Assembly: GCA_000091165.1 (NCBI GenBank) | Contig: FP565575.1 | Span: 300,001-332,000 of the forward strand | Origin: Candidatus Methylomirabilis oxygeniifera | GTDB lineage: Bacteria > Methylomirabilota > Methylomirabilia > Methylomirabilales > Methylomirabilaceae | Length of the DNA stretch: 32,000 bases | Direction: 5' to 3' | Shown: positions 1-32,000 of the stretch, in pieces | How the letters are laid out: every line of letters begins with the position of its first letter | How positions within the stretch are numbered: position 1 is the first letter of the stretch | Position numbers and translations under genes: made by a program | Notes under the pieces: model-generated | Told to the model about the DNA's origin: nothing | The model's database searches: none | Seen by the model: only the letters and a program-made list of their open reading frames with translations

Positions 1-360
1 CGGATAAGCGGGCTGGAACGGCACCTGCGACTGCTCAATCCGATTGAACAGATTCGAATGCAGCGGCGTTCCCTGACGGAGCGTTGGAAGGCCCTGACGG
101 CTCTCGCCGATCGGCGATTGACGATGCTCCACGGCGAGCTGAAGGCAGCCGTCGGCAAGCTGGATGCGTTGAGCCCGCTGGCGATCCTCCATCGAGGCTA
201 CAGTATCTGCCTTCGGCTTCCCGACCATGAGATTGTGAAAGACAGCTCGACGGTCGTTGCGGGTGATCTCGTTGAGGTTCGCCTCCATCGTGGCCGGTTG
301 CGGTGCGACGTCCGTGAGGTCCAGGCCCCTACACCCTACACCCTACACCCTACACCCTAA
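1..360 (+). CDS. xseA: Exodeoxyribonuclease VII large subunit, C-terminal part (5' end outside window)
   Basis: Frame 1 is open from base 1. LDALSPLAILHRGYSI...VVAGDLVEVRLHRGRL resembles the XseA C-terminus, and xseB follows directly. The last codons (PYTLHPTP) and the TAA stop come from a (CCCTACA)4 array. Confidence 0.85.
   Translation, partial: RISGLERHLRLLNPIEQIRMQRRSLTERWKALTALADRRLTMLHGELKAAVGKLDALSPLAILHRGYSICLRLPDHEIVKDSSTVVAGDLVEVRLHRGRLRCDVREVQAPTPYTLHPTP
327..360. repeat. (CCCTACA)4 + CCCTAA perfect heptamer array forming the 3' end and stop codon of xseA
   Basis: Counted directly: units at 327, 334, 341, 348, then CCCTAA 355-360. Confidence 0.95.
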
Positions 361-379
361 CCTGTCGGTGGATGCAGAT

Positions 380-631
380 ATGGCGGACGAGGTACCATTT
401 GAAGAGGCTCTCAAGCAGCTCGATGCCATTGTCTCACGGCTCGAGGTCGGAGACCTTCCGCTTGAGGAGGCGTTATCGATCTTCGAGGAAGGGGTCCGGT
501 TAACCAAGTTCTGCTCGGCCCGGCTGAGCGAAGCCGAGCAGCGGGTCAATATCCTGGTCCGCAGCGCCGAATCCTCCTCCAGCAGATTTGAAGAACAGCC
601 GTTTGAGGAGGAGGGCGAGGAAGAGTTGTGA
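380..631 (+). CDS. xseB: Exodeoxyribonuclease VII small subunit
   Basis: MADEVPFEEALKQLDAIVSRLEVGDLPLEEALSIFEEGVRLTKFC is a typical XseB. ATG at 380; the ORF-track start at 257 overlaps xseA and reads through the heptamer array. Confidence 0.9.
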   Translation: MADEVPFEEALKQLDAIVSRLEVGDLPLEEALSIFEEGVRLTKFCSARLSEAEQRVNILVRSAESSSSRFEEQPFEEEGEEEL

Positions 632-641
632 GGAGGAATCC

Positions 642-1580
642 TTGACGCCGGAAGAGTTGAGACGATACCTGGACGAGCGGCGGCTGCTGGTCGACGAGGC
701 TCTGGAGCAGTATCTTCCTCAGGCGAGCGACCCTCCGAAGGAGATCCATGAGGCGGTTCGCTATAGTGTCTTTGCAGGGGGTAAACGGCTGCGACCGATT
801 CTGATCCTGGCGGCGACAGAGGCGGCGGGCGGACAGATGGAACAGGCGCTGGGTGCGGCGGCAGCCATCGAGATGATTCACACCTACTCCCTGATTCACG
901 ACGACCTTCCGGCTATGGATGACGATGACTATCGCCGTGGGCGATTGACCTGTCATAAGGTCTACGGTGAGGCGATGGCCATTCTGGCGGGCGATGCGTT
1001 GCTGACGCAAGCGTTCATCCTTCTGTCGGCAGAAAACCCCCCGTGCCCCCCTTTAGCAAAGGGGGGGTGGGGGGATTTGAAGGGGGTGTATGATTCGGAG
1101 GCCCGCCTCATGGTGATCCGGGAAATCGCCGAGGCTGCGGGCAGCAAGGGGATGGTCGGCGGCCAAGTCGTGGATATGCTGCAAGAGGATCGGGAGATCG
1201 ATCTGCCGACGCTCACGTATCTGCACGAGCACAAGACCGGCGCCCTGATCCGGGTGTGCCTGCGCGTGGGAGGCATTCTTGCGTCGGCCGGATCGGAGCA
1301 GATGGAGGCCCTCACCCGCTATGGCGAGCGGATCGGACTCGCCTTTCAGATCGTAGACGATATCCTGGATCTGGAAGGGAGCCTGGAGGTCTTGGGCAAA
1401 CAGGCCGGAAGCGATCTCCGCAAGAAGAAGGCGACCTTTCCGGCGCTGCTTGGGATCGAGGAGTCGCGGCGATGGGCTCATCGATTGGTATCGGAAGCGC
1501 AGGAGGCCGTGGCCGTCTTTGGCGACCGCGGGGTGGCGCTGCAGGCGATTGCCGAGTTCGTTGTCATGCGCCGGGGGTGA
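642..1580 (+). CDS. ispA: Polyprenyl (farnesyl/geranylgeranyl) diphosphate synthase carrying an in-frame palindromic-element insertion
   Basis: First and second aspartate-rich motifs are present (LIHDDLPAMDDDDYRRG; FQIVDDILD), plus GQ..D and KTGAL. Likely start is TTG 642, 5 nt after AGGAGG (631-636); the track start 588 overlaps xseB. Start is uncertain. Confidence 0.88.
   Translation: MTPEELRRYLDERRLLVDEALEQYLPQASDPPKEIHEAVRYSVFAGGKRLRPILILAATEAAGGQMEQALGAAAAIEMIHTYSLIHDDLPAMDDDDYRRGRLTCHKVYGEAMAILAGDALLTQAFILLSAENPPCPPLAKGGWGDLKGVYDSEARLMVIREIAEAAGSKGMVGGQVVDMLQEDREIDLPTLTYLHEHKTGALIRVCLRVGGILASAGSEQMEALTRYGERIGLAFQIVDDILDLEGSLEVLGKQAGSDLRKKKATFPALLGIEESRRWAHRLVSEAQEAVAVFGDRGVALQAIAEFVVMRRG
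1033..1078. repeat. GC-rich palindromic element, copy 1 (AAAACCCCCCGTGCCCCCC-TTTAGCAAA-GGGGGGGTGGGGGGATTT), inside the ispA CDS
   Basis: Imperfect inverted repeat seen directly. About 80% identical to, and the same length as, the copy at 9600-9645. Translated in frame as NPPCPPLAKGGWGDL. Confidence 0.8.
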
Positions 1581-1607
1581 TGGAACATCACGAACCCTGT
1601 CCTCAGC

Positions 1608-2492
1608 ATGGTCGAAGGATCGGTTCAGATGGCCCCATCGGTTGTTGACTGCCCAGCAGGTAGAAGAGTCAAGCGGGTCCGACTGGACCTTGCCGTGCAG
1701 ACACAAGGTCTGACGGCAAGCCGCGAGCGGGCCAGGGCGCTTATTCTTGCCGGCCAGGTGCTGGTCGATGACCGCATGGTGGACAAGGCGGGGACCCTGG
1801 TAGCGGAAGACGCGCGGATTGCGCTCAAGACCCCCGAACATCCGTACGTGGGGCGCGGGGGCGTCAAGCTTCACGGCGCGCTGGAGCAGTTCGTCATCTC
1901 CGTAACCGGTCGCGTCTGCCTCGACCTGGGCGCATCGACGGGGGGATTTACCGACTGCCTGCTTCAGCATGGTGCCGCTCGCGTCTATGCCGTCGATGTC
2001 GGACGCGGGCAACTCGACGTGAAACTCAGGGCTGATCCACGGGTCACCGTCATGGAACGAACTCATGCGCTTACCCTTCTACCGACCAACTTTCCGGATC
2101 GGCCGGATTTCGCAACCGTAGACCTTTCGTTTATTTCTCTGACCTCGATTCTTCCGGTTCTCCCCTCGCTGCTTGCTGATTCCGGTGACATCCTGGCGCT
2201 GATTAAACCGCAATTTGAGGTCGGCAAAGGTCATGTCGGGAAGGGGGGTGTCGTTCGCGACCCACAGGCGCATCGGCTGGTCATGACGAAGGTCGGCAGA
2301 CGAGCCGTCGAATTGGGGCTCCGGATCCTTGGAGCCGCCCCTTCCTGCCTGCTCGGGCCCAAGGGTAACCGCGAGTTTTTCATTCACCTCAGCAAGATTG
2401 GGACCGGTGTCACGCCGGAGGAAGCGGCCGAACAGGCCGTAAGAACCTGTCTGGGTGCTCATCCACCCTATACCCCAAACCCCACACCCTAA
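1608..2492 (+). CDS. tlyA: TlyA-family rRNA 2'-O-methyltransferase (S4 domain + FtsJ-like methyltransferase)
   Basis: RLDLAVQTQGLTASRERARALILAGQVLVD is S4-like. VCLDLGASTGGFTDCLLQHGAARVYAVDVG is a SAM-binding motif. The C-terminal tail HPPYTPNPTP and the stop come from a heptamer array. Confidence 0.88.
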   Translation: MVEGSVQMAPSVVDCPAGRRVKRVRLDLAVQTQGLTASRERARALILAGQVLVDDRMVDKAGTLVAEDARIALKTPEHPYVGRGGVKLHGALEQFVISVTGRVCLDLGASTGGFTDCLLQHGAARVYAVDVGRGQLDVKLRADPRVTVMERTHALTLLPTNFPDRPDFATVDLSFISLTSILPVLPSLLADSGDILALIKPQFEVGKGHVGKGGVVRDPQAHRLVMTKVGRRAVELGLRILGAAPSCLLGPKGNREFFIHLSKIGTGVTPEEAAEQAVRTCLGAHPPYTPNPTP

Positions 2493-2506
2493 ACCCTATA
2501 CCCTGA
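2465..2506. repeat. Six degenerate heptamers (ACCCTAT ACCCCAA ACCCCAC ACCCTAA ACCCTAT ACCCTGA) spanning the tlyA stop codon
   Basis: Counted directly. The tlyA TAA (2490-2492) lies inside the array. Confidence 0.9.
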
Positions 2507-2514
2507 GGGGGCCT

Positions 2515-3369
2515 ATGAAACGGATCGGCATCATCGCCAAGCTCCATAAGCCGGAGGCCCGAGCTATTCTTCAGGAGTTGCTGCCGTGGCTTACGGCCAG
2601 GGGTGTGGAAGCGGTACCGGATGAAGAGACGGCCAAATTAGCCGGGATGGCCGGCGCTCAGCCGAAGCCTGATCTGCCCGGGCTGGTAGATCTTCTGCTG
2701 GTCCTGGGAGGCGACGGAACGCTCCTGTCGGTCGCGCGTCTGGCAGGGACGCGTGACGTGCCGATCCTGGGAGTCAATCTCGGCGGCCTCGGGTTTTTGA
2801 CCGAGGTCACACTGGAGGAGATCTACTCAACCCTGGAGGCTGTGTTGCAGGGCACCTATGAGGTGACTCAGCGGATCCTGCTGACCGCGACGGTCTACCG
2901 GCAGGGAGAGCGGATCGCCGAGTATGTCGCCCTCAATGACGCGGTTATTAACAAGGGTGTACTGGCCCGAATGATCGAGTTGGAGACCTACATCGACGGG
3001 CAATATGTGACGACCTTCCGCGCCGACGGTCTTATTCTTTCTACTCCGACCGGCTCCACCGCCTACTGCCTGGCCGCCGGTGGGCCGATCGTCTATCCGA
3101 CCCTTCGCGCCCTCGTCGTGACCCCGATCTGCCCTCATACGCTTACCCTCCGTCCAATTGTTATCCCGGACACTGCGAAGATCGAGATCGTCCAGAGTTC
3201 GACGGACGAGAACACCTGTCTGACCATGGACGGCCAGGTCGGATTTACTCTTCGCCACCGCGACGTGATCAAGGTCGTTCGCTCAGATCACACCATCACG
3301 TTGCTTAAGGCGCCCGGGAAAGACTACTTCCAGATCCTTCGCACAAAGCTGAAATGGGGCGAGCGGTAG
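2515..3369 (+). CDS. nadK: NAD+ kinase
   Basis: Contains LVLGGDGTLL (GGDG motif), NLGGLGFL, DGLILSTPTGSTAY. ATG at 2515 (MKRIGIIAK); the ORF-track N-terminal extension from 2455 is translated heptamer array. Confidence 0.9.
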   Translation: MKRIGIIAKLHKPEARAILQELLPWLTARGVEAVPDEETAKLAGMAGAQPKPDLPGLVDLLLVLGGDGTLLSVARLAGTRDVPILGVNLGGLGFLTEVTLEEIYSTLEAVLQGTYEVTQRILLTATVYRQGERIAEYVALNDAVINKGVLARMIELETYIDGQYVTTFRADGLILSTPTGSTAYCLAAGGPIVYPTLRALVVTPICPHTLTLRPIVIPDTAKIEIVQSSTDENTCLTMDGQVGFTLRHRDVIKVVRSDHTITLLKAPGKDYFQILRTKLKWGER

Positions 3370-3372
3370 GCC

Positions 3373-5088
3373 GTGCTCCGTGAGCTGTGTATTACGAATT
3401 TCGCCTTGATCGACGAACTCCGTGTGGAGTTCGGTCCCGGCTTGAACGTGCTCACCGGCGAGACCGGCGCGGGGAAGTCGATCATCATCGATGCGTTGGG
3501 GCTTGCGCTGGGAATGCGGGGCGAGGCGGAGCAGATCCGCACCGGGACCGACGGGGCGACGGTGGAAGCGGCGTTCGATGGCTGCGATGAGGCGGCTCGC
3601 GGGCTGCTCGCCGAAAGCGGGATTGAGTGTCCGCCGGATGAGTTCCTGATCGTGCGGCGCGTACTCCTGCGAGAGGGCAAGAGTAAGGCCTACTTGAACG
3701 GCAGGCTCTCGTCATCGGCGTGGCTTCGGAGTCTCGGCGACCTCCTGGTCGACGTCCATGGCCAGCACCAGGGGGTTGCGCTGAGTCAGCCGTCCCGCCA
3801 GCGGCTGCTCCTCGACGCCTACGCCGGTCTGATAGGCGATGTGGCGGCCTTCCGCACGGTGTATAACAGGCGGCAGACTCTGAGGGCGGAACTGGACGCA
3901 CTCCGCGCGGGCGAGCGGGAGAAGGTGCAGCGTCTTGACCAGCTCCAGTATCAGCGGGGAGAGATCGCTGCCGCACGACTCATCGATGGGGAGGAGGAAG
4001 CGCTCGTTCAGGAGCGGACGATTCTCCTACACGCCGAGCGACTGCACGCAGCGGCGCACCTGGGCTACGAGGGACTGTATGGCGAGCAAGGCGCAGTGGC
4101 GGGTCGGCTGGCGGCGATCGTGTCCAAGCTGAAGGATGCGCAGCGTATCGATCCGAGGCTGCAAGGGGTAGTTGATGCGTGCGAGGCGGCCGTCGCGTCC
4201 ATTGAGGATGCCGCCGCCCAACTCAGAGACTATAGAGAGGATGTAGCCTTTGACCCTGAGCGGCTGGAGCAGGTGGAGGGCCGTTTGCATGAGATCGGTA
4301 AACTGAAGCGGAAATACGGTAGCTCGATTGCCGAGATTCTCGCCTATGCGACCTCGATTGACGAGGAGTTGCAGCGTCTCACGAGTTCAGAGGAGCGGGG
4401 TCAGCGGGTTGAACGGGAACTGGCGACACTGGACGAGACGCTCGCGCAGCGCGCGGCCGACCTCACCGCGCGCCGGAAGGCGGCGGCCGAGCGGCTGGCC
4501 ATAGCGGTACAGGAGGAGTTGCAGGCCCTGAAGATGGAGAAGGCGGTATTTGCCGTCCAGGTCAGGCCTCACCCTGGGTCCGATGGCTTCGCTCTGCAAG
4601 CGTACGGAGCGGACGAGGTGGAGTTCCTGATCACTCCGAATCCCGGTGAAGCATTGAAGCCGCTGGGCCGTATCGCCTCCGGCGGTGAACTGTCACGGGT
4701 GATGCTGGCCGTCAAGGCAATCCTGGCGGCCTCAGATCAGATTCCGACGCTGATCTTTGATGAGGTGGACGTGGGGATCGGCGGTGGGATGGCCGCAGTG
4801 GTAGGCCAGAAGCTCTTGGCTATCGCAGCAGAGCGGCAGGTCCTCTCCATCACGCACCTGCCGCAGATTGCGGCCCTGGCCGATCGCCATTTTTCGATTG
4901 TCAAACGCACCGACGGGCCCCGCACGGAAATTGCCGTCCAGGTGCTGGATGGTGAAGAACGGGTCCGCGAAATTGCCAGGATGCTTGGCGCCAAGGGGCG
5001 ATCAGACGCTCCCCTGCACCATGCTCAGGAAATATTGGATACCGCCAGTCGGTGGAAGGCTTCAAGGGCGCCAGGCGCTTCTACTTGA
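3373..5088 (+). CDS. recN: DNA repair protein RecN
   Basis: GTG start. Walker A LTGETGAGKSIIIDAL, long coiled-coil middle region, signature SGGELSRVMLA, Walker B LIFDEVDVGIGG. Confidence 0.93.
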   Translation: MLRELCITNFALIDELRVEFGPGLNVLTGETGAGKSIIIDALGLALGMRGEAEQIRTGTDGATVEAAFDGCDEAARGLLAESGIECPPDEFLIVRRVLLREGKSKAYLNGRLSSSAWLRSLGDLLVDVHGQHQGVALSQPSRQRLLLDAYAGLIGDVAAFRTVYNRRQTLRAELDALRAGEREKVQRLDQLQYQRGEIAAARLIDGEEEALVQERTILLHAERLHAAAHLGYEGLYGEQGAVAGRLAAIVSKLKDAQRIDPRLQGVVDACEAAVASIEDAAAQLRDYREDVAFDPERLEQVEGRLHEIGKLKRKYGSSIAEILAYATSIDEELQRLTSSEERGQRVERELATLDETLAQRAADLTARRKAAAERLAIAVQEELQALKMEKAVFAVQVRPHPGSDGFALQAYGADEVEFLITPNPGEALKPLGRIASGGELSRVMLAVKAILAASDQIPTLIFDEVDVGIGGGMAAVVGQKLLAIAAERQVLSITHLPQIAALADRHFSIVKRTDGPRTEIAVQVLDGEERVREIARMLGAKGRSDAPLHHAQEILDTASRWKASRAPGAST

Positions 5089-5113
5089 CAGGAGGGTGCA
5101 GGCCGTTTATAGT
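5085..5113 (+). promoter_or_regulatory. Sigma70-type promoter candidate for rplU-rpmA-obg (TTGACA-17 nt-TATAGT)
   Basis: TTGACA at 5085-5090, a 17-nt spacer, TATAGT at 5108-5113, about 90 nt upstream of rplU. A GGAGGCC-GTC-GGCCTCC hairpin lies in the leader at 5146-5162. Confidence 0.55.
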
Positions 5114-5201
5114 ACCGTACGGGTTAATATCCCTAACTTCGCGAGGGAGGCCGTCGGCCTCCTTGCTCTGTTTAGTGGCGTCGATTGAGGAGGACTGAAT
5201 C

Positions 5202-5513
5202 GTGTATGCAATTATTGAGTCGGGAGGCAAGCAACGCCGCGTCAGCCCCGGCGCGCTTGTGACCCTCGAAAAGATTGAGGGTGAGGCGGGGAAACAAGTC
5301 GAGCTGTCGAACGTTCTGATGGTGGCTGACGGCGACCAGGTGAAGATCGGCGCCCCCTATGTACAAGGCGCTGCCGTCGTCAGTGAGATCGTCCGGCAGG
5401 GGCGTGGACCCAAGGTTATGATCTTCAAGTTCAAACGGCGAAAGCGCTATCGGCGCACGCAGGGCCATCGCCAGGCGCAGACCACGTTGCGAATCACAGA
5501 GATTAAGGGATAG
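5202..5513 (+). CDS. rplU: 50S ribosomal protein L21
   Basis: MYAIIESGGKQRRV...KFKRRKRYRRTQGHRQ. GTG start preceded by GAGGAGG. Confidence 0.95.
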   Translation: MYAIIESGGKQRRVSPGALVTLEKIEGEAGKQVELSNVLMVADGDQVKIGAPYVQGAAVVSEIVRQGRGPKVMIFKFKRRKRYRRTQGHRQAQTTLRITEIKG

Positions 5514-5587
5514 GGTAAAAGGTATAGGGTCTAAGGGTCAGGCTAAAGGATTTTTTCTATACCCTACACGCTAGACCCTCCACCCTG
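5507..5587. repeat. Heptamer array, family A: G-rich arm (GGGATAGGGTAAAAGGTATAGGGTCTAAGGGTCAGG), spacer, C-rich arm (TATACCCTACACGCTAGACCCTCCACCCTG)
   Basis: 7-nt periodicity of GGG and CCC read directly. Fills the rplU-rpmA gap. Confidence 0.85.
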
Positions 5588-5602
5588 TATTTTGGAGGAG
5601 CA

Positions 5603-5857
5603 ATGGCACATAAAAAAGGGATGGGAAGCTCCCGGAATGGCCGGGATAGCCAAAGTCAGCGACTGGGCATGAAGGCTGCTGCAGGGCAGACCGTACCGGC
5701 CGGCAGTATTCTAATCCGCCAGCGTGGTACTCGCTTCAAACCGGGTAAGAATGTCGGGATCGGCTCTGACGATACACTGTTTGCCAAAGTGTCCGGAGTC
5801 GTCACGGTCGAGCACCGCGGAGGACAAGGTCGTTTCCTCAGCGTCATCGGCGGCTAA
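5603..5857 (+). CDS. rpmA: 50S ribosomal protein L27
   Basis: [22 protein letters not shown]...[15 protein letters not shown]. Confidence 0.95.
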
Positions 5858-5858
5858 T

Positions 5859-5930
5859 GGATAGGGTGTAGAGGGATAGTGTGGAGGTGTCAGGGATAGG
5901 TCCTTACTATACCCTACCCCCTATACCCTA
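5859..5930. repeat. Heptamer array, family A: inverted G-rich and C-rich arms, rpmA-obg gap
   Basis: GGATAGGGTGTAGAGGGATAGTGTGGAGGTGTCAGGGATAGG - TCCTTAC - TATACCCTACCCCCTATACCCTA. Confidence 0.85.
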
Positions 5931-5942
5931 TTCTCTCGTATT

Positions 5943-7007
5943 GTGATGTTCGTCGATGAGGCCCGCATTCGTGTGGAGGCAGGCGACGGCGGCCGGGGTT
6001 GCGTCAGCTTCCGGCGCGAGGCGTATGTTCCTCGAGGCGGGCCGGACGGCGGCGACGGCGGCGACGGCGGGAGCGTGTACGTTGTTGCCAGTCGTTCCTA
6101 TCGGACATTGGACGACCAGACGTACCAGCGGCACTATCGAGCCCAGAATGGCGTGCACGGACGCGGCAAGACCATGCACGGTCGGCGCGGCGCTACGCTG
6201 ATCGTCTCAGTTCCGCTTGGTACGGTGGTTGTTGATGACGAGACGGGAGAACTGCTGGGTGACTTGGTTGAAGACGGCGTGCAACTGCTGGTTGCCAGAG
6301 GCGGGAAAGGCGGTCGAGGCAATGCTCGCTTTGCCACCCCGACGCGACAGGCGCCTCGTTACGCCCAGCCCGGTGAATCCGGGCAGAAGCGCCGACTTCA
6401 CCTGACCTTGAAGCTGCTGGCCGATGTCGGTCTGATCGGCCTGCCCAATGCCGGAAAATCGGCTCTGCTGTGCTGTATTTCGGCTGCTCAGTCGAAGGTG
6501 GCCGAGTATCCCTTCACCACGCTGACCCCGCACCTTGGAACCGTCGAAATCGATTCACTGGGCGCCTTCGTGGTGGCCGACATCCCTGGTTTGATCGAGG
6601 GAGCGTCCTCAGGCGCAGGTCTTGGAATCCGTTTTCTGCGGCACATCGAGCGGACCCGCTTGTTAGCGCATGTCATTGATGTCTCCGACACTGCAAGGGA
6701 TCCTCTGGAAGCGTTATCGGTGATCGAAGAAGAACTCCGGGCGTTCAATCCAGAACTGCTGGAGCGCCCTCGCATCATTGCCGCCAACAAGATCGATCTT
6801 CCTCATGACAGGCATCTCTCTGTGTTGCGCGCGCTCTGCGCAGAGCGTGGTCTTCCGCTTTTTCCGCTGTCAGCCATGACGGCCGAGGGGGTTCAACAAC
6901 TCGTCGGACACCTGGCCGATCGGCTCCACGGGAATACGAGGCGCGATGCTCCAGGCGTAGAACCAGAGATCCAATTGAGGGGGGGTATAGACAAACCATG
7001 TTCTTGA
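5943..7007 (+). CDS. obg: GTPase Obg/CgtA
   Basis: FVDEARIRVEAGDGGRGCVSFRRE and a glycine-rich Obg fold. G1 motif GLPNAGKS, G3 motif DIPGLIEGA, NKID. Start is GTG 5943 or ATG 5946. Confidence 0.93.
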   Translation: MMFVDEARIRVEAGDGGRGCVSFRREAYVPRGGPDGGDGGDGGSVYVVASRSYRTLDDQTYQRHYRAQNGVHGRGKTMHGRRGATLIVSVPLGTVVVDDETGELLGDLVEDGVQLLVARGGKGGRGNARFATPTRQAPRYAQPGESGQKRRLHLTLKLLADVGLIGLPNAGKSALLCCISAAQSKVAEYPFTTLTPHLGTVEIDSLGAFVVADIPGLIEGASSGAGLGIRFLRHIERTRLLAHVIDVSDTARDPLEALSVIEEELRAFNPELLERPRIIAANKIDLPHDRHLSVLRALCAERGLPLFPLSAMTAEGVQQLVGHLADRLHGNTRRDAPGVEPEIQLRGGIDKPCS

Positions 7008-7018
7008 CTCTATACCCC
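6982..7018. repeat. Perfect 10-bp inverted repeat of family A units (GGGGTATAGA ... TCTATACCCC) enclosing the obg stop codon
   Basis: Arms at 6982-6991 and 7009-7018. The 17-nt loop contains the TGA at 7005-7007. Confidence 0.8.
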
Positions 7019-7045
7019 GCCTTTTAAACCCTGGCGAGCTGTCCC

Positions 7046-8197
7046 ATGAGTCGCGAAGAAAGATCCTCACCGGATGCTCGGGCCGCCGCGCGTGAGGCAA
7101 GACGACTGGTTGTGAAGGTCGGTTCTGCCGTCCTGTCCAAGGGCGATAGCGCCTTGCACCAGGCCACGTTGGAGCGGATCGCCCGTGAGCTCGTCTGGCT
7201 CAGGAAGAAAGGATGCCAGGTCGTTCTGGTCTCCTCCGGCGCCATTCTGGCAGGGATGGATCGGCTTGGGCTGACCGAGCGGCCAGGAAGCATCCCATTG
7301 AAACAAGCTGCTGCCGCTGTCGGCCAGAGCCTGCTCATGCGTCGTTATGAGGAGATCTTCGCGCCGTATGGCCAGAAACTGGGACAGTTGTTGCTGACCC
7401 AGGACGACTTTCGTTCGCGACACCGGTACCTTAATGCGCGCAATACATTATTCACGCTGCTCCATCTGGGCGTGCTTCCGGTTATCAACGAGAACGATAC
7501 GGTGGCCGTGGACGAGATCAGGTTTGGGGATAATGATCATCTTTCGGCGTTGGTGGCGACGCTGCTCGGGGCGGACCTGCTTGTCATTCTGACCGATCTG
7601 GACGGGCTGTATACGGCTGATCCGCGGAAAGATCCTGACGCGAGGCTCGTCCGTGAGGTGCCCAGACGGTCTGCGTCGCTCCACTTCTGGGCCGACGAGT
7701 CGGGGACCGGGCTCGGAACGGGTGGGATGGTCACAAAGGTGAAAGCGGCTCGCGCGGCGGCGGCTGCCGGCGTCCCTACCATCATTGCGAACGGGCTTGT
7801 GGAGGGGAACCTGGAGCGGATTGTCCATGGCGAGGCGGTCGGCACTCTTTTTCAGGCGTCAGCGTCCAGGATGCGGGGCCGCAAGCGTTGGTTGGCGTTT
7901 GCGACAGCGCGTCGGGGACGGATTACTGTGGATGCCGGGGCCAGGGAGGCGCTGATCCGTAACGGCAAGAGCCTTTTACCCTCCGGGGTCGTCTCGGTCG
8001 ATGGCGGATTTGAGGGGGGCGAGGTGGTGAGCCTCTGTGACATCGACGGCGCAGAGTTCGCGAGGGGCGTGGCAAACTATGACGCCGAACAGATGGAACG
8101 GATCAAGGGTATCAGAACCGACCAGATCGAGGATGTGCTTGGCGCCAAGCCGTTCGATGAAGTAGTGCATCGGGACAACCTTGTGATACTGGTATAA
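7046..8197 (+). CDS. proB: Glutamate 5-kinase (with C-terminal PUA domain)
   Basis: RLVVKVGSAVLS, VVLVSSGAI, INENDTVAVDEIRFGDNDHLSA, and a C-terminal PUA-like GAREALIRNGKSLLPSGV. Confidence 0.93.
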   Translation: MSREERSSPDARAAAREARRLVVKVGSAVLSKGDSALHQATLERIARELVWLRKKGCQVVLVSSGAILAGMDRLGLTERPGSIPLKQAAAAVGQSLLMRRYEEIFAPYGQKLGQLLLTQDDFRSRHRYLNARNTLFTLLHLGVLPVINENDTVAVDEIRFGDNDHLSALVATLLGADLLVILTDLDGLYTADPRKDPDARLVREVPRRSASLHFWADESGTGLGTGGMVTKVKAARAAAAAGVPTIIANGLVEGNLERIVHGEAVGTLFQASASRMRGRKRWLAFATARRGRITVDAGAREALIRNGKSLLPSGVVSVDGGFEGGEVVSLCDIDGAEFARGVANYDAEQMERIKGIRTDQIEDVLGAKPFDEVVHRDNLVILV

Positions 8198-8201
8198 GAA
8201 T

Positions 8202-8295
8202 AGTGTTCAGTGTTGAGTTGTCAGTTGCGAGTTTTGAACTGGGGACTCGAAAACCGATACTGAAAACTGAAAATTTGGAACTTGGGAACTTGACC
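8202..8295. repeat. Heptamer array, family B (AGTGTTC AGTGTTG AGTTGTC AGTTGCG AGTTTTG ... CTGAAAA CTGAAAA TTTGGAA CTTGGGAA CTTGACC)
   Basis: 7-nt periodic degenerate tandem units in the proB-proA gap, with a central palindrome CAGTTTTGAACTG. Confidence 0.75.
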
Positions 8296-8309
8296 GTGAG
8301 GGACCCCAT

Positions 8310-9572
8310 ATGACGGCAGAGATGGTGCGGGAGCTTGGAACGGCAGCGCGGCTTGCGGCTCGGGCCCTCGCCATGGTGGTGCCGGAGGTGAAGAACCGTG
8401 CGGTGGCGGCCATGGCGGATGCGCTGTGGAGCGGCCGGACGGCGATCCTCTCAGCGAACGCGCTCGATCTGGCGGAAGCTAAGTCAGCGCACCATCCGTC
8501 TGCGTTGCTGGACCGACTGGCTCTCGACGAACGACGGATTGAGAAGATGGCGGCCGGCGTACGACAGGTGGCGGCGCTTCCCGATCCTGTCGGTGAGATC
8601 ACCGGAATGTGGCGCCGCCCAAACGGTCTGCTTGTCGGCCGGATGCGGGTACCGATCGGGGTCATCGGCGTCATCTATGAGGCCAGACCGGGGGTCACTG
8701 CCGACGCGGCGGCCCTCTGTTTGAAGTCCGGGAATGCCGTCATACTGAAAGGGGGTCGGGAGGCGATCCACAGCAACCGGGTTATCAGTAATCTGCTCGC
8801 GGACGCCGCCATATCACACGGTCTGCCCAAAGGCTGTGTGGCGTTCATCGATTCGGTTGATCGGGAGGCGGTGCATCACCTGCTGCAACTGACGGGGCTT
8901 GTGGACCTGATCATCCCTCGAGGAGGCGAGGAGCTGATTCGGGCGGTGCAGCGGACCTCAACGGTTCCGGTGTTGGCCCACGACAAAGGACTCTGTCACA
9001 CCTACGTCGATGAAGGCGCCGACCTGCAGATGGCCGAGGAGATCGCTTTTAACGCCAAGGTCGAACGACCGGGTGTGTGCAATGCTATGGAGAGCCTGCT
9101 GGTGCATGAGCGGGTGGCCGCGCTCATTCTGCCACGGATCGTCGGGCGGTTACAGGAGGCAGGGGTTGAGGTTCGGGGGTGTCATCGAACGATGGCCTTG
9201 GTTCAGGGTATTGCGCCTGCCACCGAGGCAGACTGGGATACCGAGTATCTCGACCTCATCCTGTCGGTCAAGGTCGTCGGCTCGTTTGACGAAGCGGTGG
9301 CGCACATCGCCGCGCACGGCTCCGGCCTGGCCGAGGCAATCGTCACGGCGGATCATGGCCGGGCTATGCGCTTCCTTCGGGAGGTCGATGCCGGCGCCGT
9401 CTTCGTCAACGCGTCTACTCGTTTTACTGACGGCTGGGAGTTCGGGATGGGAGCCGAGATGGGGATCAGTACACAGAAGCTCCACGCCCGTGGCCCGGTC
9501 GGCCTGACGGAGCTGACCTGCGAGAAGTTCATCATTTTCGGCGAAGGTCAGGTACGAGACTCGACCAAATGA
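8310..9572 (+). CDS. proA: Glutamate-5-semialdehyde dehydrogenase (gamma-glutamyl phosphate reductase)
   Basis: VIGVIYEARPGVTADAAALCLKSGNAVILKGG, catalytic Cys context ERPGVCNAMESLLVH, FVNASTRFTDG. Confidence 0.93.
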   Translation: MTAEMVRELGTAARLAARALAMVVPEVKNRAVAAMADALWSGRTAILSANALDLAEAKSAHHPSALLDRLALDERRIEKMAAGVRQVAALPDPVGEITGMWRRPNGLLVGRMRVPIGVIGVIYEARPGVTADAAALCLKSGNAVILKGGREAIHSNRVISNLLADAAISHGLPKGCVAFIDSVDREAVHHLLQLTGLVDLIIPRGGEELIRAVQRTSTVPVLAHDKGLCHTYVDEGADLQMAEEIAFNAKVERPGVCNAMESLLVHERVAALILPRIVGRLQEAGVEVRGCHRTMALVQGIAPATEADWDTEYLDLILSVKVVGSFDEAVAHIAAHGSGLAEAIVTADHGRAMRFLREVDAGAVFVNASTRFTDGWEFGMGAEMGISTQKLHARGPVGLTELTCEKFIIFGEGQVRDSTK

Positions 9573-9599
9573 TGAGTAAAGCGCGAACCACGAAATGCG

Positions 9600-9645
9600 A
9601 AATCCCCCCAGTCCCCCTTTTGAAAATGGGGGTGCGGGGGGATTT
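9600..9645. repeat. GC-rich palindromic element, copy 2 (AAATCCCCCCAGTCCCCC-TTTTGAAAAT-GGGGGTGCGGGGGGATTT)
   Basis: Inverted repeat between the proA stop and the probable nadD start. Same family as 1033-1078. Confidence 0.8.
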
Positions 9646-9655
9646 TAGGTCTACC

Positions 9656-10348
9656 ATGCATATCGGCGTGATGGGGGGGACATTCGACCCGATACACCTC
9701 GGTCACCTGCGGGCCGCCGAGGAGATCTACTGGGCCTTTGAGTTGGAGAGGATCATCTTTGTGCCTGCTGCCAGGCCTCCTCACAAAGAGGAGGAGTTCG
9801 AGGCCTCAGCCCAGCACCGATACGAGATGGTCTCGCTGGCGACTGTCTACACGCCATACTTCAGTGTCTCCCCGATTGAGCTGAGCCGACCGGGTCGATC
9901 TTACTCAGTTGAGACGCTCCGAGAGTTTCGGAAGCTCTATGGGGATGAGAGTACCATCTACTTCATCATGGGGGTCGATGCGTTCCTTGACATCGCCACA
10001 TGGAAGGACGTGCGGGAGTTGCTGGCACTGGCGCAGGTTATCGTGACTGCCCGTCCCGGCTGGCGGCTTGATGAAGTAGAACGCTCGATGACGCCTGAGC
10101 AGCGGCATCTCTTAGGGAATCCCGGATTCAAGTATATGAAGATTTCTGAGATCACGCGGGAAACCGTAACGGTACACAGTGAACCCCGCCCGGTTCTATT
10201 GGTTGAAGTGGTTTCGTTGGATATCTCCTCCAGCGAGATCCGGCAACTGGTGAGGGAGGGGAGGAGCATTCGACATCTGGTGACCGATACGGTGGCCGCA
10301 TACATAGGCAAAAATCGTCTGTATCAACCGGAACAAAAAGGTCCATAG
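9656..10348 (+). CDS. nadD: Nicotinate-nucleotide adenylyltransferase
   Basis: MHIGVMGGTFDPIHLGHL ((H/T)xGH motif), ISSSEIR. ATG 9656 preferred. The alternative ATG 9569 overlaps the proA stop and would translate the palindromic element as an N-terminal extension. Confidence 0.88.
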   Translation: MHIGVMGGTFDPIHLGHLRAAEEIYWAFELERIIFVPAARPPHKEEEFEASAQHRYEMVSLATVYTPYFSVSPIELSRPGRSYSVETLREFRKLYGDESTIYFIMGVDAFLDIATWKDVRELLALAQVIVTARPGWRLDEVERSMTPEQRHLLGNPGFKYMKISEITRETVTVHSEPRPVLLVEVVSLDISSSEIRQLVREGRSIRHLVTDTVAAYIGKNRLYQPEQKGP

Positions 10349-10352
10349 ACTG

Positions 10353-10787
10353 ATGCGAGACTTCGACGTGAGTTCACCCGAACGACGACCCGTATTGTCT
10401 GCCGACACGAGCGGGCGGATCGATACCGACGCGCTGTTGCAACTTGCAGTCGCGGCAGCCTTCGAGGTAAAGCCAACCTCGCTGGTCCACCTTGACCTCC
10501 GGGGTCTCTGCTCCTTCACCGACCATTTTCTTATTGTGAGCGCCCCATCGGCCCGGCAGGTCCGGGCCATTGCCGAACGGATTGAGGAGCAGCTTCGGGA
10601 AGTACACATTCGGTTGTCCCATCGGGAGGGCGACCTCGAGGCCCGTTGGATTCTTCTTGACTACAGTGATGTAATCATTCATATTTTCGACGAAGAAATG
10701 CGACAGTACTATGATCTGGAGGGGTTGTGGGCTGACGCGCCGAAACGGGAGCTGGTTCAGGGCGGATCATCGGTTTCCCTGAGCTAA
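10353..10787 (+). CDS. rsfS: Ribosome silencing factor RsfS (iojap family)
   Basis: DHFLIVSAPSARQVRAIAERI...WILLDYSDVIIHIFDEEMRQYYDLEGLW. Conserved position after nadD. Confidence 0.9.
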   Translation: MRDFDVSSPERRPVLSADTSGRIDTDALLQLAVAAAFEVKPTSLVHLDLRGLCSFTDHFLIVSAPSARQVRAIAERIEEQLREVHIRLSHREGDLEARWILLDYSDVIIHIFDEEMRQYYDLEGLWADAPKRELVQGGSSVSLS

Positions 10788-10814
10788 GTTGTGACAATGG
10801 AGTCGTACCCGTGA

Positions 10815-10844
10815 AGCGGAGGGCATATGAGCCCCGCTTTTTTT
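10815..10844 (+). terminator. Rho-independent terminator after rsfS
   Basis: AGCGGAGGGC-ATATGA-GCCCCGCT stem-loop followed by T7. Confidence 0.7.
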
Positions 10845-11027
10845 ATCAGCGCTCAGTCGTCAACGGTCAGCTTGCAGTGGCTGCATGAGTACACACTGTG
10901 GTGGTCTTATAGAACGCTCACATTACGTTGGTCTGAGGCCGACGGCGGATGACTGACAGCTTGTGCCTTTCTTATCGCTGGAATGGCCTGTCTGCGTGCG
11001 GCCATACACAGGCAGGGAGGTGACGGG

Positions 11028-11381
11028 ATGCCGTTGAGGGCAGCGATCCTGGAACGACTAAAGGAAAAGCTGTTGGAGAAACGACGCGCGTTGATTAACA
11101 CAGTGCGGGAGAAGCGCGCAGACAATCTGGAGGGCGGTAGCGATGGCACGCAGGACATTGCCGATCAAGCCACAACAGCCTACACGAAGGAGTTTCTGCT
11201 CTCCATCAGCGATACTGAACGCCAGTTACTGAAGCAGGTAGATGCCGCCCTGGACAAGATGCGGCTGAAGAAGTACGGCGAATGCGAACGATGCGGTGAG
11301 CCGATCAGCGAGAAGCGGCTCGATGCATTGCCGTTCGCCCGATTTTGTATTGCCTGCCAGGAGGAAGAGGAACGGAGCTAA
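11028..11381 (+). CDS. DksA/TraR-family C4 zinc-finger protein
   Basis: C-terminal CERCGEPISEKRLDALPFARFCIACQ and a coiled-coil N-terminal part. ATG 11028 lies 5 nt after AGGGAGGTGA. Confidence 0.8.
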   Translation: MPLRAAILERLKEKLLEKRRALINTVREKRADNLEGGSDGTQDIADQATTAYTKEFLLSISDTERQLLKQVDAALDKMRLKKYGECERCGEPISEKRLDALPFARFCIACQEEEERS

Positions 11382-12115
11382 AGGAACTACTGGCGGCCTT
11401 TTTTCATCTTATCTTTCCCTCCCCTTGCCGAGCGTGCCATCAACCCCTGGATGCTGCTCGCCGTTCTCTCATCTGTGGCCGCTGCTGGCTTAAGATTCGA
11501 CTCGTTTCTGAACCGTTCTGTTCCCGCTGCGGCAGGCCGTTTGCTTCGCCGATTGCCCTCAAAGAAAGTCCTGAACACCTGTGCGGTTCCTGTCGGGAAC
11601 GGTTTCCGCCGTATTCCATGGCAAGGGCTGCCTCGTTATACGAAGCCGGCGGGACAATGCGCCAGGCCATCCTCCTGTTCAAGTATGGTGGTCGTCCTCT
11701 GTTCGCCCGCCATCTGGGTCGTCTGATGGTCGAGGCGGCCGGACGACTCTTTGATCCCCGTGAGTTTGAGGCGCTGATTCCTGTTCCGCTCCATCCCGGA
11801 CGACAGCGCGCGCGAGGCTTTAACCAAGCCGCACTGTTGGCGAGGGAGGTCGGGCGCGGTTTCGGTCTTGATGTTGGTAAGCGTGTGCTTGGGCGGATCC
11901 GGGCGACGGAGGCTCAAAGTGGGGGTCGACGAGAGCGAGAGGAGAACGTCAAGGGAGCGTTTGTCGTTATACGGCCCGATGGCGTGAAGGGCAAAAAGCT
12001 TCTGCTGATTGACGATGTCTTTACGACCGGCGCGACCGCCGCCGAGTGCGCCAGGACCCTCCTCGCCGCAGGTGCCGCAGACGTCGGGGTTTACACCCTC
12101 GCCAGGGTCGAATAA
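11345..12115 (+). CDS. comF: ComF-family protein (phosphoribosyltransferase domain)
   Basis: N-terminal Cys pairs (CRACH...CGRCW, CSRCG...CGSC) and a PRTase motif KLLLIDDVFTTGATAAEC. Start is uncertain (TTG 11345 overlaps the previous gene). Confidence 0.8.
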   Translation: MYCLPGGRGTELKELLAAFFHLIFPSPCRACHQPLDAARRSLICGRCWLKIRLVSEPFCSRCGRPFASPIALKESPEHLCGSCRERFPPYSMARAASLYEAGGTMRQAILLFKYGGRPLFARHLGRLMVEAAGRLFDPREFEALIPVPLHPGRQRARGFNQAALLAREVGRGFGLDVGKRVLGRIRATEAQSGGRREREENVKGAFVVIRPDGVKGKKLLLIDDVFTTGATAAECARTLLAAGAADVGVYTLARVE

Positions 12116-12351
12116 CAGCGCCCAGGCCTTCTCCACCCCCGCCTGTTCACACACTTAATAGGACTTGCCAGAAGCCGAACAATATGTCTTAAATAGTCCA
12201 CCTTGAAACGCGAAAAAGGCGTTGGTGCCTGCAGGCGAGAGGGGAGGTGGTGTGGCCGTGAGGGTCGGGTAAGACACCATCCGCGCATCGGCTTTTGAAC
12301 CGAACACACGAGAATTGTCGCGCGCATGTCCGAAGAAAGGAGGACATTCCC

Positions 12352-12627
12352 ATGAAACGACTGCTCACTGCCGGGGTGATGGTCGGTCTGCTTGTGTCGG
12401 GGACCTCGATCTCGTGGGCTGCCACTAACTTGAATTCATCGAAGAGCAACATTAACCGGGTTCCTGGACAAGCAGGCGATCAGGTGAAAGGGACGACGAC
12501 GGCTGCTGCGCCCGCTACTCAAGATCCTTGCGCAAGTGTCAAGAACGATCCGAACCAATATGCCAAGTGTCAGGATGCGACGAAGCCTGCCGGTCTGAAA
12601 CACTCCCCGCGTCGAGGGGGCTATTGA
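12352..12627 (+). CDS. Small secreted hypothetical protein (signal peptide, two Cys)
   Basis: MKRLLTAGVMVGLLVSGTSISWA signal-like N-terminus. AAGGAGGA lies 7 nt upstream of ATG 12352. Confidence 0.55.
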   Translation: MKRLLTAGVMVGLLVSGTSISWAATNLNSSKSNINRVPGQAGDQVKGTTTAAAPATQDPCASVKNDPNQYAKCQDATKPAGLKHSPRRGGY

Positions 12628-12735
12628 TCCCAGCGCAGTCCGACCGGGTGGCGAGTTGAGTCGACCGGTTATTCGATGGATTGAAGGAGTGAGCGACGAG
12701 CGGACAAAAAATTCTAAGAGGTTGACCTTAAGGGA

Positions 12736-12764
12736 TTGACATTTCGGAGCAGGGGCGCTATAAA
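12736..12764 (+). promoter_or_regulatory. Sigma70-type promoter candidate for gap-pgk-tpiA-secG (TTGACA-17 nt-TATAAA)
   Basis: TTGACA 12736-12741, a 17-nt spacer, TATAAA 12759-12764, about 100 nt upstream of gap. Confidence 0.55.
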
Positions 12765-12824
12765 AAGGGGCTGATTTGCCTTCTAGGGGGTACCTTGTGC
12801 TCATTTCCGCGTCCATCGGAATAA

Positions 12825-13865
<1,041 letters not shown>

Positions 13866-13878
13866 TCGTTCATTCGAC

Positions 13879-13906
13879 GTACGGGCGGGTTAAATCCCGC
13901 CCGTAC
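13879..13906 (+). other. Perfect 11-bp stem-loop in the gap-pgk spacer (GTACGGGCGGG-TTAAAT-CCCGCCCGTAC)
   Basis: Seen directly. Followed only by ATTT, so it is a weak or partial terminator, or an mRNA processing or stability element. Confidence 0.5.
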
Positions 13907-13963
13907 ATTTGATGTCCGATGCGCGTCGCGTATACTTTTCCTCGTACTGTGTAAGGAAGAATC

Positions 13964-15152
13964 ATGGCCAAACTATGTATCGATGACCTGGAGCTCTCAG
14001 GGAAACGGCTTCTGATTCGCGTCGATTTCAACGTCCCGATCGACGAGCAAGGGACGATCACCGACGATACGCGGGTCCGCGCTGCCCTCCCAACGATCAG
14101 CTATGCGATCCGGCATGGCGCAAAGGTCTTACTCATCTCGCACCTTGGCCGGCCAAAGGGCGGACCCAACCCGAAGTTCAGCCTCAGACCGGTAGCCGGG
14201 CGGCTGGCTGCATTGCTGGGGGGTCCGGGTCCAGATGGCGGAGGATTGCGTAGGGGCGGAGGTGAAGGCCAGGATCGACAGGATGGGACCAGGGGACGTG
14301 CTGATGCTGGAGAACTGCCGCTTTCATCCGGAGGAAGAAAAGAATGACGAAGTGTTCTCCGGAGCGCTGGCGGGGCTATGCGATCTATATGTCAACGACG
14401 CCTTCGGTACGGCACACCGCGCCCACGCCTCTACGGTCGGTGTGACACGATTCGTCAAACAGTCGGCATGCGGTTTTCTCATGCAGACGGAGCTCAAGCA
14501 GCTCGGAGCGTTACTTGACTCGCCGAAGCGTCCTTTTATCGCCATCCTCGGCGGCGCCAAGGTGTCGGATAAGATCGGGGTTCTCGCCAATCTACTTCCG
14601 AAGGTGGACAGTTTTCTGATCGGCGGGGGCATGGCCTATACATTCTTGAAGGCTCAAGGGCAGGAGGTGGGGAGCTCTCGGGTGGAGGCCGACGGACTGA
14701 GGATCGCACAGGAGACGATGGAGCAGGCCGGCCGTTCGAGTGTAGGCATTCATCTGCCCAGTGACCATGTGATTGCCGAGCGAATCGATGCAGACGCACC
14801 GACCAGGCAGGTGGATGGGAGCATTCCTGTCGGTTCGATGGGTCTTGACATCGGTCCCGCGACGATCAGCCGGTTCACTCAGGAGGTGAGACGCGCCAAA
14901 ACGATTCTGTGGAACGGGCCGATGGGCGTCTTCGAGCTGTTGCCTTTCCGGGAAGGGACGTTTGCCCTGGCCAAGGCGGTCGCAACCTCCGGTGCGCATT
15001 CAGTGATCGGGGGCGGCGATACAGCCGCCGCTGTCGTCCAAGCCGGAGTTGCTGACCAGATGACTCATATTTCTACGGGTGGCGGCGCATCCCTGGAGTT
15101 TCTGGAAGGGAAGGAACTGCCGGGCATCGCCGCGCTCACAGATAAGAACTAG
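13964..15152 (+). pseudogene. pgk: Phosphoglycerate kinase interrupted by a 1-nt frameshift in a G6 run (possibly an assembly artefact)
   Basis: The N-terminal part (RVDFNVP...ISHLGRPKG...SLRPVA) is in the frame of 13964. The C-terminal part (AEDCVGAEV...[15 protein letters not shown]...[13 protein letters not shown]...) is in the frame of 14235. The span is 1189 nt (3n+1). Removing one G from 14218-14223 gives a continuous 395-aa PGK. Confidence 0.9.
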
Positions 15153-15247
15153 GGTAATAGGGTATAGCGTTTAGGGTATAGTCGCAGGGTCTTTGAAAGC
15201 ATTTACCCTAAACCCTAAACCCCACACCCTCTACCCTGTACCCTAGG
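15150..15247. repeat. Heptamer array, family A: G-rich arm, spacer, C-rich arm including (ACCCTAA)2, pgk-tpiA gap
   Basis: TAGGGTAATAGGGTATAGCGTTTAGGGTATAGTCGCAGGGTC - TTTGAAAGCATT - TACCCTAAACCCTAAACCCCACACCCTCTACCCTGTACCCTAGG. Confidence 0.9.
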
Positions 15248-15254
15248 ATTTGAC

Positions 15255-16013
15255 ATGCGGATCCCAGTCATTGCCGGTAACTGGAAGATGTACAAAACTC
15301 CTTCCGAGGCCATCGTACTGGCGGAGGGAGTGGTAAGAGCTTTGTCGTCGCTCAATGGGCCGGAGTTGGTAGTGTGTCCTCCATTCACGGCGCTTGCTGC
15401 CGTTGGTCAGGTCGTTGCCGGATCTCGAATAGGCCTTGGCGGTCAGGACCTGCATTGGGCAAAGGAGGGGGCCTACACCGGAGAGGTGTCGGCTGACATG
15501 CTCAGGGATATCGGATGCCGCTATGTCATCATCGGCCACTCCGAGCGGCGGCAGTACTTCGGAGAGACCGATGAGTGTGTGAATAAGAAGAGTCGGGCGG
15601 CCTTGGCGAGCAACCTGATCCCGATCGTCTGTGTCGGCGAGACCCTCACCGAGCGAGAGGCGGGACGCGCCGATGCTGTTGTAGAGACTCAGCTCAAAGG
15701 GGCGCTGTCGGGTCTTGTGCCCGAGCAGGTTCGACGGCTTATCCTCGCGTATGAGCCGGTCTGGGCTATCGGTACAGGAAAAACGGCCACCCCGAGCCAG
15801 GCCGAGGAGATGCACGCATATATCCGCAAGACCATCGCTATGCTGTTCGATGCCGAGATGGCTTACGGTATCCGCATCCTCTACGGAGGAAGCGTCAAGC
15901 CGGATAATGCCAAGGAGCTGCTGGAGCGAGCTGAGATCGACGGTGCACTGATTGGCGGGGCAAGCCTGCAGCCCGAGTCATTTGCAGCGATCGCAGCAGC
16001 CGCAAATAAATAG
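15255..16013 (+). CDS. tpiA: Triosephosphate isomerase
   Basis: [34 protein letters not shown]. Confidence 0.95.
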
Positions 16014-16093
16014 AGGGTGTTGGGTGGAGGGGGTAGGGGGTAGAATAAAGAAGAGAGATTCTTCAGTTGTTTCCCCGACACCCTATACCCTAG
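16012..16093. repeat. Heptamer array, family A, tpiA-secG gap; the G-rich arm fits a G-quadruplex motif
   Basis: AGAGGGTGTTGGGTGGAGGGGGTAGGGGGTAGAA ... CCCCGACACCCTATACCCTAG. Confidence 0.85.
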
Positions 16094-16110
16094 TTTTTAA
16101 GGAGGTATGA

Positions 16111-16482
16111 ATGGTTATCGCACTTTCCGTTATACATCTGCTTATTGCGCTGGTTCTTATTGTGATTGTGCTCCTCCAGAGCGGCAAGGGGGCCGACATC
16201 GGTGCCGCCTTTGGCGGCGGCTCGAGTCAGACCGTCTTTGGTGGGCGCGGCGCTGCGACCTTCCTGAGCAAGCTGACTCTGGCAGCGGCCGTTCTCTTTA
16301 TGGTCTCATCCATTATACTGACTATTTGGTCAGAGCGTAGGGGTAGTTCCTCAGTGATTACAGAGGAACGGGTCGGGCAGACCGCCCCAGCTCCCGCATC
16401 TCCTCCGGCTGATGCCCCGGCGCCGCCAACGTCTCCGGCCGGACAGACGCCGCCAGCGCAGGTCCCTTCAGCCGCTAAGTAA
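16111..16482 (+). CDS. secG: Preprotein translocase subunit SecG with a Pro/Ala-rich C-terminal tail
   Basis: LLIALVLIVIVLLQSGKGADIGAAFGGGSSQTVFGGRGAATFLSKLT is the SecG signature. AAGGAGG lies 5 nt upstream. The tail is APAPASPPADAPAPPTSPAGQTPPAQ. Confidence 0.9.
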   Translation: MVIALSVIHLLIALVLIVIVLLQSGKGADIGAAFGGGSSQTVFGGRGAATFLSKLTLAAAVLFMVSSIILTIWSERRGSSSVITEERVGQTAPAPASPPADAPAPPTSPAGQTPPAQVPSAAK

Positions 16483-16491
16483 CAAGAACGC

Positions 16492-16824
16492 ATGTCCCGC
16501 TTGCGCAGCGCCCTTGCACACGCGTTTGCACTGAGCGGGCAAGATAGTCGGCTCGAAGCGGAAGATCTTGCCTTGTTGGATCGTTGTGCCCGCTTGCTCG
16601 CCGACCGCGGTCTTGTGACCCCTGCGATATTCCTGGTGGAGTCGCTCGTCCCGCTCGGTTTCCTCGCCGGTCAACTGGTTCATGCCCTGACACCGATCAT
16701 GGGAATGGTTGCCTCCCTCGATGATGTCGAACGGCTCGCACGTGTGCTGGAGCGCCGAGACGCTCCGGCCGTCTTTATCGACAGGCTCCGACTCATAGAG
16801 GAGGAACAACGTTATGAGTCGTGA
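16492..16824 (+). CDS. Hypothetical 110-aa protein with a central hydrophobic segment; first gene of the unknown operon
   Basis: ATG 9 nt after the secG stop. The 3' end overlaps the next gene by 11 nt. Hydrophobic stretch LVTPAIFLVESLVPLGFLAGQLVHALTPIMGMV. No family recognised. Confidence 0.55.
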   Translation: MSRLRSALAHAFALSGQDSRLEAEDLALLDRCARLLADRGLVTPAIFLVESLVPLGFLAGQLVHALTPIMGMVASLDDVERLARVLERRDAPAVFIDRLRLIEEEQRYES

Positions 16825-18607
16825 GATGACGGCGATTCTGGCTACCGACTGCGGGAGCACGACGACCAAAGCGATCCTGATCGAAAAGGTAGGGGAGGAG
16901 TATCGCCAGACCTTCCGCGGCGAGTCTCCGACCACCGTCGAGGCGCCGTTCGACGATGTGACCCGCGGCGTGCTGAACGCCGTCCAGGAGGTGGAGGAAC
17001 TGTCCGGGCGGAAGCTTCTGGATGGAGAGAGGATCGTGACGCCTGCCGAGGGGGGTCGCGGGGTTGACCTCTATGTCTCGACGAGCAGCGCCGGCGGCGG
17101 TCTCCAGATGATGGTGGCAGGCGTCGTGATGGCCATGACCGCCGAAAGCGCCCAACGGTGCGCCCTCGGTGCCGGCGCCATTGTCATGGACGTACTGGCC
17201 GGCAACGATGGGAGGGCGGCCCACGAGAAGATCGAGCGAATCCGGGTTCTGAGACCCGATATGATCTTGCTGTCCGGCGGGACCGATGGCGGAACGATCT
17301 CACACGTGGTGGAACTGGCGGAGTATATCCGGGCGGCCGATCCAAGACCCAGGCTCGGTGGGAGCTTTAAGCTGCCGGTTATCTTCGCCGGGAACAAAGA
17401 TGCGCGAAACCGGGTTCAGGAGATTCTGGGCGACCGGACGGCTCTCGTCATGACCGACAACATTCGACCCATTCTTGAGCGGGAGAATCTCGGACCGGCC
17501 CGCCACACGATCCACGACCTCTTTCTCGAACATGTCATGGCTCAGGCGCCGGGATATGGAACGCTTATGGGGTGGACAGGCGCGCCGATCATGCCGACGC
17601 CTGCTGCTGTCGGGTACATTATGGAGAGGGCGGCGAAAGCGCAGGGATTGAACCTGCTGGGTGTAGACATCGGGGGCGCCACTACCGATGTGTTCTCAGT
17701 GGTGGACGGACAATTCACCCGGACAGTCAGCGCCAATCTGGGAATGAGTTACAGTGTAAGTAATGTCCTGGCGGAGGCCGGTATTGAAAAGATCGAGCGA
17801 TGGCTGGCCGAGCCGATTGCAGAGCAGGAGTTGCGGAATCGGATCAAGAACAAGATGATCCGGCCCACCACGATCCCTCAGACACTCGCGGACCTGGCCC
17901 TGGAGCAGGCGATTGCGAGAGAGGCGCTTCGTCTTGCCTTTGATCAGCACAAGGCATTGGCAGTGAGCCTGAAGGGCGTTCAGCAAGAACGGACTATCGC
18001 GGATGCCTTCGAGCAGGAGGAGGGTGGGAAGAGCCTGATTGATCTGTACAGGATCGACCTCATCATCGGGAGTGGCGGGATCCTCTCCCATGCGCCACGC
18101 CGCGTCCAGGCGATGATGATGATGATCGATGCCTACCAGCCGCTTGGACTGACGCAATTAGCGGTGGACAGCATCTTCATGATGCCCCACCTCGGTGTGT
18201 TGTCTCAGGTCAATGAGCGAGCCGCCACCGAGGTGTTCCTGAAAGACTGTCTGGTTCCACTGGGCAGTTGCCTGGCTGCCGAGGGGAGGGCGAAGCGCGG
18301 CGAGCCATGTTTTGCGTATACCATCCGATCTACAGATGGTCGGCAAGCGCAGGGTGCCCTTCGCTTCGGGGAGATCGTTCGCCTCGATCTGCAGTCCGGA
18401 GCCGAAGCCGAGTTGCAGGTGGAGCCGTCGAAGAGCTTTGATCTGGGTGCCGGCAAAGGAAAACCGGTCACGCTGAAGGTGAAAGGCGGTGTAGTCGGGC
18501 TGATCCTGGATGCGAGAGGACGGCCGCTCTACCTGGCAGAGGACGAGTCGGAGCGGATCGTCCAATTGCGCGCCTGGGCCGACGCGGTCGATCTGTATCA
18601 GACATAA
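16814..18607 (+). CDS. GlmL/MutL-like ASKHA-fold ATPase (glutamate mutase L family), orphan, with a C-terminal extension of about 130 aa
   Basis: Phosphate-binding motifs ILATDCGSTTTKAILI and LLGVDIGGATTDVFSV, plus LLSGGTDGG and IIGSGGILSHAP. GAGGAGGAA lies upstream of ATG 16814. Confidence 0.8.
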   Translation: MSREMTAILATDCGSTTTKAILIEKVGEEYRQTFRGESPTTVEAPFDDVTRGVLNAVQEVEELSGRKLLDGERIVTPAEGGRGVDLYVSTSSAGGGLQMMVAGVVMAMTAESAQRCALGAGAIVMDVLAGNDGRAAHEKIERIRVLRPDMILLSGGTDGGTISHVVELAEYIRAADPRPRLGGSFKLPVIFAGNKDARNRVQEILGDRTALVMTDNIRPILERENLGPARHTIHDLFLEHVMAQAPGYGTLMGWTGAPIMPTPAAVGYIMERAAKAQGLNLLGVDIGGATTDVFSVVDGQFTRTVSANLGMSYSVSNVLAEAGIEKIERWLAEPIAEQELRNRIKNKMIRPTTIPQTLADLALEQAIAREALRLAFDQHKALAVSLKGVQQERTIADAFEQEEGGKSLIDLYRIDLIIGSGGILSHAPRRVQAMMMMIDAYQPLGLTQLAVDSIFMMPHLGVLSQVNERAATEVFLKDCLVPLGSCLAAEGRAKRGEPCFAYTIRSTDGRQAQGALRFGEIVRLDLQSGAEAELQVEPSKSFDLGAGKGKPVTLKVKGGVVGLILDARGRPLYLAEDESERIVQLRAWADAVDLYQT

Positions 18608-18611
18608 CGTT

Positions 18612-18646
18612 CCACTGACCACTGTAAACTTAACACTAAACACTGC
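18612..18646. repeat. Heptamer array (CCACTGA CCACTGT AAACTTA ACACTAA ACACTGC)
   Basis: Five degenerate 7-nt units fill the 45-nt gap between the ATPase gene and the next gene. Confidence 0.75.
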
Positions 18647-18652
18647 CCCCCA

Positions 18653-19792
18653 ATGGCTCATTCCTATACACCGGGATTACGTACGGCGGCACAGACCGTG
18701 GTTCGGAAGCGGCGGATCTTACCGATTTCCGGGCAGGTGCTTGTCCATACTGGGCAGGTGGTCACTGCGACGACGGTGATCGCTCAGACCGAGCTGCCCG
18801 GTAAGGTCCATGCGATCAATGTGGTCAATCTGCTGGGGATCGTCCCGCAGGAGATCCGTCGCTATATGCTCAAACGGGAGGGTGATGCGGTCAAGGCCGG
18901 CGAGCCGTTGGCCGAAAACCGGCCCGTTTTCAAATGGTTGAAGACCCAGGTCCCTGCCTCGATCACCGGAACGATCGAGACCGTGTCGGAGGTGACCGGA
19001 CAGGTATTTCTGAGAGAGCCGCCAAGACCACTGGCCCTGACCGCCTATCTCGACGGCCAAGTCGTTGAGACCATTCCCGATCAGGGGGCCACAGTGGAGA
19101 CGGTGTGCAGTCTCGTACAGGGGATTTTCGGCATCGGCGGCGAGGCTGTGGGTACGATCGCAGTTGCCGTCGACAATCGCGAAGACGAACTGACGCCGGA
19201 GCGGATTACCGACGCGCACCGAGGGATGATCGTTGTGGGCGGCTCGTTGATCGATCGTGACGGCTTCGCGAGGGCCAAGCAGGCCGGAGTTGCCGCTGTC
19301 GTTGTCGGCGGTATCCACGCGCTTGATCTGAAGCTGCTCCTCGGACGGGATCTTGGCGTCGCCATCACCGGTACCGAACAGATCGGTCCGACACTGATCA
19401 TCACTGAGGGGTTCGGTCGAATTGCCATGGCGAAGCGAACCTTCGATCTTCTGGTCTCCAAGACTGGACGTCGCGCGTCCTGCTCCGGGGCAACGCAGAT
19501 CCGGGCCGGCGTGATCAGGCCGGAGGTGATTGTTCCGATGGGGGAGCAGTCAGCAGTCAGTGATCAGCATTCAGCAGGGGACACCGCAGGAGTCGGAGGC
19601 GGACTGCGGGTCGGTGATCAAATCCGGATTATTCGGGAGCCGTATTTTGGCCGAATTTGCCGGGTATCCGCGCTTCCGGCGGACCTTCGGCTCCTGGCTA
19701 CGGGAAGTAAGGTCCGCGTTTTGGAGGCAGAGTTTGACGATGGGCAGCAGGTCGTTGTCCCTCGCGCCAATGTAGAGCTGCTGGAGGCGTAA
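18653..19792 (+). CDS. Hypothetical protein with a barrel-sandwich-hybrid (lipoyl-like) motif and a KOW/SH3-like C-terminal barrel
   Basis: LKREGDAVKAGEPLAE resembles lipoyl/RnfC-N/NqrA-type hybrid barrels. The C-terminus GDQIRIIREPYFGRICRV...KVRVLEAEFDDGQQVVVPRANVELL is KOW-like. Domain calls rest on motif resemblance only. Confidence 0.6.
   Translation: MAHSYTPGLRTAAQTVVRKRRILPISGQVLVHTGQVVTATTVIAQTELPGKVHAINVVNLLGIVPQEIRRYMLKREGDAVKAGEPLAENRPVFKWLKTQVPASITGTIETVSEVTGQVFLREPPRPLALTAYLDGQVVETIPDQGATVETVCSLVQGIFGIGGEAVGTIAVAVDNREDELTPERITDAHRGMIVVGGSLIDRDGFARAKQAGVAAVVVGGIHALDLKLLLGRDLGVAITGTEQIGPTLIITEGFGRIAMAKRTFDLLVSKTGRRASCSGATQIRAGVIRPEVIVPMGEQSAVSDQHSAGDTAGVGGGLRVGDQIRIIREPYFGRICRVSALPADLRLLATGSKVRVLEAEFDDGQQVVVPRANVELLEA
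19546..19577. repeat. Heptamer array inside a CDS (GCAGTCA GCAGTCA GTGATCA GCATTCA GCAG)
   Basis: Read directly. Translated as EQSAVSDQHSAG, just upstream of the KOW-like C-terminal region of the 18653-19792 product. Confidence 0.75.
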
Positions 19793-21108
19793 TGACGCTC
19801 AGGTTCGAGTGTCGAGTGTCGAGTGTTGAGTTGAAGGCCCGCAACCCGCAACCCGCAACCCGCAACCTGTTTTCCGTGCGCGTTCTTACCACAATCCTTA
19901 TTCTTGCTGTCTTTACCCTATATCCTATATCCTATATCCTTGCCTCTTCCCTTTCCCCTCCTGAGCAATTCGAAGCCTTCGATATGCCCGGCGATGGCGG
20001 AGGTAGCATCGGACTGTCGTGGCAAGCGGCTCCCTCTGACGGACCGACTGTGCGCTATCAGGTCTACGTCGCGGATCAGGCGCACGGACCTTTCACGCGA
20101 GTTGCCGAGTTTCCCGCCGATACCCACTACAAGAGCGATGTTGATCGCCCATGGTGGAGCTGGGATCGGAGCAAGGCCCATCACTTTTATCAGGTCAAAT
20201 CGACGCCGACCCTCCGTATCGAGAACGACCGATCCTACTTCTTCAAGGTGACGGCAACCGATGGGCTGCTGACCAGTGAGGGGCCGGTTCAATCGGCCGT
20301 TCCGGCGCCGAATTTCTTCAACATGGCAAAGGCCAACAACTTTCTGTTGATGTTCTTCTTCTCTGCGCTTGTCCTGTTTGCGATTGCCCAGGCAAAGCGG
20401 CATCCGACCATCTTCCTGCGCCGAATTCCAGGCCTCGATGCGGTGGAGGAGGCGATCGGCCGGGCGACCGAGATGGGACGGCCGATTCTCTACCTTACCG
20501 GCTCCGATGATATGTCGAGCCTGTCGACGATTGCGGCGACGGTCATTCTTGGACAGGTTGCGAAAAAGACGGCGGCGTACGATACACAGCTTCAGGTGCC
20601 GCACCGGGACCCGATCGTGATGGCTATCTGCCAGGAGATCGTCAAGGAGTCGTACCTGGAAGCCGGACGACCTGATGCTTATCGTGATGACGCGAACTTC
20701 TTCATCACCAACGATCAGTTCAGCTATACCGCTGCGGTGAACGGCATTATGCTTCGAGAGCGACCGGCAGCCAACTTTTTCATGGGTTTTTACTATGCCG
20801 AGGCGCTGTTGCTGGCAGAGACCGGCGCCGGGACCGGTGCAATCCAGATCGCCGGGACCGATGCCGACCTGCAACTGCCCTTCTTCATTACGACGTGCGA
20901 TTACACGCTGATCGGCGAGGAGCTGTACGCTGCAAGCGCATATCTCTCGCGTGAGCCGGTGCTGGTTGGGACCCTGCGGGGGCAGGATCTCGGGAAAGCG
21001 TTTCTCCTGTTCTCCATGGTGATCGGGACCATCCTTGCCACCATCGGCGGACTTGTCGGGACTCAGGCGTTCGTACCGTTGCTGCAACTGTTCCGGGACT
21101 TTAAGTAA
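19792..21108 (+). CDS. Membrane protein: signal anchor, FN3-like beta-sandwich, TM segment, C-terminal domain of about 230 aa of unknown function
   Basis: ATG 19792 overlaps the upstream TAA (TAATG). The alternative GTG 19876 starts at MRVLTTILILAVF. FN3-like GGSIGLSWQAAPSDGPTVRYQVYV...YFFKVTATDG. TM segments FLLMFFFSALVLFAIA and LLFSMVIGTILATIGGLV. Confidence 0.65.
   Translation: MTLRFECRVSSVELKARNPQPATRNLFSVRVLTTILILAVFTLYPISYILASSLSPPEQFEAFDMPGDGGGSIGLSWQAAPSDGPTVRYQVYVADQAHGPFTRVAEFPADTHYKSDVDRPWWSWDRSKAHHFYQVKSTPTLRIENDRSYFFKVTATDGLLTSEGPVQSAVPAPNFFNMAKANNFLLMFFFSALVLFAIAQAKRHPTIFLRRIPGLDAVEEAIGRATEMGRPILYLTGSDDMSSLSTIAATVILGQVAKKTAAYDTQLQVPHRDPIVMAICQEIVKESYLEAGRPDAYRDDANFFITNDQFSYTAAVNGIMLRERPAANFFMGFYYAEALLLAETGAGTGAIQIAGTDADLQLPFFITTCDYTLIGEELYAASAYLSREPVLVGTLRGQDLGKAFLLFSMVIGTILATIGGLVGTQAFVPLLQLFRDFK
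19805..19867. repeat. Perfect heptamer tandem repeats (TCGAGTG)3 ... (CGCAACC)4 at the 5' end of the FN3 membrane-protein ORF
   Basis: TCGAGTG at 19805-19825, CGCAACC at 19840-19867, counted directly. Confidence 0.9.
19917..19939. repeat. (CCTATAT)3 heptamer repeat inside the signal-anchor coding region
   Basis: Perfect 3 x 7 nt = 21 nt, translated as LYPISYI. Confidence 0.85.
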
Positions 21109-21190
21109 CAGGGTATAGGGTGTAGGGGATGGGGTATAGGGTACCAGCAGGATCACGAAAGAGCCCTTACCCCTTACCCCCTCCACCCTG
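21109..21190. repeat. Heptamer array, family A: G-rich arm with five G-tracts, spacer, C-rich arm
   Basis: CAGGGTATAGGGTGTAGGGGATGGGGTATAGGGTACC - 18 nt - CCCTTACCCCTTACCCCCTCCACCCTG. Confidence 0.9.
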
Positions 21191-21203
21191 TCTTTGAGGT
21201 GGA

Positions 21204-21845
21204 TTGATGGTTCTATTCTTGCGGCGGACGTTCCCGCTGATTCTGACCTTTCTGTTTGGTGTAGCGGGCGCCCTCCAGTATTACATCCCCCACCCTGTCT
21301 CCGAAGCGGCGCTCACTGAGGTCTCGGTCTGGCTTCGGATCATCCTTGGATTTGCCATGATCCTGGGGATCGCCAGCCTCTGCCACGTCCATTATGCGAA
21401 GATCCGGATACGGGCGGCAGGGTGGGGATACAGCCTGGTGGTCTATGTCTCGATGCTGGCTACGGTCGTGGTAGGGTTGTGGTCGCGGGGACAGGAGGAG
21501 GGGACAGGCTTCGGCTGGATCTATACGTATGCGCTGCTTGCGCTTCAGGGGACGATGTTTTCCATGCTCGGGTTCTTCGTGGCCTCTGCTGCATTCCGCG
21601 CCTTTCGGGCCAGGAGCAAGGAGGCGGCCGTATTGCTGGTGGCGGCGGTCCTGATGATGTTTGGGCGTGTGCCGTTGGGCGAGTATCTGGTGCCCGCTGC
21701 AGGACCCATAGCCGGCTGGCTCCTGAACGTCCTCAACACGGCCGCCAGGCGTGGGATCATCATCGGGATCAGCCTTGGCGGGATTGCGACCTCGATCAAG
21801 ATCATCCTTGGGATCGAGCGGTCGTACCTGGGGGGCAGAGATTGA
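21204..21845 (+). CDS. Polytopic integral membrane protein (about 5-6 TM), unknown family
   Basis: Hydrophobic segments throughout (LILTFLFGVAGAL, ILGFAMILGIASL, SLVVYVSMLATVVVGL, MFSMLGFFVASAAF, VLLVAAVLMMF). GAGGTGG upstream. Start is TTG 21204 or ATG 21207. Confidence 0.65.
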   Translation: MMVLFLRRTFPLILTFLFGVAGALQYYIPHPVSEAALTEVSVWLRIILGFAMILGIASLCHVHYAKIRIRAAGWGYSLVVYVSMLATVVVGLWSRGQEEGTGFGWIYTYALLALQGTMFSMLGFFVASAAFRAFRARSKEAAVLLVAAVLMMFGRVPLGEYLVPAAGPIAGWLLNVLNTAARRGIIIGISLGGIATSIKIILGIERSYLGGRD

Positions 21846-22723
21846 GGGAACTGGCCGGTAAGCTGCTGCGCATGGACCGTCGGGTGATCTTCGTTCTGAT
21901 CGCGCTGGCGACACTGATCCCGCTCTTGCGTCCGATCGGCTTTCCGATCCGGATCTCGCCGGAGGTTAAGCGGATCTACGACCATATCGAGTCGCTTCCG
22001 GCAGGATCGGTGTTTTTGCTGTCGCTGGACTTCGACCCGGCCTCAAAACCGGAACTCTATCCGATGGCGGTGGCACTGCTCAATCACGCCTTCAAGCGAG
22101 ACCTGCGGGTCGTCGGGATGACGCTCTGGGTGACAGGGACTGGAATGGCTGAGAAGGTTGTGAGTGGAATCGCGAGCGAGTACGGGAAGCAACGAGGAGT
22201 AGACTATACCTTTCTTGGATACTCGCCGGGCGGGAGCAACGTTATCATCAATATGGGGCAGGACCTGGCTGCCGCCTTTCCGACCGACCATTACGGTGCG
22301 CGAACTGCAGACCTTCCGGTTATGCAGGGGGTCACATCGCTGAGGCAGGTCAACTACGTGGTGAGTCTGGCTGCGGGTACGCCCGGCGTCGAAAGCTGGT
22401 ACGTGTACGGTAAAGAGAAGTACGGTTTCGAGTTGGGCGGTGGCGTGACAGCCGTAATCGCGCCCGGCCTCTATCCCTTCCTCGATACCGGGCAGATCAA
22501 CGGCCTGATCGGCGGATTGCGTGGGGCAGCCGAGTACGAAACGCTGATCGGGATGAAGGGGAAGGCGGTGGCCGGGATGGACGCGCAATCGGCGACGCAT
22601 TTTATTATTATCGGCCTGATTGTGCTCTGCAATCTCTTTTACTTCCTGACGCCCGGCACGAGGCTCCGATCCTTTAGTAGCGCTCAGGACAAACCGGGCT
22701 CGCCGCGAGAGGCGGGACGGTGA
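21842..22723 (+). CDS. Bitopic membrane protein: N-terminal and C-terminal TM segments flanking a soluble domain of about 230 aa, unknown family
   Basis: TTG 21842 overlaps the upstream TGA (TTGA); alternative ATG 21872. TM segments VIFVLIALATLIPLL and HFIIIGLIVLCNLFYFL. The ORF-track start 21422 overlaps the previous gene out of frame and is rejected. Confidence 0.6.
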   Translation: MRELAGKLLRMDRRVIFVLIALATLIPLLRPIGFPIRISPEVKRIYDHIESLPAGSVFLLSLDFDPASKPELYPMAVALLNHAFKRDLRVVGMTLWVTGTGMAEKVVSGIASEYGKQRGVDYTFLGYSPGGSNVIINMGQDLAAAFPTDHYGARTADLPVMQGVTSLRQVNYVVSLAAGTPGVESWYVYGKEKYGFELGGGVTAVIAPGLYPFLDTGQINGLIGGLRGAAEYETLIGMKGKAVAGMDAQSATHFIIIGLIVLCNLFYFLTPGTRLRSFSSAQDKPGSPREAGR

Positions 22724-23490
22724 TGACCCCGTCTGTTCTGCTCGGCGTCTGGGTGGCGGCCGGCCTCACCCTGTGTATGTTCAGCTTCCTGTACAAGGAC
22801 AACCCCTTCTTCCGATTCGGGGAGCACCTCTACGTCGGTATCTCGATGGGGTACACCATCGTCCGGATCTATTACGATGTGATGGTCAAAAGCCTCTACA
22901 CCCCGGTTATGCAGGAAGGGAAATGGTGGTTCCTGATCGCGGCCATCCTGGGTCTCCTGGTTCTGACCCGCTTCATCCCGAAGATAAGCTGGCTTAGCCG
23001 GATCTCATTTGCCGTCATCGTGGGTTTCGGTTCCGGCGTTGCTATCCCCCGCATCATCTCCTCGAATATCCTTCAGCAGGTACAGGGGACGTTAAAGCCG
23101 CTCCTCGGAAATGCCGGTCAATCTCTCTTCGGCATGACCCAGTTCAACGCATTACTGATCCTGATCGGCGTTGTGACGGTGCTAATCTATTTCTTCTTCT
23201 CCATCGAGCACAAAGGACCGATCCGGGTCGCGGCGCGGATCGGCATCTACTTCCTCATGATCAACTTCGGCGCCGGCTTTGGCTATACGGTTATGGCCCG
23301 CATGTCGCTGCTCATCGGCCGGTTCGACGATCTGATCCTCTTTAGTTCCCGCGAGTACGGCTACGCCTCGTTGGTGCTGCTCGGCATGATCGCCTTTGGC
23401 CTGTTCATGTGGGAGCGCAGCTCAACCGCCTCCTCCGGCCCCGATCAGGACCCACGCGCCTCTGGGAGCGAGGAGCGCCTCTCTCAGTAG
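22720..23490 (+). CDS. Polytopic integral membrane protein (about 6-7 TM), unknown family; last gene of the operon
   Basis: GTG 22720 or ATG 22723 overlaps the upstream TGA. Hydrophobic segments LLGVWVAAGLTLCMFSFL, WWFLIAAILGLLVL, ISFAVIVGFGSGVAI, ALLILIGVVTVLIYFFF, IGIYFLMINFGAGFGY, LVLLGMIAFGLFMW. Confidence 0.65.
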   Translation: MMTPSVLLGVWVAAGLTLCMFSFLYKDNPFFRFGEHLYVGISMGYTIVRIYYDVMVKSLYTPVMQEGKWWFLIAAILGLLVLTRFIPKISWLSRISFAVIVGFGSGVAIPRIISSNILQQVQGTLKPLLGNAGQSLFGMTQFNALLILIGVVTVLIYFFFSIEHKGPIRVAARIGIYFLMINFGAGFGYTVMARMSLLIGRFDDLILFSSREYGYASLVLLGMIAFGLFMWERSSTASSGPDQDPRASGSEERLSQ

Positions 23491-23498
23491 GTTCAGAC

Positions 23499-23547
23499 CA
23501 TCACCCCTCGCCCCCTTTTGGGGGAGAGGGAGCGGGTGAGGGGGACC
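23499..23547. repeat. GC-rich imperfect palindrome (REP-like) just after the operon stop codon
   Basis: CCATCACCCCTCGCCCCC-TTTT-GGGGGAGAGGGAGCGGGTGAGGGGGA. The ORF-track ORF 23409-23654 only translates this element. Confidence 0.6.
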
Positions 23548-23709
23548 TTGGAGCGATGAGAGACCACTGGCCGGATTACGCCGGTATTCCGCATCTCACA
23601 ATTCCCCTAGACAGTAAAGAGTTTTGCATGGTAGCTATAACGTGGCCTTTTTGAGGGTATCATTTCGCAGCCTGAAAGGGTTGGGATATGGTGGATAGGA
23701 CTGATCGAA

Positions 23710-24042
23710 ATGTCTGAATCGGACTTGGCGTTGATCCGACGTTGTGTCCATGAAGGTCGGCTCCTATGGACCTACCATGTTAACATGCGTTTACGACAAC
23801 GGCGTGTGTCCCGCTCCCTGGTGACGGAAAGTGTGGACAGTTACCGGATTATTGAGCAGTATCCACGAAGCCACACCTCTCGTTACTTGCCGAGTTGTCT
23901 AGTGCGTGCGGAGCATCACGGAGAGATGATTCATATCCTGTTCGCCCTCGACAGGGAAGGTGATACCGTACGAGTCATCACTGTATATCGGCCGGATCCC
24001 GCAGAGTGGGACGCCGATTTTCTGCGGAGGAAAAAGCCATGA
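23710..24042 (+). CDS. DUF4258-family putative toxin
   Basis: IIEQYPRSHTSRYLPSCLV...HILFALDREGDTVRVITVYRPDPAEW fits the DUF4258 pattern. Overlaps its zinc-finger partner by ATGA. Confidence 0.7.
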   Translation: MSESDLALIRRCVHEGRLLWTYHVNMRLRQRRVSRSLVTESVDSYRIIEQYPRSHTSRYLPSCLVRAEHHGEMIHILFALDREGDTVRVITVYRPDPAEWDADFLRRKKP

Positions 24043-24260
24043 AATGTCATATCTGCGGCGGTGAAGTCAAGGTAGCGACATCCGACATGCCGTTTAAACT
24101 CGAAGCAAACCGGATTGTCATCTTCAAGAATCTTCCGGTGCTCCAATGCGGGCAGTGCGGGGAATACCTGATTGAAGACCCCGTCATGGCGCGGGTGGAG
24201 GAAATGCTCGACCGCATTGATGCCTCGGCGGAGCTGGAGATTGTGCGCTACGCGGCGTAA
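24039..24260 (+). CDS. YgiT-type zinc-finger protein (MqsA-like putative antitoxin)
   Basis: MKCHICGG...VLQCGQCGEYLIED has two CxxC pairs. ATG 24039 overlaps the upstream stop. Confidence 0.7.
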   Translation: MKCHICGGEVKVATSDMPFKLEANRIVIFKNLPVLQCGQCGEYLIEDPVMARVEEMLDRIDASAELEIVRYAA

Positions 24261-24266
24261 CGTGGC

Positions 24267-24506
24267 ATGATCACTGAAGCTGACACCTGCAGGAAGTACG
24301 TCTTGCCGAAGCTCTACGCAGCCGGCTGGACCGACGACCAGATCAGCGAGCAAAAGACCTTCACTGACGGGCGGATCGTCGTTGCCGAGCTGGAAGCCTT
24401 GCAAAAAGAGGTGGATCGGCTGAAAGCACTCCAGGCGGAGACCGCTGCCGAACTCGACGCGCTGCTGCCCGCCATCCGCGACCGCGCATTCAAGGGGGAA
24501 CTCTGA
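24267..24506 (+). pseudogene. Type I R-M fossil: HsdR N-terminal stub (about 39 aa) fused to an HsdS C-terminal stub (about 40 aa)
   Basis: MITEADTCRKYVLPKLYAAGWTDDQISEQKTFTDGRIVV is a typical HsdR N-terminus. LEALQKEVDRLKALQAETAAELDALLPAIRDRAFKGEL is a typical HsdS C-terminal coiled coil ending AFKGEL. Junction near 24384. Confidence 0.7.
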
Positions 24507-24688
24507 TGGTCAAGAGTTGCGCTTCACCGATCGCGGCTCCACTCAGAATGAAACCACCGTATGAACGCATCGTTTTGGAGAAACGCGAATCCCGCACTGT
24601 CGCTGCCCTACGCGACGCGCTGCTTCGGAAGCTGCTCTCGGAGGAACTGCGGATGAGAACGGCTGAAAAACTGCTGGAGGTCGAATGA
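24506..24688 (+). pseudogene. Second HsdS C-terminal remnant
   Basis: SRTVAALRDALLRKLLSEELRM matches the conserved HsdS distal motif (LRD.LLPKLLSGE.R). Only 60 codons. Overlaps its neighbours via TGATG and ATGATGA. Confidence 0.6.
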
Positions 24689-25989
24689 TGAGGGAGATGA
24701 TCCTTCTTGGGGCAGGCGCATCTGTCGAAGCGGGTGTGCCTGATACGTACGGAATGACCAGTAAGATCATGGAGTTGTTCCGCAAAGACTACCTCATGCA
24801 ACGTTATGTGGCTGTCATCTCATTCGTGATCGGGGGCCTTCTTTTTCAACATGGAATCAAGGGCCGAGATCCTCTACAAGAGGGTGTGAACGTCGAAGAG
24901 CTTTTCAATGCAGTCCAATTGCTGGCCGAGCGTAATACTCTGGAGGCTGCTCCATTTGTTGAATCGTGGCACCCAATGGTGCAGGAATTGGACAGGGCAC
25001 GCTTGCATGCAGGATCCGGCAGACTCTATTGGTTATTTTACGACCGACTTGTCGGAGCAATGGAGAGCGCTCTGGGGAGTCTACCGTCCGGCAATAACCG
25101 GACCAACCCGAGGGAATTCATGAGAGACTGGGTGAGTCGAGTTAGATATTCGGGCTCATCAGGCGGCTTTGACATCGACCGTGAACTTCAAAAAGTCATT
25201 GAGCAGGTGAAAGATCGACCTGGTGAAGGCGAGATCTTTTCAGGGACCGCAGAATCCATGATTCGTGTCTTGGTCAATATCGTCTGGATCGACCAAGCGG
25301 AACGCGTCGCTTATATGGAGCCGTTAGCTTCATTGGTAGGTGCACAGGGGCGACTTACGGTCGCTACGCTGAATTATGACAACAGCGTCGAACTACTCGC
25401 GCAATCAGCGGGCCTGCCATGTGCAACCGGCATTGAAAAGTGGTCTGAAACCGGTTCGTTCATGCCGAGCAGCGATGGGATCTTTTTGATCAAACTTCAC
25501 GGCTCGATTGATTGGGCGCTGGAAGGCGACAAGAGGTCAGAAGACCGTCCAATGCCTCATAGTGTCATTCGACAGGTAAACGCTGAGGAAATCAAGAAGC
25601 CGGGGTTTCGACCGGGGGTCATATTTGGTCAACGCAATAAACTGACGGCAGAAGGGCCATTTTTGGATCTCTTACGCGCATTCCAACAAGAGTTGTCGCG
25701 CAGCGATATTCTGACTGTGGTGGGGTATTCCTTTCGAGATGATCATGTCAACGAATATATCTCACAATGGCTGAACCAATCGAGAGAGCGGAGGATGCGC
25801 ATCATCAACCCTCATTTTGATCGCAGCCCGAGCCCTTACGCTGGGCAACTCTCACGTTTTGGAGGAACCCAAGTAGAGATAATCCGTGAACCCGCTGGCG
25901 CTGGGTTGGTGAAGTTGTATTCATACTCGATTGTAATCGCACCATCGGTGACGCAACCTTCAAGCGTGTCTGCTGAGCCGACGACATAG
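24685..25989 (+). CDS. Stand-alone SIR2-like (SIR2_2 family) protein, putative NAD+-depleting defence effector
   Basis: Motifs ILLGAGASVEAGVP (Rossmann GAGxS), TLNYDN (catalytic Asn context), KLHGSIDW (catalytic His context), VVGYSFRDDHV. No second domain recognised. GC is visibly lower than in flanking DNA. Confidence 0.75.
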   Translation: MMREMILLGAGASVEAGVPDTYGMTSKIMELFRKDYLMQRYVAVISFVIGGLLFQHGIKGRDPLQEGVNVEELFNAVQLLAERNTLEAAPFVESWHPMVQELDRARLHAGSGRLYWLFYDRLVGAMESALGSLPSGNNRTNPREFMRDWVSRVRYSGSSGGFDIDRELQKVIEQVKDRPGEGEIFSGTAESMIRVLVNIVWIDQAERVAYMEPLASLVGAQGRLTVATLNYDNSVELLAQSAGLPCATGIEKWSETGSFMPSSDGIFLIKLHGSIDWALEGDKRSEDRPMPHSVIRQVNAEEIKKPGFRPGVIFGQRNKLTAEGPFLDLLRAFQQELSRSDILTVVGYSFRDDHVNEYISQWLNQSRERRMRIINPHFDRSPSPYAGQLSRFGGTQVEIIREPAGAGLVKLYSYSIVIAPSVTQPSSVSAEPTT

Positions 25990-26115
25990 CGACAAATGGC
26001 GCTTTTACTGATTCCATCGCCGAAGAAGCCACCCTTGGTTCGATGGCGGCAAAGTAAAACAGCGTAGCGTTCCGGGCTGGCCTGGACCGAGATTGCAGAC
26101 CGATGGAAAGGATTT

Positions 26116-26319
26116 TTAGCGGCGTGATCCGGAGGACGCTGTGGGTTTCTTAGGGCTGTTGACTGTATCGATGGCTTTAGACGCGACAGACGCCAGAGTG
26201 AGACCCAGACGAGCGCCCTCAATAATTGATGAACTCGACACCGCCGTCCAAAGCAACGACTGTCTTTGCGCAGGATCTTTCAAATAGGGGTTCGTTTCGA
26301 TCAGAGGCTTTTTACGCAT
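26116..26319 (-). CDS. Small conserved-looking hypothetical protein (67 aa), convergent with the SIR2 gene
   Basis: The N-terminal ETNPYLKDPAQRQSLLWTAVSSSSIIEG resembles a recurrent small-protein motif I recall from other bacteria but cannot name. The only minus-strand gene I consider plausible. Confidence 0.4.
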   Translation of the reverse strand: MRKKPLIETNPYLKDPAQRQSLLWTAVSSSSIIEGARLGLTLASVASKAIDTVNSPKKPTASSGSRR

Positions 26320-26368
26320 GATTTTTTATATCACACCGTGGGCGGCTGAGCACCATGAAAGTGCAACC

Positions 26369-26491
26369 TTGAACGTCGCCCAACTCGCTGAATCCATCGT
26401 CGAAAACGCAGCTTTCGCCTGCCTGGAGAACCTCGGCTGGAGGGCACTCGCGGGCTGGCCGTACCGCATAGTGGCTACGCCCTCGCTCTGA
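26369..26491 (+). pseudogene. HsdR N-terminal remnant (second, different family)
   Basis: Manual translation from TTG 26369 gives LNVAQLAESIVENAAFACLENLGWRALAG..., matching the HsdR N-terminal pattern (ES.VE.AAL.WL..LGW). It stops after 40 codons. Confidence 0.5.
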
Positions 26492-26562
26492 CCCGCTCCT
26501 GGCGATAGAGGCGGCAAGATCCCGTCAGGTCTTGCAGTCGGCTGTCCATGATCCTTTCATTT

Positions 26563-26614
26563 GGCCGAACTACAACCTTGCAATTAGCCGACCCATAAGG
26601 TTACAATTGGCCGA
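26563..26614. repeat. Upstream copy of the flanking direct repeat: two 23-nt units GGCCGAACTACAACCTTGCAATT / AGCCGACCCATAAGGTTACAATT + GGCCGA
   Basis: Read directly. AACCTT...AAGGTT forms an internal inverted repeat. Ends at the A of the ATPase start codon. Confidence 0.75.
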
Positions 26615-27861
26615 TGCCGGAGACCGCCCTCTACCCACGTTACGCTGAGCCTCGCCTCGTCGAGGCGCTGGCCGATTCGCCCGTGGTGCTAATCCATGGC
26701 CCGCGCCAGGTCGGTAAGACGACCCTCGCCCGAGTGGTCGGGGAACCCAGGGGATACGCTTATGTCAGTTTCGATGACGACGTCGCGCGCGGCGCCGCAG
26801 AGGCTGATCCGGTGGGCTTCGTCGCCGATCTGCCGGACCGGGCGATCCTGGATGAAGTGCAACGGGTACCGACGCTCTTCACCGCATTGAAGACGGCGGT
26901 CGATCGTAGCCGTAAGGCCGGCCGTTTCATGCTGACCGGCTCGACCAACGTGCTGCTGGTGCCGAACCTCGCCGACTCGCTGGCAGGTCGCATGGCGATC
27001 CTGCGGTTGTACCCGCTGGCGCAGTGCGAGCTGGAGCGGCGCGCATCGGGTTTCCTCGACGTCCTCTTCGAGGGCCGGTTCAAGATCCGGCGAACCGAGC
27101 GGCTGGCTCACCGGCTGGCGGAGCGGATCGTGGCGGGCGGATACCCGGCCGCGCTCACGCGCGCCGCTGTCCGTCGGCGCGCCGCATGGTACCGCGATTA
27201 TCTTGACGCATTGGTCCAGCGCGACGTGCGCGATCTGGCCCGCGTCAGCTCACTTGACGCGCTTCCAAGGCTGCTCGCACTGGCGGCGGCGCAGACTGCG
27301 CGGCTGCTGAACGTGTCGGATCTGGCTGCGCCCTTCCAGCTCAGTCGGCCGACGATCCGCGATTACGTCACGTTACTTGAGCGGGTGTTCCTGCTGGAGA
27401 CGTTGCCGCCATGGCACAGCAACCGCCTGAGCCGACTTATCAAGACGCCGAAGCTGCATGTCGGCGATACCGGACTTGCCTGCGCGCTGCTCGGCGTAGA
27501 TGCGGTCGCCGTTGCTGCCGATCGACCCCTGTTGGGCCAGCTTCTCGAAACCTTTGTGTTTCAGGAATTACGACGTCAGGCGAGCTGGCATGAGGAGCCG
27601 TTGGTGTTCTTTCATTACCGGGATAAGGACGGTATAGAAGTGGACATCGTCATCGAGCGCGGTGCGCGTGTGCTAGCGGGTGTAGAGGTAAAGGCGGCCG
27701 CCACGGTGACTGCAGCCGATTTCAGTGGCCTGCGCAAGCTGAGGGACGCTGCGGGCAAACGTTTTGCCGCCGGCGTTGTCCTCTACGATGGGGAGACCAG
27801 CGCGAGTTTCGGCGAAGGACTGCATGCCGTTCCGTTGCGTGCGCTCTGGGAAATGACGTGA
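26614..27861 (+). CDS. AAA-family ATPase with C-terminal DUF4143-type domain
   Basis: Walker A LIHGPRQVGKTTLA, Walker B AILDEVQRVP, the common AAA_14 + DUF4143 architecture, and a C-terminal restriction-endonuclease-like EVDIVIE...GVEVK. GC is visibly higher than in neighbouring DNA. Confidence 0.8.
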   Translation: MPETALYPRYAEPRLVEALADSPVVLIHGPRQVGKTTLARVVGEPRGYAYVSFDDDVARGAAEADPVGFVADLPDRAILDEVQRVPTLFTALKTAVDRSRKAGRFMLTGSTNVLLVPNLADSLAGRMAILRLYPLAQCELERRASGFLDVLFEGRFKIRRTERLAHRLAERIVAGGYPAALTRAAVRRRAAWYRDYLDALVQRDVRDLARVSSLDALPRLLALAAAQTARLLNVSDLAAPFQLSRPTIRDYVTLLERVFLLETLPPWHSNRLSRLIKTPKLHVGDTGLACALLGVDAVAVAADRPLLGQLLETFVFQELRRQASWHEEPLVFFHYRDKDGIEVDIVIERGARVLAGVEVKAAATVTAADFSGLRKLRDAAGKRFAAGVVLYDGETSASFGEGLHAVPLRALWEMT

Positions 27862-27901
27862 ACAGTGCCGGGGTCTTCCATCTCCCAGCGCCTGTACGCG
27901 C

Positions 27902-27945
27902 ACAACCCCTTACAATCGGCCGAACCATAAGGTTGCAATTGCCGA
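27902..27945. repeat. Downstream copy of the flanking direct repeat (ACAACCCCTTACAATC GGCCGAACCATAAGGTTGCAATT GCCGA)
   Basis: Aligns with 26572-26614 at roughly 38 of 46 positions, by hand. Confidence 0.7.
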
Positions 27946-28084
27946 CGCGGACGCTGCTGGTGGGCGGGGACGGGATTCCGGTAGAAGAGTTCCTGCTCCA
28001 ACCGGTCACCCATTGGGTCACGCGATGAGCGCGATAGACAACACGAGACATGTCACCAGTTGTGCGGGTTAGAAGGAGACCAAC

Positions 28085-28537
28085 ATGTCAGAGCATGGCG
28101 TAACCGTTACGTGGCGGCGCACATCCGCGAGTTTTGACTACGAGGCGTATAACCGCGATCACGCCTGGTCGTTTGACGCCGGCATCCAGGTCCGCGCGTC
28201 AGCCGCCCCTGCCTATCGCGGCGACCCCGACTGCGTCGATCCCGAAGAGGCGTTTGTCGCGGCCCTGGCCGGGTGTCACATGCTGACCTTTCTGGCTGTT
28301 GCGTCGCGCAAGCGACTGATCGTCGATGCGTACGAAGACCACGCGACAGGGTTTATGGAGAAGAACGCCGACGGTAAGCTGGCCGTCACGCGGGTTGTTC
28401 TCCGACCGCGAGTTCGATTCAGCGGCTCTTCGGCGCTATCCCACGACGAACTCGCGAGACTCCACGAGCAGGCCCATCACGGTTGCATCATCGCCAACTC
28501 GGTACTGACAGCCATCACGATCGAGCCAGCCGACTGA
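28085..28537 (+). CDS. OsmC/Ohr-family peroxiredoxin-like protein
   Basis: PEEAFVAALAGCHMLTFL and HHGCIIANS are the two conserved Cys contexts of the OsmC family. Confidence 0.75.
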   Translation: MSEHGVTVTWRRTSASFDYEAYNRDHAWSFDAGIQVRASAAPAYRGDPDCVDPEEAFVAALAGCHMLTFLAVASRKRLIVDAYEDHATGFMEKNADGKLAVTRVVLRPRVRFSGSSALSHDELARLHEQAHHGCIIANSVLTAITIEPAD

Positions 28538-28586
28538 TAGATAATCGGCTACTGTGGCGCTCGGAACCTTGCGCACGGAGGTTGCC

Positions 28587-29468
28587 ATGAACGATGTCCA
28601 ATCCGGAATCCTGGAGTCGACCCCTCCGGTCGCCCGATATCTCATCTTCTCATTGACCGATCAGGACGAAGCTCGTAGGAGCCTGCGATTACTCAGTAAC
28701 ATAGCTGACGGTCGACAGACCGTGATCGGACTTGGTCAATCGCTCGTGCTTACGTTTGGGGCAACCATACCAGGTCTCCGCACTGCTCCGAGCTATGCCG
28801 GCGCCGGGTATGAAGTGCCGTCTACGCCGTTTGCGTTGTGGTGTTGGTTGAGGGGGGATGACAGGGGTGAACTGCTGCACCGAACCAGGCGCATTCATGA
28901 GGCGCTGGCCCCGGCGTTTTGCCTGGAACAGGTGATTGATGCTTTTACGTATGGCGCAGGTCGTGATTTGACGGGGTATGAAGACGGGACCGAGAACCCG
29001 AAAGGCGAGCGCGCATCAGAAGTCGCGTTCATTCAGGGACAAGGCGATGGGCTGGATGGATCGAGCTTCGTCGCTGTCCAGCAATGGGTGCATGATCTCG
29101 ATCGCTTCGACGCCAAGTCCACCCAGGAGCAGGACAACACGATCGGGCGTCGTCGGAGCGACAACGACGAGATCGAGGATGCGCCGCCGTCTGCGCACGT
29201 GAAAAGAGCGACGCAGGAGAGCTTCGATCCCCCGGCATTCATGTTGAGGCGCTCGATGCCGTGGGCGGACGGCTCGCACGCAGGCCTGATCTTTGTAGCG
29301 TTCGGCGCGTCCTTCGACGCGTTCGAGGTCCTCTTGAAGCGAATGGTCGGAGCAGAAGACGGGATAACAGACGCCTTGTTCACCTTCACCCGTCCGATAT
29401 CGGGTGCCTACTTCTGGTGTCCAGGCATGCAAGACGGACGATTGGACCTCCAACTGCTAGGTGTGTAG
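28587..29468 (+). CDS. Dyp-type peroxidase family protein
   Basis: GYEDGTENP (GxxDG motif), MLRRSMPW, GLIFVAFGAS. ATG 28587 lies 7 nt after GGAGG; the track start 28554 is less likely. Confidence 0.8.
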   Translation: MNDVQSGILESTPPVARYLIFSLTDQDEARRSLRLLSNIADGRQTVIGLGQSLVLTFGATIPGLRTAPSYAGAGYEVPSTPFALWCWLRGDDRGELLHRTRRIHEALAPAFCLEQVIDAFTYGAGRDLTGYEDGTENPKGERASEVAFIQGQGDGLDGSSFVAVQQWVHDLDRFDAKSTQEQDNTIGRRRSDNDEIEDAPPSAHVKRATQESFDPPAFMLRRSMPWADGSHAGLIFVAFGASFDAFEVLLKRMVGAEDGITDALFTFTRPISGAYFWCPGMQDGRLDLQLLGV

Positions 29469-29511
29469 CGGATCGGCTGGGCGCCGAATAACGCTTGACC
29501 ACCGGATGAAT

Positions 29512-29537
29512 ATATCGTACGGTATGACGTACGATAT
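29512..29537. promoter_or_regulatory. Putative YefM-YoeB operator: ATATCGTACG-GTATGA-CGTACGATAT
   Basis: Perfect 10-bp inverted repeat 24 nt upstream of yefM. It holds two GTAC-centred sub-palindromes with a 12-bp centre-to-centre distance. Confidence 0.55.
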
Positions 29538-29560
29538 CGAAGGCCATTGGAGGGAATGAC

Positions 29561-29803
29561 ATGACCAGCATCACAGCCACTGAGGCTCGAAAAAGACTGT
29601 ACGCGCTTCTGGACGATGTGGCCGATTCTCATGAACCTATCCAGATCGCTGGCAAGCGCCATTCGGCGGTGCTCGTATCGGAAGTCGACTGGCGTGCTAT
29701 CCAGGAAACACTGTACCTGAATGCCGTCCCAGGAATGCGCGCCTCGATCCGCAAGGGCTTGAAAACGCCCGTCGAGAAGTGTCATGAGGAGCTTGATTGG
29801 TAG
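29561..29803 (+). CDS. yefM: Phd/YefM-family antitoxin
   Basis: ITATEARKRLYALLDDVADSHEPIQIAGKRHSAVLVSEVDWRAIQETLYL. Confidence 0.88.
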   Translation: MTSITATEARKRLYALLDDVADSHEPIQIAGKRHSAVLVSEVDWRAIQETLYLNAVPGMRASIRKGLKTPVEKCHEELDW

Positions 29804-30063
29804 GATGGAAGTTCGTCTACACCAGTCAGGCTCGGCGTGACGCCAAGAAGTTAGCGCATTCCGGACTCAAATCGGAGGCGGAGCGCCTGCTCAAAATCCT
29901 GACACGGAATCCCTATCAAAATCCCCCGCCGTACGAGCGACTTGTCGGAGACCTTGCCGGCGCCGTATCCCGCAGGATTACCATCCAACACCGGCTCGTA
30001 TATCAGGTACTGGACGACATCAAAACTGTCAAGGTTATCCGTCTGTGGACCCATTACGAATAA
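29797..30063 (+). CDS. yoeB: Txe/YoeB-family toxin
   Basis: LVGDLAGAVSRRITIQHRLVYQVLDDIKTVKVIRLWTHYE. TTG start overlaps yefM by 7 nt. Confidence 0.85.
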   Translation: MVGWKFVYTSQARRDAKKLAHSGLKSEAERLLKILTRNPYQNPPPYERLVGDLAGAVSRRITIQHRLVYQVLDDIKTVKVIRLWTHYE

Positions 30064-30309
30064 CCCCCGCTCTAATGCCCCTCCCTGGATTGGAGTAGAG
30101 TCCTAATTCCTTTTCATCCACACTAAACCCCGAAGAGCCGGAATTATCCTGATCTGTGTTTCTCGCCCACTATGGGTTCCGAAGCATCATTGACAAGTGC
30201 TTGGAAACCGAAGAGAATGGCGGCAATCTGTGGGCAACCCAAGGACAATGCTATGCCGGTCAACATGCTCGATCGTTCGGCCTGGCGGGTGAAGGAAAGT
30301 TGACATCCG

Positions 30310-30594
30310 ATGGCCCTGGTGTTTGAATGGGATCCAAGGAAGGCTCGCAGGAACCTCGCGATACACGGAGTGTCCTTCGACGAGGCCAGCACGGCATTCC
30401 AGGATCCCTTGTCGAAGACGATCGACGATCCACTGCATTCTGAAGATGAAGAGCGCTTCGTGCTGCTTGGCCATTCCCATCGAAATCGCCTCTTGGTCGT
30501 GGTACATACCGAACGGGGTGGCCGAATACGACTCATCAGCGCGCGGCTCGCAGCCAACAAAGAAAGGGTGATGTATGAAGCGAGTAAGGAATGA
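30310..30594 (+). CDS. brnT: BrnT-family toxin (DUF497)
   Basis: FEWDPRKARRNLAIHGVSFDEASTAFQDP...RIRLISARLAANKER. Confidence 0.85.
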   Translation: MALVFEWDPRKARRNLAIHGVSFDEASTAFQDPLSKTIDDPLHSEDEERFVLLGHSHRNRLLVVVHTERGGRIRLISARLAANKERVMYEASKE

Positions 30595-30820
30595 TCCCGA
30601 CATGCTGGAAGAGTACGATTTTAGCGGCGGCGTGCAAGGCAAGTACGCGAAACGATACGCTGAAGGCGCCAACGTGGTCGTCATTGATCCCGACGTGGCG
30701 GAGTATTTCCCAGACCACGACGCGGTCAATGAAGCGCTACGCGGGCTGGCCGCCATCATTAAGAGACGGCGGAAGGCCGAACCAGCGGCTCCACGCGGAC
30801 GCACTGCCGCGCGCCGCTGA
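30575..30820 (+). CDS. brnA: BrnA-like antitoxin partner of BrnT
   Basis: MLEEYDFSGGVQGKYAKRYAEGANVVVIDPDVAEYFPDHDAVNEALRGLA. Overlaps brnT by 20 nt. Confidence 0.75.
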   Translation: MKRVRNDPDMLEEYDFSGGVQGKYAKRYAEGANVVVIDPDVAEYFPDHDAVNEALRGLAAIIKRRRKAEPAAPRGRTAARR

Positions 30821-31099
30821 TCCGCAACGCCGTTAGCCAGACGTACGCCTCAAATGCGTAGACCGCGGTGATCGTATGAGCAACATTTTCCAGAACCTTG
30901 GTTCTTGGTTTACATCTGGGCGCCATAACGGGATTAGGCCGGCCGGTCTTTGCCGCTATAGGCCTTGCTGAAATTCCGTTGACAAGTATAAGAAATAGCA
31001 GGAGAATCCCGCATATCGTGAGTATTATTGGGATTAGTGCTATACAGACCAGCGTAATCGTAGTTAGGCACCCTGTCTCAGCTCAAAAGGGAGAACACT

Positions 31100-32000
31100 A
31101 TGCGAAGATTCCTTCGCCTCTCTCTAGTTGCCGCCGCCTTCGCATTAATCTCGCCTGTCGCTACCGCCCAAGAGTACTTCGGGGAGTTCTTGGACAGGCC
31201 AAAAGGCGCTTTCATTGTCGAAGCGCAACCAAGGCCATTGTTTAGGGTCGAAACCGACTTCCGCTTTAAGGACCCAAATGGCCTGCTATGGTCGACGCCT
31301 GCTGGCACTGAGGTTGATGGGGCTTCGATTCCACAGTTGTTTTGGTCAATTATCGGAGGGCCGTTCGAGGGGCCGTATATAAACGCTTCCATCATTCACG
31401 ATTACTACTGTCGCACAATGGAACGCACCGCGCACGATACGCACAGGAACCTCTACTACGGAATGCGCACCTCCCAAGTACCCAAGTGGAAGGCTAAGTT
31501 GATGCATTGGGCCGTATCAGCGTTCGGACCATCATGGAAGCTAGAAAGACGCGTTGTAATGCGGCAGACTTGTGCTAACCCTCCCGATTTACCGGCAACC
31601 TGTTCGTCAGTTCCGACTTCTGAGGTCGTGCCTGTGAAATCTCCACCCATTGACCTCTCCGATCCCGTTGTCTTGGCGGCTGCAATTAGCAAGATGACCG
31701 CAGTCGCTAGAACACTTCTCACCTCAAACGGAGAGGTCCTCGATGTGACGGCTGGAGGACCGGTAAGCGCCACAGTCGAAGGTATTCAAGCGAGTGCAGA
31801 TGCATATCGTCAAGTATTTACAAGCAAGGAGTTCTCAAGCTCCCCCGCAAGGCTCGGCCTTTTATCGCAGGCCACCGGAAGTACTTTGGCAGACGTGCAG
31901 CCCTGGGCGGGTAACCGAATCCCAAGTCTTAAGGAGGCTATCGTACTGACCCCTAAAACCGTATCAAAGGTCGAAGCGAGTGCACCATTTAAGCTCGATC
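31100..32000 (+). CDS. Secreted DUF1353-domain protein (3' end outside window; absent from the ORF track)
   Basis: Manual translation from ATG 31100 (AAAGGGAGA upstream) is open for 300 codons to the window end. Signal peptide MRRFLRLSLVAAAFALISPVATAQ. DUF1353-like core FRFKDPNGLLWSTPAGTEVDGASIPQLFWSIIGGPFEGPYINASIIHDYYC. Confidence 0.7.
   Translation, partial: MRRFLRLSLVAAAFALISPVATAQEYFGEFLDRPKGAFIVEAQPRPLFRVETDFRFKDPNGLLWSTPAGTEVDGASIPQLFWSIIGGPFEGPYINASIIHDYYCRTMERTAHDTHRNLYYGMRTSQVPKWKAKLMHWAVSAFGPSWKLERRVVMRQTCANPPDLPATCSSVPTSEVVPVKSPPIDLSDPVVLAAAISKMTAVARTLLTSNGEVLDVTAGGPVSATVEGIQASADAYRQVFTSKEFSSSPARLGLLSQATGSTLADVQPWAGNRIPSLKEAIVLTPKTVSKVEASAPFKLD

Follow-up and report, generated by a model that had tools for sequence, protein, structure and literature searches.

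The genome of Candidatus Methylomirabilis oxyfera carries seven plus-strand genes, here named g1 to g7 (16492-23490), downstream of secG, and they form a real operon that is conserved across several bacterial phyla. We consider it reasonably probable, at somewhat better than an even chance, that they encode one conserved system of two modules: the ATPase pair g2-g3, together with g1, would be cytoplasmic and act on an inner-membrane complex of g4-g7. Judged by sequence, no part of the system matches any studied system, and no literature on the seven-gene system was found. Coordinates refer to the window, the whole 32-kb stretch of DNA analyzed, in which the cluster is set in a block of core housekeeping genes. 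The features are as follows.

g1: 16492-16824, + strand, open reading frame for a small protein of 110 aa, overlapping g2 by 11 nt
g2: 16814-18607, + strand, 597-aa ATPase, assigned to the ASKHA fold by family (CBE67435.1)
g2-g3 spacer: 18608-18652, + strand, imperfect 7-nt periodicity (ACTNNNN x5), recognized by eye and below the TRF threshold
g3: 18653-19792, + strand, 379-aa soluble partner of g2, described from an AF2 model and alignments (CBE67436.1)
g4: 19792-21108, + strand, DUF6754 membrane protein (Pfam PF20539, E 2.6e-119)
Arrays at the g4 start: 19793-19875, + strand, TCGAGTG x3.9 and CCCGCAA x4.3 (TRF), 84 nt in all
g4-g5 spacer: 21109-21203, + strand, G-rich AGGGTAT x4.9 and C-rich CCCTTAC x2.4 arrays (TRF, 21110-21143 and 21164-21180)
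g5: 21204-21845, + strand, polytopic membrane protein of about 212 aa with about 6 predicted TM helices (hydropathy)
g6: 21842-22723, + strand, 293 aa, with an N- and a C-terminal predicted TM helix around a domain of about 220 aa (hydropathy)
g7: 22720-23490, + strand, polytopic membrane protein of about 255 aa with about 5-6 predicted TM helices, start at GTG 22720 or ATG 22723, last gene of the operon

The operon and its junctions

All seven open reading frames were found where the original prediction had placed them, co-directional and beginning 9 nt after secG (secG stop codon at 16480-16482, g1 ATG at 16492), and no terminator-like site was found in this gap. The genes g1 and g2 overlap by 11 nt (g2 ATG at 16814, g1 TGA at 16822-16824), with a GGAGGA sequence 8 nt 5' of the g2 start. 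The g5/g6 junction reads TTGA (21842-21845), the TTG start of g6 being backed by the N-termini of its orthologs, and the g6/g7 junction reads GTGATGA (22720-22726), where ATG 22723 fits the ortholog alignment slightly better than GTG 22720; the coupling of g6 and g7 holds with either start. These start/stop overlaps, each of which had been predicted, indicate translational coupling. The predicted TAATG junction between g3 and g4 (19790-19794) is also present, with GGAGG 5 nt upstream, although the true start of g4 is ambiguous (ATG 19792 for 438 aa or GTG 19876 for 410 aa) because its first 28 codons consist mostly of heptamer arrays. These arrays are missing in a relative that is 90% identical (locus L004), whose g4 starts at the codon equivalent to GTG 19876.

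The stretch at 19793-19875 may be a third spacer between genes or else lengthen g4 at its N-terminus by 28 in-frame codons, which qualifies the earlier claim that 18608-18652 and 21109-21203 are the only gaps and are filled by heptamer arrays. The arrays themselves were confirmed by TRF in the latter gap; in the former, a 7-nt periodicity is visible by eye. The g2-g3 spacer has no match in Rfam, and in relatives it can be as short as about 15 nt (L014) or as long as about 90 nt (L004). The arrays of the g4-g5 spacer can pair as a hairpin (-44 kcal/mol, fold z-score -2.1) that lacks a U-tract; no terminator was called and no Rfam match was found for this spacer, and the matches to g4 and g5 in L004 run into each other, leaving no spacer. 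Because heptamer arrays sit at gene junctions throughout the window and vary between relatives, they are a lineage-specific junction feature and not a part of the system. On the 3' side of g7 lie unrelated genes for a DUF4258/MqsA-like pair, a SIR2_2 protein, and an AAA_14-DUF4143 protein. A search for defense systems with PADLOC returned no matches among the seven genes.

The ATPase g2 and its partners

The protein g2 matches the MutL/GlmL family of Pfam (PF13941) over the complete profile (1-450 of 450, residues 8-479, E 8.2e-126), and the predicted GlmL-type motifs DCGSTTTKA, GGTDGG, and DIGGATTDV are invariant in 16 orthologs; the phosphate-1, phosphate-2, and adenosine motifs are likewise invariant. 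Its scores against the NCBIfam models fall below the cut-offs for both GlmL (232 bits, cut-off 475) and glmL_fam (168, cut-off 204). Beyond the family match, g2 ends in an additional domain of about 120 aa (residues ~480-597), which the complete distant homologs that were checked also have. The ortholog from Planctomycetes is 67% identical, more distant homologs that were compared are 46-58% identical, and no relative was found among PDB sequences. The protein belongs to the same ASKHA branch as the ATP-binding subunits of hydantoinase A, oxoprolinase, and acetone and acetophenone carboxylases (PF01968, PF05378), with a weak local Pfam match to Hydantoinase_A of 24.7 bits that spans 47 residues around the adenosine motif, although the match is fragmentary, a hydantoinase-B-type partner is lacking, and the architecture of g3 is different. 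By these comparisons, g2 represents a distinct, GlmL-related subfamily of about 600 aa.

The AF2 model of g3 has high confidence (pLDDT 92.6, pTM 0.82) and bears out the predicted barrel-sandwich N-terminus and KOW-like tail. The chain opens with a barrel-sandwich hybrid of biotinyl/lipoyl-like type and ends in a KOW/SH3-like barrel, which a disordered linker separates from a central beta plus alpha/beta domain. This central domain bears the invariant residues of the family (QGxFGxGGE, TGxE, TEGFG, and GATQIRAGxxRPE). Foldseek searches of the PDB gave matches for single domains, including Spt5 KOW (TMt 0.83, rmsd 1.5), PetP, and BCCP, with no match for the whole chain; for the center, they gave weak PA-domain/RraA matches and no confident structural relative. 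The protein g3 has no match in Pfam, NCBIfam, PADLOC, or PDB sequences, and its homologs have faint Pfam matches to RnfC_N, NQRA_N, and BSH families. The termini of g3 are similar in domain fold to BCCP/lipoyl domains, RnfC_N/NqrA_N, NusG/Spt5 KOW domains, and PetP, whereas the family alignment has no invariant lysine for biotin or lipoate. The family comprises 2260 clusters at 50% identity (E<=1e-3).

The description of g2 as an orphan ATPase is contradicted by gene order, since the g2 and g3 families are adjacent or fused at every distant locus where both positions are readable, and two natural g2-g3 fusions are present (P0147, 995 aa; P0192, 1003 aa). At one locus (L093), a g3 homolog occurs without g2 beside it. 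The small protein g1 belongs to no Pfam or NCBIfam family and has no match among PDB sequences. Its hydropathy profile shows a single hydrophobic hairpin at about residues 41-70 and a charged helix at the C-terminus. It has a conserved N-terminal motif HAFA(L/V), and residues H10, A11, F12, A13, P44, P54, F57, L58, Q61, and H64 are invariant in an alignment of 10 orthologs. It is encoded 5' of g2 in 30 of the 37 loci with enough upstream room, and a homolog is present in the Planctomycetes locus L092 (E 6e-37). We propose g1 as a membrane tether or adaptor for g2, which probably keeps g2-g3 at the membrane.

The membrane proteins g4 to g7

The topology of g4-g7 is taken from hydropathy and the positive-inside rule only. 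On this basis, g4 would consist of a signal peptide or anchor, a periplasmic FN3-like domain, a TM helix, a conserved DUF6754 domain of about 200 aa that is probably cytoplasmic, and a C-terminal TM helix. The FN3-like part had been predicted and is a confident beta-sandwich in the AF2 model (pLDDT 73-90 in most 10-residue blocks, with a dip to 46-48 at residues 111-130); the model of the DUF6754 domain has a pLDDT mostly below 50 and is unusable. No relative of g4 was found in the PDB, and the FN3 part is missing from the g4 homologs of L095 (260-265 aa).

The protein g6, earlier described as bitopic, is not simply so, as its two terminal TM helices flank a domain that is alpha/beta-looking, highly conserved, and probably periplasmic by the positive-inside rule. 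Mean column identity is 71% for g6 and 66% for g5 (alignment of 23 orthologs). The likelier start of g5 is ATG 21207, and its stop codon overlaps the g6 start; no consistent Pfam family was found among its 23 members, and no relative was found in the PDB. Neither g6 nor g7 has a relative in Pfam, NCBIfam, or the PDB. The g6 and g4 domains share no homology detectable by hhalign, and g7 is not homologous to g5 and contains no repeat of its own. As far as these sequence searches reach, the membrane subunits belong to no characterized family, transporter or secretion families included, as had been predicted: DUF6754 is the only family from Pfam and NCBIfam, and the PADLOC and PDB sequence searches were empty.

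Gene order across phyla and possible roles

Relatives of g4 are encoded in 478 GTDB species genomes. The genes g2 and g3 lie upstream of g4 in 35 of the 37 GTDB loci with at least 5.5 kb of upstream DNA, and g5-g7 lie downstream in all 55 GTDB loci with at least 3 kb of downstream DNA. Identity between phyla is 50-70%, with a median identity to the window proteins of 54-68% for g2-g7. The seven genes co-occur across phyla, as expected of the predicted operon. Genes on the opposite strand lie on both sides of the set in Nitrospira sp. BLG_1, where the seven genes thus form a self-contained unit. Other arrangements include g1, fused g2-g3, g4, g5, g6 (L083); g6, g7, g2, g3 (L084); and, judged by the sizes of the genes and by Pfam matches to DUF6754 and MutL only, g4-g5-g6-g7-g1-g2-g3 with extra paralogous copies (L095), where the g4 and g6 homologs align. 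In locus L092, a single g1-g2-g3 set precedes two g4-g5-g6-g7 sets in tandem. In L090, a signal peptide, an M1-peptidase ectodomain, and a TM helix are fused ahead of g2, followed by g3 and two Band_7 proteins.

Each module is also found without the other nearby, g4-g7 without g1-g3 in L015 and L032 and g2-g3 without g4-g7 in L085, L087, L089, L091, and L094, and the modules are therefore separable. This would suit two unrelated neighboring systems, g1-g3 being a soluble unit with a metabolic or chaperone function and g4-g7 an independent membrane complex, but we regard this as improbable: the linkage persists across phylum-level divergence and through fusion, duplication, and three gene orders, g2 has an independent membrane tether in L090, and in Clostridia a small polytopic membrane protein comes after the g2-g3 pair. 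Alternatively, g4-g7 might form a membrane enzyme whose cofactor or subunit is loaded, exchanged, or repaired by g2-g3 at the expense of ATP, a role in maintenance and not in transport. The full-length match of g2 to the MutL/GlmL family, the single module serving two membrane sets in L092 as a shared chaperone might, and the strong conservation of the g4 and g6 soluble domains, whose invariant acidic, His, and Cys residues could be catalytic, are consistent with such a role. It is nonetheless unlikely, as no subunit has a cofactor-binding family or motif (Pfam, NCBIfam), the D-x-H-x-G string of g3 is not conserved across its family, g2 falls below the GlmL equivalog and subfamily cut-offs, no annotated flank shows B12 or mutase genes, and even for GlmL a reactivase function is no more than a proposal. 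Counting against the two-module machine, the only g2 relatives to have been characterized are regarded as chaperones of soluble B12 enzymes, not membrane motors.

Public databases name g2 'glutamate mutase L', 'methylaspartate mutase', or 'conserved protein of unknown function', and such names, like the family-level HMM matches, would fit a true GlmL that acts for a glutamate (methylaspartate) mutase whose genes lie at another place in the genome, a reading that we consider very improbable. GlmL/MutL (PF13941; NF040745, TIGR01319), an accessory protein of coenzyme-B12-dependent glutamate mutase, and the ornithine-pathway Or-4 (NF040744) are homologous to residues 8-479 of g2, with the same ASKHA fold and phosphate and adenosine motifs, whereas g2 misses both NCBIfam cut-offs, has the additional C-terminal domain and a near-constant partner in g3, does not lie between mutase subunits, and is linked to membrane proteins. 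Canonical glmS-glmL-glmE operons have no g3-type partner. As predicted, no mutase, B12, or hydantoinase-B partner genes were seen in the window; neither glutamate mutase nor B12 genes were seen in the annotated flanks of L081-L095, and L001-L080 have no recurrent mutase-sized flanking family. By these comparisons, the label "glutamate mutase L" is a mislabel. ASKHA proteins are also known to dock on envelope complexes (PilM-PilN/O, GspL, FtsA-FtsN, MreB-RodZ/MreCD), in systems whose energy comes from separate ATPases or polymer dynamics. By analogy with MreB-RodZ-MreCD, FtsA-FtsN, and PilM-PilNO, which share with the seven genes a cytoplasmic actin-fold protein, small membrane adaptors, and membrane proteins with periplasmic domains, g2 could polymerize or be a static ATP-bound scaffold, with g3 and g1 as adaptors to an envelope complex of g4-g7. 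The conservation of g2, very strong for a protein of 600 aa (67% identity between NC10 and Planctomycetes, and still 46-58% to distant homologs), suggests many constrained surfaces, g1 is small with a conserved N-terminal peptide motif, and the type IV pilus ATPase genes PilB and PilT follow g4-g7 in L015. This adjacency was seen once, g2 has no sequence-family match to PilM_2, FtsA, or MreB (Pfam), and its weak matches point to the hydantoinase-like branch, whose known members are, to our knowledge, enzymes or chaperones and not filaments; a scaffold thus has little probability.

In the favored two-module system, the cytoplasmic module would comprise the ASKHA ATPase g2, its partner g3, and the hairpin protein g1 at the membrane, and the inner-membrane module would comprise the polytopic g5 and g7 with g4 and g6, whose soluble domains lie between TM helices. 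The DUF6754 domain of g4 probably faces the cytoplasm and the g6 domain the periplasm, where the optional FN3 domain of g4 would also lie. In this reading, g2 could bind and hydrolyze ATP and, with g3 as the relay, drive conformational work on g4-g7, and the outcome on the periplasmic side may be transport of a substrate or the assembly or processing of an envelope component. The conserved ATP-binding motifs are consistent with the ATP-driven membrane machine of the original prediction. An analogy is offered by ABC mechanotransmission systems (such as GldFG, MacB, FtsEX, and LolCDE), which likewise have two six-TM-sized proteins, a two-TM protein with an extracytoplasmic domain, and a cytoplasmic ATPase, whereas the seven genes include no match to an ABC nucleotide-binding protein or ABC-2 permease and the ATPase fold is ASKHA. 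A role in envelope or membrane-protein biology had also been suggested from contiguity with secG, but this is not supported: the BLG_1 set lies between opposite-strand genes, and the secG linkage occurs in only 9 of the first 80 loci, all from Methylomirabilota plus L014 (a MAG).

Gene layout and conservation of the seven-gene set

The seven coupled genes that follow secG (g1-g7) span 16492-23490 as + strand ORFs, in agreement with the layout of the original prediction. The junctions that it described are also present, including the 9-nt gap between secG and g1, the 11-nt overlap of g1 and g2, the TTGA and GTGATGA junctions, and the array-filled spacers between genes, and no terminator-like site was found 3' of secG, as had been claimed.

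The g1-g7 genes (window positions)
16492-16824, + strand: g1, ORF of 110 aa
16814-18607, + strand: g2, ORF of 597 aa, exact-sequence match to CBE67435.1
18653-19792, + strand: g3, ORF of 379 aa, exact-sequence match to CBE67436.1
19792-21108, + strand: g4, ORF of 438 aa
21204-21845, + strand: g5, ORF of 213 aa
21842-22723, + strand: g6, ORF of 293 aa
22720-23490, + strand: g7, ORF of 256 aa

The start site of g4 is ambiguous between ATG 19792, preceded at 5 nt by a good GGAGG, and GTG 19876. Two heptamer arrays make up most of codons 1-28 in the 438-aa ORF; this part is missing from L004, a 90%-identical relative, in which the gene begins at the equivalent of GTG 19876; the g3-g4 junction may be a third array-filled spacer. 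The start of g5 is probably ATG 21207, and that of g7 is perhaps ATG 22723. The set forms the end of a long co-directional housekeeping block (polyprenyl synthase, tlyA-like, nadK, recN, obg, proB, proA, nadD, rsfS, dksA, comF-like, gap, pgk, tpiA, and secG). In this block, pgk (13964-15152) is broken into ORFs 13964-14347 and 14235-15152, which overlap and lie in different frames. The homology changes frame near 14225-14235; either a frameshift or a sequencing error is present, or pgk is a pseudogene.

Scanning GTDB with a single genome for each species identified a relative of g4 in 478 genomes. The best 80 loci belong to Methylomirabilota, Nitrospirota (cultured Nitrospira among them), Binatia, Acidobacteriota, and "Deltaproteobacteria" MAGs. 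The gene order from g1 to g7 was recovered by tblastn in every locus long enough for the full set. The comparison of gene neighborhoods proposed with the original prediction, with flanks counted in the best 80 loci, showed that the set co-occurs across genomes: g2 and g3 are present in 35 of the 37 loci with upstream room, and g5-g7 in 55 of 55 with downstream room. Median identity to the window is ~41% for g1 and 54-68% for g2-g7, and subunit identities of 50-70% between phyla imply a core function that would be strongly selected. In Nitrospira sp. BLG_1, opposite-strand genes bracket all seven genes, and the set is therefore a self-contained unit. The contiguity with secG, which had been read as a clue to envelope biology, did not hold up as a general argument because linkage to secG, tpiA, and pgk is confined to nine loci, all Methylomirabilota plus L014.

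Families and structures of the subunits

The g2 protein belongs to the Pfam family MutL (PF13941, ASKHA superfamily), matching profile positions 1-450 of 450 with 420.8 bits (cut-off 27; E 8e-126). All ASKHA nucleotide-binding motifs are kept, and the phosphate-1, phosphate-2, and adenosine motifs are invariant in 16 orthologs. GlmL/MutL is the nearest family to the system as a whole, with the likeness lying in g2. Score, architecture, and genomic context nevertheless all exclude g2 from GlmL proper. The scores fall below the cut-offs of both NCBIfam models (231.8 bits against 475 for the GlmL equivalog NF040745 and 168 against 204 for glmL_fam TIGR01319), and g2 carries a conserved C-terminal extension of ~120 aa, found in all complete distant homologs checked. 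In line with the original claim that no mutase partner is present, the genes for the glutamate mutase subunits GlmS and GlmE (B12-binding and catalytic) were absent from the 32-kb window and from the Pfam lists of the related loci L081-L095; the flanks of L001-L080 contained no recurrent unexplained family. These observations make it very improbable that g2 is a true GlmL for a glutamate mutase encoded far off in the genome. The match to Hydantoinase_A covers only profile positions 62-109 of 291 (24.7 bits), which does not support hydantoinase/oxoprolinase membership, and no Hydantoinase_B partner was found among the examined neighbors. A reactivase of the DdrAB/EutA type also seems not to be indicated, with no Pfam match of this kind for g2 at E ≤ 0.1 and no B12 enzyme nearby. 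Public names for members of the set include "hypothetical", "DUF6754 domain-containing", "KOW domain-containing", "methylaspartate mutase", and "glutamate mutase L", the last of which is probably misleading for g2.

The g3 protein was modeled confidently with AF2 (pLDDT 92.6, pTM 0.82) from a 103-sequence alignment drawn from a 50%-identity representative library. In the model, an N-terminal barrel-sandwich hybrid domain is followed by a central beta plus Rossmann-like alpha/beta domain, a disordered linker, and a C-terminal KOW/SH3-like barrel. Nearly all family-invariant residues (R21, G135, G160, G253, G255, R284, G286, R289, and P290) are in the central domain, which has the motifs QGxFGxGGE, TGxE, TEGFG, and GATQIRAG. 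Foldseek searches of the PDB returned likeness for individual domains and no whole-chain relative: BCCP was matched by the head, Spt5/NusG KOW, PetP, and ribosomal KOW proteins were matched by the tail, and the center gave weak PA-domain and RraA-like matches (TM <0.4). PDB profile searches gave only weak KOW and lipoyl signals. The likeness of the head to the BCCP fold is real but weak, with the biotinyl/lipoyl family PF00364 scoring 14.7 bits, below its cut-off of 22.1. A role as a biotin or lipoate carrier was rejected because the alignment contains no invariant or near-invariant lysine, and a candidate B12-binding motif (D-x-H-x-G) was discarded as the string is not conserved across the alignment. 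The g3 family includes 2260 50%-identity clusters at E ≤ 1e-3, among them the natural g2-g3 fusion proteins P0147 and P0192.

Among the remaining subunits, g4 belongs to Pfam DUF6754 (PF20539; 397.5 bits, cut-off 27, profile positions 2-254 of 257, E 3e-119), a family whose entry describes no function and which no paper found in a literature search names. No Pfam or NCBIfam family was matched by g1, g3, g5, g6, or g7; PDB profile searches gave no relative for g2, the DUF6754 domain of g4, g5, g6, or g7; and none of the seven proteins was the subject of a paper in the literature search. The original prediction had seen no recognizable system in the membrane subunits, and profile and sequence searches likewise matched none of them to a characterized transporter or secretion family (ABC, MFS, RND/MFP, Sec, T2SS/T4P, and others). 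A PADLOC search for anti-phage defense matched 0 of the 7 proteins. Features of g1 are a hydrophobic hairpin and, at the N-terminus, a conserved motif. The topology of the membrane subunits was derived solely from hydropathy. In g4, an FN3-like domain follows the signal peptide or anchor and precedes a TM helix; a strongly basic stretch comes next and leads into the DUF6754 domain, with another TM helix at the end. Its AF2 model (14-sequence alignment) has a mean pLDDT of 52, with the DUF6754 domain unusable. For g6, predicted to be bitopic, hydropathy recovered terminal TM helices with basic cytoplasmic ends; there are two of them, enclosing a domain of ~220 aa. Internal homology was detected neither between g4 and g6 or g5 and g7 nor between the halves of g5 and g7. 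A NarI-like assignment of g5 was rejected, as the Nitrate_red_gam match (E 0.007) occurred in only 2 of 23 orthologs, among other noise matches.

Association of the two modules and putative mechanism

With g2 and g4-g7 compared by sequence, the set corresponds to no described system, as no subunit beyond the ATPase fold of g2 provides such a tie. How g1-g3 (module A, the cytoplasmic ATPase side) relate to g4-g7 (module B, the membrane complex) was examined in a sample of about a dozen distant loci. At the P0147 locus the order is g1, fused g2-g3, DUF6754, g5, and g6, and L084 has the permuted order g6, g7, g2, g3. In L092 (Planctomycetes), a single g1-g2-g3 set precedes g4-g5-g6-g7 in two tandem copies, and profile HMMs confirmed every member. 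L095 is laid out as g4-g5-g6-g7-g1-g2-g3, with an additional g2-g3 pair and the beginning of a further g4, as assigned by gene size and Pfam DUF6754/MutL; the homologs of g4 and g6 in this locus can be aligned with the family. This contig is labeled Bathyarchaeota, so that either the system extends to archaea or the contig is mis-binned; its region 7164-19131 encodes g2-g3 twice, and the DUF6754 genes there, at least two in number and 260-265 aa long, lack an FN3 domain, which shows that this domain of g4 is dispensable. In L090 (1557-9319), a 1331-aa protein starts with a signal peptide and an M1-peptidase ectodomain, behind which a TM helix leads to a g2-type ASKHA domain; g3 comes next, then two Band_7/SPFH proteins. 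In Clostridia, a small polytopic membrane protein follows the g2-g3 pair. From these fusions, permutations, duplication, TM tether, and clostridial pairs, g2-g3 recurs with membrane partners that have extracytoplasmic parts, mostly g4-g7.

We consider it somewhat probable that g1-g7 encode one ATP-dependent membrane system of two modules. In this system, g2-g3, held by g1, would dock on the cytoplasmic side of the g4-g7 complex, with the DUF6754 domain facing the cytoplasm and the FN3 domain of g4 and the g6 domain facing the periplasm. ATP turnover could then drive a conformational change in the membrane complex and thereby work on the periplasmic side, for which transport or the assembly or processing of an envelope component are candidates. 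In outline, the system resembles PilM, FtsA, and MreB, which are ASKHA proteins that dock on envelope complexes, as well as ABC-type mechanotransmission complexes; both likenesses are analogies without sequence support. The two modules may instead be merely adjacent, as each occurs without the other nearby (g4-g7 in L015 and L032; g2-g3 in L085, L089, and L091) and L093 has a g3 homolog without an adjacent g2; beside the recurrent membrane partners of g2-g3, mere adjacency seems improbable. A GlmL-style chaperone for a cofactor or subunit of a membrane enzyme is unlikely, and g2 as an actin-like scaffold is, like mere adjacency, less likely still.

More speculatively, the two-module system could be the first transmembrane machine powered by an ASKHA-fold ATPase (of the actin/Hsp70/sugar-kinase type) rather than a P-loop or P-type ATPase, with a broadly conserved g2-g3 engine and interchangeable membrane modules for transport or envelope/periplasmic protein processing, which we regard as possible but doubtful. 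If so, the swappable modules would be the g4-g7 complex, the TM-tethered M1 peptidase, and the small polytopic proteins of Clostridia, and the phyla concerned would include Nitrospirota, Methylomirabilota, Planctomycetota, Binatia, and Acidobacteriota, among others.

The carriers comprise hundreds of species, including nitrite oxidizers, comammox Nitrospira, and the nitrite-dependent methane oxidizer M. oxyfera, all central to the nitrogen and methane cycles. No family is assigned to five of the seven proteins; of the remaining two, one carries a DUF label and one a probably misleading name. Solving their function would show what a large GlmL-related ASKHA subfamily and the g3 family (>2000 50%-identity clusters) do, correct the propagated annotation "glutamate mutase L", and possibly reveal a new mode of coupling ATP to cell-envelope work. 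The natural fusions, duplicated membrane modules, and TM-tethered variant are concrete constructs for structural and biochemical studies.

Heptamer arrays and neighboring genes

Short tandem arrays of 7-nt units are located within the operon (18608-18652, 19805-19867, 19917-19940, and 21110-21180) and near other gene junctions (327-359, 2464-2504, 5504-5537, 15205-15245, and 16028-16043), with units across the window that include CCCTACA, ACCCTAA/CCCTAAA-like, AGGGTAT, CCCTTAC, TCGAGTG, CCCGCAA, and CCTATAT. The arrays are thus not specific to the operon. In relatives, the spacers are altered or absent (e.g., L004 has overlapping matches to g4 and g5). A CCTATAT x3.4 array is located within the signal-peptide coding part of g4, where L004 has a different heptamer (CACCCTC x3, L004 9325-9346), which suggests that Methylomirabilis has a repeat process that is position-specific and evolves fast. 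The g4-g5 spacer is predicted to fold into a G-rich/C-rich hairpin (-44 kcal/mol) without a U-tract, and an Rfam search matched no family.

Directly downstream of g7 (23710-27861), a DUF4258 toxin-like gene overlaps an MqsA-like antitoxin gene and is accompanied by a SIR2_2 protein (434 aa) and an AAA_14-DUF4143 ATPase, an apparent mobile or defense islet with no relation to g1-g7. In the related contigs L081 (12074-16041) and L082 (2791-6758), ~4 kb encoding DUF1016_N nuclease-like, MqsA-like antitoxin, UvrD_C_2 helicase-like, and DUF2290 proteins splits the operon between g5 and g6 and looks like a defense or mobile cassette within the conserved operon. Three tandem Tll0287-like (PF11845) genes lie between g3 and g4 in L036 (7493-9953), and g3-g4 gaps of 1.6-2.5 kb were also observed in other Nitrospirales loci (L020, L021, L023, L026, L029, L034, and L037). 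In 29 Nitrospirota loci, a co-directional Memo-like gene (~416-423 aa) lies downstream; the window has none. In one case (L015 13468-16446, a Nitrospirota MAG), g4-g7 without g1-g3 upstream are directly followed by PilB-like (T2SSE+MshEN) and PilT-like ATPase genes. Peptidase genes are located near relatives of g2-g3 (two TldD/PmbA in L095, Trypsin_2 in L092, Peptidase_C39_2 in L091, and M24 in L093), and a link of g2-g3 to extracytoplasmic proteolysis is possible, the sole direct case being the L090 fusion.

Some labels of the related contigs are doubtful. L001 (DATMXF010000049.1), labeled "Patescibacteria group bacterium", has 83-98% protein identity to the gap-to-g7 region of Methylomirabilis and is almost certainly a mis-binned or mislabeled MAG contig; L017, L024, and L032, labeled Enterobacteriaceae or Klebsiella, look likewise mislabeled.

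Follow-up and report, generated by a model that had tools for sequence, protein, structure and literature searches.

Gene content of the locus

The locus lies in a 32,000-nucleotide stretch of Candidatus Methylomirabilis oxygeniifera (contig FP565575.1, positions 300,001 to 332,000), hereafter called the window. It comprises a SIR2_2-type gene, two short ORFs upstream of it, and a spacer and an ATPase gene downstream. The features are listed in window coordinates:

24267-24506, plus strand: 79-aa chimeric ORF, a deletion scar (blastn against locus L001, junction alignment, translations, NCBIfam)
24506-24688, plus strand: 60-aa ORF, an hsdS stub (similarity to hsdS C-termini abutting SIR2 elsewhere)
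24685-25989, plus strand: SIR2_2-type gene, 434 aa, with an alternative start ATG at 24688
24709-24723, plus strand: Rossmann loop G9-S13 of the SIR2 protein
24724-25359, plus strand: helical insert, residues ~14-225
25372-25383, plus strand: N230-Y-D-N233
25498-25500, plus strand: H272
25723-25740, plus strand: G347-D352
25990-26613: spacer 3' of SIR2, no identifiable gene
26614-27861: next gene downstream, a DUF4143/AAA_14 ATPase and PDC-S01 candidate (PADLOC, 561 bits)

The SIR2 ORF contains neither a frameshift nor a stop codon, and every invariant residue is retained. With 51.6% its GC content is lower than that of the window (59.1%) and of the next gene (65.0%), as the first-pass annotation had noticed, which suggests horizontal acquisition. 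Besides the PDC-S01 ATPase, the island in the window has three toxin-antitoxin pairs.

Part of the spacer (25990-26407) is shared with locus L001 at 89% identity (373/418 identical positions). Its short ORFs (26116-26319, minus strand; 26318-26491, plus strand) have no family match. A downstream hsdR remnant was considered but is not supported, as ORF 26318-26491 has no HSDR_N match in Pfam and no match in NCBIfam; the segment 25980-26640 likewise gave no blastx match to any HsdR of the loci. The minus-strand ORFs at the 3' end of SIR2 (25836-26222 and 26116-26319, and a 160-aa ORF in L002) have no family match and were discarded as non-genes. An Rfam scan of 23400-28200 found nothing, and a promoter/terminator scan gave counts equal to those of shuffled sequence.

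The SIR2 protein and its helical insert

The protein carries the SIR2_2 motif set G9-A-G-A-S13, T228-L-N230-Y-D-N233, K270-L-H272-G-S and G347-Y-S-F-R-D352, and these columns are invariant or nearly so across 31 and across 109 homologues. Residues G9, G11, S13, N230 and H272 are invariant in both alignments and are all present in the window SIR2, and N157/N167 of the pAgo-linked bAgaS proteins align in the column of N230. The first-pass annotation had proposed an intact SIR2-like gene with these motifs and with the Asn and His contexts of NAD+ cleavage: the ORF is real, the motifs lie where it had placed them, and the catalytic residues survive proper alignment.

Pfam assigns the protein to SIR2_2 (PF13289; 38.9 bits against a cut-off of 24.5, covering residues 225-369 only) and not to the sirtuin family. 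There is a single Cys, and the zinc module of sirtuins is therefore absent. Searches of Pfam, NCBIfam and PADLOC agree that there is no recognisable second domain, as had been supposed. Between the Rossmann loop and the NYD motif lie 216 residues, rather than the ~190 first estimated, which form an all-helical segment in the AlphaFold model (pLDDT 77.6 overall, < 50 at insert residues 107-168). This insert measures ~253 aa in typical family members and ~140 aa in the Argonaute-dependent bAgaS, so that ~37 aa are missing in the window lineage relative to its family. The deletion is common to homologues P0003 and P0006, which are just 70-79% identical, and is therefore old and tolerated. A C-terminal truncation was also considered and ruled out, because the tail is variable throughout the family.

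The best fold matches are defence SIR2s, with SIR2-HerA at E ~1e-10 and TM 0.5-0.6; sirtuins are found among the lower-ranked matches. The window SIR2 is a probable NAD+-destroying anti-phage protein.

A single deletion removed the restriction-modification genes

The 79-aa ORF is a chimera: an in-frame fusion of hsdR codons 1-40 (24267-24386) with the 3' end of hsdS, its stop codon and the 39 codons before it (24387-24506). By blastn, positions 615-733 of the restriction-modification (R-M)-bearing sister locus L001 correspond to window 24267-24385, and positions 5684-7691 to window 24398-26407. Compared with L001, ~4.95 kb are missing, namely the rest of hsdR, all of hsdM and most of hsdS. The NCBIfam model restrict_EcoAI matches residues 2-48 of the chimera, and intact hsdR(789)-hsdM(515)-hsdS(383) operons are present in L001-L004. 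The loss of R-M in the window is a single in-frame deletion and not decay by point mutation. The first-pass annotation had placed the SIR2 gene inside a decayed type I R-M locus. Remnants of such a locus do exist, both of them upstream of SIR2, but 'decayed' does not apply, as one clean deletion is seen. No hsdR remnant could be shown downstream of the gene.

The 60-aa ORF has a different history. Its last 45 residues (~14-58) share 40-60% identity with the C-terminal ends of hsdS genes that abut SIR2 in loci L005, L108, L110 and L097, and the LLPKLLSGE motif of hsdS has drifted to LLRKLLSEE. It is 100% identical at the nucleotide level to L001 5792-5974. It overlaps the stop of the chimeric ORF with its start (TGATG) and the SIR2 start with its stop, the latter as had been observed at first pass (ATGATGA; GAATGATGA, 24683-24691). 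The 60-aa ORF is an older remnant of the native hsdS, reduced before the later R-M deletion, and its only role now is probably that of a leader for translational coupling. The deleted EcoAI-like R-M was not the native partner of the SIR2 family; that partner belongs to a different type I family. The suggestion that the now-degraded R-M system was the original partner must be revised in this respect: the deleted system is not native, and the native one had already shrunk to the 60-aa stub. In both the window and L001, an hsdS C-terminal stub is still attached to SIR2 after hsdS replacement.

The SIR2 gene remained intact although the native hsdS and then the second R-M were both lost. Window and L001 proteins are 94% identical with a dN/dS of 0.24 (0.49 in the N-terminal half, with few sites), and the window SIR2 is still under purifying selection. 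Derived substitutions are symmetric (12 on the window side, 11 in the sister that has R-M), and in this comparison no faster evolution was found after R-M loss. One window-specific substitution, I118F, falls in a column that is > 90% conserved. Possibly the deletion is too recent for selection to have left a mark.

Family distribution and genomic neighbourhood

The window SIR2 is not an orphan protein: among described proteins, bAgaS is nearest to it and, in fold, the SIR2 of SIR2-HerA. Its family comprises ~700 clusters at 50% identity, all single-domain proteins of 340-500 aa (223-578 aa among the top 150 representatives). The family is large and, as far as the open-access literature shows, undescribed; we found no description there of a SIR2 coupled to hsdS or type I R-M. 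PADLOC has no dedicated model for it, and none of its PDC models matches the window SIR2. No homologues were found in phage genomes, and plasmid matches are distant relatives only (31-33% identity).

The first-pass annotation had raised the question whether an hsdS-SIR2-hsdR arrangement recurs, and it does. In 12 of the 27 lineages that could be assessed, the end of hsdS meets the start of SIR2, with a 4-nt ATGA stop/start overlap in at least seven, while hsdR lies downstream of SIR2 in 10. Embedded loci are ordered hsdM-hsdS-SIR2-(cargo)-hsdR. Other embedded cargo (DarTG, AbiE, DUF3800, AAA ATPases) always comes after SIR2 and never between hsdS and SIR2. All-against-all clustering of the genes up to three positions away from SIR2 shows just two recurring sets, HsdS/HsdM (15 lineages) and HsdR (10). 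In P0022, an uncharacterised 61-aa ORF occupies the position of the hsdS stub before SIR2. The native cases all fall within one type I family, with HsdM proteins 54-86% identical and HsdR of ~1040 aa. In these loci SIR2 identity rises with that of HsdM, and SIR2 has partly co-diverged with HsdM/HsdR (rho 0.50). The ATGA coupling to hsdS and this co-divergence are more than random insertion into a hotspot would give.

By contrast, 11/27 lineages have no type I gene within the flanks fetched. Some of these solo members lie beside Mrr, Bpu10I or nuclease-plus-methylase genes, others on a mobile element or amid housekeeping genes. Embedded and solo members are interleaved on the tree; identity between the two groups is 45.6%, compared with 47% and 45% within them, and no group-specific columns were detected when embedded and solo members were compared. 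From this distribution, the family would be an accessory gene that usually rides inside type I R-M operons, embedded in about half of the lineages. The neighbours of the family are restriction and defence genes, in keeping with the defence role first proposed.

Relation to known systems

Among bacterial suicide effectors, SIR2 NADases form a major class; the SIR2 fold also occurs in deacylases and ADP-ribosyltransferases. To our knowledge, all SIR2 NADases characterised so far have their sensor either as a separate protein or appended, in the form of pAgo, HerA, SLOG/ThsB or the DSR sensor regions. DSR1/DSR2 have large sensor regions (~1000 aa), and ThsA has a SLOG domain and needs ThsB. These are SIR2 NADases with sensor and effector on one polypeptide, as the window SIR2 would be, yet the latter has 434 aa, no appended domain and an internal helical insert only. 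DSR2 (8z18) and ThsA (8btp) are weaker fold matches. Both the C-terminal SLOG and the recurrent TIR neighbour of Thoeris are absent, the latter by neighbour clustering.

The best profile match is bAgaS, the SIR2 effector of long-B Argonaute systems (BPAS; PADLOC Aga_SIR2, 'Class II'), with 135 bits and E ~1e-40. It has the SIR2_2 core and the single-domain build in common with the window SIR2, whose N230 corresponds to the essential Asn: N155 of GbbAgaS is essential for NAD+ depletion and toxicity, and bAgaS alone is lethal, its partner being needed both to silence and to trigger it (PMC10620215). BPAS pairs, too, often lie inside type I R-M loci. However, the Aga_SIR2 profile matches residues 193-390 only, in the C-terminal half, whereas genuine bAgaS proteins score 397-405 bits end to end, and the helical insert is 75-110 aa longer in the window SIR2. 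No long-B pAgo is present in the window. A search profile built from the distant loci, in which pAgo adjoins SIR2 in 43 of 58 relatives, finds none beside the close and intermediate relatives (0 of the 59 that score ≥ 230 bits and could be assessed), and pAgo is ruled out as a partner. The BPAS match is therefore one at the superfamily level only, and not a known multi-gene system whose partner has gone missing.

The best structural matches are SIR2-HerA (Nezha / GAO_19; 8sub, 8w9l, 8uae, 8yhx), with alignments that span the helical insertion. SIR2-HerA also provides the best PDB sequence matches, yet at only ~15% identity, and the NCBIfam model SIR2_antiphage (NF042942) gives 44.4 bits against a cut-off of 500, a similarity at the fold level only. 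SIR2/HerA pairs have been found inserted between R-M genes (PMC11514479). The window genes flanking SIR2 are not HerA: the hsdR/hsdS remnants lie upstream and the DUF4143/AAA_14 ATPase downstream. Neighbour clustering brought up neither HerA nor any other conserved second gene in the family besides the type I subunits; the ~245-aa ORFs that follow SIR2 (one of them DUF3800) are mutually unrelated in the all-against-all clustering.

The anticodon nuclease PrrC, an ABC-ATPase plus HEPN-like nuclease, cuts tRNA-Lys and has been shown to be regulated by the R-M complex. The order in the EcoprrI locus, hsdM-hsdS-X-hsdR with prrC as X, follows the same genomic logic as that of the SIR2 family: a latent toxic effector between hsdS and hsdR. 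PrrC is unrelated in protein and near-exclusively embedded, in contrast to about half of the SIR2 lineages. The nesting is found at the family level, and the window retains scars only. PrrC is the archetype of R-M-embedded defence and occurs almost only inside type I R-M (bioRxiv 10.1101/2024.01.29.577857); SIR2 does not appear in the main text of that preprint. The 'guilt by embedding' candidates of PADLOC were found by the same discovery logic, as genes nested in type I R-M, BREX, DISARM and Hma.

Proposed mechanism and alternatives

We give an even chance to the window SIR2 being a self-contained, NAD+-consuming abortive-infection effector, from a family that originated in type I R-M operons, and able to work without R-M. 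It would have started as an accessory gene in hsdM-hsdS-SIR2-hsdR, translationally coupled to hsdS. Upon activation, the Rossmann/SIR2 core with Asn230 and His272 would hydrolyse NAD+. The helical insert and an invariant FGQRNKLTAEGPFLDLL loop would hold the enzyme off, and would also serve to detect infection or to bring about oligomerisation, with the insert in place of the separate partner (pAgo, HerA, SLOG/ThsB) of characterised SIR2 systems. In the window, SIR2 sits behind two short leader ORFs chained by stop/start overlaps, and probably behind an upstream toxin-antitoxin pair as well. This chain is preserved, so translation of SIR2 remains plausible. For autonomy speak the retained catalytic residues and defence-type fold, the lack of a recurrent partner outside type I R-M, the likeness of embedded and solo members, the survival of SIR2 after R-M loss and the defence island around it. 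Against it, bAgaS is lethal alone and both silenced and triggered by its partner, so that a partner-free relative would need a putative autoinhibition; the close coupling to hsdS, the co-divergence with HsdM/HsdR, a perhaps very recent deletion, a type I R-M that may act in trans, and the shortened insert with its low-confidence model also count against it. If the mechanism holds, the family is a candidate for a self-regulated NADase of minimal build, in which the helical insert could be studied as a sensor.

A PrrC-like guard is a possible but more doubtful reading, in which the surrounding type I R-M complex keeps a latent SIR2 NADase inactive and signals to it, so that disturbance of the complex, by phage anti-restriction proteins or stalled restriction, sets the NADase off. 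The position of SIR2 is that of prrC in EcoprrI; the abutting and overlapping hsdS genes, the placing of all other cargo after SIR2, the single native type I family with its parallel HsdM identity, the stubs that persist at SIR2 in the window and L001, and the 61-aa ORF at that position in P0022 all fit a guard, as does the partner control of bAgaS, which belongs to the same SIR2 branch. The lineages without a type I gene in their fetched flanks and the lack of residues specific to embedded members do not. Moreover, the window/L001 lineage lost the native R-M family entirely while SIR2 stayed intact under purifying selection, and the cell evidently survived the later R-M deletion, contrary to what an antitoxin-like role of R-M would predict. 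As a guard, the window copy would be a sensor-less orphan that is silent, on its way to loss, or dependent on R-M elsewhere; a type I system encoded in this genome beyond the 32-kb window could act on SIR2 in trans. For the native loci, we tentatively entertain the R-M complex itself as sensor and regulator of SIR2, as pAgo is for bAgaS. If true, restriction-modification would here be coupled directly to NAD+ depletion for the first time, and the window deletion with its travelling hsdS stubs would record how a guard becomes autonomous. The family thereby offers a concrete way to ask if guarding of restriction in the manner of PrrC has evolved anew, with NAD+ depletion as its means. Self-sensing and R-M as partner are not separable by sequence data; for the window locus we favour self-sensing.

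It is improbable that SIR2 is instead a non-suicide enzyme that acts as a protein deacylase or ADP-ribosyltransferase of the SIR2 type on DNA, a phage protein or a subunit of the R-M enzyme, for instance to control restriction alleviation. Both activities are known in the SIR2 fold, sirtuins occur among the lower fold matches, and coupling to hsdS would equally suit an R-M regulator, but the zinc-binding module is absent, the assignment is to SIR2_2, the nearest relatives in sequence and in fold are all defence effectors of the NADase kind, and the many solo lineages do not fit a dedicated R-M regulator. We attach similarly little weight to the gene being a non-functional leftover, an intact-looking passenger that lost its function with the operon deletion and has yet to accumulate disabling mutations. 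Such a fate would agree with the loss of both R-M partners, the shortened insert, I118F and the higher dN/dS of the N-terminal half; against it stand the uninterrupted frame with all invariant residues, the age and tolerance of the insert deletion, the overall dN/dS with substitutions symmetric to those of the sister, and the preserved chain of overlapping ORFs. L001, with R-M, and the window, without it, form a natural control pair.

Homologue search and locus sampling

Homologues of the SIR2 protein were collected with a word-indexed search, which returned 793 sequences, and with an exhaustive search of 1.84 billion cluster representatives, which returned 696 representatives at E ≤ 1e-30 and 2828 at E ≤ 1e-3. 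The best 120 of the 793 are nearly all 380-500 aa long, with ~95% query coverage and SIR2_2 as sole domain; the top 150 representatives span 223-578 aa (mostly 340-500 aa). Exact-protein look-ups and scans of reference genomes and metagenomes yielded 177 loci (L numbers). Their gene calls are ORF-based and were annotated with iterative profiles seeded from the type I restriction-modification (R-M) subunits of L001, L005, L009 and L097, with Pfam as a cross-check where present. The close family was defined by ≥ 400 bits to the family profile and comprises 31 lineages at 90% identity, 27 of them with assessable flanks; lineage counts rest on a 177-locus sample biased to what pattern scans could find.

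An intact SIR2_2 protein with an expanded helical insert

The gene at 24685-25989 (+) encodes 434 aa without interruption, as the first-pass annotation had stated. Pfam SIR2_2 matches residues 225-369 (38.9 bits vs a cut-off of 24.5), and Pfam, NCBIfam and PADLOC agree with that annotation in detecting no second domain. The motif set it listed was located at G9-A-G-A-S13, T228-L-N230-Y-D-N233, K270-L-H272-G-S and G347-Y-S-F-R-D352, in columns that vary hardly or not at all across alignments of 31 and of 109 homologues. The protein contains a single Cys, so the zinc module found in deacetylase sirtuins is absent. The low GC content also holds: 51.6% for the gene vs 59.1% for the window and 65.0% for the next gene.

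An insert between the Rossmann loop and the NYD motif does exist, but its length had been underestimated at ~190 residues; the spacing is 216. This segment is predicted to be all helical in an AlphaFold model (pLDDT 77.6, pTM 0.73), with high confidence at residues 1-80 and 180-230 and low confidence at 107-168. The helical insert measures ~140 aa in bAgaS, ~175 aa in an intermediate group, 216 aa here and ~253 aa in typical members of the close family. In the window's lineage (homologous proteins P0001, P0003 and P0006) ~37 aa are missing from its most variable and least confidently modelled part, a deletion that must be old since it is common to homologues merely 70-79% identical. The C-terminal tail varies throughout the family, which rules out a C-terminal truncation of the window copy.

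Relation to known SIR2 systems

The best PADLOC matches are the Aga_SIR2 'Class II' profiles of bAgaS, at ~135 bits over residues 193-390 only, whereas distant relatives from the scans (~350 aa, 25-32% identical) reach ~400 bits over the full length. The SIR2 genes of these relatives are preceded by a ~630-aa gene with a Piwi domain (pAgo_II, ~680 bits), and by these profile matches they are BPAS systems, consisting of a long-B pAgo and bAgaS. With the pAgo profile, pAgo was found directly 5' of SIR2 in 43 of 58 assessable distant loci vs none of 59 close and intermediate loci. Residue N230 aligns to N157/N167 of the pAgo-linked proteins; N155A in bAgaS abolishes NAD+ depletion (PMC10620215). 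bAgaS alone is lethal; pAgo keeps it silent and, once an invader is recognised, switches it on (PMC10620215).

The SIR2 subunits of SIR2-HerA are the best PDB fold matches of the predicted model (E ~1e-10, TM 0.5-0.6, ~15% identity), followed by SPARSA, KomBC, sirtuins, ThsA and DSR2; they are also reached by sequence profile. The protein falls far under the cut-off of NCBIfam SIR2_antiphage, and neither PADLOC v2 nor NCBIfam holds a dedicated model for the family. Clustering of the genes within three positions of SIR2 revealed no conserved second gene. From the partial profile match, the missing pAgo and the fold-level likeness, we assign the protein to the defence SIR2_2 superfamily as a sister of bAgaS, outside BPAS, SIR2-HerA, Thoeris and DSR.

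Type I R-M genes as recurrent neighbours

The first-pass annotation had asked whether embedding between hsdS and hsdR recurs, and it does. The flanks of the 27 assessable lineages are distributed as follows:

hsdS ending -61 to +46 nt from the SIR2 start, same strand: 12/27
type I genes nearby (e.g. L018, hsdR 2 nt downstream): 4/27
type I genes absent from the flanks: 11/27

In at least seven of the 12 adjacent lineages hsdS and SIR2 share a 4-nt ATGA overlap, and the full order is hsdM-hsdS-SIR2-(other cargo: DarTG, AbiE, DUF3800, AAA ATPases)-hsdR. In all-against-all clustering of genes within three positions, HsdS/HsdM (15 lineages) and HsdR (10) were the only recurrent neighbours. Native embeddings all involve one type I family, with HsdM 54-86% identical across loci and an HsdR of ~1040 aa with T1RH-like_C; the R-M system adjacent to SIR2 in L001, the sister locus of the window, belongs to another (~30% identical). 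SIR2 identity partly follows HsdM identity (Spearman 0.50; the p-value is indicative only, as pairs are non-independent). Several of the 11 solo lineages, i.e. those without type I genes nearby, adjoin other restriction genes (Mrr_cat, Bpu10I, an HSDR_N-like nuclease with a methylase), one lies on a mobile element and others sit amid housekeeping genes. Embedded and solo members are intermixed in a neighbour-joining tree, their similarity to each other equals that inside each group, and the alignment comparison yielded no group-specific columns.

Individual loci show further arrangements. In the P0022 locus, the SIR2 gene (4147-5544, 51% identical) is overlapped at its start by a 61-aa ORF (3965-4150), which may be a second hsdS stub kept as leader; a RES-domain protein and recombinases adjoin this SIR2, and an hsdR is on the opposite strand. 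In L009 (6813-8004), the hsdS before SIR2 appears frameshifted, its authentic C-terminus (…LRDTLLPKLLSGELRPKQRG) being encoded by an ORF of its own (47 aa), which overlaps the start of SIR2, and hsdR is split too, by a DUF559 insertion. The gene directly 5' of SIR2 in L029 (8923-9969, Solirubrobacteraceae) has its own weak SIR2_2 match (E 5e-4) and may be a tandem SIR2 paralogue.

BPAS pairs also lie repeatedly inside type I R-M, as hsdM-hsdS-pAgo-SIR2 in L082, L091, L170, L163, L150, L171, L059, L066, L077, L159, L145, L169 and L076. With 10-kb flanks, pAgo occupies ~8.0-10.0 kb and hsdS ends ~1.9 kb 5' of SIR2 in all cases, so both branches of the SIR2 clade favour the slot after hsdS. Hma is another embedding host for the clade: in L055 (2588-11221) a related 410-aa SIR2 (~165 bits to the family profile) directly follows HmaC (PADLOC, 892 bits) in a system whose other genes include a DUF1156 methylase and a YhcG nuclease, and L062, L140 and L143 are similar. 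SIR2/HerA pairs have been found inserted between R-M genes (PMC11514479), and defence-gene embedding has been described as a general concept (bioRxiv 10.1101/2024.01.29.577857). Searches of the open-access literature turned up no account of a single SIR2 gene coupled to hsdS.

A single deletion removed the R-M genes from the window

A Candidatus Methylomirabilis sp. assembly supplied the closest homologue, P0001 (94% identical). Its gene occupies the same chromosomal site (L001-L004), where it follows intact hsdR (789 aa, EcoEI_R_C), hsdM (515 aa), hsdS (383 aa) and a 60-aa ORF. Nucleotide comparison aligned L001 615-733 (hsdR start) with window 24267-24385 at 83% identity and L001 5684-7691 with window 24398-26407 at 94%; the intervening ~4.95 kb of L001 is missing. 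The R-M locus, described earlier as decayed, was thus removed in a single event and not by erosion. Two small ORFs remain upstream of SIR2:

24267-24506: 79-aa chimeric ORF, HsdR residues 1-40 (MITEADTCRKYVLPKLYAAGWTDDQISEQKTFTDGRIVVA) joined in frame to the final 39 of HsdS (…LDALLPAIRDRAFKGEL)
24506-24688: 60-aa ORF, its stop overlapping the SIR2 start (GAATGATGA)

The matches on both sides of the missing segment identify the first as an HsdR-HsdS fusion; its N-terminus is of the EcoAI family of R subunits (NCBIfam). The 60-aa ORF is nucleotide-identical to its L001 counterpart. Over its last 45 residues it shares 40-60% identity with the C-terminal ends of the hsdS genes found immediately before SIR2 in unrelated loci (L005, L108, L110, L097), and the LLPKLLSGE motif conserved in hsdS reads LLRKLLSEE. 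This C-terminal likeness and drifted motif mark it as the stub of an older, different hsdS, in agreement with the reported overlap of an hsdS remnant with the SIR2 start. Stop/start overlaps link all three ORFs (TGATG at 24504, ATGATGA at 24685), and the chimeric ORF begins 6 nt past a DUF4258/YgiT-zinc-finger toxin-antitoxin pair, with which the chain is plausibly co-expressed. No hsdR remnant downstream of SIR2 was confirmed with Pfam, NCBIfam or blastx to the HsdR of the loci.

Identity to L001 is uneven over the scar, with 83% at the hsdR start (24267-24385), 100% in the 60-aa stub, a SIR2 dS of 0.04 in the first half and 0.19 in the second, and 89% in the stretch downstream. A mosaic of this kind points to recombination and not simply to vertical divergence.

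Candidate roles: autonomous effector or guard of the R-M complex

The intact SIR2_2 protein keeps the NADase residues, and a SIR2 chemistry other than NADase is improbable. The sole partner, in half of the lineages, is a type I R-M operon with which SIR2 is translationally coupled, and in the window's lineage SIR2 persists past the loss of two successive R-M neighbours. As the likeliest reading, at about even odds, we regard an autonomous effector that acts by NAD+ depletion and abortive infection. The expanded helical insert, together with the invariant FGQRNKLTAEGPFLDLL loop, would then supply autoinhibition and sensing, the part that pAgo plays for bAgaS, and the type I operon would be an ancestral, still frequent carrier and co-expression context ('embedding', bioRxiv 10.1101/2024.01.29.577857). 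A PrrC-like guard, silenced and triggered by the R-M complex, is the main alternative and less probable: the conserved ATGA coupling, the fixed position directly after hsdS, the one cognate type I family and, by analogy, the bAgaS precedent speak for it, whereas solo lineages exist, embedding-specific residues are absent and R-M loss was survivable in the window.

That SIR2 is a leftover whose decay is still to come also seems unlikely. The window and L001 alleles differ at 31 synonymous and 26 non-synonymous positions. Overall dN/dS is 0.24, with 0.18 for the catalytic half and, from few sites, 0.49 for the N-terminal half. Polarisation of the 25 amino-acid differences with outgroups assigned 12 derived changes to the window lineage, which lacks the R-M, and 11 to the sister that carries it; I118F is the sole one in a > 90% conserved column. 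Neither dN/dS nor the polarised substitutions against L001 give a sign of relaxed constraint, although the deletion may be recent.

Other genes of the window island

The island also contains:

23710-24260: toxin-antitoxin pair, DUF4258 toxin and YgiT/MqsA-type zinc-finger antitoxin
26614-27861: DUF4143/AAA_14 ATPase gene, PADLOC candidate PDC-S01 (561 bits)
29561-30063: toxin-antitoxin pair, YefM/YoeB-like
30310-30820: toxin-antitoxin pair, BrnT/BrnA-like

Direct repeats of 34 nt flank the ATPase gene (26576-26609 and 27908-27941, 85% identical), and a degenerate third copy lies at 26553. The block (26553-27941) is missing from L001, where homology restarts directly past the right-hand repeat, and looks like an inserted single-gene cassette. 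The DUF4258/YgiT pair, likewise not in L001, separates the hsdR start from the old region upstream of hsdR. The sister's whole defence island is bounded by a ~120-bp direct duplication (L001 1-254 and 8999-9121, = window 23252-23496) of the 3' end of the upstream membrane-protein gene; the window keeps the left copy only, and the duplication suggests site-specific integration.
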